From NCBI GenBank assembly GCA_030704615.1, contig CM060733.1:25668001-25732000 (forward strand): a DNA stretch of 64,000 bases, in the 5' to 3' direction. Source of the stretch: Takakia lepidozioides (Eukaryota; Plantae; Bryophyta). This document shows positions 1-64,000 of this stretch, piece after piece. The notes beneath the pieces were generated by a model. The model was not told where the DNA came from. It saw nothing but the letters and a program-made list of their open reading frames with translations, and ran no database searches. The position numbers and the translations under genes were made by a program. Every line of letters starts with the position of its first letter. Positions within the stretch are counted from its first letter, which is position 1.

Positions 1-176
1 GGGGGTATTTTTTTTAAATTACAAATTTCTATATATTTACAGGAGGGGGTTTTATAATCTTCAAAATGTATGTACAGAGGGGGTATAAATGATCCAAGGA
101 CCCGTATACAGGGGTTTTTTTTATTAGGCGGCGAACGCACGTGATACGGACATTTTATAAAGAGTGCACCCCCTAG
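1..176. mobile_element. Probable terminus of a DNA transposon/MITE interrupting the gypsy RT
   Basis: RT homology (…HLKNVFQKLREG) stops abruptly at ~176. Sequence to the left is AT-rich with repeated (A)GGGG(G)T motifs and reads TAGGGGTGCACTCTC… from the junction on the minus strand. The other end lies outside the window. Confidence 0.4.
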
Positions 177-2453
177 GCCTTCCCGCAATTTCTGGAACAC
201 ATTTTTGAGGTGCTCTAGGTGCTCTTCCTTCGTTTTCAAGTACACCAAGATGTCGTCAATGTACACGATCACAAAGTCGTCCAACCAGTCCTGGAAAAGG
301 TTGTTCATTAGCGTGCTAAAGGTCGCGGGTGCGTTGGTGAGCCCAAAAGGCATCACCAAGAACTCATACGAACCATATTTTGTCCTGCACGCGGTTTTCT
401 CCTCATTTCCTTCCGCCACTCAGATTTGATGGTAGCCCGAGCGCAAATCGATCTGGCTGAAATACTTCGCTCCTGCCAACCGATCGAAGAGGTCGTCGAT
501 CCTTGGCAAAGGGTACCGGTTCTTGATAGTCACCTTATTCAGAGTCCTGTAATCGACATACATCCACAACGTCCCATCCTTCTTGTCTGCGAATAGCACC
601 GGGGCTCCGTAAGGTGACTTACTCGGCCGGATGTACCCCTTTGACATTAGATCCTTGAGCTGAGTCTTCAGCTCGACCAACTCTCTGTGGCTCAACCAGT
701 AGGGCGCCTTGGCAGGCGGCTCCGATCCCGATATCACCTCAATCTTGTGGTCAACTCCTCTTCGCGGTGGCAAGCTGCTTGGTAAATCCTTCGGCATCAC
801 ATCCTGGTATTTCTCCAAAATCCCCTTGATCCAATCTGGGCTCGGCTCCCTATCGCCTTCTCCCTTCACTTGTCTTACGTAAAGCAAAAATTGGGGCTCG
901 TGTGGCTCCTCCACGGCCCACTCCTTTGTTGTCAGCAGGTTTATTCGCCCTCCCACTGGGTTGGGTATTTCCGACACTTGTAAAACTTCGCCACCATTCT
1001 CACACGGCAACGTGACTACTCTCTTGCGGCCATCTATGACCGCTCCTGATTTGCTCAAAAAGGTCATCCCCAAAATGAGATCCACTCCATCGATTTCGCA
1101 AATGGTAAAGTTCTCACGTCCCTCCCAACTCCCCAGCTGAAGAGGAACATCGAACGCCAACCTCGTCGCCCGTTGTGGTTCTCCTTTGGCCGAACGCATT
1201 TCAATGAAGGCCCCCACATCACTTGTCGGGAGCCCCAGCTCCCGTGCCGTTGCCGGTGTCATGAAGGAATGTGACGCTCCTATGTCCACCAACAACGACA
1301 CGTTAGTTCCGGCGATTATCCCACTAACGAACATTAACTGACTCTCTTTACGCAAGGCGCCAGTTTCCTGATACAACTCATAAGAGTAGTTGCCTACATT
1401 GCAAGTTTTGGCGACTACCGTCTCCACCAAGCGGCTGATGGAATCTTTGGACAGCTCCGTGGCCGCCCGAGTCATGTTCGAATGTCGGGGTTTCGTGCAC
1501 CTCTTTGCCATGTGCCCGGGTTCCCCACAATTAAAGCACACTCCATTGAATGTCGCTTTCTGTCCGCCATAAGCCGCCGCACTTGATTTTTCTTTCGGAG
1601 CACCGAGTGCCGCCTTGACGTGTGAAGGCCCTCCCTTCGATTTCCACGTGCCATTGTCGCCGCGTGGCCTATCCCACTTCTTTTCCGGTCGGAAGGAGTC
1701 ACCCTCCCGCCGGGTCTTTTTGTGGTTCAGCTCCGTACGGCCTTGTTTTTCGCCCCTAGGGACATCCGAGAAACATTCAGCCCTTTCAATTGCCTCGTTC
1801 AAAGTCTTAGGTGGCTTCTCCTCCAACTTCCGCCTAGCCCATGGGGCCAGTCCCGCCACAAAGTTGAAGACCAATTCTGGTTCCGCCATATCCGCGACTT
1901 CGAGCAACAGCACATTGAAAGCCTGAACATATCCCCGAATGTCATCCGTTTGCTTCAAATTCCTCATCTTGTCCCGGGCGAGCCAGGACACGTTGAGTGG
2001 AACAAACTGTCTTTTCATAAGTTCCTTGAACCCCATCCAGTTCAAGGTTTCCGGGTTTGGACCTTGGTCGTGAAGGCGTTTCTGCCACCATTGTTGAGCA
2101 TAGCCCCTCAAATAGGTGGGAGCCACTTCCACCCGATCCTCATCACTCAACTTAGCCGCCCGGAAGTACTGCTCTAGCTCCAAGAGCCAGGTGTTGAGTG
2201 CCTTCCAATTTCGGACGCCCTCGAAGGTGTCGGGTTCCTTAGGCTTCACCTTAAACTTTGCCTTAGTGGACGTGGCATTAGCCGCCCTCAACACATCTTT
2301 CAACGTCCCACCAAACTGCGCCAACAACCCTTCCCAAAAGGCTGCTGGCATGGGAGGCATCTGTTGGTCCGGCGGAGCCTCCGGGAGGTCCTCGGGCTCC
2401 GACTCCCCAGATTCCTCCCGCTCTTGAGCGGCCTCGCTTTCAAAAGCATGCAT
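177..2453 (-). mobile_element. Ty3/gypsy (chromovirus-like) gag-PR-RT polyprotein, degenerate and truncated in RT
   Basis: ORF 420..2453 has Gag ([10 protein letters not shown]…WLLELEQYF), zinc knuckle [14 protein letters not shown], protease [10 protein letters not shown] (DTG altered) and RT start [14 protein letters not shown]…DLRSGYHQI. An in-frame TGA at 420-422 (likely CGA>TGA) is followed by VAEGNEEKTACRT…MPFGLTNAPATF…VYIDDILV. Confidence 0.95.
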
Positions 2454-2597
2454 CGCCTCCCCAAATTGCCGCTTCGGTCACATCGCCCCCATCGGGCTCA
2501 CCAGGATCATCATCTTTCGGGCCATTCCGCTTTCGCTTTGGCTTGCCCGACCCCATGATGAGGCCGATCTCAAGGACGATCGCGTACTGAACTCTAA

Positions 2598-2609
2598 GCT
2601 CTGATACCA
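2598..2609 (-). promoter_or_regulatory. Primer-binding site (tRNA-iMet) of gypsy element 1
   Basis: Minus strand reads TGGTATCAGAGC, 2 nt after an LTR-type …GCGACA end at 2612. Confidence 0.92.
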
Positions 2610-2611
2610 AG

Positions 2612-3040
2612 TGTCGCGCACCTCACTTCGGTAAGCTCCCCTTCAAGTCATAGTTACTCACTTGATGCGCGCGCCTAACTCCCAAAGTGGCCGCCGGGCC
2701 AACTTGGAGCTTCGGCTGCTCACCGGGACATAACGGTCCCCCTTTGCTCCCCCAAAAGACCCTCCACCAATTTGGGCCTAGTGGAAATTCCCTTTGGTAG
2801 ATGGCAGTCCGGAATAGCTCCCCACTCCTTGGTCGCTTTCCGGCTCGCTCGTTCACTCACTAGTTTTTGGTCACCAACGGGCTTGCACTGTTCTCGGGGT
2901 TACTACTCCCCATATATACTTCTGTGACTGTCCGCGGGGGTTTCACAAACAACACCATCCTTTTATGGCGAACCACCACGAAGACCCTCGACTCCCGGTG
3001 ATGAGTCACGGTGAGTCTTGGCCCACCCACCACGGCCCCA
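2612..3040 (-). repeat. 5' LTR of gypsy element 1 (outer boundary approximate)
   Basis: Adjoins the PBS with a CA end and has a TATATA on the minus strand near 2912. Extends to where RNase H-region homology of element 2 stops (~3040). No clean TG start or TSD identified. Confidence 0.65.
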
Positions 3041-6000
3041 CTAGCCAATCATATGCACTTCCTTGCACCTCCACTACAAATAGACTCGCATCAGGTAGTT
3101 GGTCGTCTACTCCCGTGGCGGGCTCTCTTGTTGATAGGCGTGACAAGTGATCTGCCACAAGATGCAAACGGCCAGACTTGTAAACAACTTCGAATTCAAA
3201 CTCATGCAAGATTATTAACCATCTTGCTATCCTACCACTTATCAAAGGCTTGTTCACCAGATAAATCAAAGATTGATGATCCATATAAAACATAAACTTC
3301 CTTCCCAATAGGTAATGCCTGAATTTCTTGACTGCATAAATCATTGCCAATGCTTCTCTTTCAGTGGTGCTATAGTTCCTTTCAGCACTGTTCAACAACC
3401 TACTAGCATAGTACACAGGTGAATCTATGTTTCCTGTGATATTTTGGGCTAATACAGCTCCCAATGCTTCTCCTGAGGCATCACAGTGCACATGAAATAC
3501 TACATGCTAGTGGGGGTTAATCAACACAGATGTAGTTGTTACTGACAACGTAAGTTCCTCAAAAGCCTGTTGACACTTAGCTGTCCATGTAAACATTGCA
3601 TCCTTCTTCAAAAGCTTGCTCAAAGGTGCTGCCATCTGTGCATACCGTCTGACAAACCTTCTGTAGTAACTAGTTTGTCCAAGGAACCTCCTTAGACTCT
3701 TAGCATTTCCTGGTGGTGGAGATGCTTTAATGGCCTCTGTCTTTCTGGGATCCACAAGCAATCCCCTCTTACACACAATGTGTCCCAGTAGTACCCCTGA
3801 ATTCACACAGAAAGTACACTTTTCTGGATTCAGACCAAGACCTCTCATTCTGCATCTGGCCAAACATAATTCCAACTTCTGCAAAGTGCTCATTCTTAGC
3901 TGTACACACTGAAGTCATCTAAGAACACTTGCATGAAATCATCCAGATACTCATGAAAAGATTCACTTATCACCCTCTGGAAAGTTGCTGGTGCATTACA
4001 AAGTCCAAAAGGCATTACTTTGTATGCATAAACACCCCAGTCTGTGATGAAAGCTGTCTTTCCCTGGTCTTCTTCCGCCACTTATACTTGGTTATATCCA
4101 CTGAAGCCATCCATGAATGGGTACATCTCATGGCCTGCCACAGTGTCCAGTACAACTTCTGTGAATGGTAAAGGAAAAATGATATTTCTTTGTACAGACA
4201 TTCAACTTCTTATAGTTCACACAAACTCTCAGTTTGCCATTCTTCTTGGGAACTATCACAATGGGTGACAACCAAGTTGTATACTCTATCAGGTACATGA
4301 ACTTAGCCTCAGCCAGCTTCTTGATCTCTTCCCCAACCTTCTGCGCATAGTTGGGATTCATCCTGTACCTTGCCTGTTTGATTGGTACTGACCCTGGTTC
4401 CAGTTCAATCTTATGCTGGAAAATCTCAGGGGGTATCCCTTTCATATCCTCATAGCTCCATGCAAATACATCTTTGTATTTGATAAACAGGCTCTTAGCC
4501 TCCTCAAAGAATTCTGGCTCCAAGTCAGCCCCTACTTTCACCATTCTTGGTTCCTCCTCAGTTCCCACATTCACGTCTCTTACCTGCTCTTCAGCTGTGA
4601 TTGTCATCCAGCCACTACTTCATCCTGCAAACTCACAATGGCTGGTTTTTCTAGGATTTCCATTTCTCCCTCTCTTTCTTCATAGAAATGTGGTGGGTAA
4701 CGACTTGTTTCCCCCTCAATTGGTGTTACTATTACTGCACCACAGCAGATACCTTTAAAACAACTCAGGCCTCCCAGTTGCATTTCTGCAACCTGCTCCC
4801 ACTCTGGGTGTGTAGCAAACAGGGTAGCCTACTGTTCCTCATCAAGTCCTCCCCTCCACTCATACTCTCTGACTCCCCGAGGTCTTCTGGTAGCAGATAG
4901 CCTACTAGATTTCTTAGTGGTGACCTGTATCTTGTGCTTCCCATCATGCATGCAGTTAATAACTGGGAATTCCAGTCGTGGAATACCCTGGCCTGTTTCA
5001 GCCATGGTCGACCCAGCAATAAGGAGTAAGCTTCCATAATATCATCCATTTTCAACACAGTCACTGTGATCTTAAATATCATCTTCTGAATCTGTATCTT
5101 AACTCCTCTTATCAAGCCTAAAGGCTGTACACTCCTTTGATCTGCCATTGTTACTGTGAATGGGGCTGGTTTCATAGTACTCAAACCAAGCTTCTGCCTT
5201 AATTGGTCTGTCATGATATTCACTCCCGAGCCTCCATCTATCAGTACATCAGTCAAGTCTGTGCTTCCAATTCTCAATTGGATTATTGGCATAGAATCAT
5301 CAAAGTCCATGACTGTTTCTCGCCCTTCTGGCTTCACATTATAGCTTGTCACCTTGCTGTTCAGGTTTGTGTTCTCTGTCACATGAGCAATCTGATTAAT
5401 TGCTTGAAACAGCGTGTGCCTATAATGAGGTGCCACAGCCAATAGTTGTCCAATGGTAATCTCAGCTTTGGTCTGGCATATTACTTTAGCCAAAGTCCCT
5501 TCATTACTCTGCACTTGTGCAGCTTCTTTCTTCACAACCTCTTCACCCTCTCCATCTTCTCTATCAGAGTCAGAAGAATCAGCCATAGGGATATCAGTAT
5601 TCTTCTACATTTCCCTTATGGTATCAGCCACTTCCCTGTGTAGTTCCTTCTCATCTCTCCAAGCCTCATCATCTTCAGGCACATCACTGCCATCCTCATT
5701 ATCATCTTCTTCCTCATCCATCGGAGGTATTAGTTTAGCTTTGCTTCTGGTCACTATCATTATACTCACTTCTGGTACAAAACATGGCCTAACCATGTGA
5801 GCTGCCACCATTGGGCCCTCATTTACAGGAGCTCTCATCTCATTCTAGTGTCTGATCCAGAATGGACAGGCTGCCTTGCGATGTCCCGCCTGATTACAAT
5901 AGTAACATAGTTCTTCATCATTGGGTCCTCGCCCTTGGTTTGCTCTGGGATTATTTCTATAATCCTGATTCCCTGGCTGGTAATTCCCTCTTGGATTACC

Positions 6001-7707
6001 TCTTTCTGCCATACCATTGATATAACCACCAGGCCTTCCATAGTGGTCCTGGTCATTGTTTCTTCTTTGCTGGGGCTGCACTTGATGTACCCTTACTTGC
6101 CTAGGTTCTCTTGCAGCTGTCCTTCTGTTGTAATAACAATTCTCTGTAGAATGATTATCCATTTTACAGATAGTACAGTGTTTCTCCTTCATGTGGCATT
6201 CAGCTGTGGTATGGCCTTCATTCTGGCATTTTGCACTCCAAACACCCTTCCTCCAATGCGTTGCAGCCTCTGTAGCATACTTTTTCAAAATCTCCTCCAG
6301 TCTTTTCTCATAATTTTCCCTCTTCAACTTTTCCTTCTTCTTACTCTTCCTTTTGAGCTCTTGCTCTTCTTCCTCATCTGACTCATCTTCAAAGTCCTCA
6401 TCCTCCCTTTTATCTCTTCTGAGCATTCCCAATTGCTCAATCATGTTGGCTGTTTCGAATGCCTCCTCCACTGTATTATGGGGTAGCATATCCACTTTCT
6501 TTTGCAACTCTGGTCCTAGTCCACTCACAAACCATGTCTTCTGCAACCCTGGTACTGGTACAACAGCCAACTTTTTCATCATCAATTCCATCTTTTCCAT
6601 GTACTCCTCAACAGTTTCATGCTTCTTTTGCTTTAACCGTTGTAAACTCCCATACACTTCATCCTCATTTTTGCTTGTCCTAAACCTGTTTCGGAATGCT
6701 GTACTAAGGCCATTCCAGGTTAGGAAATGATTATCAGGGAATCTTGCATACCATTCACTTGTTTTCTTAATAAGTGAACATGGAAACAGTCTCATCTTGG
6801 CATCATCGCCATTCTCATTGTTCACAATACACATGTGATCAAATTGGCTGATGTGTACATCATGATCCCCTTTTCCTGTATATATTGGAAAGGTGGTTTT
6901 GCCCGTATTGGTTGTACCGCCATCTGTGGCCCTACACCCTGCCCACTGACAGGTGCTGGTCCTCCTGTTGGTTCTAGTCCTCCTGTTGGTGTTGGTTCTT
7001 GGGGACCTGTTGTTGTAGTGGTGGTTCTCCCACTAGTTGTTGGCCCCTGAGTACTCCCTGCCCCTGGCCCCTCTATACTCACAGTATTCCCAGCTCCAGT
7101 TGCACTACTTCCCACACTCCCTGTCCCCCCAGAGCCAGATCCAAGCTTCTCGCCTGATCCCCCTGAGCCGACACCTTCATTGGCCTGTGATCCAAGTGCT
7201 CCACTTGATCTAGGTCCAACAGGTTGGGATGTCCTGGTTGTACTCTCAACCTCAACTGTTGGGTCTACTTCTTCATACCCTTCATCTTCCAAATTCTTCT
7301 CTCTGTTTTCATCTTCCAAGTTCTTCTCTTGGATTTCTTCTTCTTCACTCATGTAACTCAATTGCAATGGTGTTGGAGAATCTGAACTCTCCGTTGGCTC
7401 TGCCACATCCTCCCCTCTTCTTTGTCTTTTGCTTCAGAAACTGGAGTTCCTGTTTTTGGTGTTCCATGCCAACTCTTATCAAAGATTTCTGCCAAATCTT
7501 CTATCCAGGGATGTACCTCAGATCTCTCCCCTCATGGCTGATCTTTTTCCTCTATCAAATCCCTCAACCTCTCTTATAAAGAATAAGATGGAGTGGCATC
7601 CAACTCTGGTTCCTCTAGTATGGGTGATGTACTCTCCGATCTTAATGGTGTGAGAGGTCCAGATGATTCTCCTATGTCTATTCCTCTCTCCCAAAGATAT
7701 GGATAAT
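3041..7707 (-). mobile_element. Degenerate Ty3/gypsy element 2 (non-chromovirus-like): gag, PR, RT, RNase H; no integrase or LTR visible
   Basis: Frameshifted ORFs: Gag 5845-6834 (MRLFPCSL…EWY…W..L..AF..RF, CCHC knuckles), protease VLIDGGSGVNI (4765-5586), RT KKNGKLRVCVNY / MPFGLCNAPATFQR / VFLDDFSVY (3896-4607), RNase H HCDASGEALGAVL…YSTTEREALA…ADHLSR (3006-3491). Confidence 0.93.
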
Positions 7708-10292
7708 TAGCTAGAATTGTACCAGATGTGATCCTGAACAATACCCTCGTGGACATGTATGCCAAATGTGGGTGCATCAAAAATGCGGATGAAGTGTTCA
7801 ACAATATGGTTGAACGAGATTTGGTGTCATGGAATGCCATGCTTGCAGGATATGCACAGCAGGGGCGCGAGATGGAGGCCTTGGAGACCTATGAGCAAAT
7901 GATGGATAAGGGATGAAGCGCGACCACATCACGTTTGTGTGCGTTTGCAATGCTTGTGCAAGCCTGGCAGCCCTGGAAAAGGGCAAAGGGTGCATGGTGA
8001 CATCATCAAAGCTGGAATTGTACCAAGGTTGCAATGCGTGTGCAAACCTGGGAGCCCTGGAAAATGGGAAAGAGGTCCGTGGTGACATTGTCAAAGCTGG
8101 AATTGCACCAGATTCATCCTGAACACTGCCCTGATGGACATATGCCAAATGTGGGTGGATCGAGGATGCGAAGGGAGTTTTCAACACTGTGGTTGAAAGA
8201 AATGTGGTGTCATGGAACGTTATGCTTGCAGGGTATGCATAGCAGGGGCACGAGATGGAAGCTTTGGAGACCTATTAGAGTGTGTGTACAGAAGCATCCA
8301 AGAGGGCCAGATTTCAAGCACAAGATTACCTATGATTTTGTCAGTTAGCTCGTTAGCTCGGAGCAGGGATAGAGTGTGGGTCCAGATTCATCCAAGAGGC
8401 CAGATTTCAAGCACAAGAGTACCTGTGATTCCATGTGGATCGATAGCTACAAGAAACCTGCATGGATAGATGGTCAACTGGAAGCCGCAGAAGCAGCAGA
8501 AGCAGCGCACAATTGATAAAATCAGGCATGCTAATCAAGGCACCTTCTTCAACACATTTCACCTAGTTTTTCCCTCACAACAAGAAAGCAGCCAAAAACA
8601 GGTAATAGGGATGAGGAGAAGCTGTGGAATGAATACTTTTCTGACCACATAACTTTTGTGTACGTGTGCAAGCCTGGCAGCCCTGGAAAAGGGCAAAGAG
8701 GTCCATGGTTGCATTGTCAAAGCTGGAAATGTACCAAATGTAATTCTGAACAATACCCTTGTGGACATGTATGCCAAATGTGGAGGGAGTGTTCAACATT
8801 ATGGCTGAATCTGCCTGTTTTGTCCTCTCATCAGACTCGGCCCTGAGATGCATATTGAATTCTGTAAGTTAGCTTGTTGGGTGTATCTGTGGTGGTTAGG
8901 AGTGACTTTGACAAGTTACTGCCGATGTGGCAGCAGGAAAGTATCCAAAAACAGATAACATAGATGAGGAGAAGCTTGTTGACGTTTGTTTGCATTTGCA
9001 ATGCGTGTGCAAGCCTGGCAGCCCTGGAAAGGTGGATGGAGGCTTTGGAGACGTGTGAGCAAATGAAGCCCTCATGGAGTGCAATGATTGCAGGATATGC
9101 TCAACATGGATCTGGTACAGAGGCTTTCAAAATGTATGAGCAAATGCAACAGGAAGGGGTTATGCCCAACAACATAACATTCATTTGCATTCTCAATGCA
9201 TGTGCCAGTGTAGGAAACTTGGGAAAGGCCGAAGAGGTCCAGCTGATATAATGACCCAAATGTGGGAGCGAAAAAGATGCACGTCAGGTTTTCGACAAAA
9301 TGCCTGAACGAGATTTTGTGTCATGGAATGCCATGATTACAGGATATGCTGAAGAGGCTTTCAAGATACAAGCAAATGGAACTGGACGCGATGACACCGA
9401 ACAGGGTTACGTTCGTTTCTGTTGTCAATGCATGTGCCAGTCTAGGGGCCCTGGAAAAGGGCACGCGGGTCTATGCTGATATTAACAAAGCTGGGGTTGT
9501 GTCATATATTAACTTGGACAATGCCCTTGTTAACATGTATGCCAAATGTGGGAGTGTTCACGATGCACGTCAAGTGTTTGAAAATATGGTTCGGCAAGCA
9601 TAAAATGCCATATTTGCAGGATATGCTCAGCATGGGTGTAGTACAGAGGCCTTCCAACTATTTGAACAGATGCAGCAGGAAGGCTTGAAGCCAGATGGTA
9701 TCACCTTCGTTTCTCTTCTCTCTGCAAGAGGTCCATGCATGTGACATCGTCAAAGCTGGATTTGTACCAGATGTCATCCTGAACACTGCCCTGCTGGACA
9801 TGTATGTCAAATGTGAGTGCATCGAGGATGCAAAGGGAGTGTTCGACAGTATGGCTGAAAGAAATGTGGTGTCGTGGAGTGCGATGATTGCAGGATATGC
9901 CCAGCATGTTGTCATAGGGAGGTCCTGCAACTATTTGAAGGAATGTAAAAGAACGGCTTGAAGCCGGACAATATCACCTTTATATGTGGTCTCTCTGGGT
10001 AGATGGTCAACTGAATGCAGCAGTTGCAGCGGCACAATTGATCAAATCAGGCACCTCATCCATGGCCACAGCTTCTGAAAGAGGATCAAGAGAGAGAGTC
10101 CACAATACCTCTTCTGGCACTTCTGGGCATGTGAAGATACTTCGTGCGACAGGCAGACTGGCAGAGGCTCTACAGACTATAAACCAAGAAGGCATTTCAG
10201 CAGATTCAGATACGTATGCTTATCTCTTGCTTAAGTGCATCAAGATGGGAGGTCTGGAAGCTGGAAAGCAGGTGCACACTCACATTGAAAAA
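7708..10292 (+). pseudogene. Scrambled mosaic of PDF-PPR gene fragments
   Basis: Many short PLS-PPR pieces (LVDMYAKCG…VSWNAM.AGYAQ; ACASLAALEKGK) with stops and frameshifts. Interleaved PDF-motif pieces: cag|KHPRGPDFKHKIT (~8292), cag|IHPR..DFKHKSTCDSMWIDSYKKPAWIDGQLEA (~8386-8485), DEEKLWNEYFSD (~8610-8645), GKYPKTDNIDEEKL (~8936-8978), and WVDGQLNA…L0 repeat (9997-10290). Confidence 0.9.
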
Positions 10293-10466
10293 GGAACCCT
10301 CCTAGAATGGAGACCCAACTCTCACCTCTTGGGCCCAAGAAGTTTTGTATTAAGATAGACTATTTTTGTGCGATCGTGACCGTTGAAGTTGGCCCAAGAC
10401 CAGCCCAAGAGTGGTAGAAATTGGGCCCAGGATTTCTTGGGCTTGGGCCCTAGTGTAAAGCAGCCC
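10293..10466. mobile_element. Partial PIF/Harbinger (Tourist-like) MITE
   Basis: Ends CCCTAGTGTAAAGCAGCCC|TAA, matching the TIR of the complete copy at 40886-41095. Contains internal GCCCAAGA repeats. Confidence 0.7.
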
Positions 10467-11524
10467 TAACTGTCACCAGCACTTGGGTAACAACGAACTT
10501 CTCTTGTGAATCCTGCTGCAATACATGGGTGTCAGACTACACAACTTAGTTCTAATTGGGAGTATTCAATAGCACAGCTAATCTTCATGTATTTGACACT
10601 GCATAGCTTGCATGTCGGTATGTGGTAAGGATGTTTGAATTGAGACACTCCCTAATTTGCTATGTACCCGCCACAGGTCGTTTAAGGCTGTACATGGGCC
10701 ATGAGATTGATTGCTGACAAATTCCATATTTCTGAAATGTTGTGGAATGATTTTAAGGAAGTGTGTGAGATTAGGCAGGGTGAGACTTTGACTATAGATT
10801 AAATTCACATTTTCTTTAGCATGACCCTTCAGGCCCTGAACCGTACCCTTCCAAGACAGCAACTGCCTTCACTAACCTAATGCACCATTGTAGACTACAG
10901 AATATGACCACCAAAATGGTCTCTTTGATTTTGAATCACCCTTTGCAGGCACCTACACAGTATTGCCCTACCTTGAATTCTCAAAATCATTCCTTCAATA
11001 CCAAAATTCCATCAGTGCCCTCAAACCCCAACCAGCAGCATGGGTAGCCATAGCACCCTTCCTTAGCGCTGAAGAGCACATGAAAGCAGCAAGTAGCGAG
11101 AAGAATAACATCCTTCCGAAAAAAGTTGTGTAGATGGGGCAGACCAGATCCAAGGGGGATATGATCCCATGATGACTGGCCCCCTCTTATGTCACCAGAT
11201 CAAACACCCAAACCAAAGTTGCCAAAACTTCACAAAAAATTACTGTCACTTGTAATTTGCCACCAGAATGCACGCCACTTTCGCACAAGGGGTATTATGC
11301 CCCACGCCTTTGCTACGCCTCAAAATGATACAATACACAATTCATCTCTTTGGACCACCTGCCTTCAAGGCCTCCTCCGTACTTGCCTATCACTTAATTT
11401 ATCAGTTTGACCAAAGTGTAGGTTTCATCCTTGAAATGGCAGGCAAGATGGTGTAAGAAGACAACGCTCCACAGTGAATGGGGGAAACCTGGCATCGCCT
11501 TCATGGTTTCAACAGATACCACTG

Positions 11525-14500
11525 CTATACAGCAGGGCTGAGCTCCCGCTCAATTTCTTCCAAAGAACGGCCCTTTGTTTCCACCACATTCTTGGACACA
11601 TATACCACTGCCGCTGCGCACACCACGGCAAATCCTCTGTACACTGTGCTGACTCCGAATTTTTGCACCACACTTAGAAAAAACAATCCTATCATGAAGT
11701 TGCAAATCTGCAAGGGCCCACCCACTCTCTCAGCAATGCTGCTCCAATATCAGATACATAAAGAGCTCATAGTTGGCAAGTTGCCAGAAGTCAACACTTC
11801 ATCTAGTCCTCAGATGACAGTGAGGCCACTTGGCTATTCTGACTCAGCCACTAGCAATCATGGACTATCATAAATGTATACAAATGGCACATTGTTAGTG
11901 GATGAGTACCCAGTGGACTCCAAGAGAGAGGGCAACAGCCTTGGCACGAATTCGAGAGGCAAAGATCTCAGGGAGCAAAAGAGCCGGCACTGGACCTGCA
12001 CCTAATGAAAACGCCAGCACATACCTGCAAAATATTGCCAAAACCTGCCCACCTCATCAACACTCTCCTCGAGCAATAACATCTCACAGAAACAAGTTTT
12101 TTATTAACTATAAACTCCGGAGTCCACTAGGATTTCTCTAACTCTTCCTTTATTTCTGCTCTGTCACAATAGAACAGAAAAGTGGCACAGCTTACATACT
12201 GACTTGCTGTTGGACTAGTCTGCCTGGCTGCAGAGCAGACGAACCTGTCCACTGTAAAACTGAGAGATGAGGCTGCTGGAATACAGTTTCCCAAGGAATA
12301 AGAAGAAAGGTTCTAGACAGCTGACGAGAGCAAACTTACGAGACAGTTCCAAGGACTGCCAGTGTGCCTGAGTATGCCTGTAGCGCAGGCCACGAAAGGG
12401 CCGTCGACAATACCAGCATTGACACCGCCTGTATTTCCCATCCACACCTTTTTCATCAGTTCCATAATATGTAACTGTCAGCTGAAAGCCCTATCCCAGG
12501 AAGAATCTGCTCAATATGCATCCAAGTATCTTTGCAGGGGCAAGCCTATTCCACCAACAAGACAATGAAAAAAACAGGAAGGACCCATACAGGCTGTGGA
12601 ACATACCATCCCTGTATAGCTTCCCATGAGTAGTTTTTTACGACCCTGCTTATCCATCAGTGATGACGCTACTGCTGAGCCTGGACCACAATCATGAGCT
12701 TGCAATTAGCAGCTTCAAAATGTGAAACAAAGAAGCATTACTACTTCCATGGTACCAGGGTGTAAGACACATGTTGACTCACCGTACCCCATAACTAGCA
12801 TTAAAACCCCCGTTTCCAAATGTCCAAGCCTATCTAATATTGGCGACATTGCTGCAGTACATTGCAGGATGGGTGTTACAGCCGAGTGACTGTGCTGACA
12901 AAACTTGACAAGGGTACAGGCGAACAACAGTCACTCTTACACGCAATCCTGGTTAAGGCTTTAGAATTAAGTAGATAAGCTGCAATAATCAACGTGGAAG
13001 CCCAAAGTTGGGGTTCAGAGAAATTATACCTATGACGTTGGCTGCCCCTACAAGAGCACTAGCTGCGACATCAGAAGCAATGCCAGCACTGCGGAATACA
13101 TTGGTTGAAAAGTACACCACAGCATTGATACCAGCGAACTGCTGAAACAGAAACATTGCCGTCCCTACCCCAACCACTGTTCCACAAAGAGAGGCGTCAG
13201 TTGGCAACAGTACAGCAGTGATACATTTGACTTGTCTCTAATAAACTGCCTGTGGCACTAGAAGCACCAGGGCATTTTTTTTTCCCAGCGACGTCCGAAA
13301 GTAACCAAAACCACTTCCCTTGATTTTGATCAAGCTCGCTCCATGTAATAAACACAGGTGATATATTAGTGTTGAAGATCAAGGCATCCACCATTGGACC
13401 ATAAGGAGCCTGTAAAGACTCTAAAGCCTCAGATGGGTAAATGAGCTCCACAAGCTAAGTGAAATACCCGAATCTCCATAAGCAACCTCATCATACCTTT
13501 GCGGTAACGCTTGCTGAAGAGGTCGCCCCAACTAGCATCCTCTTCAGCAATGTCAGAATTGCTAGCTTTAAGATCTGCCAATGCTCCCTCCAGATTTGCC
13601 TTGCCCCATAGCCGTCTTGCTGCTGTTTCTGCCTCTGCTGTTCTCCCTTGCTGCACATGCAACCATTGTCTTCAGGACACGCTTGCGTCAAAGATGTCTG
13701 AGCGAGCCAAGCGTAGGGAACTACTGCTGAAAATCAGTCTTTTGTCTAATTGACTACACAAAGAAGTATCCATGGACTGACCAGGGGTGAATGTTCAGTG
13801 CAGGAAATAGACACCTTCAACATGGGAATAACCGTGGCTGCGGTTGAACCACTTAATCACTAATATTTTGGTTGTCATTCAAAGCAATCTAGTTCATGCA
13901 TAGAAAAAATCTACGCCCGAATTCAATTAAAGTGGATGTTGCATCACTCAAGCCCATCTCCTTCCATAACCTGTCTTTCACTGTCAACACAATTTCTCCA
14001 GGAATGAGAGACTCCCCTAAACAATGCCAAAGTCAATCCCAACACAAATTTGACCTTGTAAAGCCAGCGTGGACTTTCAGGGGCATAGGCCATTCCCAAA
14101 CAAAGTAAGACAGCTGGCACTGCTGCTATTGCAAACATGCTGCGCCACCTGTTACACATCCAAAAGGTTGAACACCAAGTCCCCACCGCTAGGAGTCAAT
14201 GATAGCTTGTTTTGTGAGATTGAATAAAAGTTCAACATGCACAATACCCATTCAGCATCCCAGAAAGAGTATCTTTTCAGGGCTGGCAAGCCAAGACATG
14301 GAAGCCCTTGACAGACATTGTAAACATACTTTGCTCCATGCAAGCTTGAAAGAAACAACAAGACCTACTGCCCACTTAAAAAAAGGTCAATGAACCTTCA
14401 TCCTCTTGGCACCCTTTAAGAGGCTTCTTCAACATCCAGACCTAAATACACATGATCATGTGCTTCTGAGATAGAAAGATAGTGGTGTGGATCAATACCA

Positions 14501-17500
14501 GCCAGGGTTGCCACCCAGGGGAAGCCCTGCAATGAGAGCTAACAGAATGCCAACACAGATGAAGAGCTGGTTCACTGATCCTAGAGCACCGCGAATATCT
14601 GTGGGGGAGACCTGCCATAGTCATTACAACGTTCCGTCCTGTCAGGTTTGTGCTCCAACATAGTGCATGCAATATGGAACCAGGAATACCTGGTGAAACT
14701 TTTGACAGATCATTTCCATCAAAGCTGTCTACCAAACTCTGGCACTGCTAATTATAAGAAAGAACAGGTGGATATCAAGTCACATTTCCAGTTTTGACAC
14801 ACAGTCAACCCAGCCGAGTGGTAGTACATTTAAGTGCCCATGAAACAAGCTATGCTCCAAAGCTCTGAGCCAGCTCCAACACCTGCCGAGGATCAATGAG
14901 GAGCCAGTCCTGAAACAACACGATCCCTCAGTAACCCTGCTGAACTCGTGCTCAACAATAGGTACATGTCTTACCTCAGATATGTACAGAGGCACCACGC
15001 CGGATGAAACACCAATCCCAATTCCCACCAAGATCCGGCCTGCTATCATACCCTGAAAACCAGTTGCTGTTGCACTGACCCCACCAAGACCACCACACGC
15101 TCACTCAATTGGTTGCACAAGCATGCAGACAATGTAAGAGGCAACATAGCAATAGAGGGTTGCAATGATTACTCAAAGAAATTTTCTTACAGATATAGAG
15201 AAGAGCTAGACTCTGAGACTATAGACAGACTTTCACTTGAGAAGCCAAACAGGTGGAAATTACTCTGCTGCTCTTTGGCAGTGTACAGTTGGAAGTGTGA
15301 CAGAAACTAGGTTGTCGTTTCAATGATCAAGTTATCCAGTTATGTGTAAGATTAAAAGGGTGGGGCCTGTTTATTGGCCAAACCTGCATGTTACAGAGCA
15401 CCTTATCCAATGGGGTTTGGACGCATCCTTGTCTCAGAACAGGGTCATATTTGACCAAGAATCTGGTCAGTAAGTAATCAGTTTACCAGGTGACCTAGCA
15501 GCGGGGTCAACTGCATCTTTACCCTATACTCCGGCCCAAGATAATAGACTGTGCATGCAACAGACCTTAAGAGGGTGCCGATAACAAGTGGAAGGGCATT
15601 CAGTTGAAATGTGCGTCGGCAACCTATTTTGTCCGCCAATGAGCCTCCAGTAAATGAACCTACTGTAGCTCCAGCCAAAGTTGAACTCACCACCCAGCCT
15701 GTACACATTTACATACCTTTGTTAGCATTAAATGGAAATTCTCAGACTGAATTGAATGGCAAACAATGCCTGACTGTATCAGGCTGCACACATCATTGCT
15801 CTGGCCAGAAAGGAACCCACCTGCATAGCACTGTCACTCGCAGCATTTCCTGAGACACTGCTTGTCAAACCCTAAGGATATTCAAAACTCTCAAATAGCT
15901 GACAGGTTGCATAGGGTACCTTGAAGTACAGGACTGCTACCAAAACCAAGCTCTTTGGCAATGTGTTCCAAAGCTCCATTGACCACTCTGCATGCCCAAG
16001 CCACATCATCTCAACCGGGTTGATTTAGCCTCCCCAGAACACCGTGTAACATGTGTGACGAACAGTGTACAACCTGCACACCATCTTCCATCCATGAAAG
16101 AAAGTATACAGAAGCATGTCAAATGCCCATTACGCTTATTAGAGCAAGGAAAGACACATACCCGAGATGGTAGCCAAACAGGATAGCCCCCAGGCATGCA
16201 ACACCCACAGAAGGTAGCACTATTCCTCCAGAAGAAGACACAGACTGTTTAGTGGCCACCAATTCTTCCACCTCACCATCTGTGAATCACATAGACCCAT
16301 CTCATCATTCCTGACTTGTACCCGAGAACTTGCATACATGCACACACAAAAGCCTGTTGATCAATTTGATATCTTGTGTATTCCTCATCTGACATGACTT
16401 GCATCACCAAACTATCCATTACAAAATCTTGAGAGCAGATTGTTTGAGAAAGTTGAGCACACAGTTGCACATTCTCACATTAGAGCAGGCTCTGAAAAAG
16501 TCTATCTTGACAGAAGCGAACTTCTGTGCACACAACCTGCATTGGGCTAGCTCAGACAAACAGTTTAGGCATTACCTCCTAGCAGGGAGGATCCACAAAA
16601 GCTCTTTCACTATCACAACTGACTGGCTAAATATAGGTGCTAGGGCTACACCCACTTGACGAGAATGCCAAATGCATGATATCAACCATAGAACCCTCCA
16701 GAAACATCAATAGGTAATCTTGAGCTGTAATCATGAAGACTCTGGAAATTAGAACATGTGACTGACTATACTTGTAGAGGGTGAATCCTCGATATTCAAG
16801 GGAAACTAGAACTATCATGTCCAATGCAAAAACGCTTCTTTGAAGTAACAATTAAAAGTCGTGAAACCATGGATGACATTCTTATAAGAATTGACTCCAA
16901 CTCATCCACTCACAGAACATTGAGTCTCACTGTTCCTTAATTTGGAACAATATGCAGAGGTGTTGTTTGCCGTAGCCTTGTGGCCATAGGAACAGATACT
17001 ACCTTTGTGAGGGCTCACTCCGGTAGTGTGACTTAACTTGAAAGACACAATTAGTTCGGGTTTTCCAGATCTCTAGAAAACCGTTCCCACAAGCATCAGC
17101 TTTGTGTTTGTGAGCTGCCCAGCAATTAGACCGCAACATGGCCAGGGCCAGGGCTTTAGGCTCAGCCTCAAGATCTTGAAAGTTGGTGAACAGACGTGCA
17201 GGAACAATGTACTTGATGGTCCTCACTCTCTGGTGAGAATATCCCAGACAATGTATCAGAAAATGGATATTGTCTTCAGCCTGCCCATCCATGGGGCACT
17301 CACAATCTCCTCTTCCTCTCTGCATCTGTTTTTTGTTCAAAGATAAGCTTCCCGCCCTGATTTTAAATTTCAGGATAGTGCCGAGGGTAGGTAGGCCCAG
17401 CAACGCAGGAGAGAGAGAAGACAAGACAAGACAACAGAAACCGTCAGATTATTGATCGTTGCGGACAGAAAGGAGGGGGAACTCAACCAACGAAAGATAG

Positions 17501-18102
17501 CAAAGCGATCGACAACTCTGGCGGGAAACTAGGTGAGGTGACCAATTACGTGTGCACGAGATCCCAGAAATAAGCTTTCAGGTAACTTGCAGACCGCTCC
17601 AGGAAGCAGTAAAACGGCTGCTAGGGGAAAGGCGACTACACAAGGAAGGCAAAGTGGCATTCTATGATTGTGTCTAGAGAATCAGAAAAAGGAAAACTAT
17701 CATCTTGCTCCATCAACCCTTCCAATCGATACACTTCCATGCATGGGGCATTGGATCTTCTTTTGACGTAAGAAATTGACGCAAACGAAGGATAGAGACA
17801 TTGAACCGAAACCCAGAAAGAAAGAGAGAGAGACCAGCAGCTTGCGATCGGACAGAATGAGTAAAGCGTTTGACTGGAACGTGGGTCCTGGACGCATTTA
17901 ATCCCTTTGCCACTTCCATCCTGCTCCCGCAAAGTCCAGAAGAGAAATGTGAACCCAAATATGAAGCGCATCCACCTCTCTTCTGCTGCCCCCATGCAGC
18001 AATAACCGCTCTTTCACCACCGATACTGCTATCGACGTTCAGACGCTGCGCAGCCCATACCTTGGCGCCTCCCGCCGTGCTGGACAGCGCTGCTACCTGC
18101 AT
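11525..18102 (-). CDS. pGlcT: Plastidic glucose translocator (MFS sugar porter), 13 coding exons
   Basis: Transit-peptide exon 17835-18102 (MQVAALSS…SVRSQAA), then exons ~16162-16279 ([20 protein letters not shown]), ~15920-15988, ~15567-15698, ~14977-15076, ~14501-14609, ~14055-14149 (PESPRWL), ~13497-13650, ~13030-13177 ([12 protein letters not shown]), ~12607-12680, ~12340-12428, ~11911-12024, 11525-11707 ([12 protein letters not shown]). Colinear with Arabidopsis pGlcT as recalled; internal boundaries approximate. Confidence 0.92.
16962..17400 (-). mobile_element. 5'-truncated LINE 3' end in pGlcT intron 1; same family as 33861-37264
   Basis: [18 protein letters not shown]…[17 protein letters not shown] aligns with ORF 36405..37196. 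Shares the 3' terminus GGCCACAAGGCTACGGCAAACAAC. Confidence 0.9.
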
Positions 18103-20924
18103 TTCTGCTGCCTTTCCTGCTTTCACCGTTCGTACTCGCCCACACCTCTCGATCGCGATCTGCTAGTATGCTGAGATAGAAATGTGCTATGCTGCCTTCA
18201 CTAGTGCTCGAGGGAACAGCAGCCTACCCCAAGTAACAATTGATACCGACAATTCAGGCACAGAAATCTATCTGCATGAAGAACGGAAGACAGAAAAGAG
18301 AGTGTGAAAGACAAACATGCCCCCCCATACAAGCAGAGATTAGAGAGATTAGACAGAATACACACATGAAGCAATACAGCTGCAGGTCAAACCTGCCCCT
18401 TTAGCAAGATGAAAAAAAAACCCCGGAAGTAGATAAGTGTGAAGCGGGACCCGCCTGCCAGAACGGTCAAGACTCAGGACCAGTAGGACGCTCGAGTTTG
18501 GAGCGCTACGGCGAGGGGAGGGAGAATCGAGGCAGACTCACACACACATGGACCCAGGTCCGGATTTTACTAAGTTAGCCTTCCCTCCATTATTCTTCTG
18601 CCACCTGCCCTCTTCCTCTGTCTGTCCCTGCTGCAACCTCCGCCTGCTGCCTTCTCTCCCATCTTCCTCCTTCCTACAGTCTGCACTTGTATGCACGCCT
18701 CTGCAAGCTTACTCCATCCCCATCCCCATCCGCAATGCATGCCGAATATATCTATGTATGCTGCAACCTTTTTCTGGGTCCTGTTGCCTGGTGGGTCTTA
18801 TGGCTGGTCATGACCTTTTTTGACTAGTTAGTGCAATCCATATGGCCGCAGGGATCATTATCTCACTCCTTTGTGCAACCCAGCCAGCAACCCTGGGTCT
18901 TAGCGGCCCCAATGTTACAGCGAGATCGTGATGGTTGTCGGCATGCATTGCTATAACTGATTGCATCCAGCGATAAATTGACCCCACTTTTCTTGGACCC
19001 ACATTTCCTCCATGCAGCCCAGAATGGGTCTCTACTTCACCTACCCACAACTAAATTTGCTCGTTCCTATCTTCTAGCTGAAAAAAGACAAACATAAACA
19101 GGGTTTCATCTTCAACACAAAAATAACTGAAGAGAAACATCAACAGTTAACTTAGTGTTCGTGTAAACAACAACTACGGAAGAGTTTCTGTATTTGGTGA
19201 AAGTCAACAATGGATGACACGTCTGATGTGATGGATTGGAAAGGTGATGCTCGGGAACGCGGGATCCAATAGTTTCTCGGCACCAGCAACACTTCTACGT
19301 ACACATTGCTCTTGGAAGCAGCAAAATCTTACAACAAAATCTGAGAGCCATGTGGTGAGGATGATGGTTCTTGGACGCCCCAAAGTAAATGTTGTGTGGG
19401 TTCCACCGGTGTGAAGTAGGAAGGTGACAACAAATTTGTGAATGCTCCAACATGTGCATACCCAATTTGCTCTCCTCGTAAGGAGACGATTGTAGGGGGC
19501 ACTAACTTAAATTCACTGGACGTTAAAGAATCTTTATCTTTAGGGGGCACTAACTTCAGCTGGCATTTCGGATTAATCCTAGAGGCACCCACTGACTGGA
19601 CTTGTATCGAGCACTAAAAGTGTTGCCAAGTCAGCCTTACATGTTGCCAAGCAGGACGAATGCAAGCATGTCGTATGGAATCACCATTCCCCAGTGGGCA
19701 GATGACTCCTAGCTGTATGGAGTGAAACCGGTCTGTGTTTTGTTGTCCCCTTTCCATCCAAGCAAGATCGACACTTTTCTTTTTTGATGGTTCTGTCGTA
19801 TCACCCTGGGGCATAAGGACAACAGATAGCCCAGTGGTTTTAGTCCCCTCCGGCAATTCAGCAGGTGGTAGTGCAACAACATAAAAAGCACACATCCCTT
19901 TATGGAGCTCAAAGTCCTCCTCTGATGAAAGGTAGATCACGATTCACTCATTAGCTAACCATGTCACTCTGGCTTCTTCCTTGCCTGATTATCATGAGAG
20001 TCATCCCTCAGCTTGACCCACAGACTGAAATTGTTTGGTGGAGGCACAGACATTGAAAGTTGTATTCTCAGAGCAGAGAACTGATGGAATATATATACAG
20101 TTTCATAGTTATTGTCGAGTGTACCTTGCAGCTTTTCATGGCAAAAGATAAGGTGGGTAGGCAAAATGTTCCAGCCTTATTGAAAGTGATGATACCAACA
20201 GCCATGACTGAATCGACAGCCGTGAGGACGGCTGTAAAGATTAAAGAATTAAGTACATATTTTATGATGTTCAATGGTCACGCTGTCACATATCACTCAC
20301 AAGAAAAGATTCCCAGCGTATATAGAGTAGACTCGTCACTCAGCTCACGTAAAGACAAGCAGATGCAGACGGAATACTTACAATGTGAAGATGACTTTTG
20401 CCGGCCATGTCTACCTACCTACCTTCCATGTCTACATGGTTTCCGAATCCAAGTTGGAAGAATATATTTTCCTTAGCTTGCAAACCCATGTCACAAATGT
20501 CCCTTTTGGGTTTTGTTAAAAAGATGTGACAAGCCTTGGGCCTACGTGCAGGACAACAACATGGTGGTGACGGTAGGAAAACATGCGTCAAACTGAGTGA
20601 GTGTAAGTAGAGTGGACTGACAGACACGTTGTGGGAGAGGCATGATCTAAGCAATGAGGTATGAGTCTGTGATAGCACTTTAACAATTAGAAAGGGAGAA
20701 GTGGACACATCCACTTCTACACATTATAACACTTGAAGAAAGGTCAGAGTCACCACATTAATACTTTATTATTAGTGGCTGGATTCACTCACAGAGAGGA
20801 GGATATAAGAATTGACAGGTATCTCTAAACTGCATACAATCAAGTTTGTTGGTTCCTCCCTAATAAGGAGAGACCAGGCATCCATTGTTTTCTCCTGATG
20901 TACTATCCCCAGTAAATACCTATC

Positions 20925-23900
20925 TTTCTTTTTTTTCGCAAACAGGGGGCCGGGGCGGCCGGGCCTGGGGACTTTATTAAAAAAGGTAGAAAGCAGAACA
21001 GAGGGAGGAAAAAATAACCTCCAAGAAGGCCGTAAAAGCGTATGGCAAGGGGAACACCCTGCACTATTAGGGAGGGGGGAAAAAAGTAGGAGCCTAAAAA
21101 ACGAAGAGGATATGGGAAACTAAGTCCCTGAGGATGAGAAGCGGGGAAGAAAGAGCCTGTGAGTGGCTCTCCAGAGATCTGTCTACCAAATCTAGGGAGA
21201 GACATGGAGGTGGTTCTAAACAAACCAACACATATTTAGAAGCACCCTATGAAAAAGGATCAGTTTCCAAAATCTGCACTTTAAACTTGGAGGCTGGCAT
21301 CTTGTTATGGTTCCAATTAATGCCAGGGGCGTCTGATTCAGTTGGTGACTTGCCAATGCTGAGGGAGGTTGTCATTCCAAGAGACTCGAGATTCAGAGAT
21401 CCTGGAGCAGAGACGTAGGTCACATTTAGCCCAGGTGAGGTCGAAGTCCGAGAGGAGTTGTTGGCGCTTCCCTTCACTGGCCCTGCAGAAAGCTGCTTGC
21501 AAAGACACCCACGCCTTGCGCCCCTCATCATTAGATCCGCAAAACAATTTAAACAGAATAAGTCTGATGTTGGGGCGCTTTCCCTTAAAAATCATGCTAC
21601 ATCTAGCTTTCCATATTGACCAAAGATTGTGAGCTCTAAGGCAAGCCCATATTGGACAACTCGACCACGCAGCTCCATTGTGCAGGTTGAGCAATAGAAG
21701 GGAATCAGACAAAGTTGGGAGTGGGTTCCAGTTAGCATAAAAGGAAGCCACGATGCCAAGTTCTGGCGGACAGATGATAATGTATCAAACAGTGCTCTAT
21801 GGACTCCCTAACACCACAATTGCATAAAGTGCAGGATGGGTCTTGGTCCTATTCAGAGAAGGAATTTGCAACAAGAGGAATGTGGTTGGCCATCTTCCAT
21901 AGGAAAGCGCTAATCTTCGCTGAACGCTGTTTTGCCCAAATCTCTTACCAGACTCTGTTCCATCCTTGGGTCTGCAAGGTCAAATTCCAGTTGGAGTTCA
22001 CAGTATAGCCTAGGAGAGGGGTCTTCTTGTAGTCCATCCAAGTCCATTCAGCTGGGTCAAATTGCAATCTGCTCAAGGGAAAGCGAAGGAACCAGACCAT
22101 GGGTGTTCTCTTAGCCCAGCAGAACTCAGCCCCAAGTGGAGGCATGGGGTCTGGGCTACCTGTTATGGCTTCAAACACTCTAATTCTCTAAGCTTGGTCA
22201 ATATGGTGCATTTGACCTTCCATTTTGTACGAGAGCAGCCCTTCCTAGTCTGCTGCGAAGAGTAGACCTTGCCAGTGCGAGGTCGAGGACTCTATGGCCA
22301 GCAGAGCCGAGTAATTGTCTCCTTCTGAGGTCCTAAACCAGCAGGGAGGTTGCCCGGGGTACATCCTCCACCGAGTAACAGAGGCAGCACATATGTGGTT
22401 CCCTGCTTGATATGATCCCACCCATGCCTTATGGAAGAATTGGAAATTATAGACTAGGAGAGCACGGGGGTGCTGAGGAACTCACCATTCTCCCATATGT
22501 TGGCTACAAGTGAAAGACCTTTAGACTCCCACGTGGCCCATTTTCTTGTGCAGGTTGGCCAGAGGGGTGTTGTCGAGATTGATATTCCCGAACAGTGGCT
22601 GGCGGATAGCCTCCTCAAAGCAGGAAGCCCTTCTCTGGGACAAATGCGGCCTAATTCCCTTCCATGTCGCCCAAATGGATTTCCAAGCGTCACTACCTTC
22701 GCATCTCGTTTTGCCAGAGCCATGAACAAGCCATCTCAAGGATGGGGCCCACAAGGTTGAGCTAAGCGGCATTGCATTCATCAAATGGGATCTGACCAGA
22801 CTGCATCAGGGACTCCTGCCATTTCGAAGAGCTCTGGGGACCCATTTAGCCAATAGAGCCAAAATTTGCAAGGAGGGGTCAAACAGTCCAAGACCAACTT
22901 CCTTTCTGGGTCTGCAGAGATGTGCCCAAGACACCAAAGCTCTTTTAGATGGTATCTGGGGGGTGGCACCCAGAGAAAATTCCTCATCATGGCTTTAATT
23001 TTGCTCACTAGCTTAGAGCCTGGGGACCAGACAGAAGCAGAAAACCATATGGAGGCCAGCAAGATCTGATTGAGGAGTACTAGAGCACACCTTGCCAGGG
23101 ACAGCATGGCCGAGCTCCAAAAAGCTAGCTTTAGACGGAGTTTCTGCAGGATAAGCTCAAATCTTTGTTCTTCTATAAGACCAATACAAATTTGAAAACC
23201 AAGAAGAGTGTGAGCCGAACCTGGCGCGAGCCAACGAAGGCCAATCTCTTGCCCCCATTGCATTGCCAGACAGCTCCGTGAGAAGCCCCACCAATTTGTT
23301 CCAGTTGACCTTCAGGCCAGAGGCTGAATAAAATAACTGCAGGGCCTCCCGTGCTCTGGAAATATTTGAGGGATCCTCATTGCTCAAAATGAGCGTGGTA
23401 TCATCCGCATACATAGGAATTTTGATAGGAGGCCCCTGCAACACCTTAAAGCCCCACTTGTCTAGAGCTAAGGTAGTGGCCTAAAGCATCAGCTGCAATA
23501 AGAAACAGGTAAGGAGACAGGGGGCAACCTTGTCTTACCGACCTTTGAAGAGCAAATGGTTTAGAGATGGCGCCATTGATGGTGACCTTGCTCGACACAG
23601 ATCTGCTCAAGAGCATCTTCACCCATCTAGAAAAGATCTCTGGCATAATTCTTTCCAGCACTTTATGCAGGAAGATCCAATCAATATTATCAAAAGCTTT
23701 TTCGAAATCTAACATGAGAATAGCCAGGGGCTGCTCCGAGCGTTGGCTTCATGCATGACTTCATTGATTAAAAGAAGATTGTCAAGGATCATCCTGCCTT
23801 TGAGGAATCCTGTTTGCTCCGGTCTAATTGTCCTGGAGAGAACAGGATGCAGTCTCAACGCCATAGCTTTGGCTATGATTTTGCATGTGGTATTAAGGAG

Positions 23901-24020
23901 CGTAATCAGACGGTACTTAGATATCATGCTTATGTCCCCTTTCTTATGGATTAGCGTGATGAGCCCCACAGAAATTTGAGATGGCATTATGCGCCCTTTA
24001 AGCAAAATATCTTTGGCCAG
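20925..24020 (-). mobile_element. L1-clade LINE, 5'-truncated, degenerate ORF2
   Basis: RT blocks ITLIHKKGD…YRLITLLN…EQTGF..GR.I.DN, LDFEKAFD, VRQGCPLSPYLF, MYADDTTL. C-terminal zf-RVT-like Cys/His region and LWSIWKARC. A-rich tail at ~20925-20936. Confidence 0.92.
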
Positions 24021-24414
24021 TGCCTAGCAAGCTCGAGGGATGCTTCCATGTGAGAGTGGGAGCGTGAGCGGGTGAGCGCAGTCATGCTCACGCCACGTCA
24101 ACAATTATTGTGACGTTGGCTCACGGGTCTGATGCCACGTCAGCAAACCTTGCCACCTGGTGTCAGCCACGTCATTTCCATAGGCATGGACCTATAACCG
24201 TGGACCGAATAGGTAGAAGGGTGCCTATAGCCGCAGACTTACGCATTCGGCACATAGGGAACCATATGTGGGCGACGAGGCGAAGTGCAGAAGAGAGCTT
24301 ATAGTGGATGTTGCTGAACGATTGTGTTTGCAGAGACCGAATATAGAAGAATGGTTGTGGATGAATTAATGAGGATGAGGGAGAGTCAGCACGCTCCGAA
24401 TATGGATGAAAAGT

Positions 24415-24450
24415 TGTGGATGAATGTGGATGAATGTGGATGAATGTGGA
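24415..24450 (+). repeat. 10-bp tandem repeat (TGTGGATGAA) x~3.6
   Basis: Directly visible, with further degenerate copies on both sides. Confidence 0.9.
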
Positions 24451-25560
24451 CGTATGAGAGTGGATGAATGTTGAATGAGGATGTCATTCTAACATTTATC
24501 TGAACCAAGCACAACAATCAATGTCGTTTATACAAACATCACAAATTGGAGAAAATCCCTCATGAATTACACGATAAGATTTAATCCATGATGTCTACCA
24601 TTTGGGGAAAAACACTATTTTAATTAATTCTGGACTTTTGTTTGGTCCAAAAATAATATAAAAAATATGAATAAACAAAATTTATTATTGAAATAAAGCG
24701 ATATATATGATTGTTTGGTTATTTTATGCACAATATAACCATGAACAATAATCCTCCAAACATTTTTTGGAGACAATATAAGTATGTATTGTGGTTTTAG
24801 AAGAACATCCACTGTCAAGTTGACGTTCATGAAAAAAATCATGGGAAGATGCAATAAATTACACCATGATGTGAGGTCAGATATGTAAAACTTTTTGCAT
24901 AAAATGGTTGTCATATGAGATGACATACAAAACCAAACATAGAACAATCATGGCATGTGATGAAGAAGATGACATGAAAGAATGAGTCCGCATACATTGA
25001 GGATAAACATTCATATTTTATTAGTGATTGCAACTTTGGTATTCTAGTTAGACATAATGTAACGTCAACTGTACATCCGTTGGACTTAATGTTATCCAGT
25101 GGCTCGAAGCCATACAACGGCTTACATTAACCCATTAATATTACATAGCCTCCTCCCAAACGGCTCGCAGTCAAGGCATGTGTTCGAAGACGCCTCCGGT
25201 TACCACAACCACTTGCAACGTTCTCCGCATCAGAGGAAACGGAAATACTTTCGGAGAACTCGAACCTAGTAGTAACATTATCATCCGAAATGTTACTTGG
25301 AACTCTACTTGTTGAATCTCTTGATGCCCTTGAAGCCTGCCGGGAAGCCCGCCATTCTTGCCAATCACGAAGCTCTTCTTCTTCTTTTCGAATTCGGTCC
25401 TTGAATGTGACTGGGCAATGTTAGAGGGCTGTCTGGGACTTAGACATTTTTATGGGCTTTGTGGGGTACCCTTAATTTTTGCGCAGACTTACAGATGGTA
25501 GACTTAGACCAATAGAGGCTTTAAGGGTAACAGACACAGGCTTTAGGGGTGGTAGACAGT

Positions 25561-25710
25561 CGTACACAGCCTATCATAGTCTATCATAACCATACACAGC
25601 CCGACACAGTCTTACACAGTCTGTCACAGTCAATCACAGCCTGTCACAGTTAGTCACAGTCTATCACAACTCGACACAGCCCGATACAGCTTGGCACAGC
25701 CCGTCACAGC
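25561..25710 (+). repeat. 10-bp minisatellite, 15 units, consensus ~CYRWCACAGY
   Basis: Fifteen in-register decamers ending in CACAGC/CACAGT or variants. Confidence 0.92.
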
Positions 25711-25784
25711 GTACGTAGGGAACGGTTATGATTGGCAGGGAACGACATCTGCAGAGGGAACGTACTTATTTCTTGAGATGACAG

Positions 25785-26681
25785 TTAGTTAGTTAGGCGG
25801 TCAGAACAGTTTGCGGGTAGATTAGGCAGAGTAGCTGCTTGGAGGGGACTTTTCTCCGGGGAGCACTTCTGGATCATGGGCAGAGGAGATCTGGCGGAGA
25901 ACAGGAACTGGAGCAATGATGAAGAGTACAGGGATGGAGGGGACACAATCTGTTGCTGTTTGATGAATGTAAGCTGTAGAGCTGGACTGTAGATCAATAA
26001 CCATAACTCTCTTCTGTAGTATCTCTCGTATATGCCTGGATTTCTTTCAAGCTTCAATACACCCTTGGCTATACTAGAGGTCTCTGTTACCATATAACCA
26101 TATGGCAAGCACGTTTGAAAAGCTGTTCTTGGTGTCAGTTTGATCCACATGATATCTTTAGGAATCCAATTCTTTACCAGTACCAACTCTTCATGTATAT
26201 GAGTGTAAACATTCACTTTCCGTTCCTCCCAGCCTTCAAACTCCACTCGTTTAATGGATAGCAACGCTATCACATAAACCAGTGTTGGTAACCAACTTGC
26301 TCTCCCTCTACAGGCCACTTGATAAATCTTTATCACTCTTTTCTCCAGACCCCACTCAGGATCTGCATCATGCACTCTCTTAAGAATGTTTTCTTTGCAA
26401 CCGTCTGGCAATTCCAAGAATCTCTGAAAGAATTGCTTGGACAACCTTTCTCTCTCAGTTTCACAGGGAATTTGATTCACATCAAATTCTTTAATTCTCC
26501 AACCACCATGATCCCACCAGATGCCTGTCACATCTGGTTGTTCTTGACCCAGTTCCCCAGTATGGTCGCCAAATGTCGAGCGGCTTTTACTCATCCATCC
26601 CTTTGCTATCCGAGGTGAGAACTCCAAGATAGAAGAGTTGGATATCTCTAAGCACTCAGCCCACTCAGAACAATCAGTCAT
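25785..26681 (-). CDS. Orphan intronless ORF (298 aa) with F-box-like segment
   Basis: ATG-initiated 298-aa open frame; FLELPDGCKENILKRV resembles the F-box start pattern (L..LP.E....IL). No other recognisable homology. Confidence 0.35.
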   Translation of the reverse strand: MTDCSEWAECLEISNSSILEFSPRIAKGWMSKSRSTFGDHTGELGQEQPDVTGIWWDHGGWRIKEFDVNQIPCETERERLSKQFFQRFLELPDGCKENILKRVHDADPEWGLEKRVIKIYQVACRGRASWLPTLVYVIALLSIKRVEFEGWEERKVNVYTHIHEELVLVKNWIPKDIMWIKLTPRTAFQTCLPYGYMVTETSSIAKGVLKLERNPGIYERYYRRELWLLIYSPALQLTFIKQQQIVSPPSLYSSSLLQFLFSARSPLPMIQKCSPEKSPLQAATLPNLPANCSDRLTN

Positions 26682-26899
26682 GACCTACAGCTAATGTATC
26701 ATGGTTGTGCTTTCTGTTTGTATTTCTTCCTGCTTTCATGTTGACAAATTACCTTGTTGTGTATACTTAAGCATCAGATTGCTTCAGTAATCTTTCAGGT
26801 TCCATTCACTCATCCATTCATTCCACAGCTTCACTCAAGTCTCTCTACACAGTGGGATTGTATCGAATAGGTGTCAGATTAAGATTTGTCATGTATCAG

Positions 26900-27072
26900 G
26901 CCGAAGCCCAAGAAGTTGGCGCCAAAACTTGTGCCATGTAGGTGCCATGTAGGCAAATGACCCACTTGGGCTCAGGCGGTAGTGTAAAGCCGTTGGACCC
27001 AATTTTCAGGCCTCCGCCAATGGGAATGCTCCATTCTCACTTGGTCTTGGGCTTGGGCCCTAGTGTAAAGCT
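26900..27072. mobile_element. Partial Tourist-like MITE, same family as 40886-41095
   Basis: GCCCAAGAAGTTGGCGCCAAAA and TTGGGCTTGGGCCCTAGTGTAAAGC are shared with the other copies. Confidence 0.65.
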
Positions 27073-27199
27073 TGATTTCAGAGGTAAGGCGAAGCTGGCC
27101 AGTGCATGTATGATTGTGTCTAAATAAACATGATCCACATGGACTCGCCTTCTACATTGAATGGACGTAGCAAGTCGATTCAAATGTAGCTGTGCCCTG

Positions 27200-27480
27200 G
27201 CCCCTTTCTCTTAATTGTCCCATCCCAGCTGCCAGCAGCATATAGGTATTGTTAGCAACATATTAAGTTGCTACATCGTGTGGTTCCGACTTGAGAATAT
27301 ACATTGCAACGAGTTCCACTACCTCCAAATCACCATTGAGTCTGCACGTCTGCACGCACCAGGAAAGGATCCCCACACACATGCAGCTGGTTTGATTGGC
27401 ATTTTGCTAGTGAAGTCTTTTGTCTCAACCAATCGCCCTGCATAGCCAAAAAGGTGTACCATGCAGGCAAAATGCCAATC
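27200..27480 (-). pseudogene. Degenerate tandem duplicate of the S2/E1/E2 region of gene C
   Basis: HFACMVHLFGYAGRLVETKDFTSKMPIKPAACVWGSFPGACR mirrors the end of ORF 27541..29586. Confidence 0.85.
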
Positions 27481-27540
27481 CTCCATCTCTCTTGATTGTC
27501 CCACCTGCCAGCTGCAGCGTATAGGTTTGTTAGCAGCACA

Positions 27541-29586
27541 TTAAGTTGCTATGTGCTGTGAATCCAGCTCGAGAATATACATTGCAGCACGTTCCGCTAG
27601 CGCCAAATCACCATGAAGTCTGCATGCACCAAGAAAGGATCCCCACACTGAAGCGTCTGGTTTGATTGGCATTTTGCTAATGAAGTCTTCTGCCTCAACC
27701 AATTGCCCTGCACGGCCGAAAAGGTCTACCATGCAGGCAAAATGCTCCAATGTAGGTGAGATGCCATTATCTCGAGATATGGACTGAAAGTAGTAATGGC
27801 CTTCATCCAATAGTCCCACATGACTGCAAGCAGATAGAACAGATACAAAGGTGACACTGTCTGGCTTCAAGCCCACCTGTTGCATTTGTTCAAATGATTT
27901 CAGGGCCTCCCGACCATACCCATGCTGAGCATATGCAGCAATCATTGCACTCCATGATACCACATTTCGTTGAGCCATGTTGTCAAACACTTCCCCTGCA
28001 TTCTTTACGCTCCCACATTTGGCATACATGTTAATAAGGGCATTGTCCAAATTAACATATGATGCCATTCCAGCTTTCATGATGTGAGCATGGACCTCTT
28101 TCCCTTTGTCCAAGGCTCCTAGGCTTGCACAGGCATTGAGAACGCAAATGAAAGTGACCATGTCAGGCATCACCCCTTCCCATTGCATGCAATTATAGAT
28201 TTCAAAAGCCTCCCTACTGCACCCATTCTGAGCATATCCTGCAATCATCACACTCCATGAGACCACATTTCGTTTAGCCATACCATCGAACACCTGACGT
28301 GCATCCTTCATGCTCCCACATTTAGCATACATGTCAACAAGGGCATTCTCTAGAATGATATGTGGTGCAATGCCAACTTTCACGATGTCAGCATGGGCCT
28401 CTTTCCCCTTTTCCAGGGCTCCTAGGTTGGCACATGCATTGAGAACGGAAATGAATGTGATCCTGTCAGGTGTCAACCCTTCCTTTTGCATTTGCTCATA
28501 AATCTTGAAAGCCTCCCTGCCACAACCATTCTGAGAATATCCCGTGATCATTGCGTTCCATGAGACTACATCTCGTTTAACCATATTGTTGAACACTTGA
28601 CGTGCATCCGTTATGCTCCCACATTCAGCGTACATGCTAACAAGGCTATTCTCCAAATTAATATATGATGCAATTCCAGCTTTCTTTATGTCAGTGTGGA
28701 CCTCCTTGCCCTTTTCCAGGGCGCCGAGGCTGGCACATGCGTTGAGCACGGAAATGAATGTGACCCTGTTGGGCATCAACCCCTCCCGTTGCATTTGTTC
28801 ATAAATATTGAAAGCCTCCTTGCCACACCCATGCCGAACATATCCTGCGATCATTGCACTCCACGAGATGACATCTCGTTTAGCCATATTTTCAAACACT
28901 TGCTGCGCATCCTTCATGCTCCCACATTTGGCATACATGCCAGCAAGTGCAGTATCCAGAATCATATCTGGCACAATTCCACTCTTGACGATATCGGTAT
29001 GGACTTCTTTCCCCTTTTCAAGTGCTCCCAGGCTGGCACACGCATTGAGAATGCAAATGAATGTAACCCTGTTGGGTGTAAAACCTTCCTGTTGCATTTG
29101 CTCATAGAGATGAAGAGCCTCACAACCACACCCATGCTTGGTATACCCTGCGATCATAATAGCCCATGTAAATAAATCTCGCGCCGGCATTTTATCAAAT
29201 ACTTGGCGTGCATCCACCACACTCCCACACTTGGCATACATTTTGATGAGTGTATTGAAAACTATTACGTCTGGCTTAAATCCGTTTCGGATAATGTGGG
29301 CATGCACCTGTTTTCCCTCTGCTAGCCCATTTGTGTTCATGCATTCCTCCAAGACCGCAGCATATGTATTGGAATCCGGCTGAATGCCCTGTTGGTTCAA
29401 AATGTGCAGCACCTCTTTCAGTCGTCCTTCCTTACATAGTGTCCTTGCATCTCCACACCTGTCAGAAGAGATCTTCCTGACCCACTCTCTCAGTCCTGTC
29501 CCAAACGAAGTGGTGCTGGTGGGGTGGCTACTCCTGCTGGCAATCTGGTGTCCTACAAACAACCTTGTCTGAATAAACCCTGCCAT
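27541..29586 (-). CDS. PLS-class PPR open frame of gene C (17 repeats + E1, truncated)
   Basis: 681-aa ORF with regular 101-aa P-L-S triplets, then P2-L2-S2 (LSACSHVGL…EHFACMVDLFGRAG) and E1 (VWGSFLGACRLHG). Confidence 0.9.
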   Translation of the reverse strand: MAGFIQTRLFVGHQIASRSSHPTSTTSFGTGLREWVRKISSDRCGDARTLCKEGRLKEVLHILNQQGIQPDSNTYAAVLEECMNTNGLAEGKQVHAHIIRNGFKPDVIVFNTLIKMYAKCGSVVDARQVFDKMPARDLFTWAIMIAGYTKHGCGCEALHLYEQMQQEGFTPNRVTFICILNACASLGALEKGKEVHTDIVKSGIVPDMILDTALAGMYAKCGSMKDAQQVFENMAKRDVISWSAMIAGYVRHGCGKEAFNIYEQMQREGLMPNRVTFISVLNACASLGALEKGKEVHTDIKKAGIASYINLENSLVSMYAECGSITDARQVFNNMVKRDVVSWNAMITGYSQNGCGREAFKIYEQMQKEGLTPDRITFISVLNACANLGALEKGKEAHADIVKVGIAPHIILENALVDMYAKCGSMKDARQVFDGMAKRNVVSWSVMIAGYAQNGCSREAFEIYNCMQWEGVMPDMVTFICVLNACASLGALDKGKEVHAHIMKAGMASYVNLDNALINMYAKCGSVKNAGEVFDNMAQRNVVSWSAMIAAYAQHGYGREALKSFEQMQQVGLKPDSVTFVSVLSACSHVGLLDEGHYYFQSISRDNGISPTLEHFACMVDLFGRAGQLVEAEDFISKMPIKPDASVWGSFLGACRLHGDLALAERAAMYILELDSQHIAT

Positions 29587-31112
29587 CCTGAATGACTAAA
29601 CACTCCTAGTTTTGCTTTACTCTCAAACCCACATAATATATCGCTTCCTAATACCTCTTAATTACAACAACTTTCTTGGTCTTATAAAGTATGCAAATCT
29701 TCTTGAAACATCAAACCAGTACCTCTTGTATTCTCTGTCTGGAGCTCAAAGCACCATATTCAGCTGGAACTTGTACCATGGCAACCAATTCCGCTTTCAC
29801 CCACGGAGGTTTTGACAAACTCTCAATCCAAAGGACCTCCTTTGTATCCCTGAAGTCTGCTGATCTTGGACTTTTCTGCGGAAACCATGCCAGTGCAGCT
29901 GAGCAGCCATAGCTCTAACTACAGCCTCATCCAGCCAACCTGAGCTCCACAAGCAACACTTGGCACAGCAGGGCACAACTTTAATCAACCCATGTCATGC
30001 TTTTTCACTGTCAATGGTATGATGGATTTACAACCTGATCCAGCAATAAGGACGACAGTGACAGGTAGGACAGAAAATGATCTTCACTGTCACTAATAGA
30101 GCCGCTGAAACAAAAGCACATGATGATACCAGTTTTACTTGGAAAAAAAATCACGCCCTTTTCCGTCCTATGATCTGGTAATAATAGAGATAGCTTCACC
30201 TTATCGGACCCAATGTCCCACCCTTGCAAGGGATTTGACATGGACTCCAGCCAAAGCCGTTCTAGGCTTGTTGAATGGCCTGCATCCAAACTTCACTAAA
30301 ATAATCAGATCTTCACCGCTTGTAATTGTCTGAGTGTCGTGAGGCATGCTAGTGTAGGCTTCGACTGTGCAAGCCATAGACAACGTTTGCAGGGTACCCT
30401 GAATGAGCACTGTCCCGTATCCACCCCCCAGAGAGACTGGCAATTGCAACATCATAGCAAAATACGTCGTAAGTAGCCTGAACTTAAGGAGCGAGCTCAA
30501 AATTCTTGCACCTCTTGGAATTTGTGGCAGAAATGGATGGGCAATGCAAGATCTCTGTCATCCAAGACTGAGAGGACAACTGGTGGATATTTCTCAAAAC
30601 AGGGTATCCATTATGGGCTATGTTCTCAAGCAAGCGATGCAGATAACTCTACACACAAGGCATGGATACATATACCACTAGAGGCTTTACAGACTTCAGG
30701 CGACACTTAACGAGCTGTTGGAAGGACAAGGGATCGATTACAGTCGCATTCCTTTACAGCCATTGTAGGTCCATAATGTGCACTTCGACGAAAATGGACC
30801 TAGATTCTTTTGGGTTGGGTCAAGCACAATATGGAGCGAGGTACAATCTTTAAAGACCCGAAAAATTGGCAAATGGTTCCAATTCTACACCTTCCTTCGG
30901 TTTCTCTGGAGGCTGGAGAGGCGACATATCCTTCACTTGCAAACTTCCCGGACCAGGCATTGCCAAGCTGAATACCCATTTCCGCTCCAGAGAATGACCT
31001 GCAAATCTGATGCACGATACGAGGCCTCCCGCCCATTCAACGTAATTTGAAGACAGGGACTTAGGTGGGAACTCTCCCAGAGCACGCAGGAGACGCCGGA
31101 GCTCGCTGCCAT
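27541..31112 (-). pseudogene. Gene C: transit peptide-PDF(1)-PLS PPR(17)-E, no DYW; upstream exons damaged
   Basis: Exon 1 30891-31112 (frameshifted relative to gene D exon 1); exon 2 30200-30279 (GHSTSLERLWLESMSNPLQGWDIGSDK); exon 3 29770-29875 (KSPRSADFRDTKEVLWIESLSKPPWVKAELVAMVQ; donor GT>TT); last exon from 29579. A 1-nt insertion at the start of E2 creates the TAA at 27541. Confidence 0.8.
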
Positions 31113-31564
31113 GCCTGTGCATGTGGAAGAGAAGAACTAGAAGAACTAATTACATCCACCATGATCTGTATAGGACAGTGCAAGCTTCGGGTAGTAATTG
31201 AACACCACAGTGAAATAGGCCGAGAGTACGAACTAGGAACCCGATGAGAAGGCAGGAGCGTGTTCTGCTGAGGCTCCAAGAACATGTAACTTAGTCACAG
31301 AGCTCCATAAAAAACCAAAAGGCGGAGCAGGAGTCGGAAAGGGACGTTTATCATAGCTACATAGAAAATTAGGAGACAGGTTGTTCATCCTCTATATCAC
31401 AACGATCTCCATTTTGTAACATGTCTCGGGGCTTGGCAACTGGGATTGAAAGGAAAACCAATGAAGAACTTTGTGGGCTTGATTCTGCTATATTCCCCAT
31501 TTGATCTCGATATTCTCTACTTGTGCAAAATTCTCAAGTTTCTCTTCTTTCTCATTGCACAACG
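31113..31564. promoter_or_regulatory. Putative shared bidirectional promoter of genes C and D
   Basis: 452 bp between the homologous, divergently oriented ATGs at 31112 (-) and 31565 (+). Confidence 0.45.
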
Positions 31565-34500
31565 ATGGCGGGCTCTAGCGTCCATCGCGTGCTCGGGGAG
31601 GCTGTACGCAAGGCCCTGTGTTCTCCTTGCAGTGAGCGGGCAGGGGGTCGCACATCATGCAGGACATTGACGGGCCAAGCTGGGGAGCGGAAATGGGCTT
31701 ACCAATTTGGAAAGGCCTGGCCCGAGGTCTTTGCAAGGGATAGATATGACTGCTATGACGTCCCCCCGCCCTCCAGGAAACCGAAGAAAGGTAGGGGGTT
31801 GTAATTTTTTTGCGTATTTTTGGGTCTTCAACCTGTGTGCGTCGGAGAATGCAGGTCCATTTGTCCTAGAATTTTTTGTTCCATTTTGGAAGAAGTTCAC
31901 TCCTCGTTCTCCTACTTCGATCAGCCTCCTTCAGTTTCACATGGAGTATTGGAAACCTCTGGAATATTTCTCCTCTTTCAATCCATTTCTTGATTATGGG
32001 ATATTCCGTGGAGGGGAAATTCCTGCTTCGTTCTCCCGATGATGAGATGCGGATGGATCGAATAGCCCATCCGAAATCCCCCCAAAATCCAGCTGCAAGT
32101 CCAAGCATTTGAGCTCACTCTTACGGTAGATGTTTGATACATTTTTGTGGTTCCACTGGAGCGGTGCAAAGCCCGAGTTTCCATTCACAATGAGTGATGG
32201 ATAAAGGACAAAGCCAGGTGTACTAATGGGCAAAGCCCTTGCAGAATTTTAAAGGTCCCAGTTGCAGATGCAGATTTCTGTTCACCAGGTTGTGAAACTA
32301 AGCCCAAAGCCACTTAGTGATTGACTGAATGACAATCTGGTTATGCAGAGCACCTCAGTGCTAATCTAGCCCCCCATCTGATGCACATGGCTGTAGTTGT
32401 ACTACCAGTCACACCTACTGTGGTTGAGAAGGAAACAAAATGAAATAAAAGAGACAGATTATGATGACCTCCTCATTGACCTTTCCCTGTGGATGCATGT
32501 TGTATCATAAAGCCTCCTGGAGCCGGTTGTGAGTTTCAGCCCACTAGGGTGCTGAGGGAGAGAGATTAATTTTGTGGAATACAGGCGTATATCAAGAAGA
32601 CAAGTAAGAGCTGCTAAGGATCTTGTCTTTTTAGTGATGTTCGCATGCAGGCCACGCTATGAGCATAAAGCAGCTTTGGAAAAAGGACAACAATTCTGAT
32701 AAGGTCAGACTATCTCCATTGTTACACGGTCATTGTTAAGTCCAAGGGTGGAAAAGACCTTGTTTTTTTCTGAATGTAGTTGGTATGATGGTGCATTTTG
32801 GGATAAATCGCTTTTATGGATTTTGTCTGCCTCACTGCCTCACCTGCGGTAGTTGTTCTTATTGTTGGATCAGTCGATAATTTATCCACAATTGAAGTTC
32901 CTTTATTCAAAGTCTTGCCCTAGTGTATGAAGCGATGCTGGTGGAACTTTGCTGGTTGTAGCCGGGGTCTATTTGAGGCTTTGATTAAAGGTATTGCTGC
33001 TCAGCTGCACGCTGGTGGTTTCCACAGAAAAGTAAAAGTTCAACAGACTTCCGACATGAGCACACGATGAAGGTCCTTTGGATTGAGAGTTGGTCAAACC
33101 CTCCTTGGGCAAAAGCAGAGCTAGCTGCCAGGGCACAAGGTCGAGCACGGTGGGATGATGGATTGGCACCAGAGTACGGCTCTAGTTCTGGTATGACTCT
33201 TGCAACTCCATTGAAGTTTTAAGAAGGCAGTCCAGACTGATGGAATTGCAGATGATGGTCAAACCTGGGCTGGAGAGAGTTAAGAGTATTACCCACAATC
33301 AGCCTGGCTTGAAGGTTAGCTTTTGCCACCACAAGCTCTTGTGCAATATCTGCCAGTTTTGGGATGTCCTTGTAGTATTGAGGCCCAAAAGGAGCTCAGG
33401 GGCAGAAGTTATCAATGCTACAATGACCTTTTCAATAGAGACTTAGGCAGTTGGAAGCTGGCAAAGTTCTTATGCTCTTGGGAGTTCTGGCACACAGGTC
33501 AAGCAATGAGCAGGGAACAGCTGTGGCAAGAGTTCTCGTCAGATCCTCCACAGTCATACATCAGGTCTAATAAGGTGAGACTATCTCATTTAGGACAGAA
33601 AGGAGATTGGGAAGGAGAGTAGTGTATATGATGTTGTTTCATTGATTGCATCTTATCTCCAGTTGCTTAGGTTAGACAATTTTGGTTCTCATATGAGAGA
33701 GCAAGTAAAACCAATTGTTACGGTTGCTATATATAGGCTGTTCAAGGTTTTACCCCATTAATTGGAAGATGCTGGCGCTTCGGTGGTTGAAGTATCTCTA
33801 TTCAGCTGTGCCACAAGGCTACGGTAGACAATGTCTCATGAGTGTATTCTATTTCAGCTGGATAAATTGGTTGGAGATGTCAATGGGTATAAGTGGACGG
33901 GTAAGATGTGTACTCTCAAGGCAGCCTCTGCCAAACGCGGCCAAAAAGGGGTTGGATTCTTTGTCCGCGATTTCTTGTTTGATAATTGTGAAATTATCAA
34001 CAAGGGTTTGAGGTATGAGCACAGTATCTGGCTAAAACTGAATCTGAAGGGCGTGAATACGAAGGACCTCTTTGTGGGTTGTGTATACATGCCCACAGAG
34101 GGGACCCTTAGTGTTGACGCAGACAAAGCCTTCGAAGATGTAAAGCTGGACTGTGCTTCGTTCCTTGCCAAAGGTCAGGTGGTTCTATTGGGTGACTTCA
34201 ATGCCCGGGTGGGCAAAGGTCTCCATCAGGACGATACCATTGGGCCTTTTGGTGAGGACGAGCTGAATTCTAATGGCAGACGGTTAATTAACTGTCTGGA
34301 AGAGCTTCAGCTTTTGACCTTGAATAACAGGACAAGAGGCGACCAAGTGCAGTGGACTCGTGAGAAATCCCAAACTGGGGAACGTTCCATTGTGGACTAT
34401 ATCATAATGGACAAAAATTTGTTTCTCCAGTGTGCCAATGTGTTGATCGACAGAACTGATATTGGTACCTTTGACCACTTCCTGGTTTGGACTGAGATCA

Positions 34501-37500
34501 AAAGCCGTTTCCCAACACCAAGAGATCTGTGAAACGTTCGATTCGGAAGTGGCGCATAGAAAAGTTCCATAATGAGAAGGTCAAGGCTGAGTATGTCCAG
34601 GCCTTGCAAGAGGCTCTCCCCCATTTTGTCCAATCGCTCCAAGAACTTCAGTCTCGCTCTGACAACGCAAGAAATGAAGTCGAAAGAGCAGTGGACTCTT
34701 GGGAGAGTTTCGTTTCCTCCGTGGCTGACAAGATCATAGGGAGGAAACTAATTGTCTGCGGTAGAGCTGTTAATTGGTGGACCAATGAGATTAAACTCAA
34801 GATAGCTGAGGGACGAGCCCTCTATAAAGAGTGCTGCAATTTGAAAACCAACAGAAAATGTGGGCGAGGTACTACCAGCTCCGTAAAGATATCAATCAGC
34901 TTGTTAGGTCTCAGAAGAAATTATACTGGGACAAGTTATACAGATAAACTCAAACCACCATGATGGTAATGACAAGAAATTCTGGTTGACCCTTCAACGT
35001 TTGTACAAGCCGAAAAACGGTCAGCAAGTACAAGCGCTGAAGACTACTAAAGGTGCAGCGGTGACTTCATCGGTTGACATTGTCAAAACCTTTGAAACTC
35101 ACTACAGTATCCTTGGCAGAACTTCTAGGTCTAACAGTGAGGGGTCTTCTGCTGAATGGAGGGACACAGTTGGAAAAACTGTTCCTATGATTCAAAACAG
35201 CCCTGATGAACTGGAGTGTATTTCAATGGCTTATAACGCTCCCATTAGTTCTTCTGAGATTGTGGAAGCAATTGAACATTTAAACGGATATAATGGTGGA
35301 CCTGATGGTATAGTCAACGAGCTTATCAAGCATGGTGGCGATCCCATGATAGAGGCCCTAGTTCTCCTCTTTAACCTTATCTGGAAGACTGAAATGATCC
35401 CCTTTCGCTGGCGACAGGGGGTCATTGTCAATCTATACAAGAAGGGTGACAGAGAAGAGCCGGGGAACTACCGTGGCATCACGCTCCTCAATGCTGTTGG
35501 CAAGACACTCTGCAGAGTTATAAGTACTCATCTCGAGGTTGATCTGGAGTCTAGAGGTTGTTTCCACGAAGGCCAAGCTGGCTTTCAGCGAAACAGGGGC
35601 TGTGTGGATCATATCTTCACTCTAAGCCAGATTATGCAGGGAAGGGAAAAAGAAGGGAAACCCACTTATGTTTTTTTCCTGGATGTCAAAAAGGCTTACG
35701 ACACTTGTGGAGAGATGGCCTATGGTTCCGCCTCTGGTCTTGTGGGATCAAGGGAAAGATGTGGAGAGTTGTCCACAACTTGTATGCTCACACCAAAAGC
35801 TGTGTCACTGTTAACGGACAGAAGGCCAACTTCTTTGACTTAGACCAAGGTGTAGCTCAAGGATGTACTCTCTCCCCTCTGCTCTTCAATGTTTTCATCA
35901 ATCAACTCCTCGAGGATGTGGAAAGTGAGGGATTTGGGTTAAGGGTGGGTGATACCACCATACCAGCCCTTATGTTTGCGAATGACTTCGCAGGCATAGG
36001 GGAGACTCCAACCAATCTCCAGGAGTTGATTGATTGCGCGAAGAGATACTTTGATCTTTGGGGGCTAGAGGCTAATGTCAGCAAATGTGCAGTGGTAGCA
36101 TTCAACGACAGAGGAGAGGGAGGAAGGATCTTAAGTGGCAGTGGGGTAGCCAAGAGATCCCGGTCCTCCCTTCCTACACTTATCTGGGCGTTGAGTTTTC
36201 CTCCAATTGTAATTGGGATGCACATATCCGGAAAGTTGTTCAAACTGGCAAGGGCAAAGCTCTGGGCTCACTAAATTTTTCCACTGCAGAGGGGTCAACT
36301 CTGAGGTTAAGAAAACCATGCTTTGTCGCGTTATTAGACCTGCCTTGGAGTACGGATCTGCAATATAGGTTGATAACTCCAACCAGGCTCTAGAATCCAT
36401 TCAAGTGGGGGTGCTTAAGGAGTGTATGTCAGCATGCTCCAAAACAGCCAATGTGGCTGTTCGGGGTGAGTTTGGCATTCCGTCCTTAAGCTCCCGACGA
36501 GATGAATTCAAGGTCAGATGGTGGGGTCAGCTGCATCTGGTATCTTGGAAACAGGACCGCCCTGTCAAACAGGCTAAGTCCTGGCAGAAGAGAGTAGAAG
36601 AGATTCTCAAGGACCTGGACCTGGAACCGCAAGTCTTGACCCTGCTGGATAAATCTGACTTAGAGGCTGTAGTGTCCAAAGCCATGTCTGTTGCCATGAG
36701 ATTGTCTGATGAAAATGAAGTTAGGCAGAAAACTTCCCTGAACTTGTTTCCAGTCAGTGACATGGGGGAGGATATCTTGGATGACCTCAAGGGTCTACCC
36801 ACTCTCGGCACTAGACTGAAATTTAAACTCAGGGCAGGAAGCCTACCTTTGAACAGCAAACAGAAGCAGAGAGGAAAGGGAGAGTGCAATTGCCCGTTGT
36901 GTGGGCAACCTGAAGACAGTATTCATTTTCTGATACACTGTCCGGGGTTCTCTCACCAAAGAGACGCTCTCTTCAAATCTATCAAGGGAATTGTGCCTGT
37001 ACCTCTGTTTACCAACTTTGAAAGTCTCGAGGCTGAGCCAAAAGCCCAGGCCCTCCTGAGGCCTAGTTTTTGGGCAAATCACACACAGCAGATTGATGCT
37101 TGTGTGAAGGGATTTCTAGAGGATATCTGGAAAACCCGGATTAATTCTATATATGAAGGTGGTCTTACTACCAACGTCAGCCCCCGACAGAGGTAGGTTC
37201 TGCCCCTTTTGTTTCCGCTCAAACTGGGCGCGGGGTCAATGGCCACAAGGCTACGGCAAACAACGTCTTATGAGTACAATCTATTTCAGCTGGGCAATTG
37301 TGGTTTTTGCAGAGAAGCCCAAGATCACTAGATGTAAGACAGGAGTGCCAAAAGGAGAGCCTTTGTATTAAGAATTCGTCAAACCCATGGGTAAAAGCAG
37401 AGCTAGCTTTCATGATACAAGGTCGAGGAGGACGTCATGGAGCTCCAGCGCAAGAAGACAATGGGTATTGCTATGATGATTCAAGAGTCTCAAGTCAAAA

Positions 37501-39829
37501 AAATGGAATTGGTACAGTATTCTCAAAGTAAATGCAGTAGTTTTGGAACCCCCGTTGATATGTAGCAAAGGACTGTACTAATGGAAGCTACTTGTTTTAA
37601 GCATCTAGGAACTTAAAGATGGAATATGTGAGTTTGACTACAAATATTTGTAACAAATTTTTGTCCTGCATGATGGCAGGGTTTTGTCAGGCACGGTCAT
37701 TTGTTGGACATCAAACTGGGTGCACAGGTAGCACATTGACCATCTCCACTAGTTTTAAAGAAGGATATAGAGAGGAAGTCAACAAGAATTGTTCTGGCAC
37801 TTGTGGGGATGTGAGGATACTGTGCAAAACAGGACGCCTGAAAGAGGCACTCTTCATTTTAAACCAACCTGGCCTTTCGACAGACTACAATACTTATGTC
37901 TGTATCTTGCAAGAGTGCATCAACACAAAAGGCCTGGAAGAGGGGAAGCAAGTTCACACCCACATGATCCGTAGTGGATTCAAGCCAAACTTCTTCCTCC
38001 TTAACACCCTTATCAACATGTATGCCAAGTGTGGGAGCATGGTGGATGCACGCCATGTCTTCGATACGATGCCTGGAAGGACTCTGTTTACATGGACTAT
38101 AATGATTGGAGCATATGCCAAGCGTGGGTGTGGTAGGGAGGCTTTCAATCTCTATGAGCAAATGCAACGGGAAGGGTTGACACCTGACAGTGTCACATTC
38201 ACTTGTGTTGTCAATGCATGTGGGAGCATAGGAGCTCTGGAAAAGGGAAAAGAGGTCCATGCAGACATCATTAAAGCTGGAATTGTGCCAGATATCATCC
38301 TAAGGAATACCCTTGTTGACATGTATGCCAAATGCGGGAGCATGAAGGATGCACATCTAGTGCTAGACAGTATGGTTAAACGAGATGTGGTCTCATGGAG
38401 TGTGATGATCACAGGATATGCGCAGGATGGATGTGGTAAGGAAGCTTTCAAGATCTATGAGCAAATGAAACGAGAGGGGGTGATGCCCAACAGAGTTACA
38501 TTCACTGTTGTACTCAATGTATGTGCAAACTTAGGAGCCCTGAACAAGGGCAAGGGTGTTCACGCTGACATCATCGAAGCTGGGATTGCATCTGATATTA
38601 TTTTGGAGACTGCCCTTGCTGACATGTATGCCAAATGTGGGAGCATGAATGATGCACGTAAAGTGTTCAACAATATGGCTGAACGAGATGTGATCTCATG
38701 GAGTGCAATGATCGCAAGATACGCCCAGCATGGGTGCGGCAGGGAGGCTTTTGAAATCTATGAACAAATGCGATGGGAAGGGGTGATGCCCAACAGAATC
38801 ACGTTCATTTCCATTCTCAATGCATGTGCCAGCATAGGAGCCCTGGACAAGGGAAAAGAGGTCCATGCTGAAATAGTCAAAGCTGGAATTGTCCCAGATG
38901 TCAATTTGGGAAATACCCTTGTCGACATGTATGCCAAGTGTGGGAGCATGAAGGATGCTCGTCAAGTGTTGGACAGCATGGCTAAGCGAGATGTTGTCTC
39001 ATGGAGTGCAATGATTGCAGGATATGCTTGGCATGGGTGTGGTAGGGAGGCTTTTGAGATCTATGAGCAAATGCAATTGGAAGGGGTCACACCTGACAGG
39101 ATCACATTCATTTGCATTCTCAATGCATGTGCCAGCTTAGGATCCCTGGACAAGGGCAAAGAGGTCCATGCTGACATCATGAAAGCTGGAATGGCGTCAT
39201 ATATTAAGTTAGAGAATTCCCTTGTTAACATGTATGCCAAATGTGGGAGTGTAAAGGATGCAGGTCGAGTGTTCGAACACATGGTTGAACGAGATGTGGT
39301 CTCATGGACTGCCATGATTGCCGGATATGCTCAGCATGGGTGTGGAAGGGAGGCCCTGCAACTATTTGAACAAATGCTACAGGACGGGTTGAAGCCAGAC
39401 AGTATCATGTTTATGTCTGTTCTCTCTGCATGTAGCCATCTCGGACTAGTGGATGAAGGCCGTCACTACTTCGATTCTATGAGCCGAGATCATGACCTTG
39501 CTCCTACACTGGAGCATTTTGGCTGCATAGTAGATGTCCTCAGCCGTTCAGGGCAATTGGATGAGGCAGAGGAGTTCATTAGCAAAATGCCAATCAAACC
39601 AGATGCGTTGGTGTGGGGCGCGTTGCTTAGTGCCTCCAGAGTTCAAGGCAATGTGGAGGTAGCAGAACGTGCTGCAAATTGCCTCCTCAAGTCCTATCCA
39701 CTGCCACTGCAACTCATTTCCTCCAATCAAACAGGGTGGGGCAATAAAGCAACTGCACCTCTTTTCCACCGGCCTTGGATGCAAGGGAGTTTATATTGCG
39801 CCGGATTGCTGAGCATTGGCACCGCGTAG
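31565..39829 (+). CDS. Gene D: transit peptide-PDF(2, divergent)-PLS PPR(17)-E1, lacking E2/DYW; 6-exon open model of 908 aa
   Basis: Exons 31565-31790, 32651-32703, 33028-33139, 33498-33574, 37313-37421, 37680-39829. All introns GT-AG, phases 1,0,1,0,1; 2727 nt in total with no internal stop. PDF halves: IKQLWKKDNNSDK^KSKSSTDFRHEHTMKVLWIESWSNPPWAKAEL and REQLWQEFSSDPPQSYIRSNK^RSPRSLDVRQECQKESLCIKNSSNPWVKAEL. Confidence 0.8.
33861..37264 (+). mobile_element. Non-LTR retrotransposon (APE-RT-CCHC; RTE/RTEX-like by inference), 5'-truncated and frameshifted, in intron 4 of gene D
   Basis: Endonuclease (VGCVYMP, LGDFNARVG, SIVDYI, DHFLVW), RT (NYRGITLL, QAGF…DHIF, LDVKKAYD, GVAQGCTLSPLLF, FAND for FADD, YLGVEF), C-terminal CPLC…HFLIHC. 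Confidence 0.93.
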
Positions 39830-40885
39830 ATGGCCCTGTTCAAGCAATAACAGGGGTTGACCTGTCCTGATTCTAAACAAAGATGATGGAGAGAGTTGAC
39901 AGGAGCTAGCGAACAGCTGCATCGCGATCGACAACTGGCTGCAATTGTAACAACTCTGAATTTCCAGCATTCCAAAGGATTGAATTACCTTCTGCAACGG
40001 GTGATGATCAAGGTACTGGTCCATCAATGCAATTCCCCACCAAACAAGTTGATCGGTTGACCATGGCGCACGAAGGTCCAAGAACTACCAGCACCAGCTG
40101 TGCTGTAGTATTTTGAGAATGTTCTAAAGCAAATGGACAACTGAATGCTACCAAAACTCCCAATCTCACATCACTATTCTTGACCTTACAACTATCATTC
40201 TTCCTGAAATGATCCGTAGCCAGCTTTGAAACTCATTGTAAGTCAACTGCCGGACCAAGAAAGCGAAAGGGACAAGAAGATGAGCACACCTAAGTTTGGG
40301 GTAACCTGTGGCACTTCCACTCATTCACTGGACTCATCATCAACCCCAGTTGCAATACACAAGCCACCCCAACAACCATCAAATTTGTGTGCATTGTCAT
40401 TTGGCCTCTTTAGACTTGAGGGGATCCTAGAACCAAAAGAATCAAATGAGAAGCACTCCATCTCGCATTCAACATGGTTTGTGTGATAGAAATCAAAAGA
40501 ATGTCAAACTGGTGGTGGGGTACCCTTTGAGGGTCTTGTAGACTACAGCCTACTGTGGATAAGTGCTACCAAGGATAAGTGTTATTTCTCTATATTTGTT
40601 AGGAACTTTGTACTCCCTAAGATTTCTCAAAGGGCAAATGTTATGTGTTTTGTGCTATGATACAAGCCATAAAGCGCAAGAAGGGGATACCACCCTGTGA
40701 CCAAAGACGCGGAGACATCACCTAGCAGAGTAAAGACATGAGAAGGGAGAACAGAGCCCAAAAGCTGGGGCAGAGAGAAGAAACTATGAGAAGAGGTAGA
40801 ACAAAGGCAAACAGAGAAGTGGCGGAACTTAGCAAATCAGACATTAGCCTACATGGTAACTTCTACATGTGCCGACGTCTCCTAA

Positions 40886-41095
40886 GGGCCGCTTCACACT
40901 AAGCCCAGGTACAAACATGTGCCACTCTTGGGCTTGTCTTGGGCTGGAGGCTAGCGAGTCGGGTCTCCATTTCAAGGGCGGTCCTTTCTCTTGAACTAGC
41001 CCAAGAATTTTGGCGCCAAAATTAACGCCCTGTAGGCGAACAACTCCTTTTGGCCTCGGCCCTTCCTGGTCTTGGCCCCTGGTGGAAAGTGGCCC
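40886..41095. mobile_element. PIF/Harbinger (Tourist-like) MITE, 210 bp
   Basis: TAA TSD at 40883-85 and 41096-98. Imperfect TIRs GGGCCGCTTCACACTAAG / reverse complement GGGCCACTTTCCACCAGG. Confidence 0.85.
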
Positions 41096-42524
41096 TAAGA
41101 TTCGGTGGGCTATGCACGCTTCAAATGTGGCGCCAAAGGTGGCATGTGGGTTTCTAGAGTCTACACTGTTGGATGTTCACATGGAGGACTGGTAATGGGC
41201 TGCGTGTAAGTAGGGAAGTGGCGGAGATTGAAAGGAATTGGAAACAAAAAAGCTGTAATCTTTTGCGTTATGCAGCCCAATTTGTTTGGAAGCGGAGCGA
41301 TCTGAGAGTCTCCAATCTAGGGAGAATTTGTAGCTTGCTGCTTGCAATAGACACGGATGCTGGAGATTGATCTCATTCTTGAAAGTTCACTCATGGCCAA
41401 AATGCTGTTGGAGGGCGACCCAGTTAGCTAATGCAGCAATGGACTCCAGATACAGGGCCCTTGATTCTGGGATTCTATTAGAAGTCGGATATGGTCGCTG
41501 GGGCTTTGTGTGGGCAGGGAGCGGGTGGGTACATTGACCCATGAGCTCTACGTGTTTCAACCATGGTGTTGCTGCTAGCAACCAAAGTCACTGACCTGGA
41601 TGGGTAATGGCAGACTGAGCTCTACACCGACGGCACAGGATGACAAACTGTAGTCCTCGAGCCTATGAAAATTTGAGGCTGTGTGGCGAATGCTATTTTA
41701 TGACGTGCACAGGGGAAGCACTACGATGCAAGGGTGAGGAGATGAAAACAAGAATCCTCCCACTATGACACCAAATCTCTCCCACCAAGGTTTTTCTGTA
41801 GAGGGCCTGTATTCTCTCAGGTGACCTCCGTTCCACTCTTGTAAACGTTTCTCCTCCCCCCTCTTTCCTGGTGATTTATGGATGTCTTCGTTTCTTGTCT
41901 TATTTCATCTCTCAGGCAGCACTTTTCATGAAGTTTTCTTCCTCTGTCGTGTTTCCTGGGAAGCCCTTGCCTTGATAGCTGGCTTATGGACTTGATTTGA
42001 GGAAAGTTATGTAACTGCGTTATGTATCTACGTTACCTCCCAAAACATCGACTCTCTGAAGCAATTCCATTTGGGGATTTTTCTGTCCTTCCTCCTTCCC
42101 CGACTGAAGCTTTCTCATGCCCCAATACTTACTTTGACCTGCACCTGGCTTTCACGCGCACATGACTGTGGACCACAAAATCCTTTTTCTTGTCTGGTCG
42201 CTGCAGATTAAATTCATGGCTAGAGCTGCAGTATGGAATTCAACTATGCATTCAATGGTGCCCGATGTCAGCTGTCCAATGATTTTCTCCTGTAAACATC
42301 TCCTCTTTCCTATGATCCTGAGCAATAAACTGCAACCCATTTTCCCTTTGGTTATCCATAATGTGAAAGATGGAAGCAAGGTAGGCAGGTTCATCAATAG
42401 GTCTGCTGTAGGGGCTTCATCTTGCATTTTGTTGCTGTGAGCCCAGACACCAGCCACAGTGCAGCCAGGTTAAACTGGCACACAACACCTGGTTAAGTTC
42501 AGGTAGATCCATAACAAGGGCCAT

Positions 42525-45500
42525 GTGCTCACAACTCTCTCACATCCAGCCACTCTGACATACAATTTGGCTGTTGGTAGGAATGGCAATGTGGTGGCTG
42601 GCGTGGTTGATGAAGTGGACCCTATTGAAGAATTCAGTTCCCAACGCACTGTATCAACAGAGCTCTATCTTCCCCCCACCCAAAACCCGGGCTTGTCTTT
42701 CAAGTTGGCACCCAGAGACAGTACTAGTTGTGCTGGTTCTGAAAATCAGCAGTGTTGCAGACAATCACGCACTGTAGTGGCCTCAGTTCCTTTATTGTCA
42801 CCTTCACAGGAGGTATCTCTTGACTCTCCTGGGAGATTTCCAGTTGATGGGGGCACTGTAAAAACCTCCAGTGGACGGGGAGAAGTCGAAGGGGTGTTTT
42901 CACATGGAGGCCAAGAGAGAATATCATGTTCTGGATACACCCGAAAGAGTAGCAAGAGGAGGAAAGTGGGCAACACCCAGCTGGGATCTGCTGATGTGGC
43001 AGCAGCAGTTGGTTTGACTGTAACAGCTGCAGAAGCAATGGTACTTGCTGGCATATTGGCAGAATGCACTTCAGGCAGCAACCTTTCACCCTCCATGATC
43101 CTGGAGGCAACCATACAGTTGCGACGGGCACGCCAGATGTGGGGATTAGACGATTATGATGTTGGTTCAACCAGTGTTAGTGGTGCTCATGAAGAGGTGC
43201 TGCGTGTAAACAATTCGGGGGACATTCAAGCTGCAGCAGATGATGAGCCATTGAAGGCCCTTGATGATGTGGAGATGCAGGAGGCTATGGCTGATGTGGG
43301 TTTCATAGAAGCATCAGGTAAGTTTCACACCACTTATTGCATGGTGATTTTGGTGTGGGTGGACATCTGTAGAATTCCTTCAAAGAATGTAACACTTTCT
43401 AATACCTTGCAAAACTCCAAGTGAGTGTTTTCTGGTTGGACAATCCTACAGCTCACAGATGGGGGAGCCCTCACTGTTTTCCCACTGTCTTCTGGAAAGT
43501 CTTGTCCAGTTTCAGTTGGAATAAGGGCTCTTTATTTACTAATATTGCACACTGGACGGGCAGGTATGGTGAGGAAGCCAGGAGTGAAGTAGTGGCAGTG
43601 CAGATTAGGTCTGAAGGTCCATGTATTACAGCTCATTTTCATCTGAGAAACTGCTTACTTGATTGCTGAATCAGCTGCAGAGCCAGGGCACCTTGAGGAG
43701 GTCCACCTACCTGGATATGACGATGTACATAGCCAAGAAGGTTGGAGGCCAGACCTACCATGCAACCGAGCGAGACCTTACAGGGATGAGACACGGACCA
43801 ACACTCTTGATGTGTTAATTCCCAATACCAAATACGTTTGTGAGAGAGACAGAACACACTCTCGAGACAGGAAATCCTTGAGGAAAGAAGAGCACTCCAT
43901 TTCAAAGGATATTTTGTCAGAGAAGGAGATTGGTACCGCTCCTTTGTGGAAATATGGTGGATGTGTGGATTCTGCATTGAGGCCAGACAAAATGCAATGG
44001 CAGGAATCGGACAGTAGACCAAACCTCGCCGTGGCAAAGGAAAAACTCAATGAAGAAGTGCCTAAGAGCTCTGAGAGGAATGAAAGAGTAGATGCTGCCT
44101 TCAACTCCACCGCAGGCAAAAAGCAGGACTTAGGGCTTTCTCTGGCCGTGGAAAATTCCAGAGTGGAGCTGTCTGCTTTGACTCCAACTATGGGGGATAA
44201 CTGCAAAAGGCCTTTCCCTTCAGCGGATCTTACCTCACCTCCTGTAGTATCAGGGGTGGCCATTTGCCATTCACAGGGGCACGGACCCTTACAAGTTGTG
44301 GGTAGACAATCTGAGCGTCATACGGGTCATGGTGACTTGACTGTTAGAGTGGACCATGTTGATGCCATCATTCACAAGTCTCAAGAGGATTTATTCCAAG
44401 ATGGCATGGTTAGCTGCCTTACGTATCTTGCTCTCCTTGATGTGCACATTTCTTAACCCCTCTGTCATCTCATTATCTATGCATTTACTACACTGCTTCT
44501 TCGTTATATCCGGCAAGTTTTGCATTGTCTTAATTGATATACTTCATAATCTATTCCTTACAAGATTGTCTTCTATAATAGGTATGTGTTGTTATATGAA
44601 ATATGCTAATATCCTCTTGTTGCTGCAGGCAGGCAAGGAGATGAATGGGAGACCCTGCTCCTCAGTGGAACCTATTAAAGACTTAGAGTGCCCTACGGTC
44701 CAATGTGAGCAGAGTAGAGGAAAACTTTTGACAAAAAGTGCAGTTGCAGAGCATGCAGAAAGAGCTTGCATAATTCCCAAGGATCTTGTTCCCACTTCTC
44801 TATGCAGTGAGGAGAAAAATACTGGACATGCAAAACTTTCATTGTTAGAAACAGGGGGAACCAGAAATCCAGTGAAATTGCCAGAATCAAAAGTCACCAT
44901 CAGGGTACCTGCTTGTGTTCATGAGGACATCCACGAAGAAAATTTTCAGCTGCACTGCTCAGGGCAGCAAGGCAGCACCGCTGTTGTCACTATGACTTCC
45001 AAACCATCTGGGGAGGGCTCAGGCTCACCTATAAAACTTTTCAGTAGCCGGTGGTATGGAGGGTGGACTGGCCTTGTAAGATCTCAAACTAGGTTCTCCC
45101 CATGTGCATGTTTTCTGTTTGGTCCTCTAGGTTTTGCAAATGTGTACCTCATGTAATGGGGCATGTGGATTGGTTCCCACCAGTTGTGGTTTGATAATGT
45201 CAAGACACAGCTGCATGGCATTACCAGCACTAGTCATGGGTATGTGATGAAGTCTGCTGTTTACCTAGCAATGCGTTCTTATCTTCTGCAGGGACATGTA
45301 TTGCCCAATAAGGTTAGAGGGACCACAGAGACCTCGAGTGATGCACCCGAAGCAGAAGTGGATATGCATTATTTGCCCGAGCCCTGGGATATTGGCACTG
45401 AAGATGCCATGCCTGAACGGGCAACAGCCTTGACCTGCCTTAGAAGCAAACAACAGGACTACCAGACAATCACCACCACGTGCTTTACAGTGCCAGCCAT

Positions 45501-48500
45501 AAAGGAACTGCTGTGTCCCTCTGAGGCCCCAGTATCTCTGGGGGAAGACCAGGTTGAGTGTGTCCCCTTGGGAACTGCCCGTGTCCAGGAACAAGCAAGC
45601 AGAAAGGCAGGAATTGTGCCTCAAGGATCTCATTTGGGTTCTGTGGCATTTTCTTCCCATGCAGATCCCCTCTGTTCATTTGTTCCCTGCAGCATCTCTG
45701 TGCCAGATGCGTCTTGCCTGCCAGCCCACATAAACAGTCAAAGTGATTTGAGCTTGGTTGCTAGGGTCAAGGCCATGAGTCTGGCTGTTGGTGGTATAGG
45801 AAACAATGGCATCCAAGCCATCTCAGTAAGGAACAGGTGTGCAGCAGAAATGCTCAACTTGGTTTTCCCATCTGGGTGTATGGGAGAGACCAAGGAGACT
45901 CAGGAGCATTTGCATGAGAGAGACCATGGTGGGGGGAAGCTTGCGCCTGATTCTGTGAAGCGGACCCATGTAGCTTCGCTGAGGCCATACAGCACCTGTG
46001 CAACAGCATCTGCAAGCGCTCTTGGATTGCGACTCCATTCCGTAGAGTTAACTGCAAAAATGCACGGCAACAGAGGAAAGTTTTTGGAAACTCCTCATGT
46101 GCCAAGGCTTGCAACAAGCAGAGGAAACGATGCCCTGCAGAGTGAGGAGCAACTCTTGGCCAACAAGTCTGCAAACTTCATTTCTTCTGGGTGTGTGCTT
46201 GCAGATGAGGATATCTCATCGCCTCTTAACCTGGAGGCTCCGGCGGGAACACCTGTTCCCGTTGAAACGGTACCCGGTGTCAATCAGGAAGGTGCTACAA
46301 GAATGCATGGTAAAGTTTGTGGCCCAGAGAAGCAGTGTTTGCCTCACCCAAGTTCATCAGAGTATATCAGCCAATCAGAGTCTCCCCCTCTCTTATGGCC
46401 AAATGGGAGGAAACGCCGACTTAGAGCTTGTAGGATTGTGGAAACTGGCAGCGATTACCACCCTGATGAAGGTCAGTGCATTTCTTATGGGTTCCGGTGT
46501 ACTAGATAAGTGTCACCGTGTTCAATCCCTGTCACTTCCAGATAAACATGTAGTTATTGACTATTGCCAGGAGGGCAGAGTGTTTTGGGTGGCAAGGACA
46601 TTGTGGGCCTCAATGGATTGTCCCATGCAAGACATCCTCTTTTACCCACCTAGTACCAGTTGTCTAGTGGAGACCAACATTTCTATTCCATGCCCTTGAT
46701 AGGTTTCTGTTTCATGTGTGTTTTTGAAGGTGATAACAGCTTTGAAAATACAACGTTGGTGATGCAGGGGAAACTCCATGCAGCTGTCCTATTTCTCCCA
46801 TGATAGATGCCACGAGATTGACGGGCAATCAAGGTGTGAATGAGAGTGGATCGGTTGCCACAGAAGAGTTACAGCACATTCATCTCAAGAAGGTTGCAGC
46901 CACAGGAGATGTCAATATTGCAGATGAAGTAGTGAAATCATTTGCTCCAAAACAACCCCAGAAGAGCAACGGGGGTGCAAAAGATAGAGCATCTCTTTTG
47001 AAAAGACCCAAAGGTATTACTTACACAGCCCAAAAAAGATTCTTGAGACAGGTTTTTCTGAGTTGGGCTCTGGACAAGGCAAATGTGACACTCTGTGGTC
47101 AGGCATTGCTTTGGCTGCAGTCAGGGCATTGGCTGATGTGAATCCATTTGGTCATGTGGACTTTACCTGGTAGTGATGTTGCCTGCAGTGCATTGTGTTG
47201 TTTTATGCTAGTATTCATTCAGATCTCAGAAGGATCTTGCAATGTACTCTATTGGAGTTTGAGGGTGACTTCTGATTTTTTATTGTAAGCAGAACATCTT
47301 CTTTGTTTTGTCAGTTTTCGAATTTAATTGCATTTGGCTGCCTCCCCTCATTACTTCTTCTCGACAGCATTGGATGGTGTTTAGCACTTAATGATGTGCA
47401 GGCCTCCAGAAAACTTAGGTTACCACACTGGACTGTCCTCCGTTTCATCCCTCAAATGTCTACATTTTCTGAAGGCACTGCTTGACACAGCTCAACCACA
47501 TCAACCTTCCTTGCATCCGTGCAAAGGTTGCCAAGTTTATTATGCTGTCCTTGACGAGTCATGATAGATCTCATCTTTTGAACAGACGCAGCCTTCTCCA
47601 TTCTGCTATGACCATCTGCTCTCAAGCTATATCTCTTTTTTTACTGTTTTTCAGTGAATCCCAATCCAATCAGTCTAACAATGAGACAACCTACATCTTC
47701 TGTTGGCAGCAGCTAAGGAGACTACAAGCCGAAATGAGCCAAAGGTCGGGAGTAAAAAGCCCTCAAAAAAGACCGGGAGAAAGGAAGCCACAGCAGTAAG
47801 AGAGGCCATCGGCATCAAGAACAAATCCATTCCAAATGGGCAACAGGAACAAGGTCTACTGTTTGGAGGCCTACGGTTTTTACTAACTGGCTTTTCACTC
47901 AAAAAGAAGGATGACCTGATCAAGACTATAAAAGAGAATGGGGGTGTTGTCCTTCTGAATGTGCCAGCAAGAAAATTGAGGGGAAATGGCAGGGAAAAGC
48001 AAGGACCACCAATTGTAATCTCCCCTCAGCTGGTTAGTTTCATCATGAGCACCTGACTTCTAATTTGGGATGGCTATCTTTTCCATTTTCGTCAAATCCA
48101 ACTCTACTGGAAAAGCGTAGAACCACTTTTGAATTTCGTTTGGACATAGAAAAGTAAATGGGGCTTTTTGTGGTCTTGGTTCACTTTGGCAACTTTCTGC
48201 AGGTTCGTACACACAAGTTTTTGTACGGATGCGCTGTTGCCTCCCCTCTTATAAAGCCCGCATGGATAAATGCTTCAATAGCTGCGCACGAGCCATTACT
48301 CTTTGCCAAGTAAAGAAGTTCCTCAGACCTTTGCTTTTTTGGCTACTGATGTGCTTGAATATAAATATGCCATGTGGTTAAGTTGGCAGGAACTTTTGAT
48401 TTTGAATGGCTGGCCTGCAGTAACTGTTTATGTACTCTTTCTCCAAATTGTGGTATTTTGTGTTCAGATATGAGCACAAGCCTAAGAAGAGGGTTAAATC

Positions 48501-51500
48501 ACTGGCTCCTGGGCCTGCTGGTAAAGAGGCAAACCATTTGTATGACAGAGGGTCCCTTTTCCACAATATCCAAGTTTTTCTTCATGGGAAACCAACCTTT
48601 CGTACCCAGTTCACAGCTTTGATCCAGGCACGCCTCGCTCTCCCTGGCCCTCTGGACACTGGGGTACTTGATGAATTTGGTTTTTCTTCCAAACATTGCT
48701 TATCCTAAATACAGGAAGCAAACTTGGCTTGTTGTGTCAGATCTCTACTTCGTCCTAGTGGGCATTATAAGATGTTGTCTTTCTTATGCAGATGGTGAAA
48801 AGATTATCTCCTTTGCTACAGTTTTACTGATGATGATTGGCCCATTTAGCATTCTTACGTCAATGAGAAATTGCATGTGTGGGGCCATGCAGTGATACCT
48901 CATACATATTTTCATATGACTTCTGGGTTCCAGCATTACACTAACAAAAATCGTGGGTCGTAGGTTGAATGTTCAGTTGTTTGTAACCAATCTGAACTCA
49001 CCAAAAAGTGATGAAACTAAAAGGATCTCCTGGATGAATTGATGGGATGCAGCATGGGGGTGGCAAGGTGGTGGGCAATGTTAAGGCCATTGCTCAAGAG
49101 AATAGGGCAGCAGGAACTCTGGTGGGTGTTGTGGTGGCAGAGGAGCCGTGCAGGGTGCCCCGTAACCTTCGGCATTTGGTGGCAAGCTTGAAGCTGCCTC
49201 TGATGGTCTGTCCACTCACTCACTATTGTCCAGCTTGTTTACTTACGCTCTTGCACGAAGTATAACCAAGGAAATTATGTGCTTGACATAACTGCTCATA
49301 AAGTCAATGGACTGGAACAAAGGAGGTAGGTCATACTGCTGCAAAGGCAGTTTCTTTCTAGTTGTCAGTCTCACCAATGTAATGGGAACAGTTCCATCCT
49401 TTCAATAAAGAGCTAGAGAAAGGAGAACTTACAAGATCAGAGAAAGAAAGGGCACAGATAAGAAATTGGTGACTCCCCTCCAGATGATGGAGAATATGCT
49501 CACATGTGTGGATGCAGGCCGGGAAGTGGGTGGTAGAAAGCTTGTTGGCCAGAAGGCTTCTGCTGCTGCCAACAACAGCTGCCAACTTGCGACATACAAC
49601 ACAGCCATGCCAATCTACGTCCCTGACTGGGCCTGGTGGCAATGTCCAGCAAGGTTCAAGGAGAAAACCCTTGGCAAATGCAGAGAGAGGTGCACAGAGA
49701 CCAGACATACAAGCATCAACTTTAAGAACGAGAAACTGCAATTTGCACAAAGATAAACTCCTTAATCCCTTGAAGGCCAACAGTGGCTTTACAGTTGTGG
49801 CACCTGATTGTCGGCAAGAGGACTCCCTGGGTTGGTTCTGGTTAGGAAGTGGTTCTGCTTCACCTCTTACTGTTCCACATTTGGCAGCTGGACTTACTGG
49901 ACAGGTTCTGAATGCGTTTTCTGGAAGAAAATGTCAAAAGAAGTACTCGTATTATGGAGCTTTCTCCATGGACGGTGTACAATATTGCCTTGGAGATAAC
50001 ATAGAGGTGAGAGTGGGTAATGACTTTGAAGTACAGGAATTGCTAGGAAACAAGCAGAAAGCATGAATACCACTAGCTTTGGCAGATATCCACTATTAAG
50101 ATGTATGGTAGTCTGTGATAACTTCATCGCCTGGTTAGCTTGTTTGGGGTCAGATTCTTTGGCTGCTTTGTGTCTCAGTGCATCCACTTTTGTGCCCTAC
50201 AAATATTCACGCATTCATCATGGCCAAGCATCTTGTTATTCCAACCTTCAAGGCAAAATGTGCAGTGTCTGGTGACAGGAGGTGCAGCCATAGGAGATTG
50301 ATAGAAGCCAATGCAGAGAGGGAAATGGAGCAAGTGTGTATTCTTTGTTAAACATGAGGGAGCGCTTTGTAGTGCGAGATTCGTATTTGGTTGCTCACAT
50401 ATGATCATGCAGTGACTATCATTGGTATGTATGCCGTGTTTTGGTCAGATTCAACCAACCTCAGAAGGCAGCATGCCTTCCATCGCTCGAATCGAAGGCC
50501 TGTGGTCAGAAGGCCAGAAATCTGCTGTCTCTGTAGCTGACGTACAAAAGAAAGGCAAGAAGGTGGCGATGCGATGCCGTTGGTTTTACCGCCCATCAGA
50601 CACTGGCTTCCCTTGTTACAGCTCTGAGAATGACCTCTATCTATCTAACCACTTTGAGGACGACATACCTGTAAGTCTGTTAAGTATACAATCTTCATCA
50701 AAATCTTCTCCTATGTTACAGAAACTGTGCTATTCTTTAGTAGTTCGAAGTGGTTAGCCTGCCTACCAACCCCATCTATATTGAATCATTCTGCCACCTG
50801 TAATGCTGGTAGTGTGCTCTTTTATGCAGGGGATTTCCTGCCTTGGCCTGTGACATTTTTTTGATAGTATACTCACCTTCGTGTTTATAATAATGTGATG
50901 CATGGTGTGTACATCCACCCATCCATCTGCACATCTGTTGATTCTGTGTGCTGGCTTTGTTAAATTCTCAGTATAAGTTTGTCCTTCTCGCACGTTTGTT
51001 GGGCCTTCCACAGATGTAAGAAACTCCTTTCTCACACACCTCATGAGGATTGGATCTGCCCATTTCTCACCACAGGCGAAATGGAAACAGTACCATTTCT
51101 TCTTTTCTCACCTCACATAGGAGACCAGAGCAGATACTGGTGTCTTCAAGAGATTCCTTGTCCCTGGCAACAGCTTTAGGGTATTAAGATCTGATGTGCT
51201 CACCTGCAAGAGGCTCTCTGCTATGTTGTTCTACATTGCTTGCTGTGACTATTAGTGTGTGGCAGACTGGTGATCCATACCATATGCCCTGGAATGTCAT
51301 GTGGCCTGTGTCCTCCCATGTGTCTTCATGTTAAGCAGACATAACCCGTTGATCTTGCAATGCTATGGCAACCCAACTTATGAGATTGATGAGTAAGTAA
51401 TTGTATTGGCTAAAAGTTCTTATCTTCTGTAAATGGCTACTTTCATGGCATGATCTCAATGCTTTAGGGTGAGCTGTCTGAATGTTGTGATATTGTCTGC

Positions 51501-51691
51501 AGGTTTGCAAGATCCTGAAGAAAGTGAACCTGACGCTGTTTGTAGGAGGCAAGGCAATACCTTGCAATAATTGGAATCCAGAGGGAGACCTCAATTGTGA
51601 CTCACTAAGGTCTCCAAATGTTGGGCTGGGTGAAGCCTACACTTGCACTTTCTTTTATGATTATTGCAAGGAGTCTTTGCATCAATTATAG
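42525..51691 (+). CDS. Large multi-exon protein with tandem BRCT repeats and C-terminal BAH domain (5' end unresolved)
   Basis: Low-complexity N-terminal exons with conserved-looking islands (AVGLTVTAAEAMVL, SRWYGGW, DPLCSFVPCSIS). BRCT1 LFGGLRFLLTGFS…ENGG…^VRTHKFLYGCAV…PAWI (47860-48309); BRCT2 LFHNIQVFLHGK…^HGGGKVV…^KWVVESL (48468-49560); BAH YGAFSMDGVQYCLGDNI…IARIEGLW…CRWFYRPSDT…ENDLYLSNH…CTFFYD; TAG at 51689-51691. Confidence 0.82.
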
Positions 51692-52779
51692 GTTAATTTC
51701 TTAACTGGTAGACTCTCGTCATTCCTGCACCTGCCCAATTGTCTTGCTTAACCTGGCAAACATGATTCAATGCGTGTACATTTTGCCACTAATAGTGACA
51801 TATTTTGTACCGAAAAAATCTGGTACGATTGTTTTATGGTAGATGTTTCTATGTTCTTGAGCTTTGTGACTCAGAATCCAACTTCAAATGTATGAATTGC
51901 GAAGTAATCCATGTGATTGAGTAAAAATGAATGCTGATTGCAAGTAGTGCAAAGTGCTAGTATGTTTCATAATATACACCTGCTCTGTCATTTCAAGAAA
52001 AGGATATGGAATGATTAGAGTAATTGTCTTCAGTCTGCAACAATGCCTATCATCAAGCTTTTGCACCCTTCCCTTGTTGAACTAGAGAAAGATGCGGAGC
52101 CTCGCAAGCATGTGCGAATTGTGAAGGTATCACTAGCATAAAGGCTAGTGATAGTGAATGTATGCTATGATACCTTCACAATTTGCACACACGGCTTTGC
52201 ATCAATTTCATCGTAAAGAGCCCAGGCTGGCTTTGGGCTTGAAATGCTGACGCTGAGCCGCAAAGTTGTGACGCAGTTGTGCTGCCCGCTGGGGTTCAGA
52301 AGAGGAGAGGAGGAATCCCCGGGAGACAAAGGAAAAAGCTGAACCTCACATCGTGGTTGACAATGGTTTCTCAGGGCTGCCAATACAACGTTGCTGCCGA
52401 CAACTCATGTCTGGGAAAATCCTCGTTTACCGGCTTGCGAGACAACACATCTATCCTTGCACGACAGGATACACCGATTTGTGTGTGTTCTTTGAAATTT
52501 TGAACTTCGAGGAGATCATTGAGTATGCACTGCTCAAGATGTATCTCCCACACTCTGGAATTTCATTCACATCACTGACATTAACAGGTGTTGCCACCCT
52601 AGTCTTCGGCATTTTCTGCACCCCGCGAACTCATGACTATGTGGTCATGAGTTACACACTCACTAAGCCACGTCTTTCTGTAGAGCAGTATGCTCTACTG
52701 ATTGCCGGAATTTTTAAGCTGCTTCTTTTCTTTGTATTTTCTGCAGGTAACTCAGTTCTCCAGGGGTGAGGTTGAGCAA

Positions 52780-53440
52780 ATTCAGCATTCCGTTCAGAAT
52801 GATATTTTGACACAGTATCAGCATCATCCTCTTAAAAGACTTCTGCAAAGCATGCCTTGAAAATGCATATGTATGGGACTGGGCAGCCTGCATCACCCCT
52901 TGCCATATCAATTGTTCAAACCTCCTGCCACCGTGTATATCCAAGGTAAACACAAGTTTGCCAGGCAATTTGTTGACCACCAGGCATGCATCCACAACAC
53001 CACTGCACTTTTTGGCATGCATGCTAATATGTCATGTGGAAAGATGTTAGGTCGGAATACAGTTTTGGACCATGTGGGGGTGCCCTGGTTTTCGATGCTA
53101 GGCCTGTCGCACCCTCTTGCAGACAGGTGTTGAAGTCTCCATTGACAGTATGGCTAGAATAACATAGTGAATTGATCTTGGAAAATTTCCAACGCAGTAT
53201 CCAGCTGCCAAGCCATGGGTGGTCACTGAAACCCCCCCTGGTTCAATATGCACCTGCTGCTGTACTTCGTGTCCTTACAAGTGCCAGAAGAATGCCTATG
53301 ATCCTTGGATATGGCTTAAAACTAGTTGCAAGGAAGGTATCCTCCACACAAACATTGACCTTTGCACCCTCATGATGAAGCAACACTTTTTCATGCACGT
53401 TGTTTGCTTCGCCAGTACCACCCATTATGAGGCAGGTGAG
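52780..53440 (-). pseudogene. Highly degraded PPR remnant
   Basis: MHAKKCSGVVDACLVVNKLPGKLVFT resembles the first S/P repeats of the neighbouring PPR genes. Confidence 0.5.
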
Positions 53441-53877
53441 TACTGGTGAAAGTAGTTGGAATTCCTGTACAGTAATCGCTTGCCTGACGTTTTTGAGATG
53501 AACTTGGTACCTTGGTACGTTGGCAGTCACCACAGACAAGAAAGTCCTTGATGACATAGAGAGGCATCCCAAGGAACCTGCTGATCCGTCCAAAAAGAAT
53601 CACCAGCTTCTAATTTTGGAGGCACAGTGAACTTCCTTTTCCTGCTACACATCATGCAAAACAATGTGCGTATCTGGAACAACCTGCAGCCTCCGTGTGC
53701 GGCGACCAAAAAAATTTAGAACAGCATGGATGTCCTCAATTTGTTGATGCAATTTGTCATCTCGAACAGATGTATGCACCTCATTCCTTTGAAGTACCGT
53801 CCGAGCTGCCAGCTGCAACATAAATTTTGGACAGCAGCAGAAGTAGCGGCGTCCTTTGATTCACTTGACAATGAGTT

Positions 53878-56262
53878 TTACTTGAGGACATATTTTGCAG
53901 CACGTTCTGCAATCTCCACATTCCCATGGATATTGCAGGCACCAAGCAAGGCTCTCCACACCACAGCATCTGGTCCAGCTGGCATTTTGTTAATGAGGTC
54001 CTCTGCCTCGTGTAAATGTCCAGCGCGACCAAGAAGGTCCACCATGCAGCCAAAATGCTCCCATGTAGGAGTGAGGCCATGATCTCGAGTCAAGGAATCC
54101 CAGTAGTGTCTGCCTTCATCCACTAGGCCCCCATGGCTACATGCGGAGAGAACACATACAAAAGTTATACCATTTGGCTTGAACCCTTTCTGTTGCATCT
54201 GTTTAAATAAACCCAAGGCTTTCCTACCACATCCATGCTGGGCATATCCTGCGATCATTGCATTCCATGAGACTACATCTCGCTGAGGCATATTGTCAAA
54301 TACCTGATTTGCATCATGTATGTTCCCACATTTGCAATACATGTCAACCAGGGCGTTCTCCAGAATGGTATCTGGAACAATTCCAGTTTTTATGATGTCA
54401 GCATGAACCTTTTTACCCTTCTCCAGGGCTGCCAGGCTAGCACAAGCATTCAAAATGCAGACGAACGTGACGTGGTCAGGTGTCACCCCTTCCTGCATCA
54501 TTTGCTCGTACATCTCCAAAGCCTCCCTACCACACCCATGATGGGCATACCCGGAGATCATCGCGTTCCATGAGACCACATTTCGTTGACCCATATTGTC
54601 AAACACTCGACTTGCACCATTCATGTTCCCGCATTTGGCATACATGTCCACCAGGGTGGTGTCCAGAATGATATCTGGTACAATTTCAGCTCTCATAATG
54701 TCAACATGGACCTCTTTGCCCTTCTCCAGGGCTGCCAGGCTGGCACAAGCCTTAAGAATGCAAACAAATGTGATATGGTTGGGTGGCATCCTTTCCTGTG
54801 TCATTTGCTGATAGATTTCCAAAGCCTGCGTTCCATACCCATGCTGAGCATAACCTGCAATCATCGTATTCCATGAAACCACATTTCGTTGACCCATATT
54901 GTCAAAAACTTGACGTGCATCCTTTATGTTCCCACATTTAGCATACATGTCTACCAGTGCCGTGTTGAGAATGGTATCTGGTACAATTCCAGCTTTCATG
55001 ATGTCAGCATGAACCTCTGCGCCCTTCTCCAGGGCTGTCATGCTGGCACAAGCCTTGAGAACGCAAACAAATGTGACGTGGTTGGGTGTCACCCTTTCGT
55101 GTATCATTTGCTCATAGGTTTCCAGAGCCTCCCTACCACACCCATGCTGGGCATATCCTGAAATCATCGCATTCCATGAGACCACATCTCGTTCAGCCAT
55201 TTTGTGAAACACTCGATTTGCATCATTTATACTCCCGCATTTGGCATACATGTCAACCAGAGTATTTTCGAGACTGATATCTGGCAGAATTCCAGCTTTG
55301 ATGATGTCAGCATGGATCTCTTTGCCCTTCTCCAAGGCTGCCAGGCTGACACATGCCTTGAGGACACAAAGGAATGTGACCTGGTTGGATGTCATCCCTT
55401 CCCGTATCATTTGCTCATAGGTCTCCAAAGCCTCCCTACCACACCCATGCTGGGCGTATCCTGTGATCATTGCATTCCATGAAACCACATTTCGTTGAGC
55501 CATATTGAGAAACACTCCATTTGCATCATTTATGCTCCCGCATTTGGCATACATATCCACCAGGGCAGTCTCAACAGTGATATCTGGAACAAGTCCAGAT
55601 TTCATGACATCAGCATGGACCTCCTTGCCCTCCTGGAGGGCTGCCAAGCTGGCACAAGCCTTGAGAACACAAACGAAGGTGATGTGATTGGGAATCATCC
55701 CTTCCTGAATCATTTGTTCATAAGTCTCCAAAGCCTGCCTACCACACCCACGCTTGGCATATCCTGCCACCATAATATTCCATGTGGACAAATCTCGTAC
55801 ATGCATTTTGTCAAACACAAGGCGTGCATCTTCAATGCTCCCACACTTGGCATGCATGTTGATGAGGGTGTTGAGTAGAAAGATCTTCGGCTTGAATCCA
55901 TTTTGGATCATGTGGGCATGCACCTGCTTTCCCTCCACTAGGCCTTTCACTTTGATGCACTCCTGCAAAAGACACACATATGTACTGGAGTCTGCCAAGA
56001 TGCCCCCTTGGTTCAAAATTTGCAATGCATCTTTCAATCGTCCTGTCTTACACAGTGTCCTCACATCCCCACAGGTGCCAGAAGAGTTCTTATGGGCTTT
56101 CTTTCTTGGTCCTCTTTCTGAAGTAGTCGAAGCCCCTGATCCAAGCAGCCCTGTGGCCCCTGCTTTCAGTTGACCAGCTACCAGTTTAGGTTTCTTCTCA
56201 GAAACAATCCGCAGTGCCTTGTTGGTACTCTTCTTCTTGTAATCTGTTCCCCTGGGAAGAAT
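53878..56262 (-). CDS. Open PLS-PPR tract of gene B (20 repeats + E1)
   Basis: Part of the 830-aa ORF (whose listed start is a TTG inside an intron). Regular PLS triplets, P2-L2-S2, E1 VWRALLGACNIHG, then a premature stop. Confidence 0.85.
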   Translation of the reverse strand: MLPRGTDYKKKSTNKALRIVSEKKPKLVAGQLKAGATGLLGSGASTTSERGPRKKAHKNSSGTCGDVRTLCKTGRLKDALQILNQGGILADSSTYVCLLQECIKVKGLVEGKQVHAHMIQNGFKPKIFLLNTLINMHAKCGSIEDARLVFDKMHVRDLSTWNIMVAGYAKRGCGRQALETYEQMIQEGMIPNHITFVCVLKACASLAALQEGKEVHADVMKSGLVPDITVETALVDMYAKCGSINDANGVFLNMAQRNVVSWNAMITGYAQHGCGREALETYEQMIREGMTSNQVTFLCVLKACVSLAALEKGKEIHADIIKAGILPDISLENTLVDMYAKCGSINDANRVFHKMAERDVVSWNAMISGYAQHGCGREALETYEQMIHERVTPNHVTFVCVLKACASMTALEKGAEVHADIMKAGIVPDTILNTALVDMYAKCGNIKDARQVFDNMGQRNVVSWNTMIAGYAQHGYGTQALEIYQQMTQERMPPNHITFVCILKACASLAALEKGKEVHVDIMRAEIVPDIILDTTLVDMYAKCGNMNGASRVFDNMGQRNVVSWNAMISGYAHHGCGREALEMYEQMMQEGVTPDHVTFVCILNACASLAALEKGKKVHADIIKTGIVPDTILENALVDMYCKCGNIHDANQVFDNMPQRDVVSWNAMIAGYAQHGCGRKALGLFKQMQQKGFKPNGITFVCVLSACSHGGLVDEGRHYWDSLTRDHGLTPTWEHFGCMVDLLGRAGHLHEAEDLINKMPAGPDAVVWRALLGACNIHGNVEIAERAAKYVLK

Positions 56263-57529
56263 CTGCACCCACACTCCATTCCTACCTGCTTCAACAATGT
56301 ATGCCTCCACGTGAGGAGCTGACGATGGTAACCCATAACTTGAATAGGAATCACCACCACCGCCTACCAAATACTAGCTCCCATGCTGAATTGCTGGAAA
56401 AACTGCAAAAAGGTGGGAGAAAGGAAGAAACAAATTGTGACAAAGGTTTCTTGTTGTTTGCTTCTGATGGCGCATGACGGACTTCACCTTTCTTCCCAGA
56501 GTGTTGAGTGGGGTTTGAAGAATATCCCTTCCGAAGGTTCTCCTCATCTTTATTCTTGCTTTTTGGATACTTTCCTGCAACTCCAGTACCAGTGACATAT
56601 TGAAAAAGTCAGACCACAAGAGATCCACCTGGACATAACTCACCAAGCCCACAATAGTTGGAAAAATGAGAAGAAAAAGCCCAAAAAAGTGTCAATCCAT
56701 GAGTGTGATGGAGGAAACTTAAATCAGCTGAAGGCAAGGAAAATACTTCAAGCAACTTCTGAATCTAGTTTCATGGTATTTACCTTTAGCACCATCCAGC
56801 CTTTCCAATTCGTCCTCCACCCACCAAGGGTTCTTGCTACTGTCGATCCACAGTGCCTGGTTGGTACTCTTGTGCTTGAAATCTGGTCCTCTAGGGTGGA
56901 TCTGCACCCCTGCCTCCTCAGCTATCTGTATCTTCACAACAAAATGCATAGAGTCTGCCCCTCACTACAAATAGCTGACAATGACAACCCCTATTGTCTA
57001 CAACGAGAACACCACTCTTTACAAATACTGGTTCCTATGCTGAATTGGTGGCAAGACTGAAACAAAAGTGTGAGCAGAGAGACAAGAATGTGATTGCCAG
57101 CGTTGGCTTGGGCAATCCCTTTCAGGATGTTTGACTCAGTCTGGAATTTCCATAGCGCAGACGTTCAAATTACCCAGAATTGAGTCTTGATTAATGCACT
57201 AGCATTGTCCAAGCATGATGTTGATCCAGCACTGCTCCACTAAACTGCAACAAGTGCTACACATTTGTTGAATGTAGTTTGAATGCCAGTTTGAATGCTA
57301 GTTAAAAACTTCGCAAGAAATTTTTTGACACTGTTGCTCTGCTTCTACCGTAAGACAACAGACATTCACCTTATTGCCTCGATTGTCCCACCAGTTGGTA
57401 GGGTCTGCAAAATATTCGTTCCAAAGCTTCTCCACGTCTGTAATTTGGTGTTTTGGAGGTTTGCGTTTGTGGCCACCTTGCTCAATCCCTTCTCCATAAG
57501 CTGCGCCCTCCTCTATTGGTCTCCACCGC

Positions 57530-57773
57530 TTACTCGTACTAATTCTCCACTTTTCGTTCCTGCGTAAGAGGTGCGAAGCGCAGAAATGTAAGATTAATAA
57601 TTTTTTTCATCGGTCAGGGGGGGTTCGGAGACCTGCCCCACCAACTCCCTAAAGGGTCAGGGACAAGGAGCCCCAGGGCTCTCCGGAGAGAACCTCTTAA
57701 CAAGAGATTGTTGCGATCTGGTTCTAAGGAAAGTGAATAATTTTTTTTATCATATCATATACAACATATAAAT
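57530..57773. other. 244-bp insertion in exon 1 of gene B
   Basis: Flanks align contiguously with gene A exon 1 (63900-63990). CCGC is present on both sides of the insert. Confidence 0.75.
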
Positions 57774-58319
57774 CCGCCCCCCAATCGACCTGAAACTATC
57801 TGAAGCAAATCTCAATGTGAGAAATTGCACGGGGTCCCATACAGGGTGGACGTGATAAATCTTTTCGAAACTCTCTGGACAGGGTCAGGCTTGCAAGCAG
57901 CGTAGTCTCGCAGGGGCTTGTGAGTGCAGCCCGTGACGCTTGGAGCACTTGTGGAGGGTGCTGAGCTTACGATACGCCCTGCCATGCCTCTCCTTCTCCA
58001 AGGCTTTTATTGAAAGCAAATCAGCATTTAAAACACTCCCCTGGTTTGTCAGGTGTCTTGTCTCAGGTGAGAGGTAGGGTACTAAGAGCTCCACAAAGAA
58101 TCCTCACACCTAGAGAATCCTACGTATGACACGATGCAAAACATCCCACCCTGCACTTGGACTTCTTGATTCTGTATTTTCGCTTTTAATCGGATCCTCC
58201 TTCTGGCTCAACAGGCAAGTCTCTTCCTCATGGAAGAAGAGTCGGGAGTTCCTTTCAAGATCCAAACTTGCAGCTGTGCAACATGTCAGGTTGCTTTGAA
58301 GATATTTGGTGTTTAGGCC

Positions 58320-58790
58320 GTGCACATGTTTTCCTTCAGCTGGGCCTTGCGTCTTGATGCACTTTTGGCAAAGCCTAACGAAAACGAAATGCCTTCTTGC
58401 TTGAGAAGAATGTGCTGCCCTTACATAGTCTCCTTACATCCCCACAACTGAGAGAGGAATTCTTTTGAACCTTGGGTTTGTTTCAAACTGGAGAGGGTCA
58501 ACAACAGCCCTTGGTAAAGCCTATAAAAGGCTCCAGAGCTCTCAAGGATTTGTAGCATTCCTGTGACATCACCATTACAATGTTTTTTGTTAAATTTGTC
58601 AACAGCTCCTGTGTGTTTCCCAGCAATCTTTGGGATAAACTTTGTGGTGTCTGGCAGTCACCTCGCACGCATGAAGGTCCATGCTGACACACACCAGGCG
58701 TCCCAGGGGACGTGCTGGTGAGCACAGATGCAATGGCCAGCTTCTCATGCAATGGTCAGAATTAGGATTTTTCCTACTTTGGGCCCCAAT
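58320..58790 (-). pseudogene. Degenerate DYW-domain copy plus PPR N-terminal remnant between genes A and B
   Basis: HEKLAIASVLTSTSPGTP…GDCQT..KFIPKI (~58610-58760) and KNSSLSCGDVRRLCK…CQKCIKTQGPAEGKHVH (~58320-58470). Confidence 0.75.
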
Positions 58791-59073
58791 CATACTCTTT
58801 TGAATTGCTGTGAGTTCCAGCTGCTCCACAATTCTATTATGCTATGTAACTGCTCGCACAAAACCTGTCCACTACCCTCAGTTGCTGCTCCAATCTTCAT
58901 TGAACTGTCCTCGTTACTATGGGCTACAGACAGAAATAACTGAGTAACTGCAGTGCTAATCGTCGCACCAAATAACACAAAATGCTTAACAATTCCATTC
59001 ATACAAATAAGCACAAACTATCACCCGATGTGTACAGCACCACTTTGAGCATCTTTAATGCATGTAGCTTGTT

Positions 59074-62000
59074 TCACCAGTAATCCCCACAAGAACATGC
59101 CCCTTCTTGGAAATGGTGAAAGCGGTTGGCATCCCGTACAATAATCGCTCGTTTGACAATCTTTGAGATGAACTTTGTGGCTGTGTGGCAGTCACCACAT
59201 ACACGAAGGTTCTTGATGACACGGAGAGGCATCCCAGGCGATGTGCTGATCAGCCCAAAAGCAATGGCCAGCTTCTCACTGTGGTTGCAGAGAGAAAATT
59301 CCTTTTGCACCTCCACATCATGAAAAACAAAGCGGGTGTCAGGCAAGTACCCTGCCTCCTTCATCTGCCCAGACAATCTTTTTAGCTCAGCATGGATCTC
59401 CTCAATTTGCGGATGCAATTTGTCGTCTACGACGAATGTATGCACCTTGTTCCCCACCTCAATGCAACTGCAACCTGGCTCCTTCCTCACACCTCTGACC
59501 TCCATCATTTTTCTCAATTTTGCAGTATCATCCCACCTGCCGGCCGCAGCATATATATTGGACAACAACACATAAGTTGCAGCATCCTGTTGATCCCACT
59601 TGAGAATGCATTTTGCCGCACGTTCTGCCACCTCCACGTTGCCATGAATGCTGCAGGCACCAAGCAAGGCCCTCCATACGACAGCATCTGTTTGGGTTGG
59701 CATTAGATTAATCAAGTCCTCTGCCTCACCTAAGTGCCCTGCACGGCCGAGAAGGTCCACCATGCAGCCCAAATGTTCCCCAGTCGGAGTGAGGCCATGA
59801 TCTTGAGTCAGGGAATCCCAGTAGTGTCTGCCTTCATCCACTAGGCCCACATGGCTACATGCAGAGAGAAGACATACAAAAGTTATACCGTTTGGCTTGA
59901 AACCTTCCTGTTCCATTTGTTTAAATAGATCGAGGGCTTTACTACCAGAAGCATGCTGGGCATATCCTGCAATCATTGCATTCCAAGAGACCACATCCCG
60001 CTGAGCCATACTGGCAAACACCCGCTCTGCATCACTTATGCTCCCGCACTTGGCATACATGTTGACCAGGGCAGTGTCAAGGATAATATTTGATACAATT
60101 CCAGCTTTCATGATGTCAGCATGGACCTCTTTGCCCTTCTCCAGGGCTGCCAGGCTGGCACAAGCCTTGAGAATGCACACGAATGTGATTTGGTTTGGTC
60201 CCATCCTTTCCCGTATCATTTGCTCATAGGTTTCCAGAGCCTCCCTACCACACCCATGCTGGGCATATCCTGCAATCATGGCATTCCATGAGACCACATT
60301 TCGTTGAGCCATATTGTCAAACACCTGATTTGCATCCTGTATGCTCCTGCATTTGGCATACATGTCAACCAGGCTATTCTCCAGGATGGTGTCTGGCACA
60401 ATCCCAGCTTTCATGATGTCAGCGTGGACCTCTTTGCCCTTCTCCAGGGCTGCCAGGCTTGCACAAGCATTGACAGCGCAGACATATGTGACCTGGTCAG
60501 GTGTCACCCCTTCCTGCTTCATGTACTCATATGTCTCCAAAGCCTCCCTGCCACAGCCAATCTGGGCATATCCTGCGACCATTGCATTCCATGTGACTAC
60601 ATCTCGTTGAGCCATATTGCCAAACACCCTACTTGCATCATTTATGCTCCTGCATTTGCAATACATGTCAATCAGGGTATTGTTCAGGCTGATATCTGGG
60701 ACAATTCCAGCTTTCAGGATGTGCGCATGGACCTCTTTGCCCTTCTCCAAGGCTGCCAGGCTGGCACAAGCCTTCAGAACACAGATGAAAGTAACCTCAT
60801 TGGGTATCACCCTTTCCCATATCATTTGCTGATAGGTCTCCAAAGCCTCCCTACCACAGCCACTCTGGGCATACCCTGTGATCATTGCGTTCCACGAGAC
60901 CACATTTCGTTGGGCCATATTGTCAAACACCCGAATTGCATCATTTATGCTGCCACATTTGCAGTACATGTCCACCAGGGCAGTTTCCACAATGATATCT
61001 GGCACAATGCCAGCTTCGATGATGTCACCATGGACCTCCTTGCCCTTCTCCAGGGCAGCCAAGCTGGCACAAGCCTTGAGAACGCAAACAAATGTGACTT
61101 GGTTGGGTTTCACCCTGCTCCCTATCATTTGCTCATATGTCTCCAAAGCTTCCCTACCACATCCGTGCTGGGCATATCCTGCGATCATTGCACTCCATGA
61201 CACCACATCTCTTTGAGACATATTGCAAAACACATGATCTGCATCGAATATGCTCCCACATTTGGCATACATGTCGACCAGGGCGGTGTCCAGAATGATA
61301 TCTGGCAGAACTCCGGCTTTCATGATGTCAGCATGAACCCTCTTGCCCTTCTCAAGGTCTGCCAGGCTCGCACATGCCTTGAGAATGCAAACGAACGTGA
61401 CCTGATTGGGTGTCACCCCCTCCCAAATCATTTGGTCATAAGTCTCTAAAGCCTCCCTACCACACCCACACTTGGTATATCCTGCCACCATTATATTCCA
61501 TGTATACATATCTCGTACATGCATTTGGTCAAACACTAGGCGCGCATCGGTGACACTCCCACACTTGGCATGCATGTTGATGAGGCAGTTCAGTAGCAAT
61601 ATGTTTGGCTTGAATCCACTTTGGATCATGTGGGTGTGCACCTGCTTTCCCTCTGCTAGGCCTTTCATCTTGATGCACTCCTGCAAGAGACAGACATACG
61701 TACTGGAATCTACTGAAATTCCCCGTTGCTTCAGCATGTGCAAGGCATCTTTCAGTCGTCCTGCCTTACATAGTTTCCTCACATACCCACAAGTGCCAGA
61801 AGAGTTCTTGTTGACCTCCTCCCTTGGTTGTCTTTCACAAACAGTTGTCACAATGGAAGAGCCACATTCAAACGACTGTGCTGCCCCTGCTTCGAGTTGA
61901 CCATCTACCCATATATGTTTCTTGTAGCCACCAATCCACAGTATTCCCTTGGTACTCTTGTGCTTCAAATCTGGTACTCTAGCATGGCTTTGCACCCACA

Positions 62001-62163
62001 CTCTGTCCCTACCTTCTTCAGTGATTGATGCCTCGACAATCAAAAATATATAATTGTCCACCTCACTGCAAGGAGCTGACAGTAGTAATAGCGAGGGAGA
62101 AAGCGAGGATGAAAATTTGTGACAAAGTTCTCCATGCATCTTGTTTTGTGCTGCTGGAGGCAT
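59074..62163 (-). CDS. Gene A main ORF: half PDF-PLS PPR(20)-E1-E2-DYW, C-to-U RNA editing factor type
   Basis: 1029-aa ORF with PG box KEPGCSCIEV, HSEKLAIAFGL, KNLRVCGDCH and RFHHFQEGACSCGDYW. N-terminal SHARVPDLKHKSTKGILWIGGYKKHIWVDGQL is the second half of a PDF motif. Confidence 0.93.
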   Translation of the reverse strand: MPPAAQNKMHGELCHKFSSSLSPSLLLLSAPCSEVDNYIFLIVEASITEEGRDRVWVQSHARVPDLKHKSTKGILWIGGYKKHIWVDGQLEAGAAQSFECGSSIVTTVCERQPREEVNKNSSGTCGYVRKLCKAGRLKDALHMLKQRGISVDSSTYVCLLQECIKMKGLAEGKQVHTHMIQSGFKPNILLLNCLINMHAKCGSVTDARLVFDQMHVRDMYTWNIMVAGYTKCGCGREALETYDQMIWEGVTPNQVTFVCILKACASLADLEKGKRVHADIMKAGVLPDIILDTALVDMYAKCGSIFDADHVFCNMSQRDVVSWSAMIAGYAQHGCGREALETYEQMIGSRVKPNQVTFVCVLKACASLAALEKGKEVHGDIIEAGIVPDIIVETALVDMYCKCGSINDAIRVFDNMAQRNVVSWNAMITGYAQSGCGREALETYQQMIWERVIPNEVTFICVLKACASLAALEKGKEVHAHILKAGIVPDISLNNTLIDMYCKCRSINDASRVFGNMAQRDVVTWNAMVAGYAQIGCGREALETYEYMKQEGVTPDQVTYVCAVNACASLAALEKGKEVHADIMKAGIVPDTILENSLVDMYAKCRSIQDANQVFDNMAQRNVVSWNAMIAGYAQHGCGREALETYEQMIRERMGPNQITFVCILKACASLAALEKGKEVHADIMKAGIVSNIILDTALVNMYAKCGSISDAERVFASMAQRDVVSWNAMIAGYAQHASGSKALDLFKQMEQEGFKPNGITFVCLLSACSHVGLVDEGRHYWDSLTQDHGLTPTGEHLGCMVDLLGRAGHLGEAEDLINLMPTQTDAVVWRALLGACSIHGNVEVAERAAKCILKWDQQDAATYVLLSNIYAAAGRWDDTAKLRKMMEVRGVRKEPGCSCIEVGNKVHTFVVDDKLHPQIEEIHAELKRLSGQMKEAGYLPDTRFVFHDVEVQKEFSLCNHSEKLAIAFGLISTSPGMPLRVIKNLRVCGDCHTATKFISKIVKRAIIVRDANRFHHFQEGACSCGDYW

Positions 62164-62167
62164 TCAC

Positions 62168-64000
62168 CTTTCTGCCCTTGTCAAACCATTAACTGGGGTT
62201 TGAAACATAATTCTTCCATAGCTCCTCATGTCTATTCTTGCTTTTTGGATGTTTGCCTGCAACTGCAGTACCACTAACATATCAAAACAGTTGGATAAAC
62301 AAGAGATCCACCTGGACGTATCTTAGGAGACCCATAAAGAAGTGTGCATGCTCCTAGGGGAACCTTTGTAGCAAGGTGAAAATTTAAAAGGCAGATGGGG
62401 CAAACTCACAGTTGTCACCTATTGCATGTGATGGAGGACCAATTAAGCCTAAATAGGCTAAAGAAGAAAGGTACTCCCCACAAACCCTGAATCTAGTTGC
62501 ATGATAATTACCTTTAGCTGCAACCAGCCTTTCCAATACATCCTCCACCCACATAGGTTTCTTGTAGCTATCACTCCACATTGCCTGGTTGGTACTCTTC
62601 TGCTTGAAATGTGGTCCTCTATGTGGGAGCTGCACATGCACTCCATCCCTGCCTCCTTCAATGGTCCTTGTCTCCGCATGTAAATGCAATATCTTGGCTC
62701 TCATTACAAGTAGATGACAATGACCACCGCTAATCTGCTGTTTATAGCAAGCATCCCACTCCTACCTAATGTACACTAGTTCTATCCCGAGAGACTGCAA
62801 AAAACATTATGAGAGGAGGGACACAGCATGTCAGCCAGGTCCGGCATGGCTCAGGCATACCCTTTTGGGTATTTGAGACAGCCTGGAATTTCCAGAGTGC
62901 TAGGGAACAGAGTGTTAACTAGCGTGCTGGCATTGGCCTCACCCTGAACAGCATGAGGTTGTCCCGACAGTGCTCCATTATATTGCCTCAACTTCAACAG
63001 ATTCGAGTGTGGTTGAGTCAGTATTGAGAAATGGCAGACAAGAGAGAAATAAAATGGTACTTCATAACGTGGAACGCTCCAAGAGCTTATAGAACAATAG
63101 AGAGAAAGAAACAAGAAAGAGAGAGGGGCCCTCCACAAGCAGCCCAAAAGCAACTATTGCTCAAGGGATTGTCTAGAGCAATGCTTCATGCAGGTAAGCT
63201 ACCAAGCATCTCTGATCCTCGTAATGCAAGACCTCTGTGAGGGATTGGGTGTCACGGAATAGACAATTGAATCTCCCACGGATCTCATAGTAGAAAGGGC
63301 AGTGAAAGAAGGAAAGTTCTTCACTTTCGATTTCCTTGTTGTTCCCAGCGCAAGCGGGGCATAGGCGGTCCTCACGTTGCAGGCTTACATGGGCTCAGAG
63401 CAGTAGGAAAGTGCATACAATGCAGGATGACAGTAGAGGGCCATTCATACGGTAGGGTATTGCAGACTGTGGGAGCCCCACCGAACCTCCCCAAAGCGCT
63501 CAGAAGAGAGGGAGATAGAGCTGCAGATAGGCAACCGGGCCGCAAGTTTCTATCGTCACGGAGTACCAAGAATGTCTCCCGATAGAACTGCAGTTTTGTT
63601 GTTAGAGTGGCTGGTTTCCATATCCGCCTGACGTGAAGTTCCAGAAGTTCTCGGCTGATGCATTTCGAGAGAGACCCTTGCCACTACCGTTAATTTGTGA
63701 GAAATTTTTCAAAGCATCTTCTCGACTAGTCTGTCTCTTCTCTAATTAATAGACATTCACCTTATTGCGATTGTCCAACCCTTGACTGGGGTCCGCAAAA
63801 TACTCGTTGCAAAGCTTCTCCACATCTGTAATTTGGATTTTCGGATATTTGCGCTTGTGACCTCCTTGCTCGTTCCCCTCTCCATAATCTGCGCCATCAT
63901 CTACTGTCTCCACTGCCCCGCAAGTTGACCTGAGACTTTTGGAAGCAAATCTCAAGACTGGCAAATGCACAAGGCACCCATAGATTATGGACAAGCCACA
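62168..64000 (-). pseudogene. Upstream PDF exons of gene A (damaged)
   Basis: Exon 1 63761->64000 (DVEKLCNEYFADPSQGLDNRNK); exon 2 62512-62629 (LPHRGPHFKQKSTNQAMWSDSYKKPMWVEDVLERL); exon 3 62168-62256 (HEELWKNYVSNPS*WFDKGRK, TAA at 62189-91). The acceptor of exon 4 reads AA instead of AG at 61990-91. Confidence 0.82.

Follow-up and report, generated by a model that had tools for sequence, protein, structure and literature searches.

Exon Structure and Reading Frame of Gene D

The window analyzed, a 64,000-nt stretch of the genome of the moss Takakia lepidozioides (contig CM060733.1), harbors gene D, a six-exon gene model interrupted by a LINE in intron 4, and gene C, a head-to-head paralogue that served as a comparator (Table 1). 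The gene D model amounts to 2727 nt (908 codons followed by TAG) and contains no internal stop. All internal borders conform to the AG/exon/GT pattern, none of the ten splice dinucleotides is altered, and the five donors share the sequence AAG/GT. The introns lie in phases 1, 0, 1, 0, and 1, and the three split codons (GGC, GGT, and GGG) all encode Gly. The frames were checked for each exon with the split codons treated apart. The uninterrupted six-exon structure described in the first-pass annotation, with its GT-AG sites, phases, and length, was thus reproduced from the sequence. An open frame alone does not show that the predicted 908-aa protein is made.

Table 1. Features of the gene D locus, with positions given in the coordinates of the window.
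Feature	Position	Strand	Description
Exon 1 (E1)	31565..31790	+	226 nt, 75 codons + 1 nt; start codon, presumed targeting peptide; donor AAG/GTAGGG, phase 1
Exon 2 (E2)	32651..32703	+	53 nt; PDF motif 1, shortened first half (..IKQLW..SDK)
Exon 3 (E3)	33028..33139	+	112 nt; PDF motif 1, second half (KSKSS-TDFRHE..VLWIESWSNPPWAKAEL)
Exon 4 (E4)	33498..33574	+	77 nt; PDF motif 2, first half (REQLWQEFSSDPPQ..)
Upstream copy of 52-nt repeat	33810..33861	+	Imperfect direct repeat bracketing the LINE; 7 mismatches to 37242-37293
LINE body	33862..37241	+ (sense)	~3380 nt in intron 4; decayed, 5'-truncated non-LTR retrotransposon
Downstream copy of 52-nt repeat	37242..37293	+	Ends 19 nt before exon 5
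Exon 5 (E5)	37313..37421	+	109 nt; PDF motif 2, degenerate second half (RSPRS-LDVRQE..SLCIKNSSNPWVKAEL)
Intron 5	37422..37679	+	258 nt
Exon 6 (E6)	37680..39829	+	2150 nt; linker, PLS-type PPR array (~37805-39691) ending within E1 motif, 45 unrelated codons (39692-39826), TAG
Gene C (head-to-head paralogue, comparator)	27541..31122	-	E1 to 30891; first-half exon 30279-30200; second-half exon 29875-29770 (donor TT); PPR ORF 29586-27541

Exon 1 starts at the first ATG of the ORF 31523-31804 and is homologous to exon 1 of gene C (identity ~66%). Its first 40 residues include six Arg and Lys, two Asp and Glu, and eight Ser and Thr, a composition compatible with organelle targeting; the putative targeting peptide assigned to this exon is a guess made on composition only. 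Exon 2 is orthologous to the first-half exon of gene C; both start with GCCA and end with GATAAG/GT. It is devoid of nine codons that include the FxDP..WWDNR part. The in-frame shortening by 27 nt noted earlier (53 nt as against 80 nt in gene C, where the exon has the same AG/GT borders) was therefore upheld. Exon 4 has lost WWDNR and is one codon below the canonical 80 nt; like its counterparts in Diphasiastrum and Calypogeia, it opens at a Gly codon located nine residues N-terminal of the conserved Trp.

Identity and Erosion of the PDF Motifs

The PDF of gene D is the OSB-type PDF motif, which spans ~50 residues in OSB proteins, and not peptide deformylase. Two profile sets were employed, namely, a PDF HMM built from lycophyte motifs and an OSB-only HMM whose PDF motifs all came from proteins named as OSB or SSB-domain proteins. 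Exon 3 was matched by the lycophyte profile with E = 3e-13 and by the OSB-only profile with E = 6e-8, and the corresponding values were 5.6e-4 and 0.008 for exon 5 and 9e-4 and 0.25 for exon 4. Exon 2 alone gave no significant match to the lycophyte profile (E = 7.7) and none to the OSB-only profile. With the OSB-only profile, homology to the OSB motif was thus found for the second half of motif 1 and was marginal for motif 2. The tandem PDF-PDF arrangement proposed for this gene holds in part: exon 3 is a solid PDF half, whereas exons 5 and 4 are weak and exon 2 is unrecognizable by itself.

The divergence of both motifs, also claimed in the first-pass annotation, was evident. Among the conserved columns, 7 of 11 are kept in exon 3 and 5 of 11 in exon 5; over the whole motif, 8 of 17 are kept in motif 1 and 7 of 17 in motif 2. 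The P-D-F signature reads TDF in exon 3 and LDV in exon 5, and the WWDNR block is absent from both first halves (exons 2 and 4). Single-strand binding by the PDF modules of gene D is probably slight or absent.

The PDF motif of AtOSB1 by itself binds ssDNA (PMC6963530). OSB proteins and gene D share the same two-part motif (W..F..DP..WWDNR / PDFKHK..LW..P.WV), to which exon 3 is linked by its match to the OSB-only profile. In gene D, however, the PDF modules precede a PPR array rather than follow an OB fold, in addition to the altered signatures and the missing WWDNR. True OSB hits carry PF00436, and no SSB/OB-fold hit (PF00436) was obtained in exon 1 or the rest of the gene D model.

PDF-PPR Genes in Other Plants

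The arrangement WWDNR...PDFKHK N-terminal of a PPR array was observed in 31 of the best 120 PPR matches, which came from lycophytes, liverworts, and environmental sources. For the PDF region of P0014, matches down to 1e-36 were obtained to proteins named OSB1, OSB2, OSB3, or SSB-domain protein; the Trinity-named transcript ORFs P0186, P0196, and P0198, which are uninterrupted Met-PDF-PPR frames, were matched as well. Lycophytes, liverworts, and mosses widely possess members of the PDF-PPR family. Much work exists on PPR editing factors and on OSB proteins; no paper on a family joining the OSB PDF module to PPR(-DYW) was found in the searchable literature, and front-end PDF modules are not mentioned in the searchable published descriptions of PPR proteins.

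The exon borders and phases of gene D equal those of Diphasiastrum complanatum O6H91_11G109000 (P0060, L001) and Calypogeia fissa P0042 (L002). In both of these genes, the first-half exon of the cassette measures 80 nt, the same Gly codon is split, and the second half begins five residues before PDF. Gene D shares with the PDF-PPR(-DYW) genes of lycophytes, liverworts, and mosses (e.g., P0060, P0042, and Sphagnum fragments) the order of an N-terminal exon, one to three PDF cassettes, a linker, and a PLS array. The cassette anatomy is also common to these relatives, i.e., an 80-nt first-half exon opening in a Gly codon nine residues before Trp, with phases 1-0-1. Gene D has its PDF modules N-terminal of the PLS array in one frame, with two-exon cassettes in phases 1-0-1, and belongs to this family. 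It deviates from the relatives in its eroded motifs, its first-half exons of 53 and 77 nt, the loss of DYW, and the LINE in a cassette intron. The PPR exon is separated from the last PDF half by an intron that lies nine codons earlier in gene D than in P0060 and is absent in P0042 and in the neighboring genes G and H.

The claim that the PDF exons and the PPR exon belong to one gene is borne out by the agreement of order, borders, and phases with the annotated lycophyte and liverwort PDF-PPR genes, and their reading as parts of one inherited gene is supported by this comparison. It is highly improbable, and close to refuted, that the small exons upstream are open and bounded by GT/AG just by chance and belong to no gene. 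Short exons are often open by chance (0.2-0.5 each), and exon 2 escapes recognition when taken alone. On the other hand, exons 3, 4, and 5 are each significant against a profile built from other species, exon 2 shares both its ends with the orthologous exon of gene C, and the borders fall at the same residues and in the same phases as in the lycophyte and liverwort genes. The joint chance of five random open stretches of these lengths is 3.6e-4, given the stop-codon frequency of 0.0405 in the window; homology at the exact exon borders is the stronger argument for the model.

PPR Array and the Missing C-Terminal End

Exon 6 was matched by the Pfam profiles PPR_2 (7e-98, six stretches) and PPR (2.5e-94, nine stretches). 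The tandem P, L, and S motifs place gene D in the PLS class of PPR proteins, and the array consists of about five 101-residue triplets and a terminal P2-L2-S2, followed by the start of an E1 motif. No identical or close protein to the PPR ORF of gene D was found in the protein collection, the best match being 53% identical.

A long P/L/S array, P2-L2-S2, and the start of E1 are features that gene D shares with the PLS-class PPR-E/DYW organellar editing factors, and its closest relatives terminate in E2-DYW. Gene D differs from these factors in stopping inside E1 and in carrying PDF modules at its front. The homology to every paralogue stops at 39692, within the E1 motif, and the 45 codons that follow are unrelated to the paralogues. 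Complete E1 and E2 motifs were not found in gene D, as the E/DYW HMM was matched at positions 1-61 of its 235 columns only. Downstream of 39692, no hit to the DYW cytidine-deaminase domain, which is marked by HxE, CxxC, and a C-terminal DYW, was obtained in any frame; the best value was E = 4.9 at 41619-41765, a stretch without further DYW features. The absence of DYW stated in the first-pass annotation therefore extends to E2, with neither domain present in frame or as a remnant, and gene D cannot be an autonomous editor.

The LINE in Intron 4

The presence of a 3.4-kb LINE within gene D was corroborated. The element lies on the sense strand and contains an APE endonuclease and a reverse transcriptase in the right order, with Pfam matches to Exo_endo_phos_2 (PF14529, 5e-07) and, in two different frames, to RVT_1 (PF00078, 6e-09 and 3e-14). 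In this domain order, in the CCHC-like motif located C-terminal to the reverse transcriptase, and in its 5' truncation (the endonuclease match begins at profile position 65), it resembles non-LTR LINEs. It differs from them in that it has no poly(A) tail and is broken in frame, its ORF chain running through frames 0, 2, 0, 2, 1, and 0, which amounts to at least five frame breaks. The bracketing 52-nt repeat also appears to be partly the 3' end of the element, as its first ~24 nt recur at the 3' end of a further LINE copy (16962-16987). The two flanking copies differ by 13.5%, which suggests that the insertion is old. After subtraction of the LINE and one repeat copy, intron 4 measures ~306 nt, and the paralogous intron 2 measures 324 nt in both genes D and C. 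A sense-strand intronic LINE can terminate transcripts early.

Selection and Comparison With the Other Copies

The PPR exon showed a dN/dS of 0.28 between genes D and C, with an omega of 0.25 on the branch of gene D itself. Regarding the dN/dS of the PDF exons, which the first-pass annotation had put forward as a check, constraint was seen in exon 3 and not in exon 5. Exon 3 gave an omega of 0.24 between D and C and was 79% identical at the nucleotide level, while the collinear intron 2 next to it reached 59% (p = 9e-5). Comparison of exon 5 with exon 3, in contrast, gave a dN of 0.39 and a dS of 0.31 (26.5 nonsynonymous to 5.5 synonymous differences; Fisher p 0.07), so that exon 5 looks unconstrained, or neutral, and cassette 2 may be dispensable. 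The D/C indels of 27 nt in exon 2 and 6 nt in exon 3 are both in frame. The PPR array and exon 3 are shown to have evolved under purifying selection since the D-C split.

Decay is evident in each of the four other copies in the window. In gene C, the donor after the second-half exon reads TT, exon 1 (E1) is frameshifted, and E contains a stop; the proximal first-half exon of gene H is interrupted by a stop; and gene G has stops in E2/DYW. Among the copies in the window, gene D alone is free of disabling lesions, in line with its earlier description as the only one that could still make the full fusion.

The PPR ORF of gene C is constrained (omega 0.26) despite the lost donor and the frameshifted exon 1, and the PPR exon may thus not need the upstream exons. 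It could have come to stand alone in the C/D lineage, with its own transcription start near 37.6 kb, a start codon at 37670/37673 (29586 in C), a Ser/Thr-rich stretch acting as the targeting peptide, and exons 1-5 left as relics. Read-through of exon 5 into intron 5 meets a stop at 37529-37531, and ATGs in the PPR frame occur at 37619, 37670, and 37673, just upstream of the exon 6 acceptor. The acceptor context ATGGCAG/GGTTT, with its in-frame ATG, is common to both genes, and the PPR ORF of gene C begins at that ATG. The first 30 residues from 37670 include no acidic, two basic, and nine Ser/Thr residues, and the sense LINE lies upstream. A start at these conserved ATGs is possible and would fit the sequence equally well. 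This account is nevertheless fairly improbable: the D-C conservation of exon 3 matches that of the PPR exon and is far above that of the adjoining intron, the upstream splice sites and frames of gene D are all intact, ATGGCAG/G is also simply a good acceptor, and in the relatives the same stretch lies inside the protein as a linker that follows the PDF motif.

Gene D could also be a young pseudogene that died recently, e.g., with the loss of E2-DYW at 39692 or the arrival of the LINE, its frame being open for want of time. The lost E2 and DYW with the unrelated tail, the degenerate PDF hallmark residues, the neutral-like exon 5, the decay of the other four copies, and the want of a close protein in the collection would all be in keeping with a dead locus. 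Against it stand the omega on D's own branch, the ten intact splice dinucleotides, and the divergence of the 52-nt repeats, which suggests an old insertion. With the LINE taken as an internal clock (at least five frame breaks in 3380 nt), the chance of finding no frameshift or stop in the 2727-nt CDS is 0.018; the same clock applied to the upstream exons alone gives 0.43, and in exons this short an open frame does not prove recent constraint. Recent death of the locus is hence regarded as unlikely, while retaining some weight.

Proposed Origin and Significance of Gene D

On balance, and with moderate confidence, gene D is considered a genuine, eroded but frame-intact member of the PDF-PPR family of seed-free land plants, with a LINE in the intron of cassette 2. 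In this family, OSB-type PDF modules stand ahead of a PLS-class PPR array, and each module is encoded by a cassette of two exons, ~80 nt for the first half and ~110 nt for the second, in phases 1-0-1. Gene D would have inherited the order of targeting exon, cassette 1, cassette 2, and PPR exon, and the LINE would have inserted later into the intron within cassette 2, without altering the splice sites or the 19-47 nt that immediately precede exon 5. The gene has lost the hallmark residues of both PDF motifs, nine codons of exon 2, and everything past the middle of the E1 motif. If still expressed, it may encode an organelle-targeted PPR protein that binds RNA in a sequence-specific manner and does not deaminate by itself. 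Since the cassette is phase-symmetric, both cassettes may be included in the mRNA (908 aa), or exons 4 and 5 may be skipped in frame; the latter isoform, joining exon 3 to exon 6, would fit the sequence equally well.

E-class PPR proteins of seed plants recruit a DYW enzyme in trans. By extension, gene D might work as a "split" editing-site recognition factor, in which a PDF-PPR protein without deaminase recruits the DYW enzyme in trans and alternative inclusion of the PDF cassettes yields isoforms with one or two eroded modules; this role is speculative and regarded as quite improbable.

Gene D is not the best representative of the family, yet it is informative. With the phase-symmetric two-exon cassette, the frame is preserved whenever a PDF module is gained, lost, or skipped. 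A PDF exon kept under the selective regime of the PPR array after duplication provides evidence, at the level of sequence, for a functional fusion as opposed to an artefact of annotation. With its eroded PDF motifs and no deaminase, gene D is a natural variant, and its comparison with the canonical neighbors could reveal the role of the PDF module.

Exon Structure and Reading Frame of Gene D

Gene D was modeled as six exons (E1–E6), with E2 and E3 coding for PDF motif 1, E4 and E5 for PDF motif 2, and E6 for the PPR array. The first-pass annotation had described a GT-AG model with intron phases 1,0,1,0,1 and 2727 nt without an internal stop, and this was reproduced exactly from the sequence. 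The internal borders are AG/../GT throughout with AAG/GT at every donor, the three split codons code for Gly each time, and the sole stop of the 2727-nt CDS is the terminal TAG. Frame checks and searches were both run one exon at a time. At the window's own stop frequency, five stretches of these exon sizes would all be open with a joint chance of 3.6e-4, and a gene model that arose by chance is nearly excluded. The narrower claim that E1–E6 are or were one transcription unit is held with considerable confidence; that the 908-aa form is the main product today is doubtful. The coordinates of the features are compiled in the table below.

Features of gene D and its surroundings, with E-values of the D small exons against two PDF-motif HMMs
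Feature	Position	Strand	Length	Lycophyte-motif HMM	OSB-only HMM	Remark
D exon E1	31565-31790	+	226 nt			
D exon E2	32651-32703	+	53 nt	7.7	not found	
D exon E3	33028-33139	+	112 nt	3e-13	6e-8	
D exon E4	33498-33574	+	77 nt	9e-4	0.25	
D intron 4	33575-37312	+				LINE on the gene's strand (non-LTR element)
Direct repeat, first copy	33810-33861		52 nt			imperfect, around LINE body
Direct repeat, second copy	37242-37293		52 nt			7 mismatches to first copy
D exon E5	37313-37421	+	109 nt	5.6e-4	0.008	
D exon E6	37680-39829	+	2150 nt			
Fifth PDF-PPR copy	7700-10355	+				fragmented; canonical PDFKHK pieces 8286-8330, 8388-8492; PPR pieces scattered, several frames
Gene C	27.5-31.1 kb	-				head-to-head paralogue of D
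Gene D	31.5-39.8 kb	+				
Gene G	53.9-57.4 kb	-				
Gene H	59.1-63.8 kb	-				

The Small Exons Lie on the Cassette Borders of Relatives

Two HMMs, one built from 32 PDF motifs of other species and the other solely from 36 motifs taken from true OSB proteins, were each run over all six-frame pieces of the window. E2 is unrecognizable alone, yet judged by its sequence it is clearly the orthologue of the 80-nt first-half exon of gene C (30279-30200), because the first bases, the GATAAG/GT end, and the intron start are all alike. As had been claimed, E2 is shorter than that exon by an in-frame 27 nt. Another candidate first-half exon just 5' of E3 (32924-32990, KRCWWNFAG..) was rejected, as its phases do not fit and the HMM misses the piece.

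Gene models were compared by mapping a Diphasiastrum complanatum protein (P0060, O6H91_11G109000) and a Calypogeia fissa protein (P0042) onto their loci. In both, the first-half exon is 80 nt long, its first two bases belong to a Gly codon nine residues ahead of the conserved Trp, and it closes after ..K; the second-half exon opens five residues ahead of P-D-F, and the phases of the cassette (the two exons coding one PDF motif) are 1, 0, 1. E2, E3, E4, and E5 of gene D have precisely the same borders. The intron that separates the PPR exon from the last PDF half varies more: it is absent in P0042 and in the neighboring PPR genes G and H and is placed nine codons later in P0060; genes C and D have it in common, with the acceptor ATGGCAG/GGTTT. 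The architecture of gene D is thus inherited, and its frame and splice sites are intact.

The PDF-PPR Fusion Family

PDF in the sense of peptide deformylase was ruled out by the canonical WWDNR/PDFKHK pieces in the neighboring genes and by a test against named OSB proteins. Pfam holds no model of the PDF motif, and the D exon pieces gave no Pfam match. With the D PPR ORF alone as query, 31 of the 120 best matches carried one to three copies of W..F.DP.QWWDNR....PDFKHK...LW...P.WV ahead of the PPR array; they came from Diphasiastrum complanatum, Calypogeia fissa, and JGI, ENA, and Logan sources. The closest protein identities of D were ∼50%, to a lycophyte. The PDF region of one such relative (P0014, residues 20-250) matched source-named OSB1, OSB2, and OSB3 as well as Marchantia and Riccia proteins with an SSB OB-fold domain (E-values down to 1e-36), and further matched many short Sphagnum PDF-PPR fragments. 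In Trinity-named transcript ORFs, a Met is followed without a break by a Ser-rich leader, a full PDF motif, and the first PPR motifs. Uninterrupted PDF-PPR ORFs were also found in short contigs, which were not counted as transcript proof since RNA and DNA samples are not distinguishable there. The PDF motif is a module of ∼50 residues which in AtOSB1 is sufficient for ssDNA binding (PMC6963530). No link between the PDF motif and PPR proteins was found in the searchable literature.

A LINE Within Intron 4

The LINE that had been placed within gene D was confirmed as an intron 4 element with a body of 3380 nt and with APE endonuclease and RT domains, the RT being split over two frames. It is 5'-truncated, as its endonuclease match begins at profile position 65, and its ORF chain runs in frames 0,2,0,2,1,0, giving at least five frame breaks. 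Intron 4 minus the LINE body and one repeat is ∼306 nt, a length near that of the paralogous intron 2 (324 nt). The LINE does not include the final 19-47 nt ahead of E5, and therefore the acceptor context is unchanged. The first ∼24 nt of the 52-nt repeat (GCCACAAGGCTACGG.A.ACAA) also form the 3' end of another LINE copy at 16962-17398 (-), which is 75% similar overall but identical at 26 of 26 bases in this part. The repeat does not look like a plain target-site duplication; it may represent either an older tail stub or a 3' recognition element that has been conserved.

With the LINE as a clock (5 breaks in 3380 nt), 4.0 breaks were expected in the 2727-nt CDS and none was observed (P = 0.018). 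For E6 alone 3.2 were expected (P = 0.042), and for E1–E5 alone the clock lacks power (P = 0.43).

The intron within the cassette begins with 13 nt (GTNAGACTATCTC) that are similar among D intron 2 (32704-32716), D intron 4 (33575-33587), and C intron 2 (30199-30187, -); the rest of these introns is ∼59% identical or unalignable.

Selection on the PPR Array and the PDF Exons

In the PPR part, D versus C gave dN 0.18 and dS 0.64 (omega 0.28). When G and H served as outgroups, the branch of D received 44 N and 49 S single-step changes (omega ∼0.25) and that of C 53 N and 55 S (omega ∼0.26). E3 versus the second-half exon of C gave dN 0.175 and dS 0.72 (35 codons). D-C identities were taken from blastn and MAFFT; lax-gap global alignments were dropped, as shuffled controls scored 0.64-0.72. 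The intron between the cassette halves, 324 nt in both genes, is collinear at 59% identity, against which E3 (79%, p = 9e-5) and E6 (78%, p = 5e-13) stand out, while E2 (72%) and E1 (66%) are only marginally above it. By these rates, the PPR array and E3 were long under purifying selection. Because E3 has an omega of 0.24 and exceeds the intron in identity, a PDF exon stayed coding after the C/D duplication, under the same selective regime as the PPR array. The first-pass annotation was right to assign the PDF and PPR exons to one gene; it had taken the open frame as the strongest evidence, and the constraint on E3 is better evidence than the frame alone.

Neutral dN/dS had been named as evidence against the model. 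On paralogous exons, E3 versus C is not neutral, whereas E5 versus E3 looks neutral (dN 0.39, dS 0.31). The latter pair shows 26.5 nonsynonymous and 5.5 synonymous differences versus 13 and 10 for E3 and C, a contrast that is suggestive, not significant (Fisher p 0.07). Between 17 and 37 codons were available for tests on the small exons.

The PPR exon could also be expressed alone from conserved ATGs at 37670/37673. The PPR ORF of C is constrained despite a TT upstream donor and a frameshifted E1, and the stretch after the ATG is acid-free and Ser/Thr-rich, both of which favor this possibility; set beside the constraint on E3, it is given little probability.

Erosion of the PDF Motifs and the 3' End

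That the PDF motifs are diverged and DYW is absent was borne out. The reference motifs have 17 columns conserved at ≥85% (W F W D R K / P D F K H K L W P W V), of which 8 are retained in PDF-1 and 7 in PDF-2; TDF and LDV stand in place of P-D-F, WWDNR is lost in both first halves, and E5 has LC for LW. Single-strand binding by the PDF modules is probably weak or absent. Similarity to every paralogue ends at 39692, within the E1 motif that follows the PPR array (..AANCLLK), and 45 unrelated codons lead to the TAG. No remnant of the E2/DYW editing domains was found downstream of 39692 in any frame, and a candidate DYW remnant, seen as a tblastn match at 41640-41705 (E = 0.28) and an HMM match (E = 4.9), had no further DYW features and was rejected as noise. 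The predicted protein cannot be an autonomous cytidine deaminase.

In gene G, a stop (53878-53880, -) followed by a 5-codon insertion is found at the same ..LK codon, and the shared position suggests that the border of the E1 motif and E2 breaks recurrently. PLS triplets within the D PPR exon (38003-39441) are 76-77% identical in DNA with a 303-nt period; their likeness to one another is about that of D to its paralogues, a pattern that hints at duplication or conversion of triplets inside the array.

The window is plant nuclear DNA in which PLS-class PPR genes cluster, and D is, as claimed, the only copy in it able to make the full fusion. In gene C, a donor reads TT, E1 is frameshifted, and E contains a stop; the E2/DYW part of G is interrupted by stops; H retains an intact PPR-DYW ORF (1029 aa), and in the PPR-proximal one of its first-half PDF exons the leading Trp of WWDNR is replaced by an in-frame stop (62192-62245, -; ..YVSNPS-stop-WFDKGRK); and the copy at 7.7-10.4 kb is in pieces. 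The decay of every neighboring copy, along with the lost 3' domains, would fit a young pseudogene in which D no longer works; next to the unbroken CDS and the omega of its own branch, this is considered unlikely.

Pieces of a Ty3/gypsy-type LTR retrotransposon lie at 420-7406 (-), with Pfam gag, zinc knuckle, and aspartic protease and a 677-aa ORF that is reverse transcriptase-like by sequence. Just 3' of D, four long ORFs (299, 265, 266, and 448 aa; 42525-46509, +) gave no Pfam match.

Possible Function of Gene D

On balance, gene D is somewhat favored to be a PDF-PPR gene that still works, if perhaps only barely. C and D are the product of an old inverted duplication, arranged head to head about an axis near 31338 (30850-31831), and their first exons start ∼440 bp apart; the two genes may share a bidirectional promoter, and D would be transcribed from this common 440-bp region. 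Because the cassette borders are all phase 1, the frame is preserved, through the same G/GG codon, when E3, or even E1, is joined straight to E6, and given the LINE between E4 and E5 and the neutral-looking E5, E4 and E5 may be skipped in D mRNA. The putative mRNA would give a putatively organelle-directed PPR protein that reads an RNA sequence and would depend on another protein for any deamination.

Follow-up and report, generated by a model that had tools for sequence, protein, structure and literature searches.

The window analysed here, a 64,000-nucleotide stretch of Takakia lepidozioides DNA, contains two neighbouring minus-strand loci (gene A, 59074-64000; gene B, 53444-57985) in which exons resembling the PDF motif of OSB proteins lie upstream of a PLS-PPR exon, on the same strand and with conserved intron phases. 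The question arises as to whether these exons belong to one protein, and what a PDF would do in an RNA editing factor. We show that genes A and B, arranged in tandem and both decaying, belong to an old family of land-plant PLS-PPR(-E-DYW) proteins of the organellar editing type, whose N-terminus carries one to three PDFs of OSB type.

The motif itself was examined with a PDF profile made from database proteins only, each exon being scored separately. In a set of 2,539 six-frame pieces from the window, gene B exon 1 reached 33.2 bits (E 5.9e-9) and exon 2 49.0 bits (E 6.8e-14), in line with the OSB assignment proposed by an earlier, sequence-only reading of this DNA; in the reverse direction, a profile made from the window PDF pulled out proteins carrying both SSB and PDF. 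E values of about 1e-14 and 1e-9, together with correct splice phases, rule out a chance match. The earlier reading ended exon 1 at 57370, before a GT, and placed exon 2 at 56901-56784, after a CAG; this phase-0 join does give the peptide it had deduced, and the two exons together are predicted to encode a complete OSB-type PDF motif. The domain scan of ORFs and exons found no Pfam model for PDF, no solved structure was found by sequence search (by fold, the best match had only Z 3.0), and an Atlas feature search with exon 2 yielded nothing beyond a weak phage match (0.78). In a fold comparison, the predicted PDF structure scored TM 0.89 with an SSB/OSB cluster and 0.83-0.87 with PPR/DYW clusters.

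Table. Features of the PDF-PPR locus (window coordinates)
Feature	Position	Strand	Description
Gene B exon 1 region	57370..57985	-	ATG 57985; stop 57814; insertion ~57770-57530; intact N-half of PDF1 at 57435-57370
Gene B intron 1	56902..57369	-	GT-AG, phase 0; position common to OSB and other PDF-PPR genes
Gene B exon 2	56784..56901	-	C-half of PDF1 intact; phase 1 at end; 49.0 bits
Gene B exon 3	56488..56574	-	N-half of PDF2, decayed; net loss of 2 nt, frameshift
Gene B exon 4	53878..56262	-	C-half of PDF2 decayed, linker, 20 PPR motifs, E1, premature stop
Gene B E2/DYW remnant	53444..53877	-	Frameshifts and stops; 74% DNA identity to gene A DYW region
Further DYW end and PPR start fragments between genes A and B	58290..58750 (58747-58624; 58468-58320)	-	
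Gene A exon 1	63761..64000	-	5' end beyond window; degenerate N-half of PDF1 at 63823-63761; 13.8 bits
Gene A intron 1	62630..63760	-	GT-AG, phase 0, within PDF1
Gene A exon 2	62512..62629	-	C-half of PDF1; PHF replaces PDF; last Trp pair partly lost; phase 1 at end; 28.6 bits
Gene A exon 3	62168..62256	-	N-half of PDF2; in-frame TAA 62191-62189
Gene A intron 3	61990..62167	-	Acceptor CAG changed to CAA; open frame from ATG 62163; phase-1 AG sites 62016, 62013, 62001
Gene A exon 4	59074..61989	-	Diverged C-half of PDF2 (61989-61891), linker, 20 PLS-type PPR motifs, E1, E2, complete DYW

Both genes contain PLS triplets and 20 canonical PPR motifs behind a degenerate first one, which agrees with the array of 20 counted previously, and the code pairs ND, NN, TN, TD and SN correspond to the canonical RNA code. 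Upstream, no SSB/OB-like domain was matched before the PDF in the scanned ORFs and exons (the 5' end of gene A lies beyond the window), and none was found in the leader sequence of gene B. The possibility of separate, adjacent OSB and PPR genes was considered and ruled out: no SSB domain was matched, half of a PDF is encoded by the PPR exon itself, and intact fusions exist elsewhere.

Each copy is nevertheless damaged. The gene B leader has a 1-nt deletion with a stop at 57814, and there is also an insertion of about 240 nt. Exon 3 measures 87 nt in gene B against 89 nt in gene A, so that PDF2 and the PPR exon are in different frames; the diverged second PDF described earlier is present, but in gene B it does not run in frame into the repeats. 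Gene B terminates at 53878, the end of E1, and the frameshifted region beyond leaves it without an E1-E2-DYW bearing HxE...CxxC; it could yield at most a PDF-PPR protein without deaminase. Gene A possesses counterparts of these exons, with the donor at 63761 and exon 2 at 62629-62512, and the complete E-DYW attributed to it, with E1-E2-DYW, HSE...CxxC, a terminal DYW and a frame open to 59074. Conserved Trp and Asp residues are gone from its PDF1, and its third intron is spanned by an identical contig (61755-62154). It could yield at most PPR-DYW with a damaged or absent PDF. A homologue search with its diverged PDF2 half returned nothing, the query being too diverged for the word index, and in a quick tree its C-terminal region falls outside the Sphagnum/Calypogeia group.

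Canonical splicing joins an intact PDF to the PPR array in a single frame in neither gene, and at this locus only cryptic phase-1 acceptors plus skipping of exon 3 would preserve that frame. The candidate acceptors are 62016, 62013 and 62001 in gene A and 56289, 56286 and 56274 in gene B. Judging from these gene structures, no single gene of the window combines an intact PDF with an intact DYW: the locus does contain the exons of the PDF-PPR-DYW fusion first read there, but each copy is damaged, either in its PDF or in its DYW part. Neither 57370/56901 nor 63761/62629 is among the 15 read joints listed out of a larger set (544 more went unlisted), the second junction lying beyond the stretch covered by that comparison; a paralogue-level joint (60441/56860) is present in both RNA runs, and the high depth of transcript contigs over gene B exon 2 comes from paralogues. 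The Takakia locus itself mainly illustrates decay and adds little more.

Is the PDF then a mere passenger, an OSB exon cassette captured by, and duplicated with, PPR genes, and tolerated since it leaves the frame intact? Such a history would fit the decay of 7 of the 8 PDF copies of genes A-D in the window, as well as the organisation of the motif, a two-exon cassette with phase 1, internal phase 0 and phase 1 boundaries, whose symmetry allows a PDF to be gained, duplicated or lost cheaply with the frame kept. A moss-type OSB gene and the PDF-PPR genes of Sphagnum and Calypogeia also have the phase-0 intron within the PDF; it is not universal in OSBs, because in the angiosperm OSB gene examined the PDF region is uninterrupted. 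Moreover, the PDF1 exons of gene B score higher against OSB-type than against PPR-type PDFs (116 versus 100, and 130 versus 112), and this greater closeness to OSBs could reflect a recent recapture. A dN/dS comparison restricted to exon 2, the exon-4 PDF half and the repeats (exon 1 was left out for a 3-nt indel) gave about 0.6, about 1.2 and 0.25, respectively, from small counts. PDF decay in all but one window copy, and the many members without DYW, do indicate that the module is dispensable in many paralogues. However, fusions in liverwort, moss, lycophyte and fern still have intact PDFs, over a depth of time at which neutral drift would have erased them, and we regard the passenger scenario as improbable.

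These fusions in other seedless plants also rule out a novelty confined to the Takakia genome. PDF-PPR proteins are annotated in Sphagnum, Calypogeia, Diphasiastrum and ferns, and many of them have a DYW of the catalytic type. A PDF is present in 34 of 120 proteins selected solely by PPR similarity, although in none of the gymnosperm matches of that set, and conversely all 52 long PDF matches are PPR proteins. In total, 89 fetched sequences (isoforms included) combine PDF and PPR; 30 of them have HxE...CxxC, and the full DYW is missing in the other 59. Some fusions are carried by intron-free contigs, one of which (3.3 kb) holds a PDF-PPR-E-DYW frame without interruption. [quoted passage not shown] Gene models for it are already public, contrary to the idea that ORF-level annotation misses the fusion; it is only the PDF that has no Pfam model. 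By this distribution, the family is older and wider than previously supposed. Across liverwort, moss and lycophyte fusions, the PDF keeps its aromatic and basic residues. Mean column conservation is 0.78 for the PDF and 0.69 for the repeats, a figure biased because it was the PDF that brought many of the rows into the set.

What could the PDF do in intact members? It may be a folding cap, or a protein-protein or oligomerisation module of the PPR solenoid, devoid of any nucleic-acid role. The PDF is predicted to be a compact domain (pLDDT 87), and a joint model with the first repeats is good (pTM 0.78). Yet fusion PDFs retain the OSB invariant residues, among them Trp, Arg and Lys common to ssDNA-binding OSBs, their number varies from one to three per protein, and many PPR-DYW proteins function without any PDF; we find the cap rather unlikely.

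The reading that we tentatively prefer is that the PDF anchors an RNA editor at single-stranded nucleic acid in the nucleoid. The PPR array would read organellar RNA via the usual code and the DYW would deaminate C to U in RNA, while the PDF would act as a sequence-independent single-strand anchor, holding the enzyme at nucleoid ssDNA (transcription bubbles, R-loops) beside nascent transcripts, where anchoring would speed target capture by the adjoining N-terminal repeats. Anchoring at ssDNA is favoured because OSB1 and OSB2 prefer ssDNA over dsDNA or RNA (PMC4166229); the PDF alone is enough for ssDNA binding (PMC6963530), and OSB1 limits R-loops (PMC8330923). Several observations run against an anchor, namely the decay, the missing DYW and the gymnosperm matches already mentioned. 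A lone PDF may also bind weakly by comparison with OSB2, which is tetrameric.

ORRM/RRM and MORF proteins are editing helpers of seed plants. By analogy, the PDF could bind the target RNA 5' of the PPR site and help by affinity or unwinding. The N-terminal repeats make the first contact with the 5' part of the RNA (PMC13324415), the PDF sits at that end of the array, and only some 10 residues separate PDF and first repeat in Sphagnum and Calypogeia. Fusions of RRM to PPR have precedents, and descriptions of moss editosomes name nothing beyond PPR and ORRM (PMC13386178); gymnosperm matches devoid of a PDF fit as well. Against this stand the preference of OSB proteins for ssDNA over RNA, the OSB residues retained in fusion PDFs, and the long linker in Takakia and Diphasiastrum. 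On balance, an RNA helper seems less probable than the anchor.

With somewhat greater reserve than for the anchor, we suggest that seedless plants may possess a large, old class of editing factors tied to organellar ssDNA by an OSB-derived domain, so that C-to-U editing and transcription would be coupled at the nucleoid. In its extreme form, the least likely of the three functions first envisaged, the fusion would bring the deaminase to single-stranded organellar DNA and cause genomic C-to-T changes, by which editing sites would become T in the genome. The same code lets designer P-type PPRs bind ssDNA (PMC12733224), the bacterial DYW-like deaminase SsdA works on DNA (PMC11789416), and the PDF favours ssDNA. 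However, we found no paper in which a plant PPR-DYW deaminates DNA, the DYW belongs to the usual C-to-U kind, an enzyme acting on DNA would remove the very sites that it edits, and 59 of the 89 sequences have no full DYW. Deamination of the DNA strand is thus very improbable.

In agreement with the earlier statement that no protein of PDF-PPR-DYW architecture has been characterised, we found no published description of a PDF-PPR fusion, in a search that stopped short of the original OSB paper (Zaegel 2006) and of subscription PPR-diversity papers. The fusion is missing from a 2026 OSB survey, and a 2026 survey of editing-factor fusions mentions neither OSB nor PDF (PMC13386178). The PDF is a mobile domain, and surveys demanding OB plus PDF overlooked these proteins. 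One polypeptide, conserved in bryophytes, lycophytes and ferns, joins genome maintenance (OSB) and RNA editing (PPR-DYW), two organelle systems that have been studied apart. It offers a direct way to ask whether editing is co-transcriptional and how seedless plants manage it without MORF helpers, because E. coli assays of single-subunit editors of the moss type can be run with or without the PDF.

Compared with known systems, the window genes resemble OSB1-4/pTAC9 in the PDF motif, its predicted fold and its variable copy number, and share the phase-0 intra-motif intron with the moss-type OSB gene, but OSBs have an SSB/OB domain and a C-terminal PDF, whereas here the PDF is N-terminal to a PPR array. 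Gene A is like PLS-E-DYW editors of the PpPPR_56/65 type in its PLS triplets, P2-L2-S2-E1-E2-DYW order, HSE...CxxC and canonical code; the window genes differ by an N-terminal PDF cassette on extra exons, and gene B by lacking E2-DYW. RRM-PPR and MORF-PPR fusions likewise join a nucleic-acid-binding or helper domain to a PPR protein, although the domains come from RNA pathways and the repeats are mostly P-type (PMC13386178). The PDF-PPR(-DYW) proteins of Sphagnum, Calypogeia fissa, Diphasiastrum complanatum, Adiantum and Pteridium have the same architecture and, in Sphagnum and C. fissa, the same intron; unlike the window genes, many of them are intact, and they are annotated merely as hypothetical or PPR proteins.

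Genes A and B are tandem PPR genes on the minus strand, whose repeats are about 80% identical and contain 20 canonical PPR motifs in each gene, with the usual code pairs. Two copies of PDF, the motif of the plant organellar ssDNA-binding OSB proteins, precede the repeats in both: PDF1 on exons 1 and 2, PDF2 on exon 3 and the start of exon 4. Exon 1 of gene B ends at 57370, next to a GT donor, and exon 2 (56901-56784) is preceded by CAG; joining them in phase 0 yields exactly the peptide proposed by the sequence-only reading, which had claimed a family fusing PDF to PLS-PPR repeats and an E-DYW editing deaminase. When a profile of 82 PDF motifs, all from database proteins, was scored on the 2,539 stop-to-stop pieces of the whole window, the exons in question scored as follows: in gene B, 49.0 bits for exon 2 (E 6.8e-14), 33.2 for exon 1 (E 5.9e-9) and 11.3 for the start of exon 4; in gene A, 28.6 for exon 2, 24.5 for the start of exon 4 and 13.8 for exon 1. 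The PDF motif is therefore real. A second profile, derived from the exon-2-type halves of the window, found 188 representatives among 1.84 billion proteins. Five of the ten top matches tested exceed the Pfam SSB cut-off, and are thus OSB proteins. Some multi-PDF proteins (P0132, P0125 and P0130; among them a Welwitschia transcript that has three PDFs) have neither a Pfam SSB match nor PPR, suggesting that they are PDF-only or that their OB domains are very diverged.

Features of the window related to the PDF-PPR genes, and their neighbors
Feature	Positions	Strand	Description
LTR-retrotransposon-like gag/protease/RT ORF pieces	420-7406	minus	judged by eye
Scrambled pseudogene	7700-10200	plus	PDF halves 8289-8330, 8388-8483, 8613-8648 amid PPR fragments
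Gene C	27541-31112	minus	PLS-PPR exon, 681 aa ORF; intact DYW absent
Gene D	31565-39832	plus	six exons joined by GT-AG splicing, phases 1-0-1-0-1, 955-codon open frame
LINE endonuclease/RT-like ORF pieces	33831-37196	plus	judged by eye
Multi-exon gene	42525-52769	plus	long low-complexity exons; BAH-like near 49900-50760; judged by eye
Gene pair A + B	53444-64000	minus	tandem PPR genes; A upstream, truncated by window edge

The predicted structure of PDF is compact (helix, small sheet, helix; pLDDT 86.6). No solved structure matched it by fold (best Z 3.0); in the Atlas, it matched an SSB/OSB cluster (TM 0.89) and three clusters of PPR or DYW proteins, with 57-127 members each (TM 0.83-0.87). 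The same model (m9677dd45607f) also matched hypothetical proteins of tailed phages, in two clusters (TM 0.73 and 0.64), which gives a lead toward a possible phage origin of PDF.

The fusion is found in Sphagnum, Calypogeia, Diphasiastrum and ferns, the latter including Adiantum capillus-veneris KAI5061374.1 and a Pteridium transcript. Among 120 proteins picked by similarity to the gene A repeats alone, PDF is present near the N-terminus in 34: Diphasiastrum complanatum accounts for 30, Sphagnum jensenii and Calypogeia fissa for one each, and Adiantum for two degenerate ones. It is missing from all of the Cryptomeria and Ginkgo matches. All 52 matches of a Sphagnum PDF query to long proteins were PPR proteins, many with DYW. 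PDF and PPR occur together in 89 fetched sequences (isoforms counted), 30 of which terminate in HxE...CxxC. On a contig of 3,285 nt, PDF-PPR-E-DYW forms a single uninterrupted frame of 713 aa, and two more contigs have an uninterrupted PDF-PPR frame without DYW; since genomic copies carry the PDF intron, these are probably spliced transcripts. PDF and the first repeats of a Calypogeia protein were modeled together with confidence (pLDDT 91.6, pTM 0.78).

The question arises as to how PDF was acquired. A phase-0 intron after WWDxRxxK is common to gene B, two Calypogeia genes, one gene from Sphagnum and a moss-type OSB gene whose SSB exons lie upstream, and the introns flanking the PDF exons are in phase 1. 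PDF thus probably moved at the DNA level, as a symmetric two-exon cassette, and not by retroposition. Distribution and shared intron suggest that the fusion arose before the split of bryophytes and vascular plants. Alternatively, PPR genes may have captured PDF repeatedly: the PDF1 exons of gene B are closer to OSB-type than to PPR-type PDFs. In a quick, unrooted tree of the last 300 residues, built on a biased sample, a branch with SH-aLRT 99 separates the Sphagnum and Calypogeia proteins and two from Diphasiastrum, 23 of these 24 having PDF, from the rest; gene A falls outside this group and is unplaced.

At the locus itself, the sequence-only reading was right about the PDF exons and about the complete E-DYW at the end of gene A (E1-E2-DYW, with HSE...CxxC), but it missed the lesions: both genes are decayed copies of the fusion. 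In the gene B leader, one nucleotide is deleted, a stop occurs at 57814 and about 240 nt are inserted; exon 3 is 2 bases too short, so that PDF2 and the PPR exon are in different frames; and a stop where E1 ends (53878) is followed by a frameshifted E2/DYW remnant. In gene A, PDF1 lacks Trp and Asp residues that are otherwise conserved, exon 3 contains a TAA at 62191 and the exon 4 acceptor reads CAA. Gene B is thus left with a good PDF and no deaminase, gene A with a good deaminase and poor PDFs. In both genes, AG sites in phase 1 lie 11-26 nt ahead of exon 4; as candidate acceptors, combined with exon 3 skipping, these could preserve the frame.

Other relatives in the window were also examined. 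Gene D consists of a leader, two degenerate PDFs, PLS repeats and E1, without DYW, and its intron 4 (33575-37312) contains LINE-like ORFs. Decayed PDF exons lie upstream in gene C (30279-30200 and 29875-29755), exon 1 having a stop. The scrambled pseudogene is either a recombined relic or an assembly artefact.

Expression was examined in two public contig sets, probably RNA, bearing the same species label. Contig depth over the PDF exons, contributed mostly by paralogues, was high: the exon-2 bin reached depths of 1543 and 124, neighboring intron bins had 0-7, and 58000-58399 had zero. A joint at 60441/56860, read from its two matched flanks (the short side has 32 letters), is present in both runs and places a PDF half before PPR repeats in transcript order. 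The 57370/56901 junction is absent among the contig joints listed, and the other proposed junction, 63761/62629, lies beyond the stretch compared. Identical contigs cover the 3' flank of gene A (58605-59090), and another spans its dead acceptor (61755-62154), consistent with intron 3 being retained. Within this intron, 61990-62163 (minus strand) is open from an ATG at 62163, in frame with the PPR exon, so that an intron-retaining transcript could still be translated into PPR-DYW behind a new leader.

What PDF does in an editing factor is considered in the light of its known activities. PDF alone is sufficient for ssDNA binding (PMC6963530), OSB1 and OSB2 prefer ssDNA to dsDNA or RNA (PMC4166229), and OSB1 limits R-loops (PMC8330923); the aromatic and basic residues of PDF are conserved in the fusion proteins. 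In PPR editing factors, the N-terminal repeats first contact the 5' part of the RNA and DYW works at the opposite end (PMC13324415). We tentatively favor PDF as a non-specific single-strand anchor distant from the active site, which would most likely keep the editing enzyme on ssDNA of the nucleoid, close to nascent transcripts. A role of PDF as an RNA-binding helper seems rather unlikely, and a role as a cap or interaction module of the repeats improbable. Frequent decay of PDF within the window indicates that many paralogues manage without it; a mere passenger is slightly more improbable still. Deamination of DNA by the fusion is the least credible proposal, a very slim chance. What is established for these proteins is the domain order, a canonical RNA code and an ordinary C-to-U-type DYW.

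No description of a PDF-PPR fusion was found in the openly searchable literature, in line with the earlier remark that no characterised protein is known to have such an architecture. A 2026 OSB survey accepted only proteins with both OB and PDF and makes no mention of PPR (PMC13393729), and a 2026 study of fusions among editing factors, covering 364 genomes, mentions neither OSB nor PDF (PMC13386178). The PDF-PPR fusion is a real and old domain fusion, apparently undescribed so far; it is a variant of the PPR-DYW editing factors, not an OSB protein.
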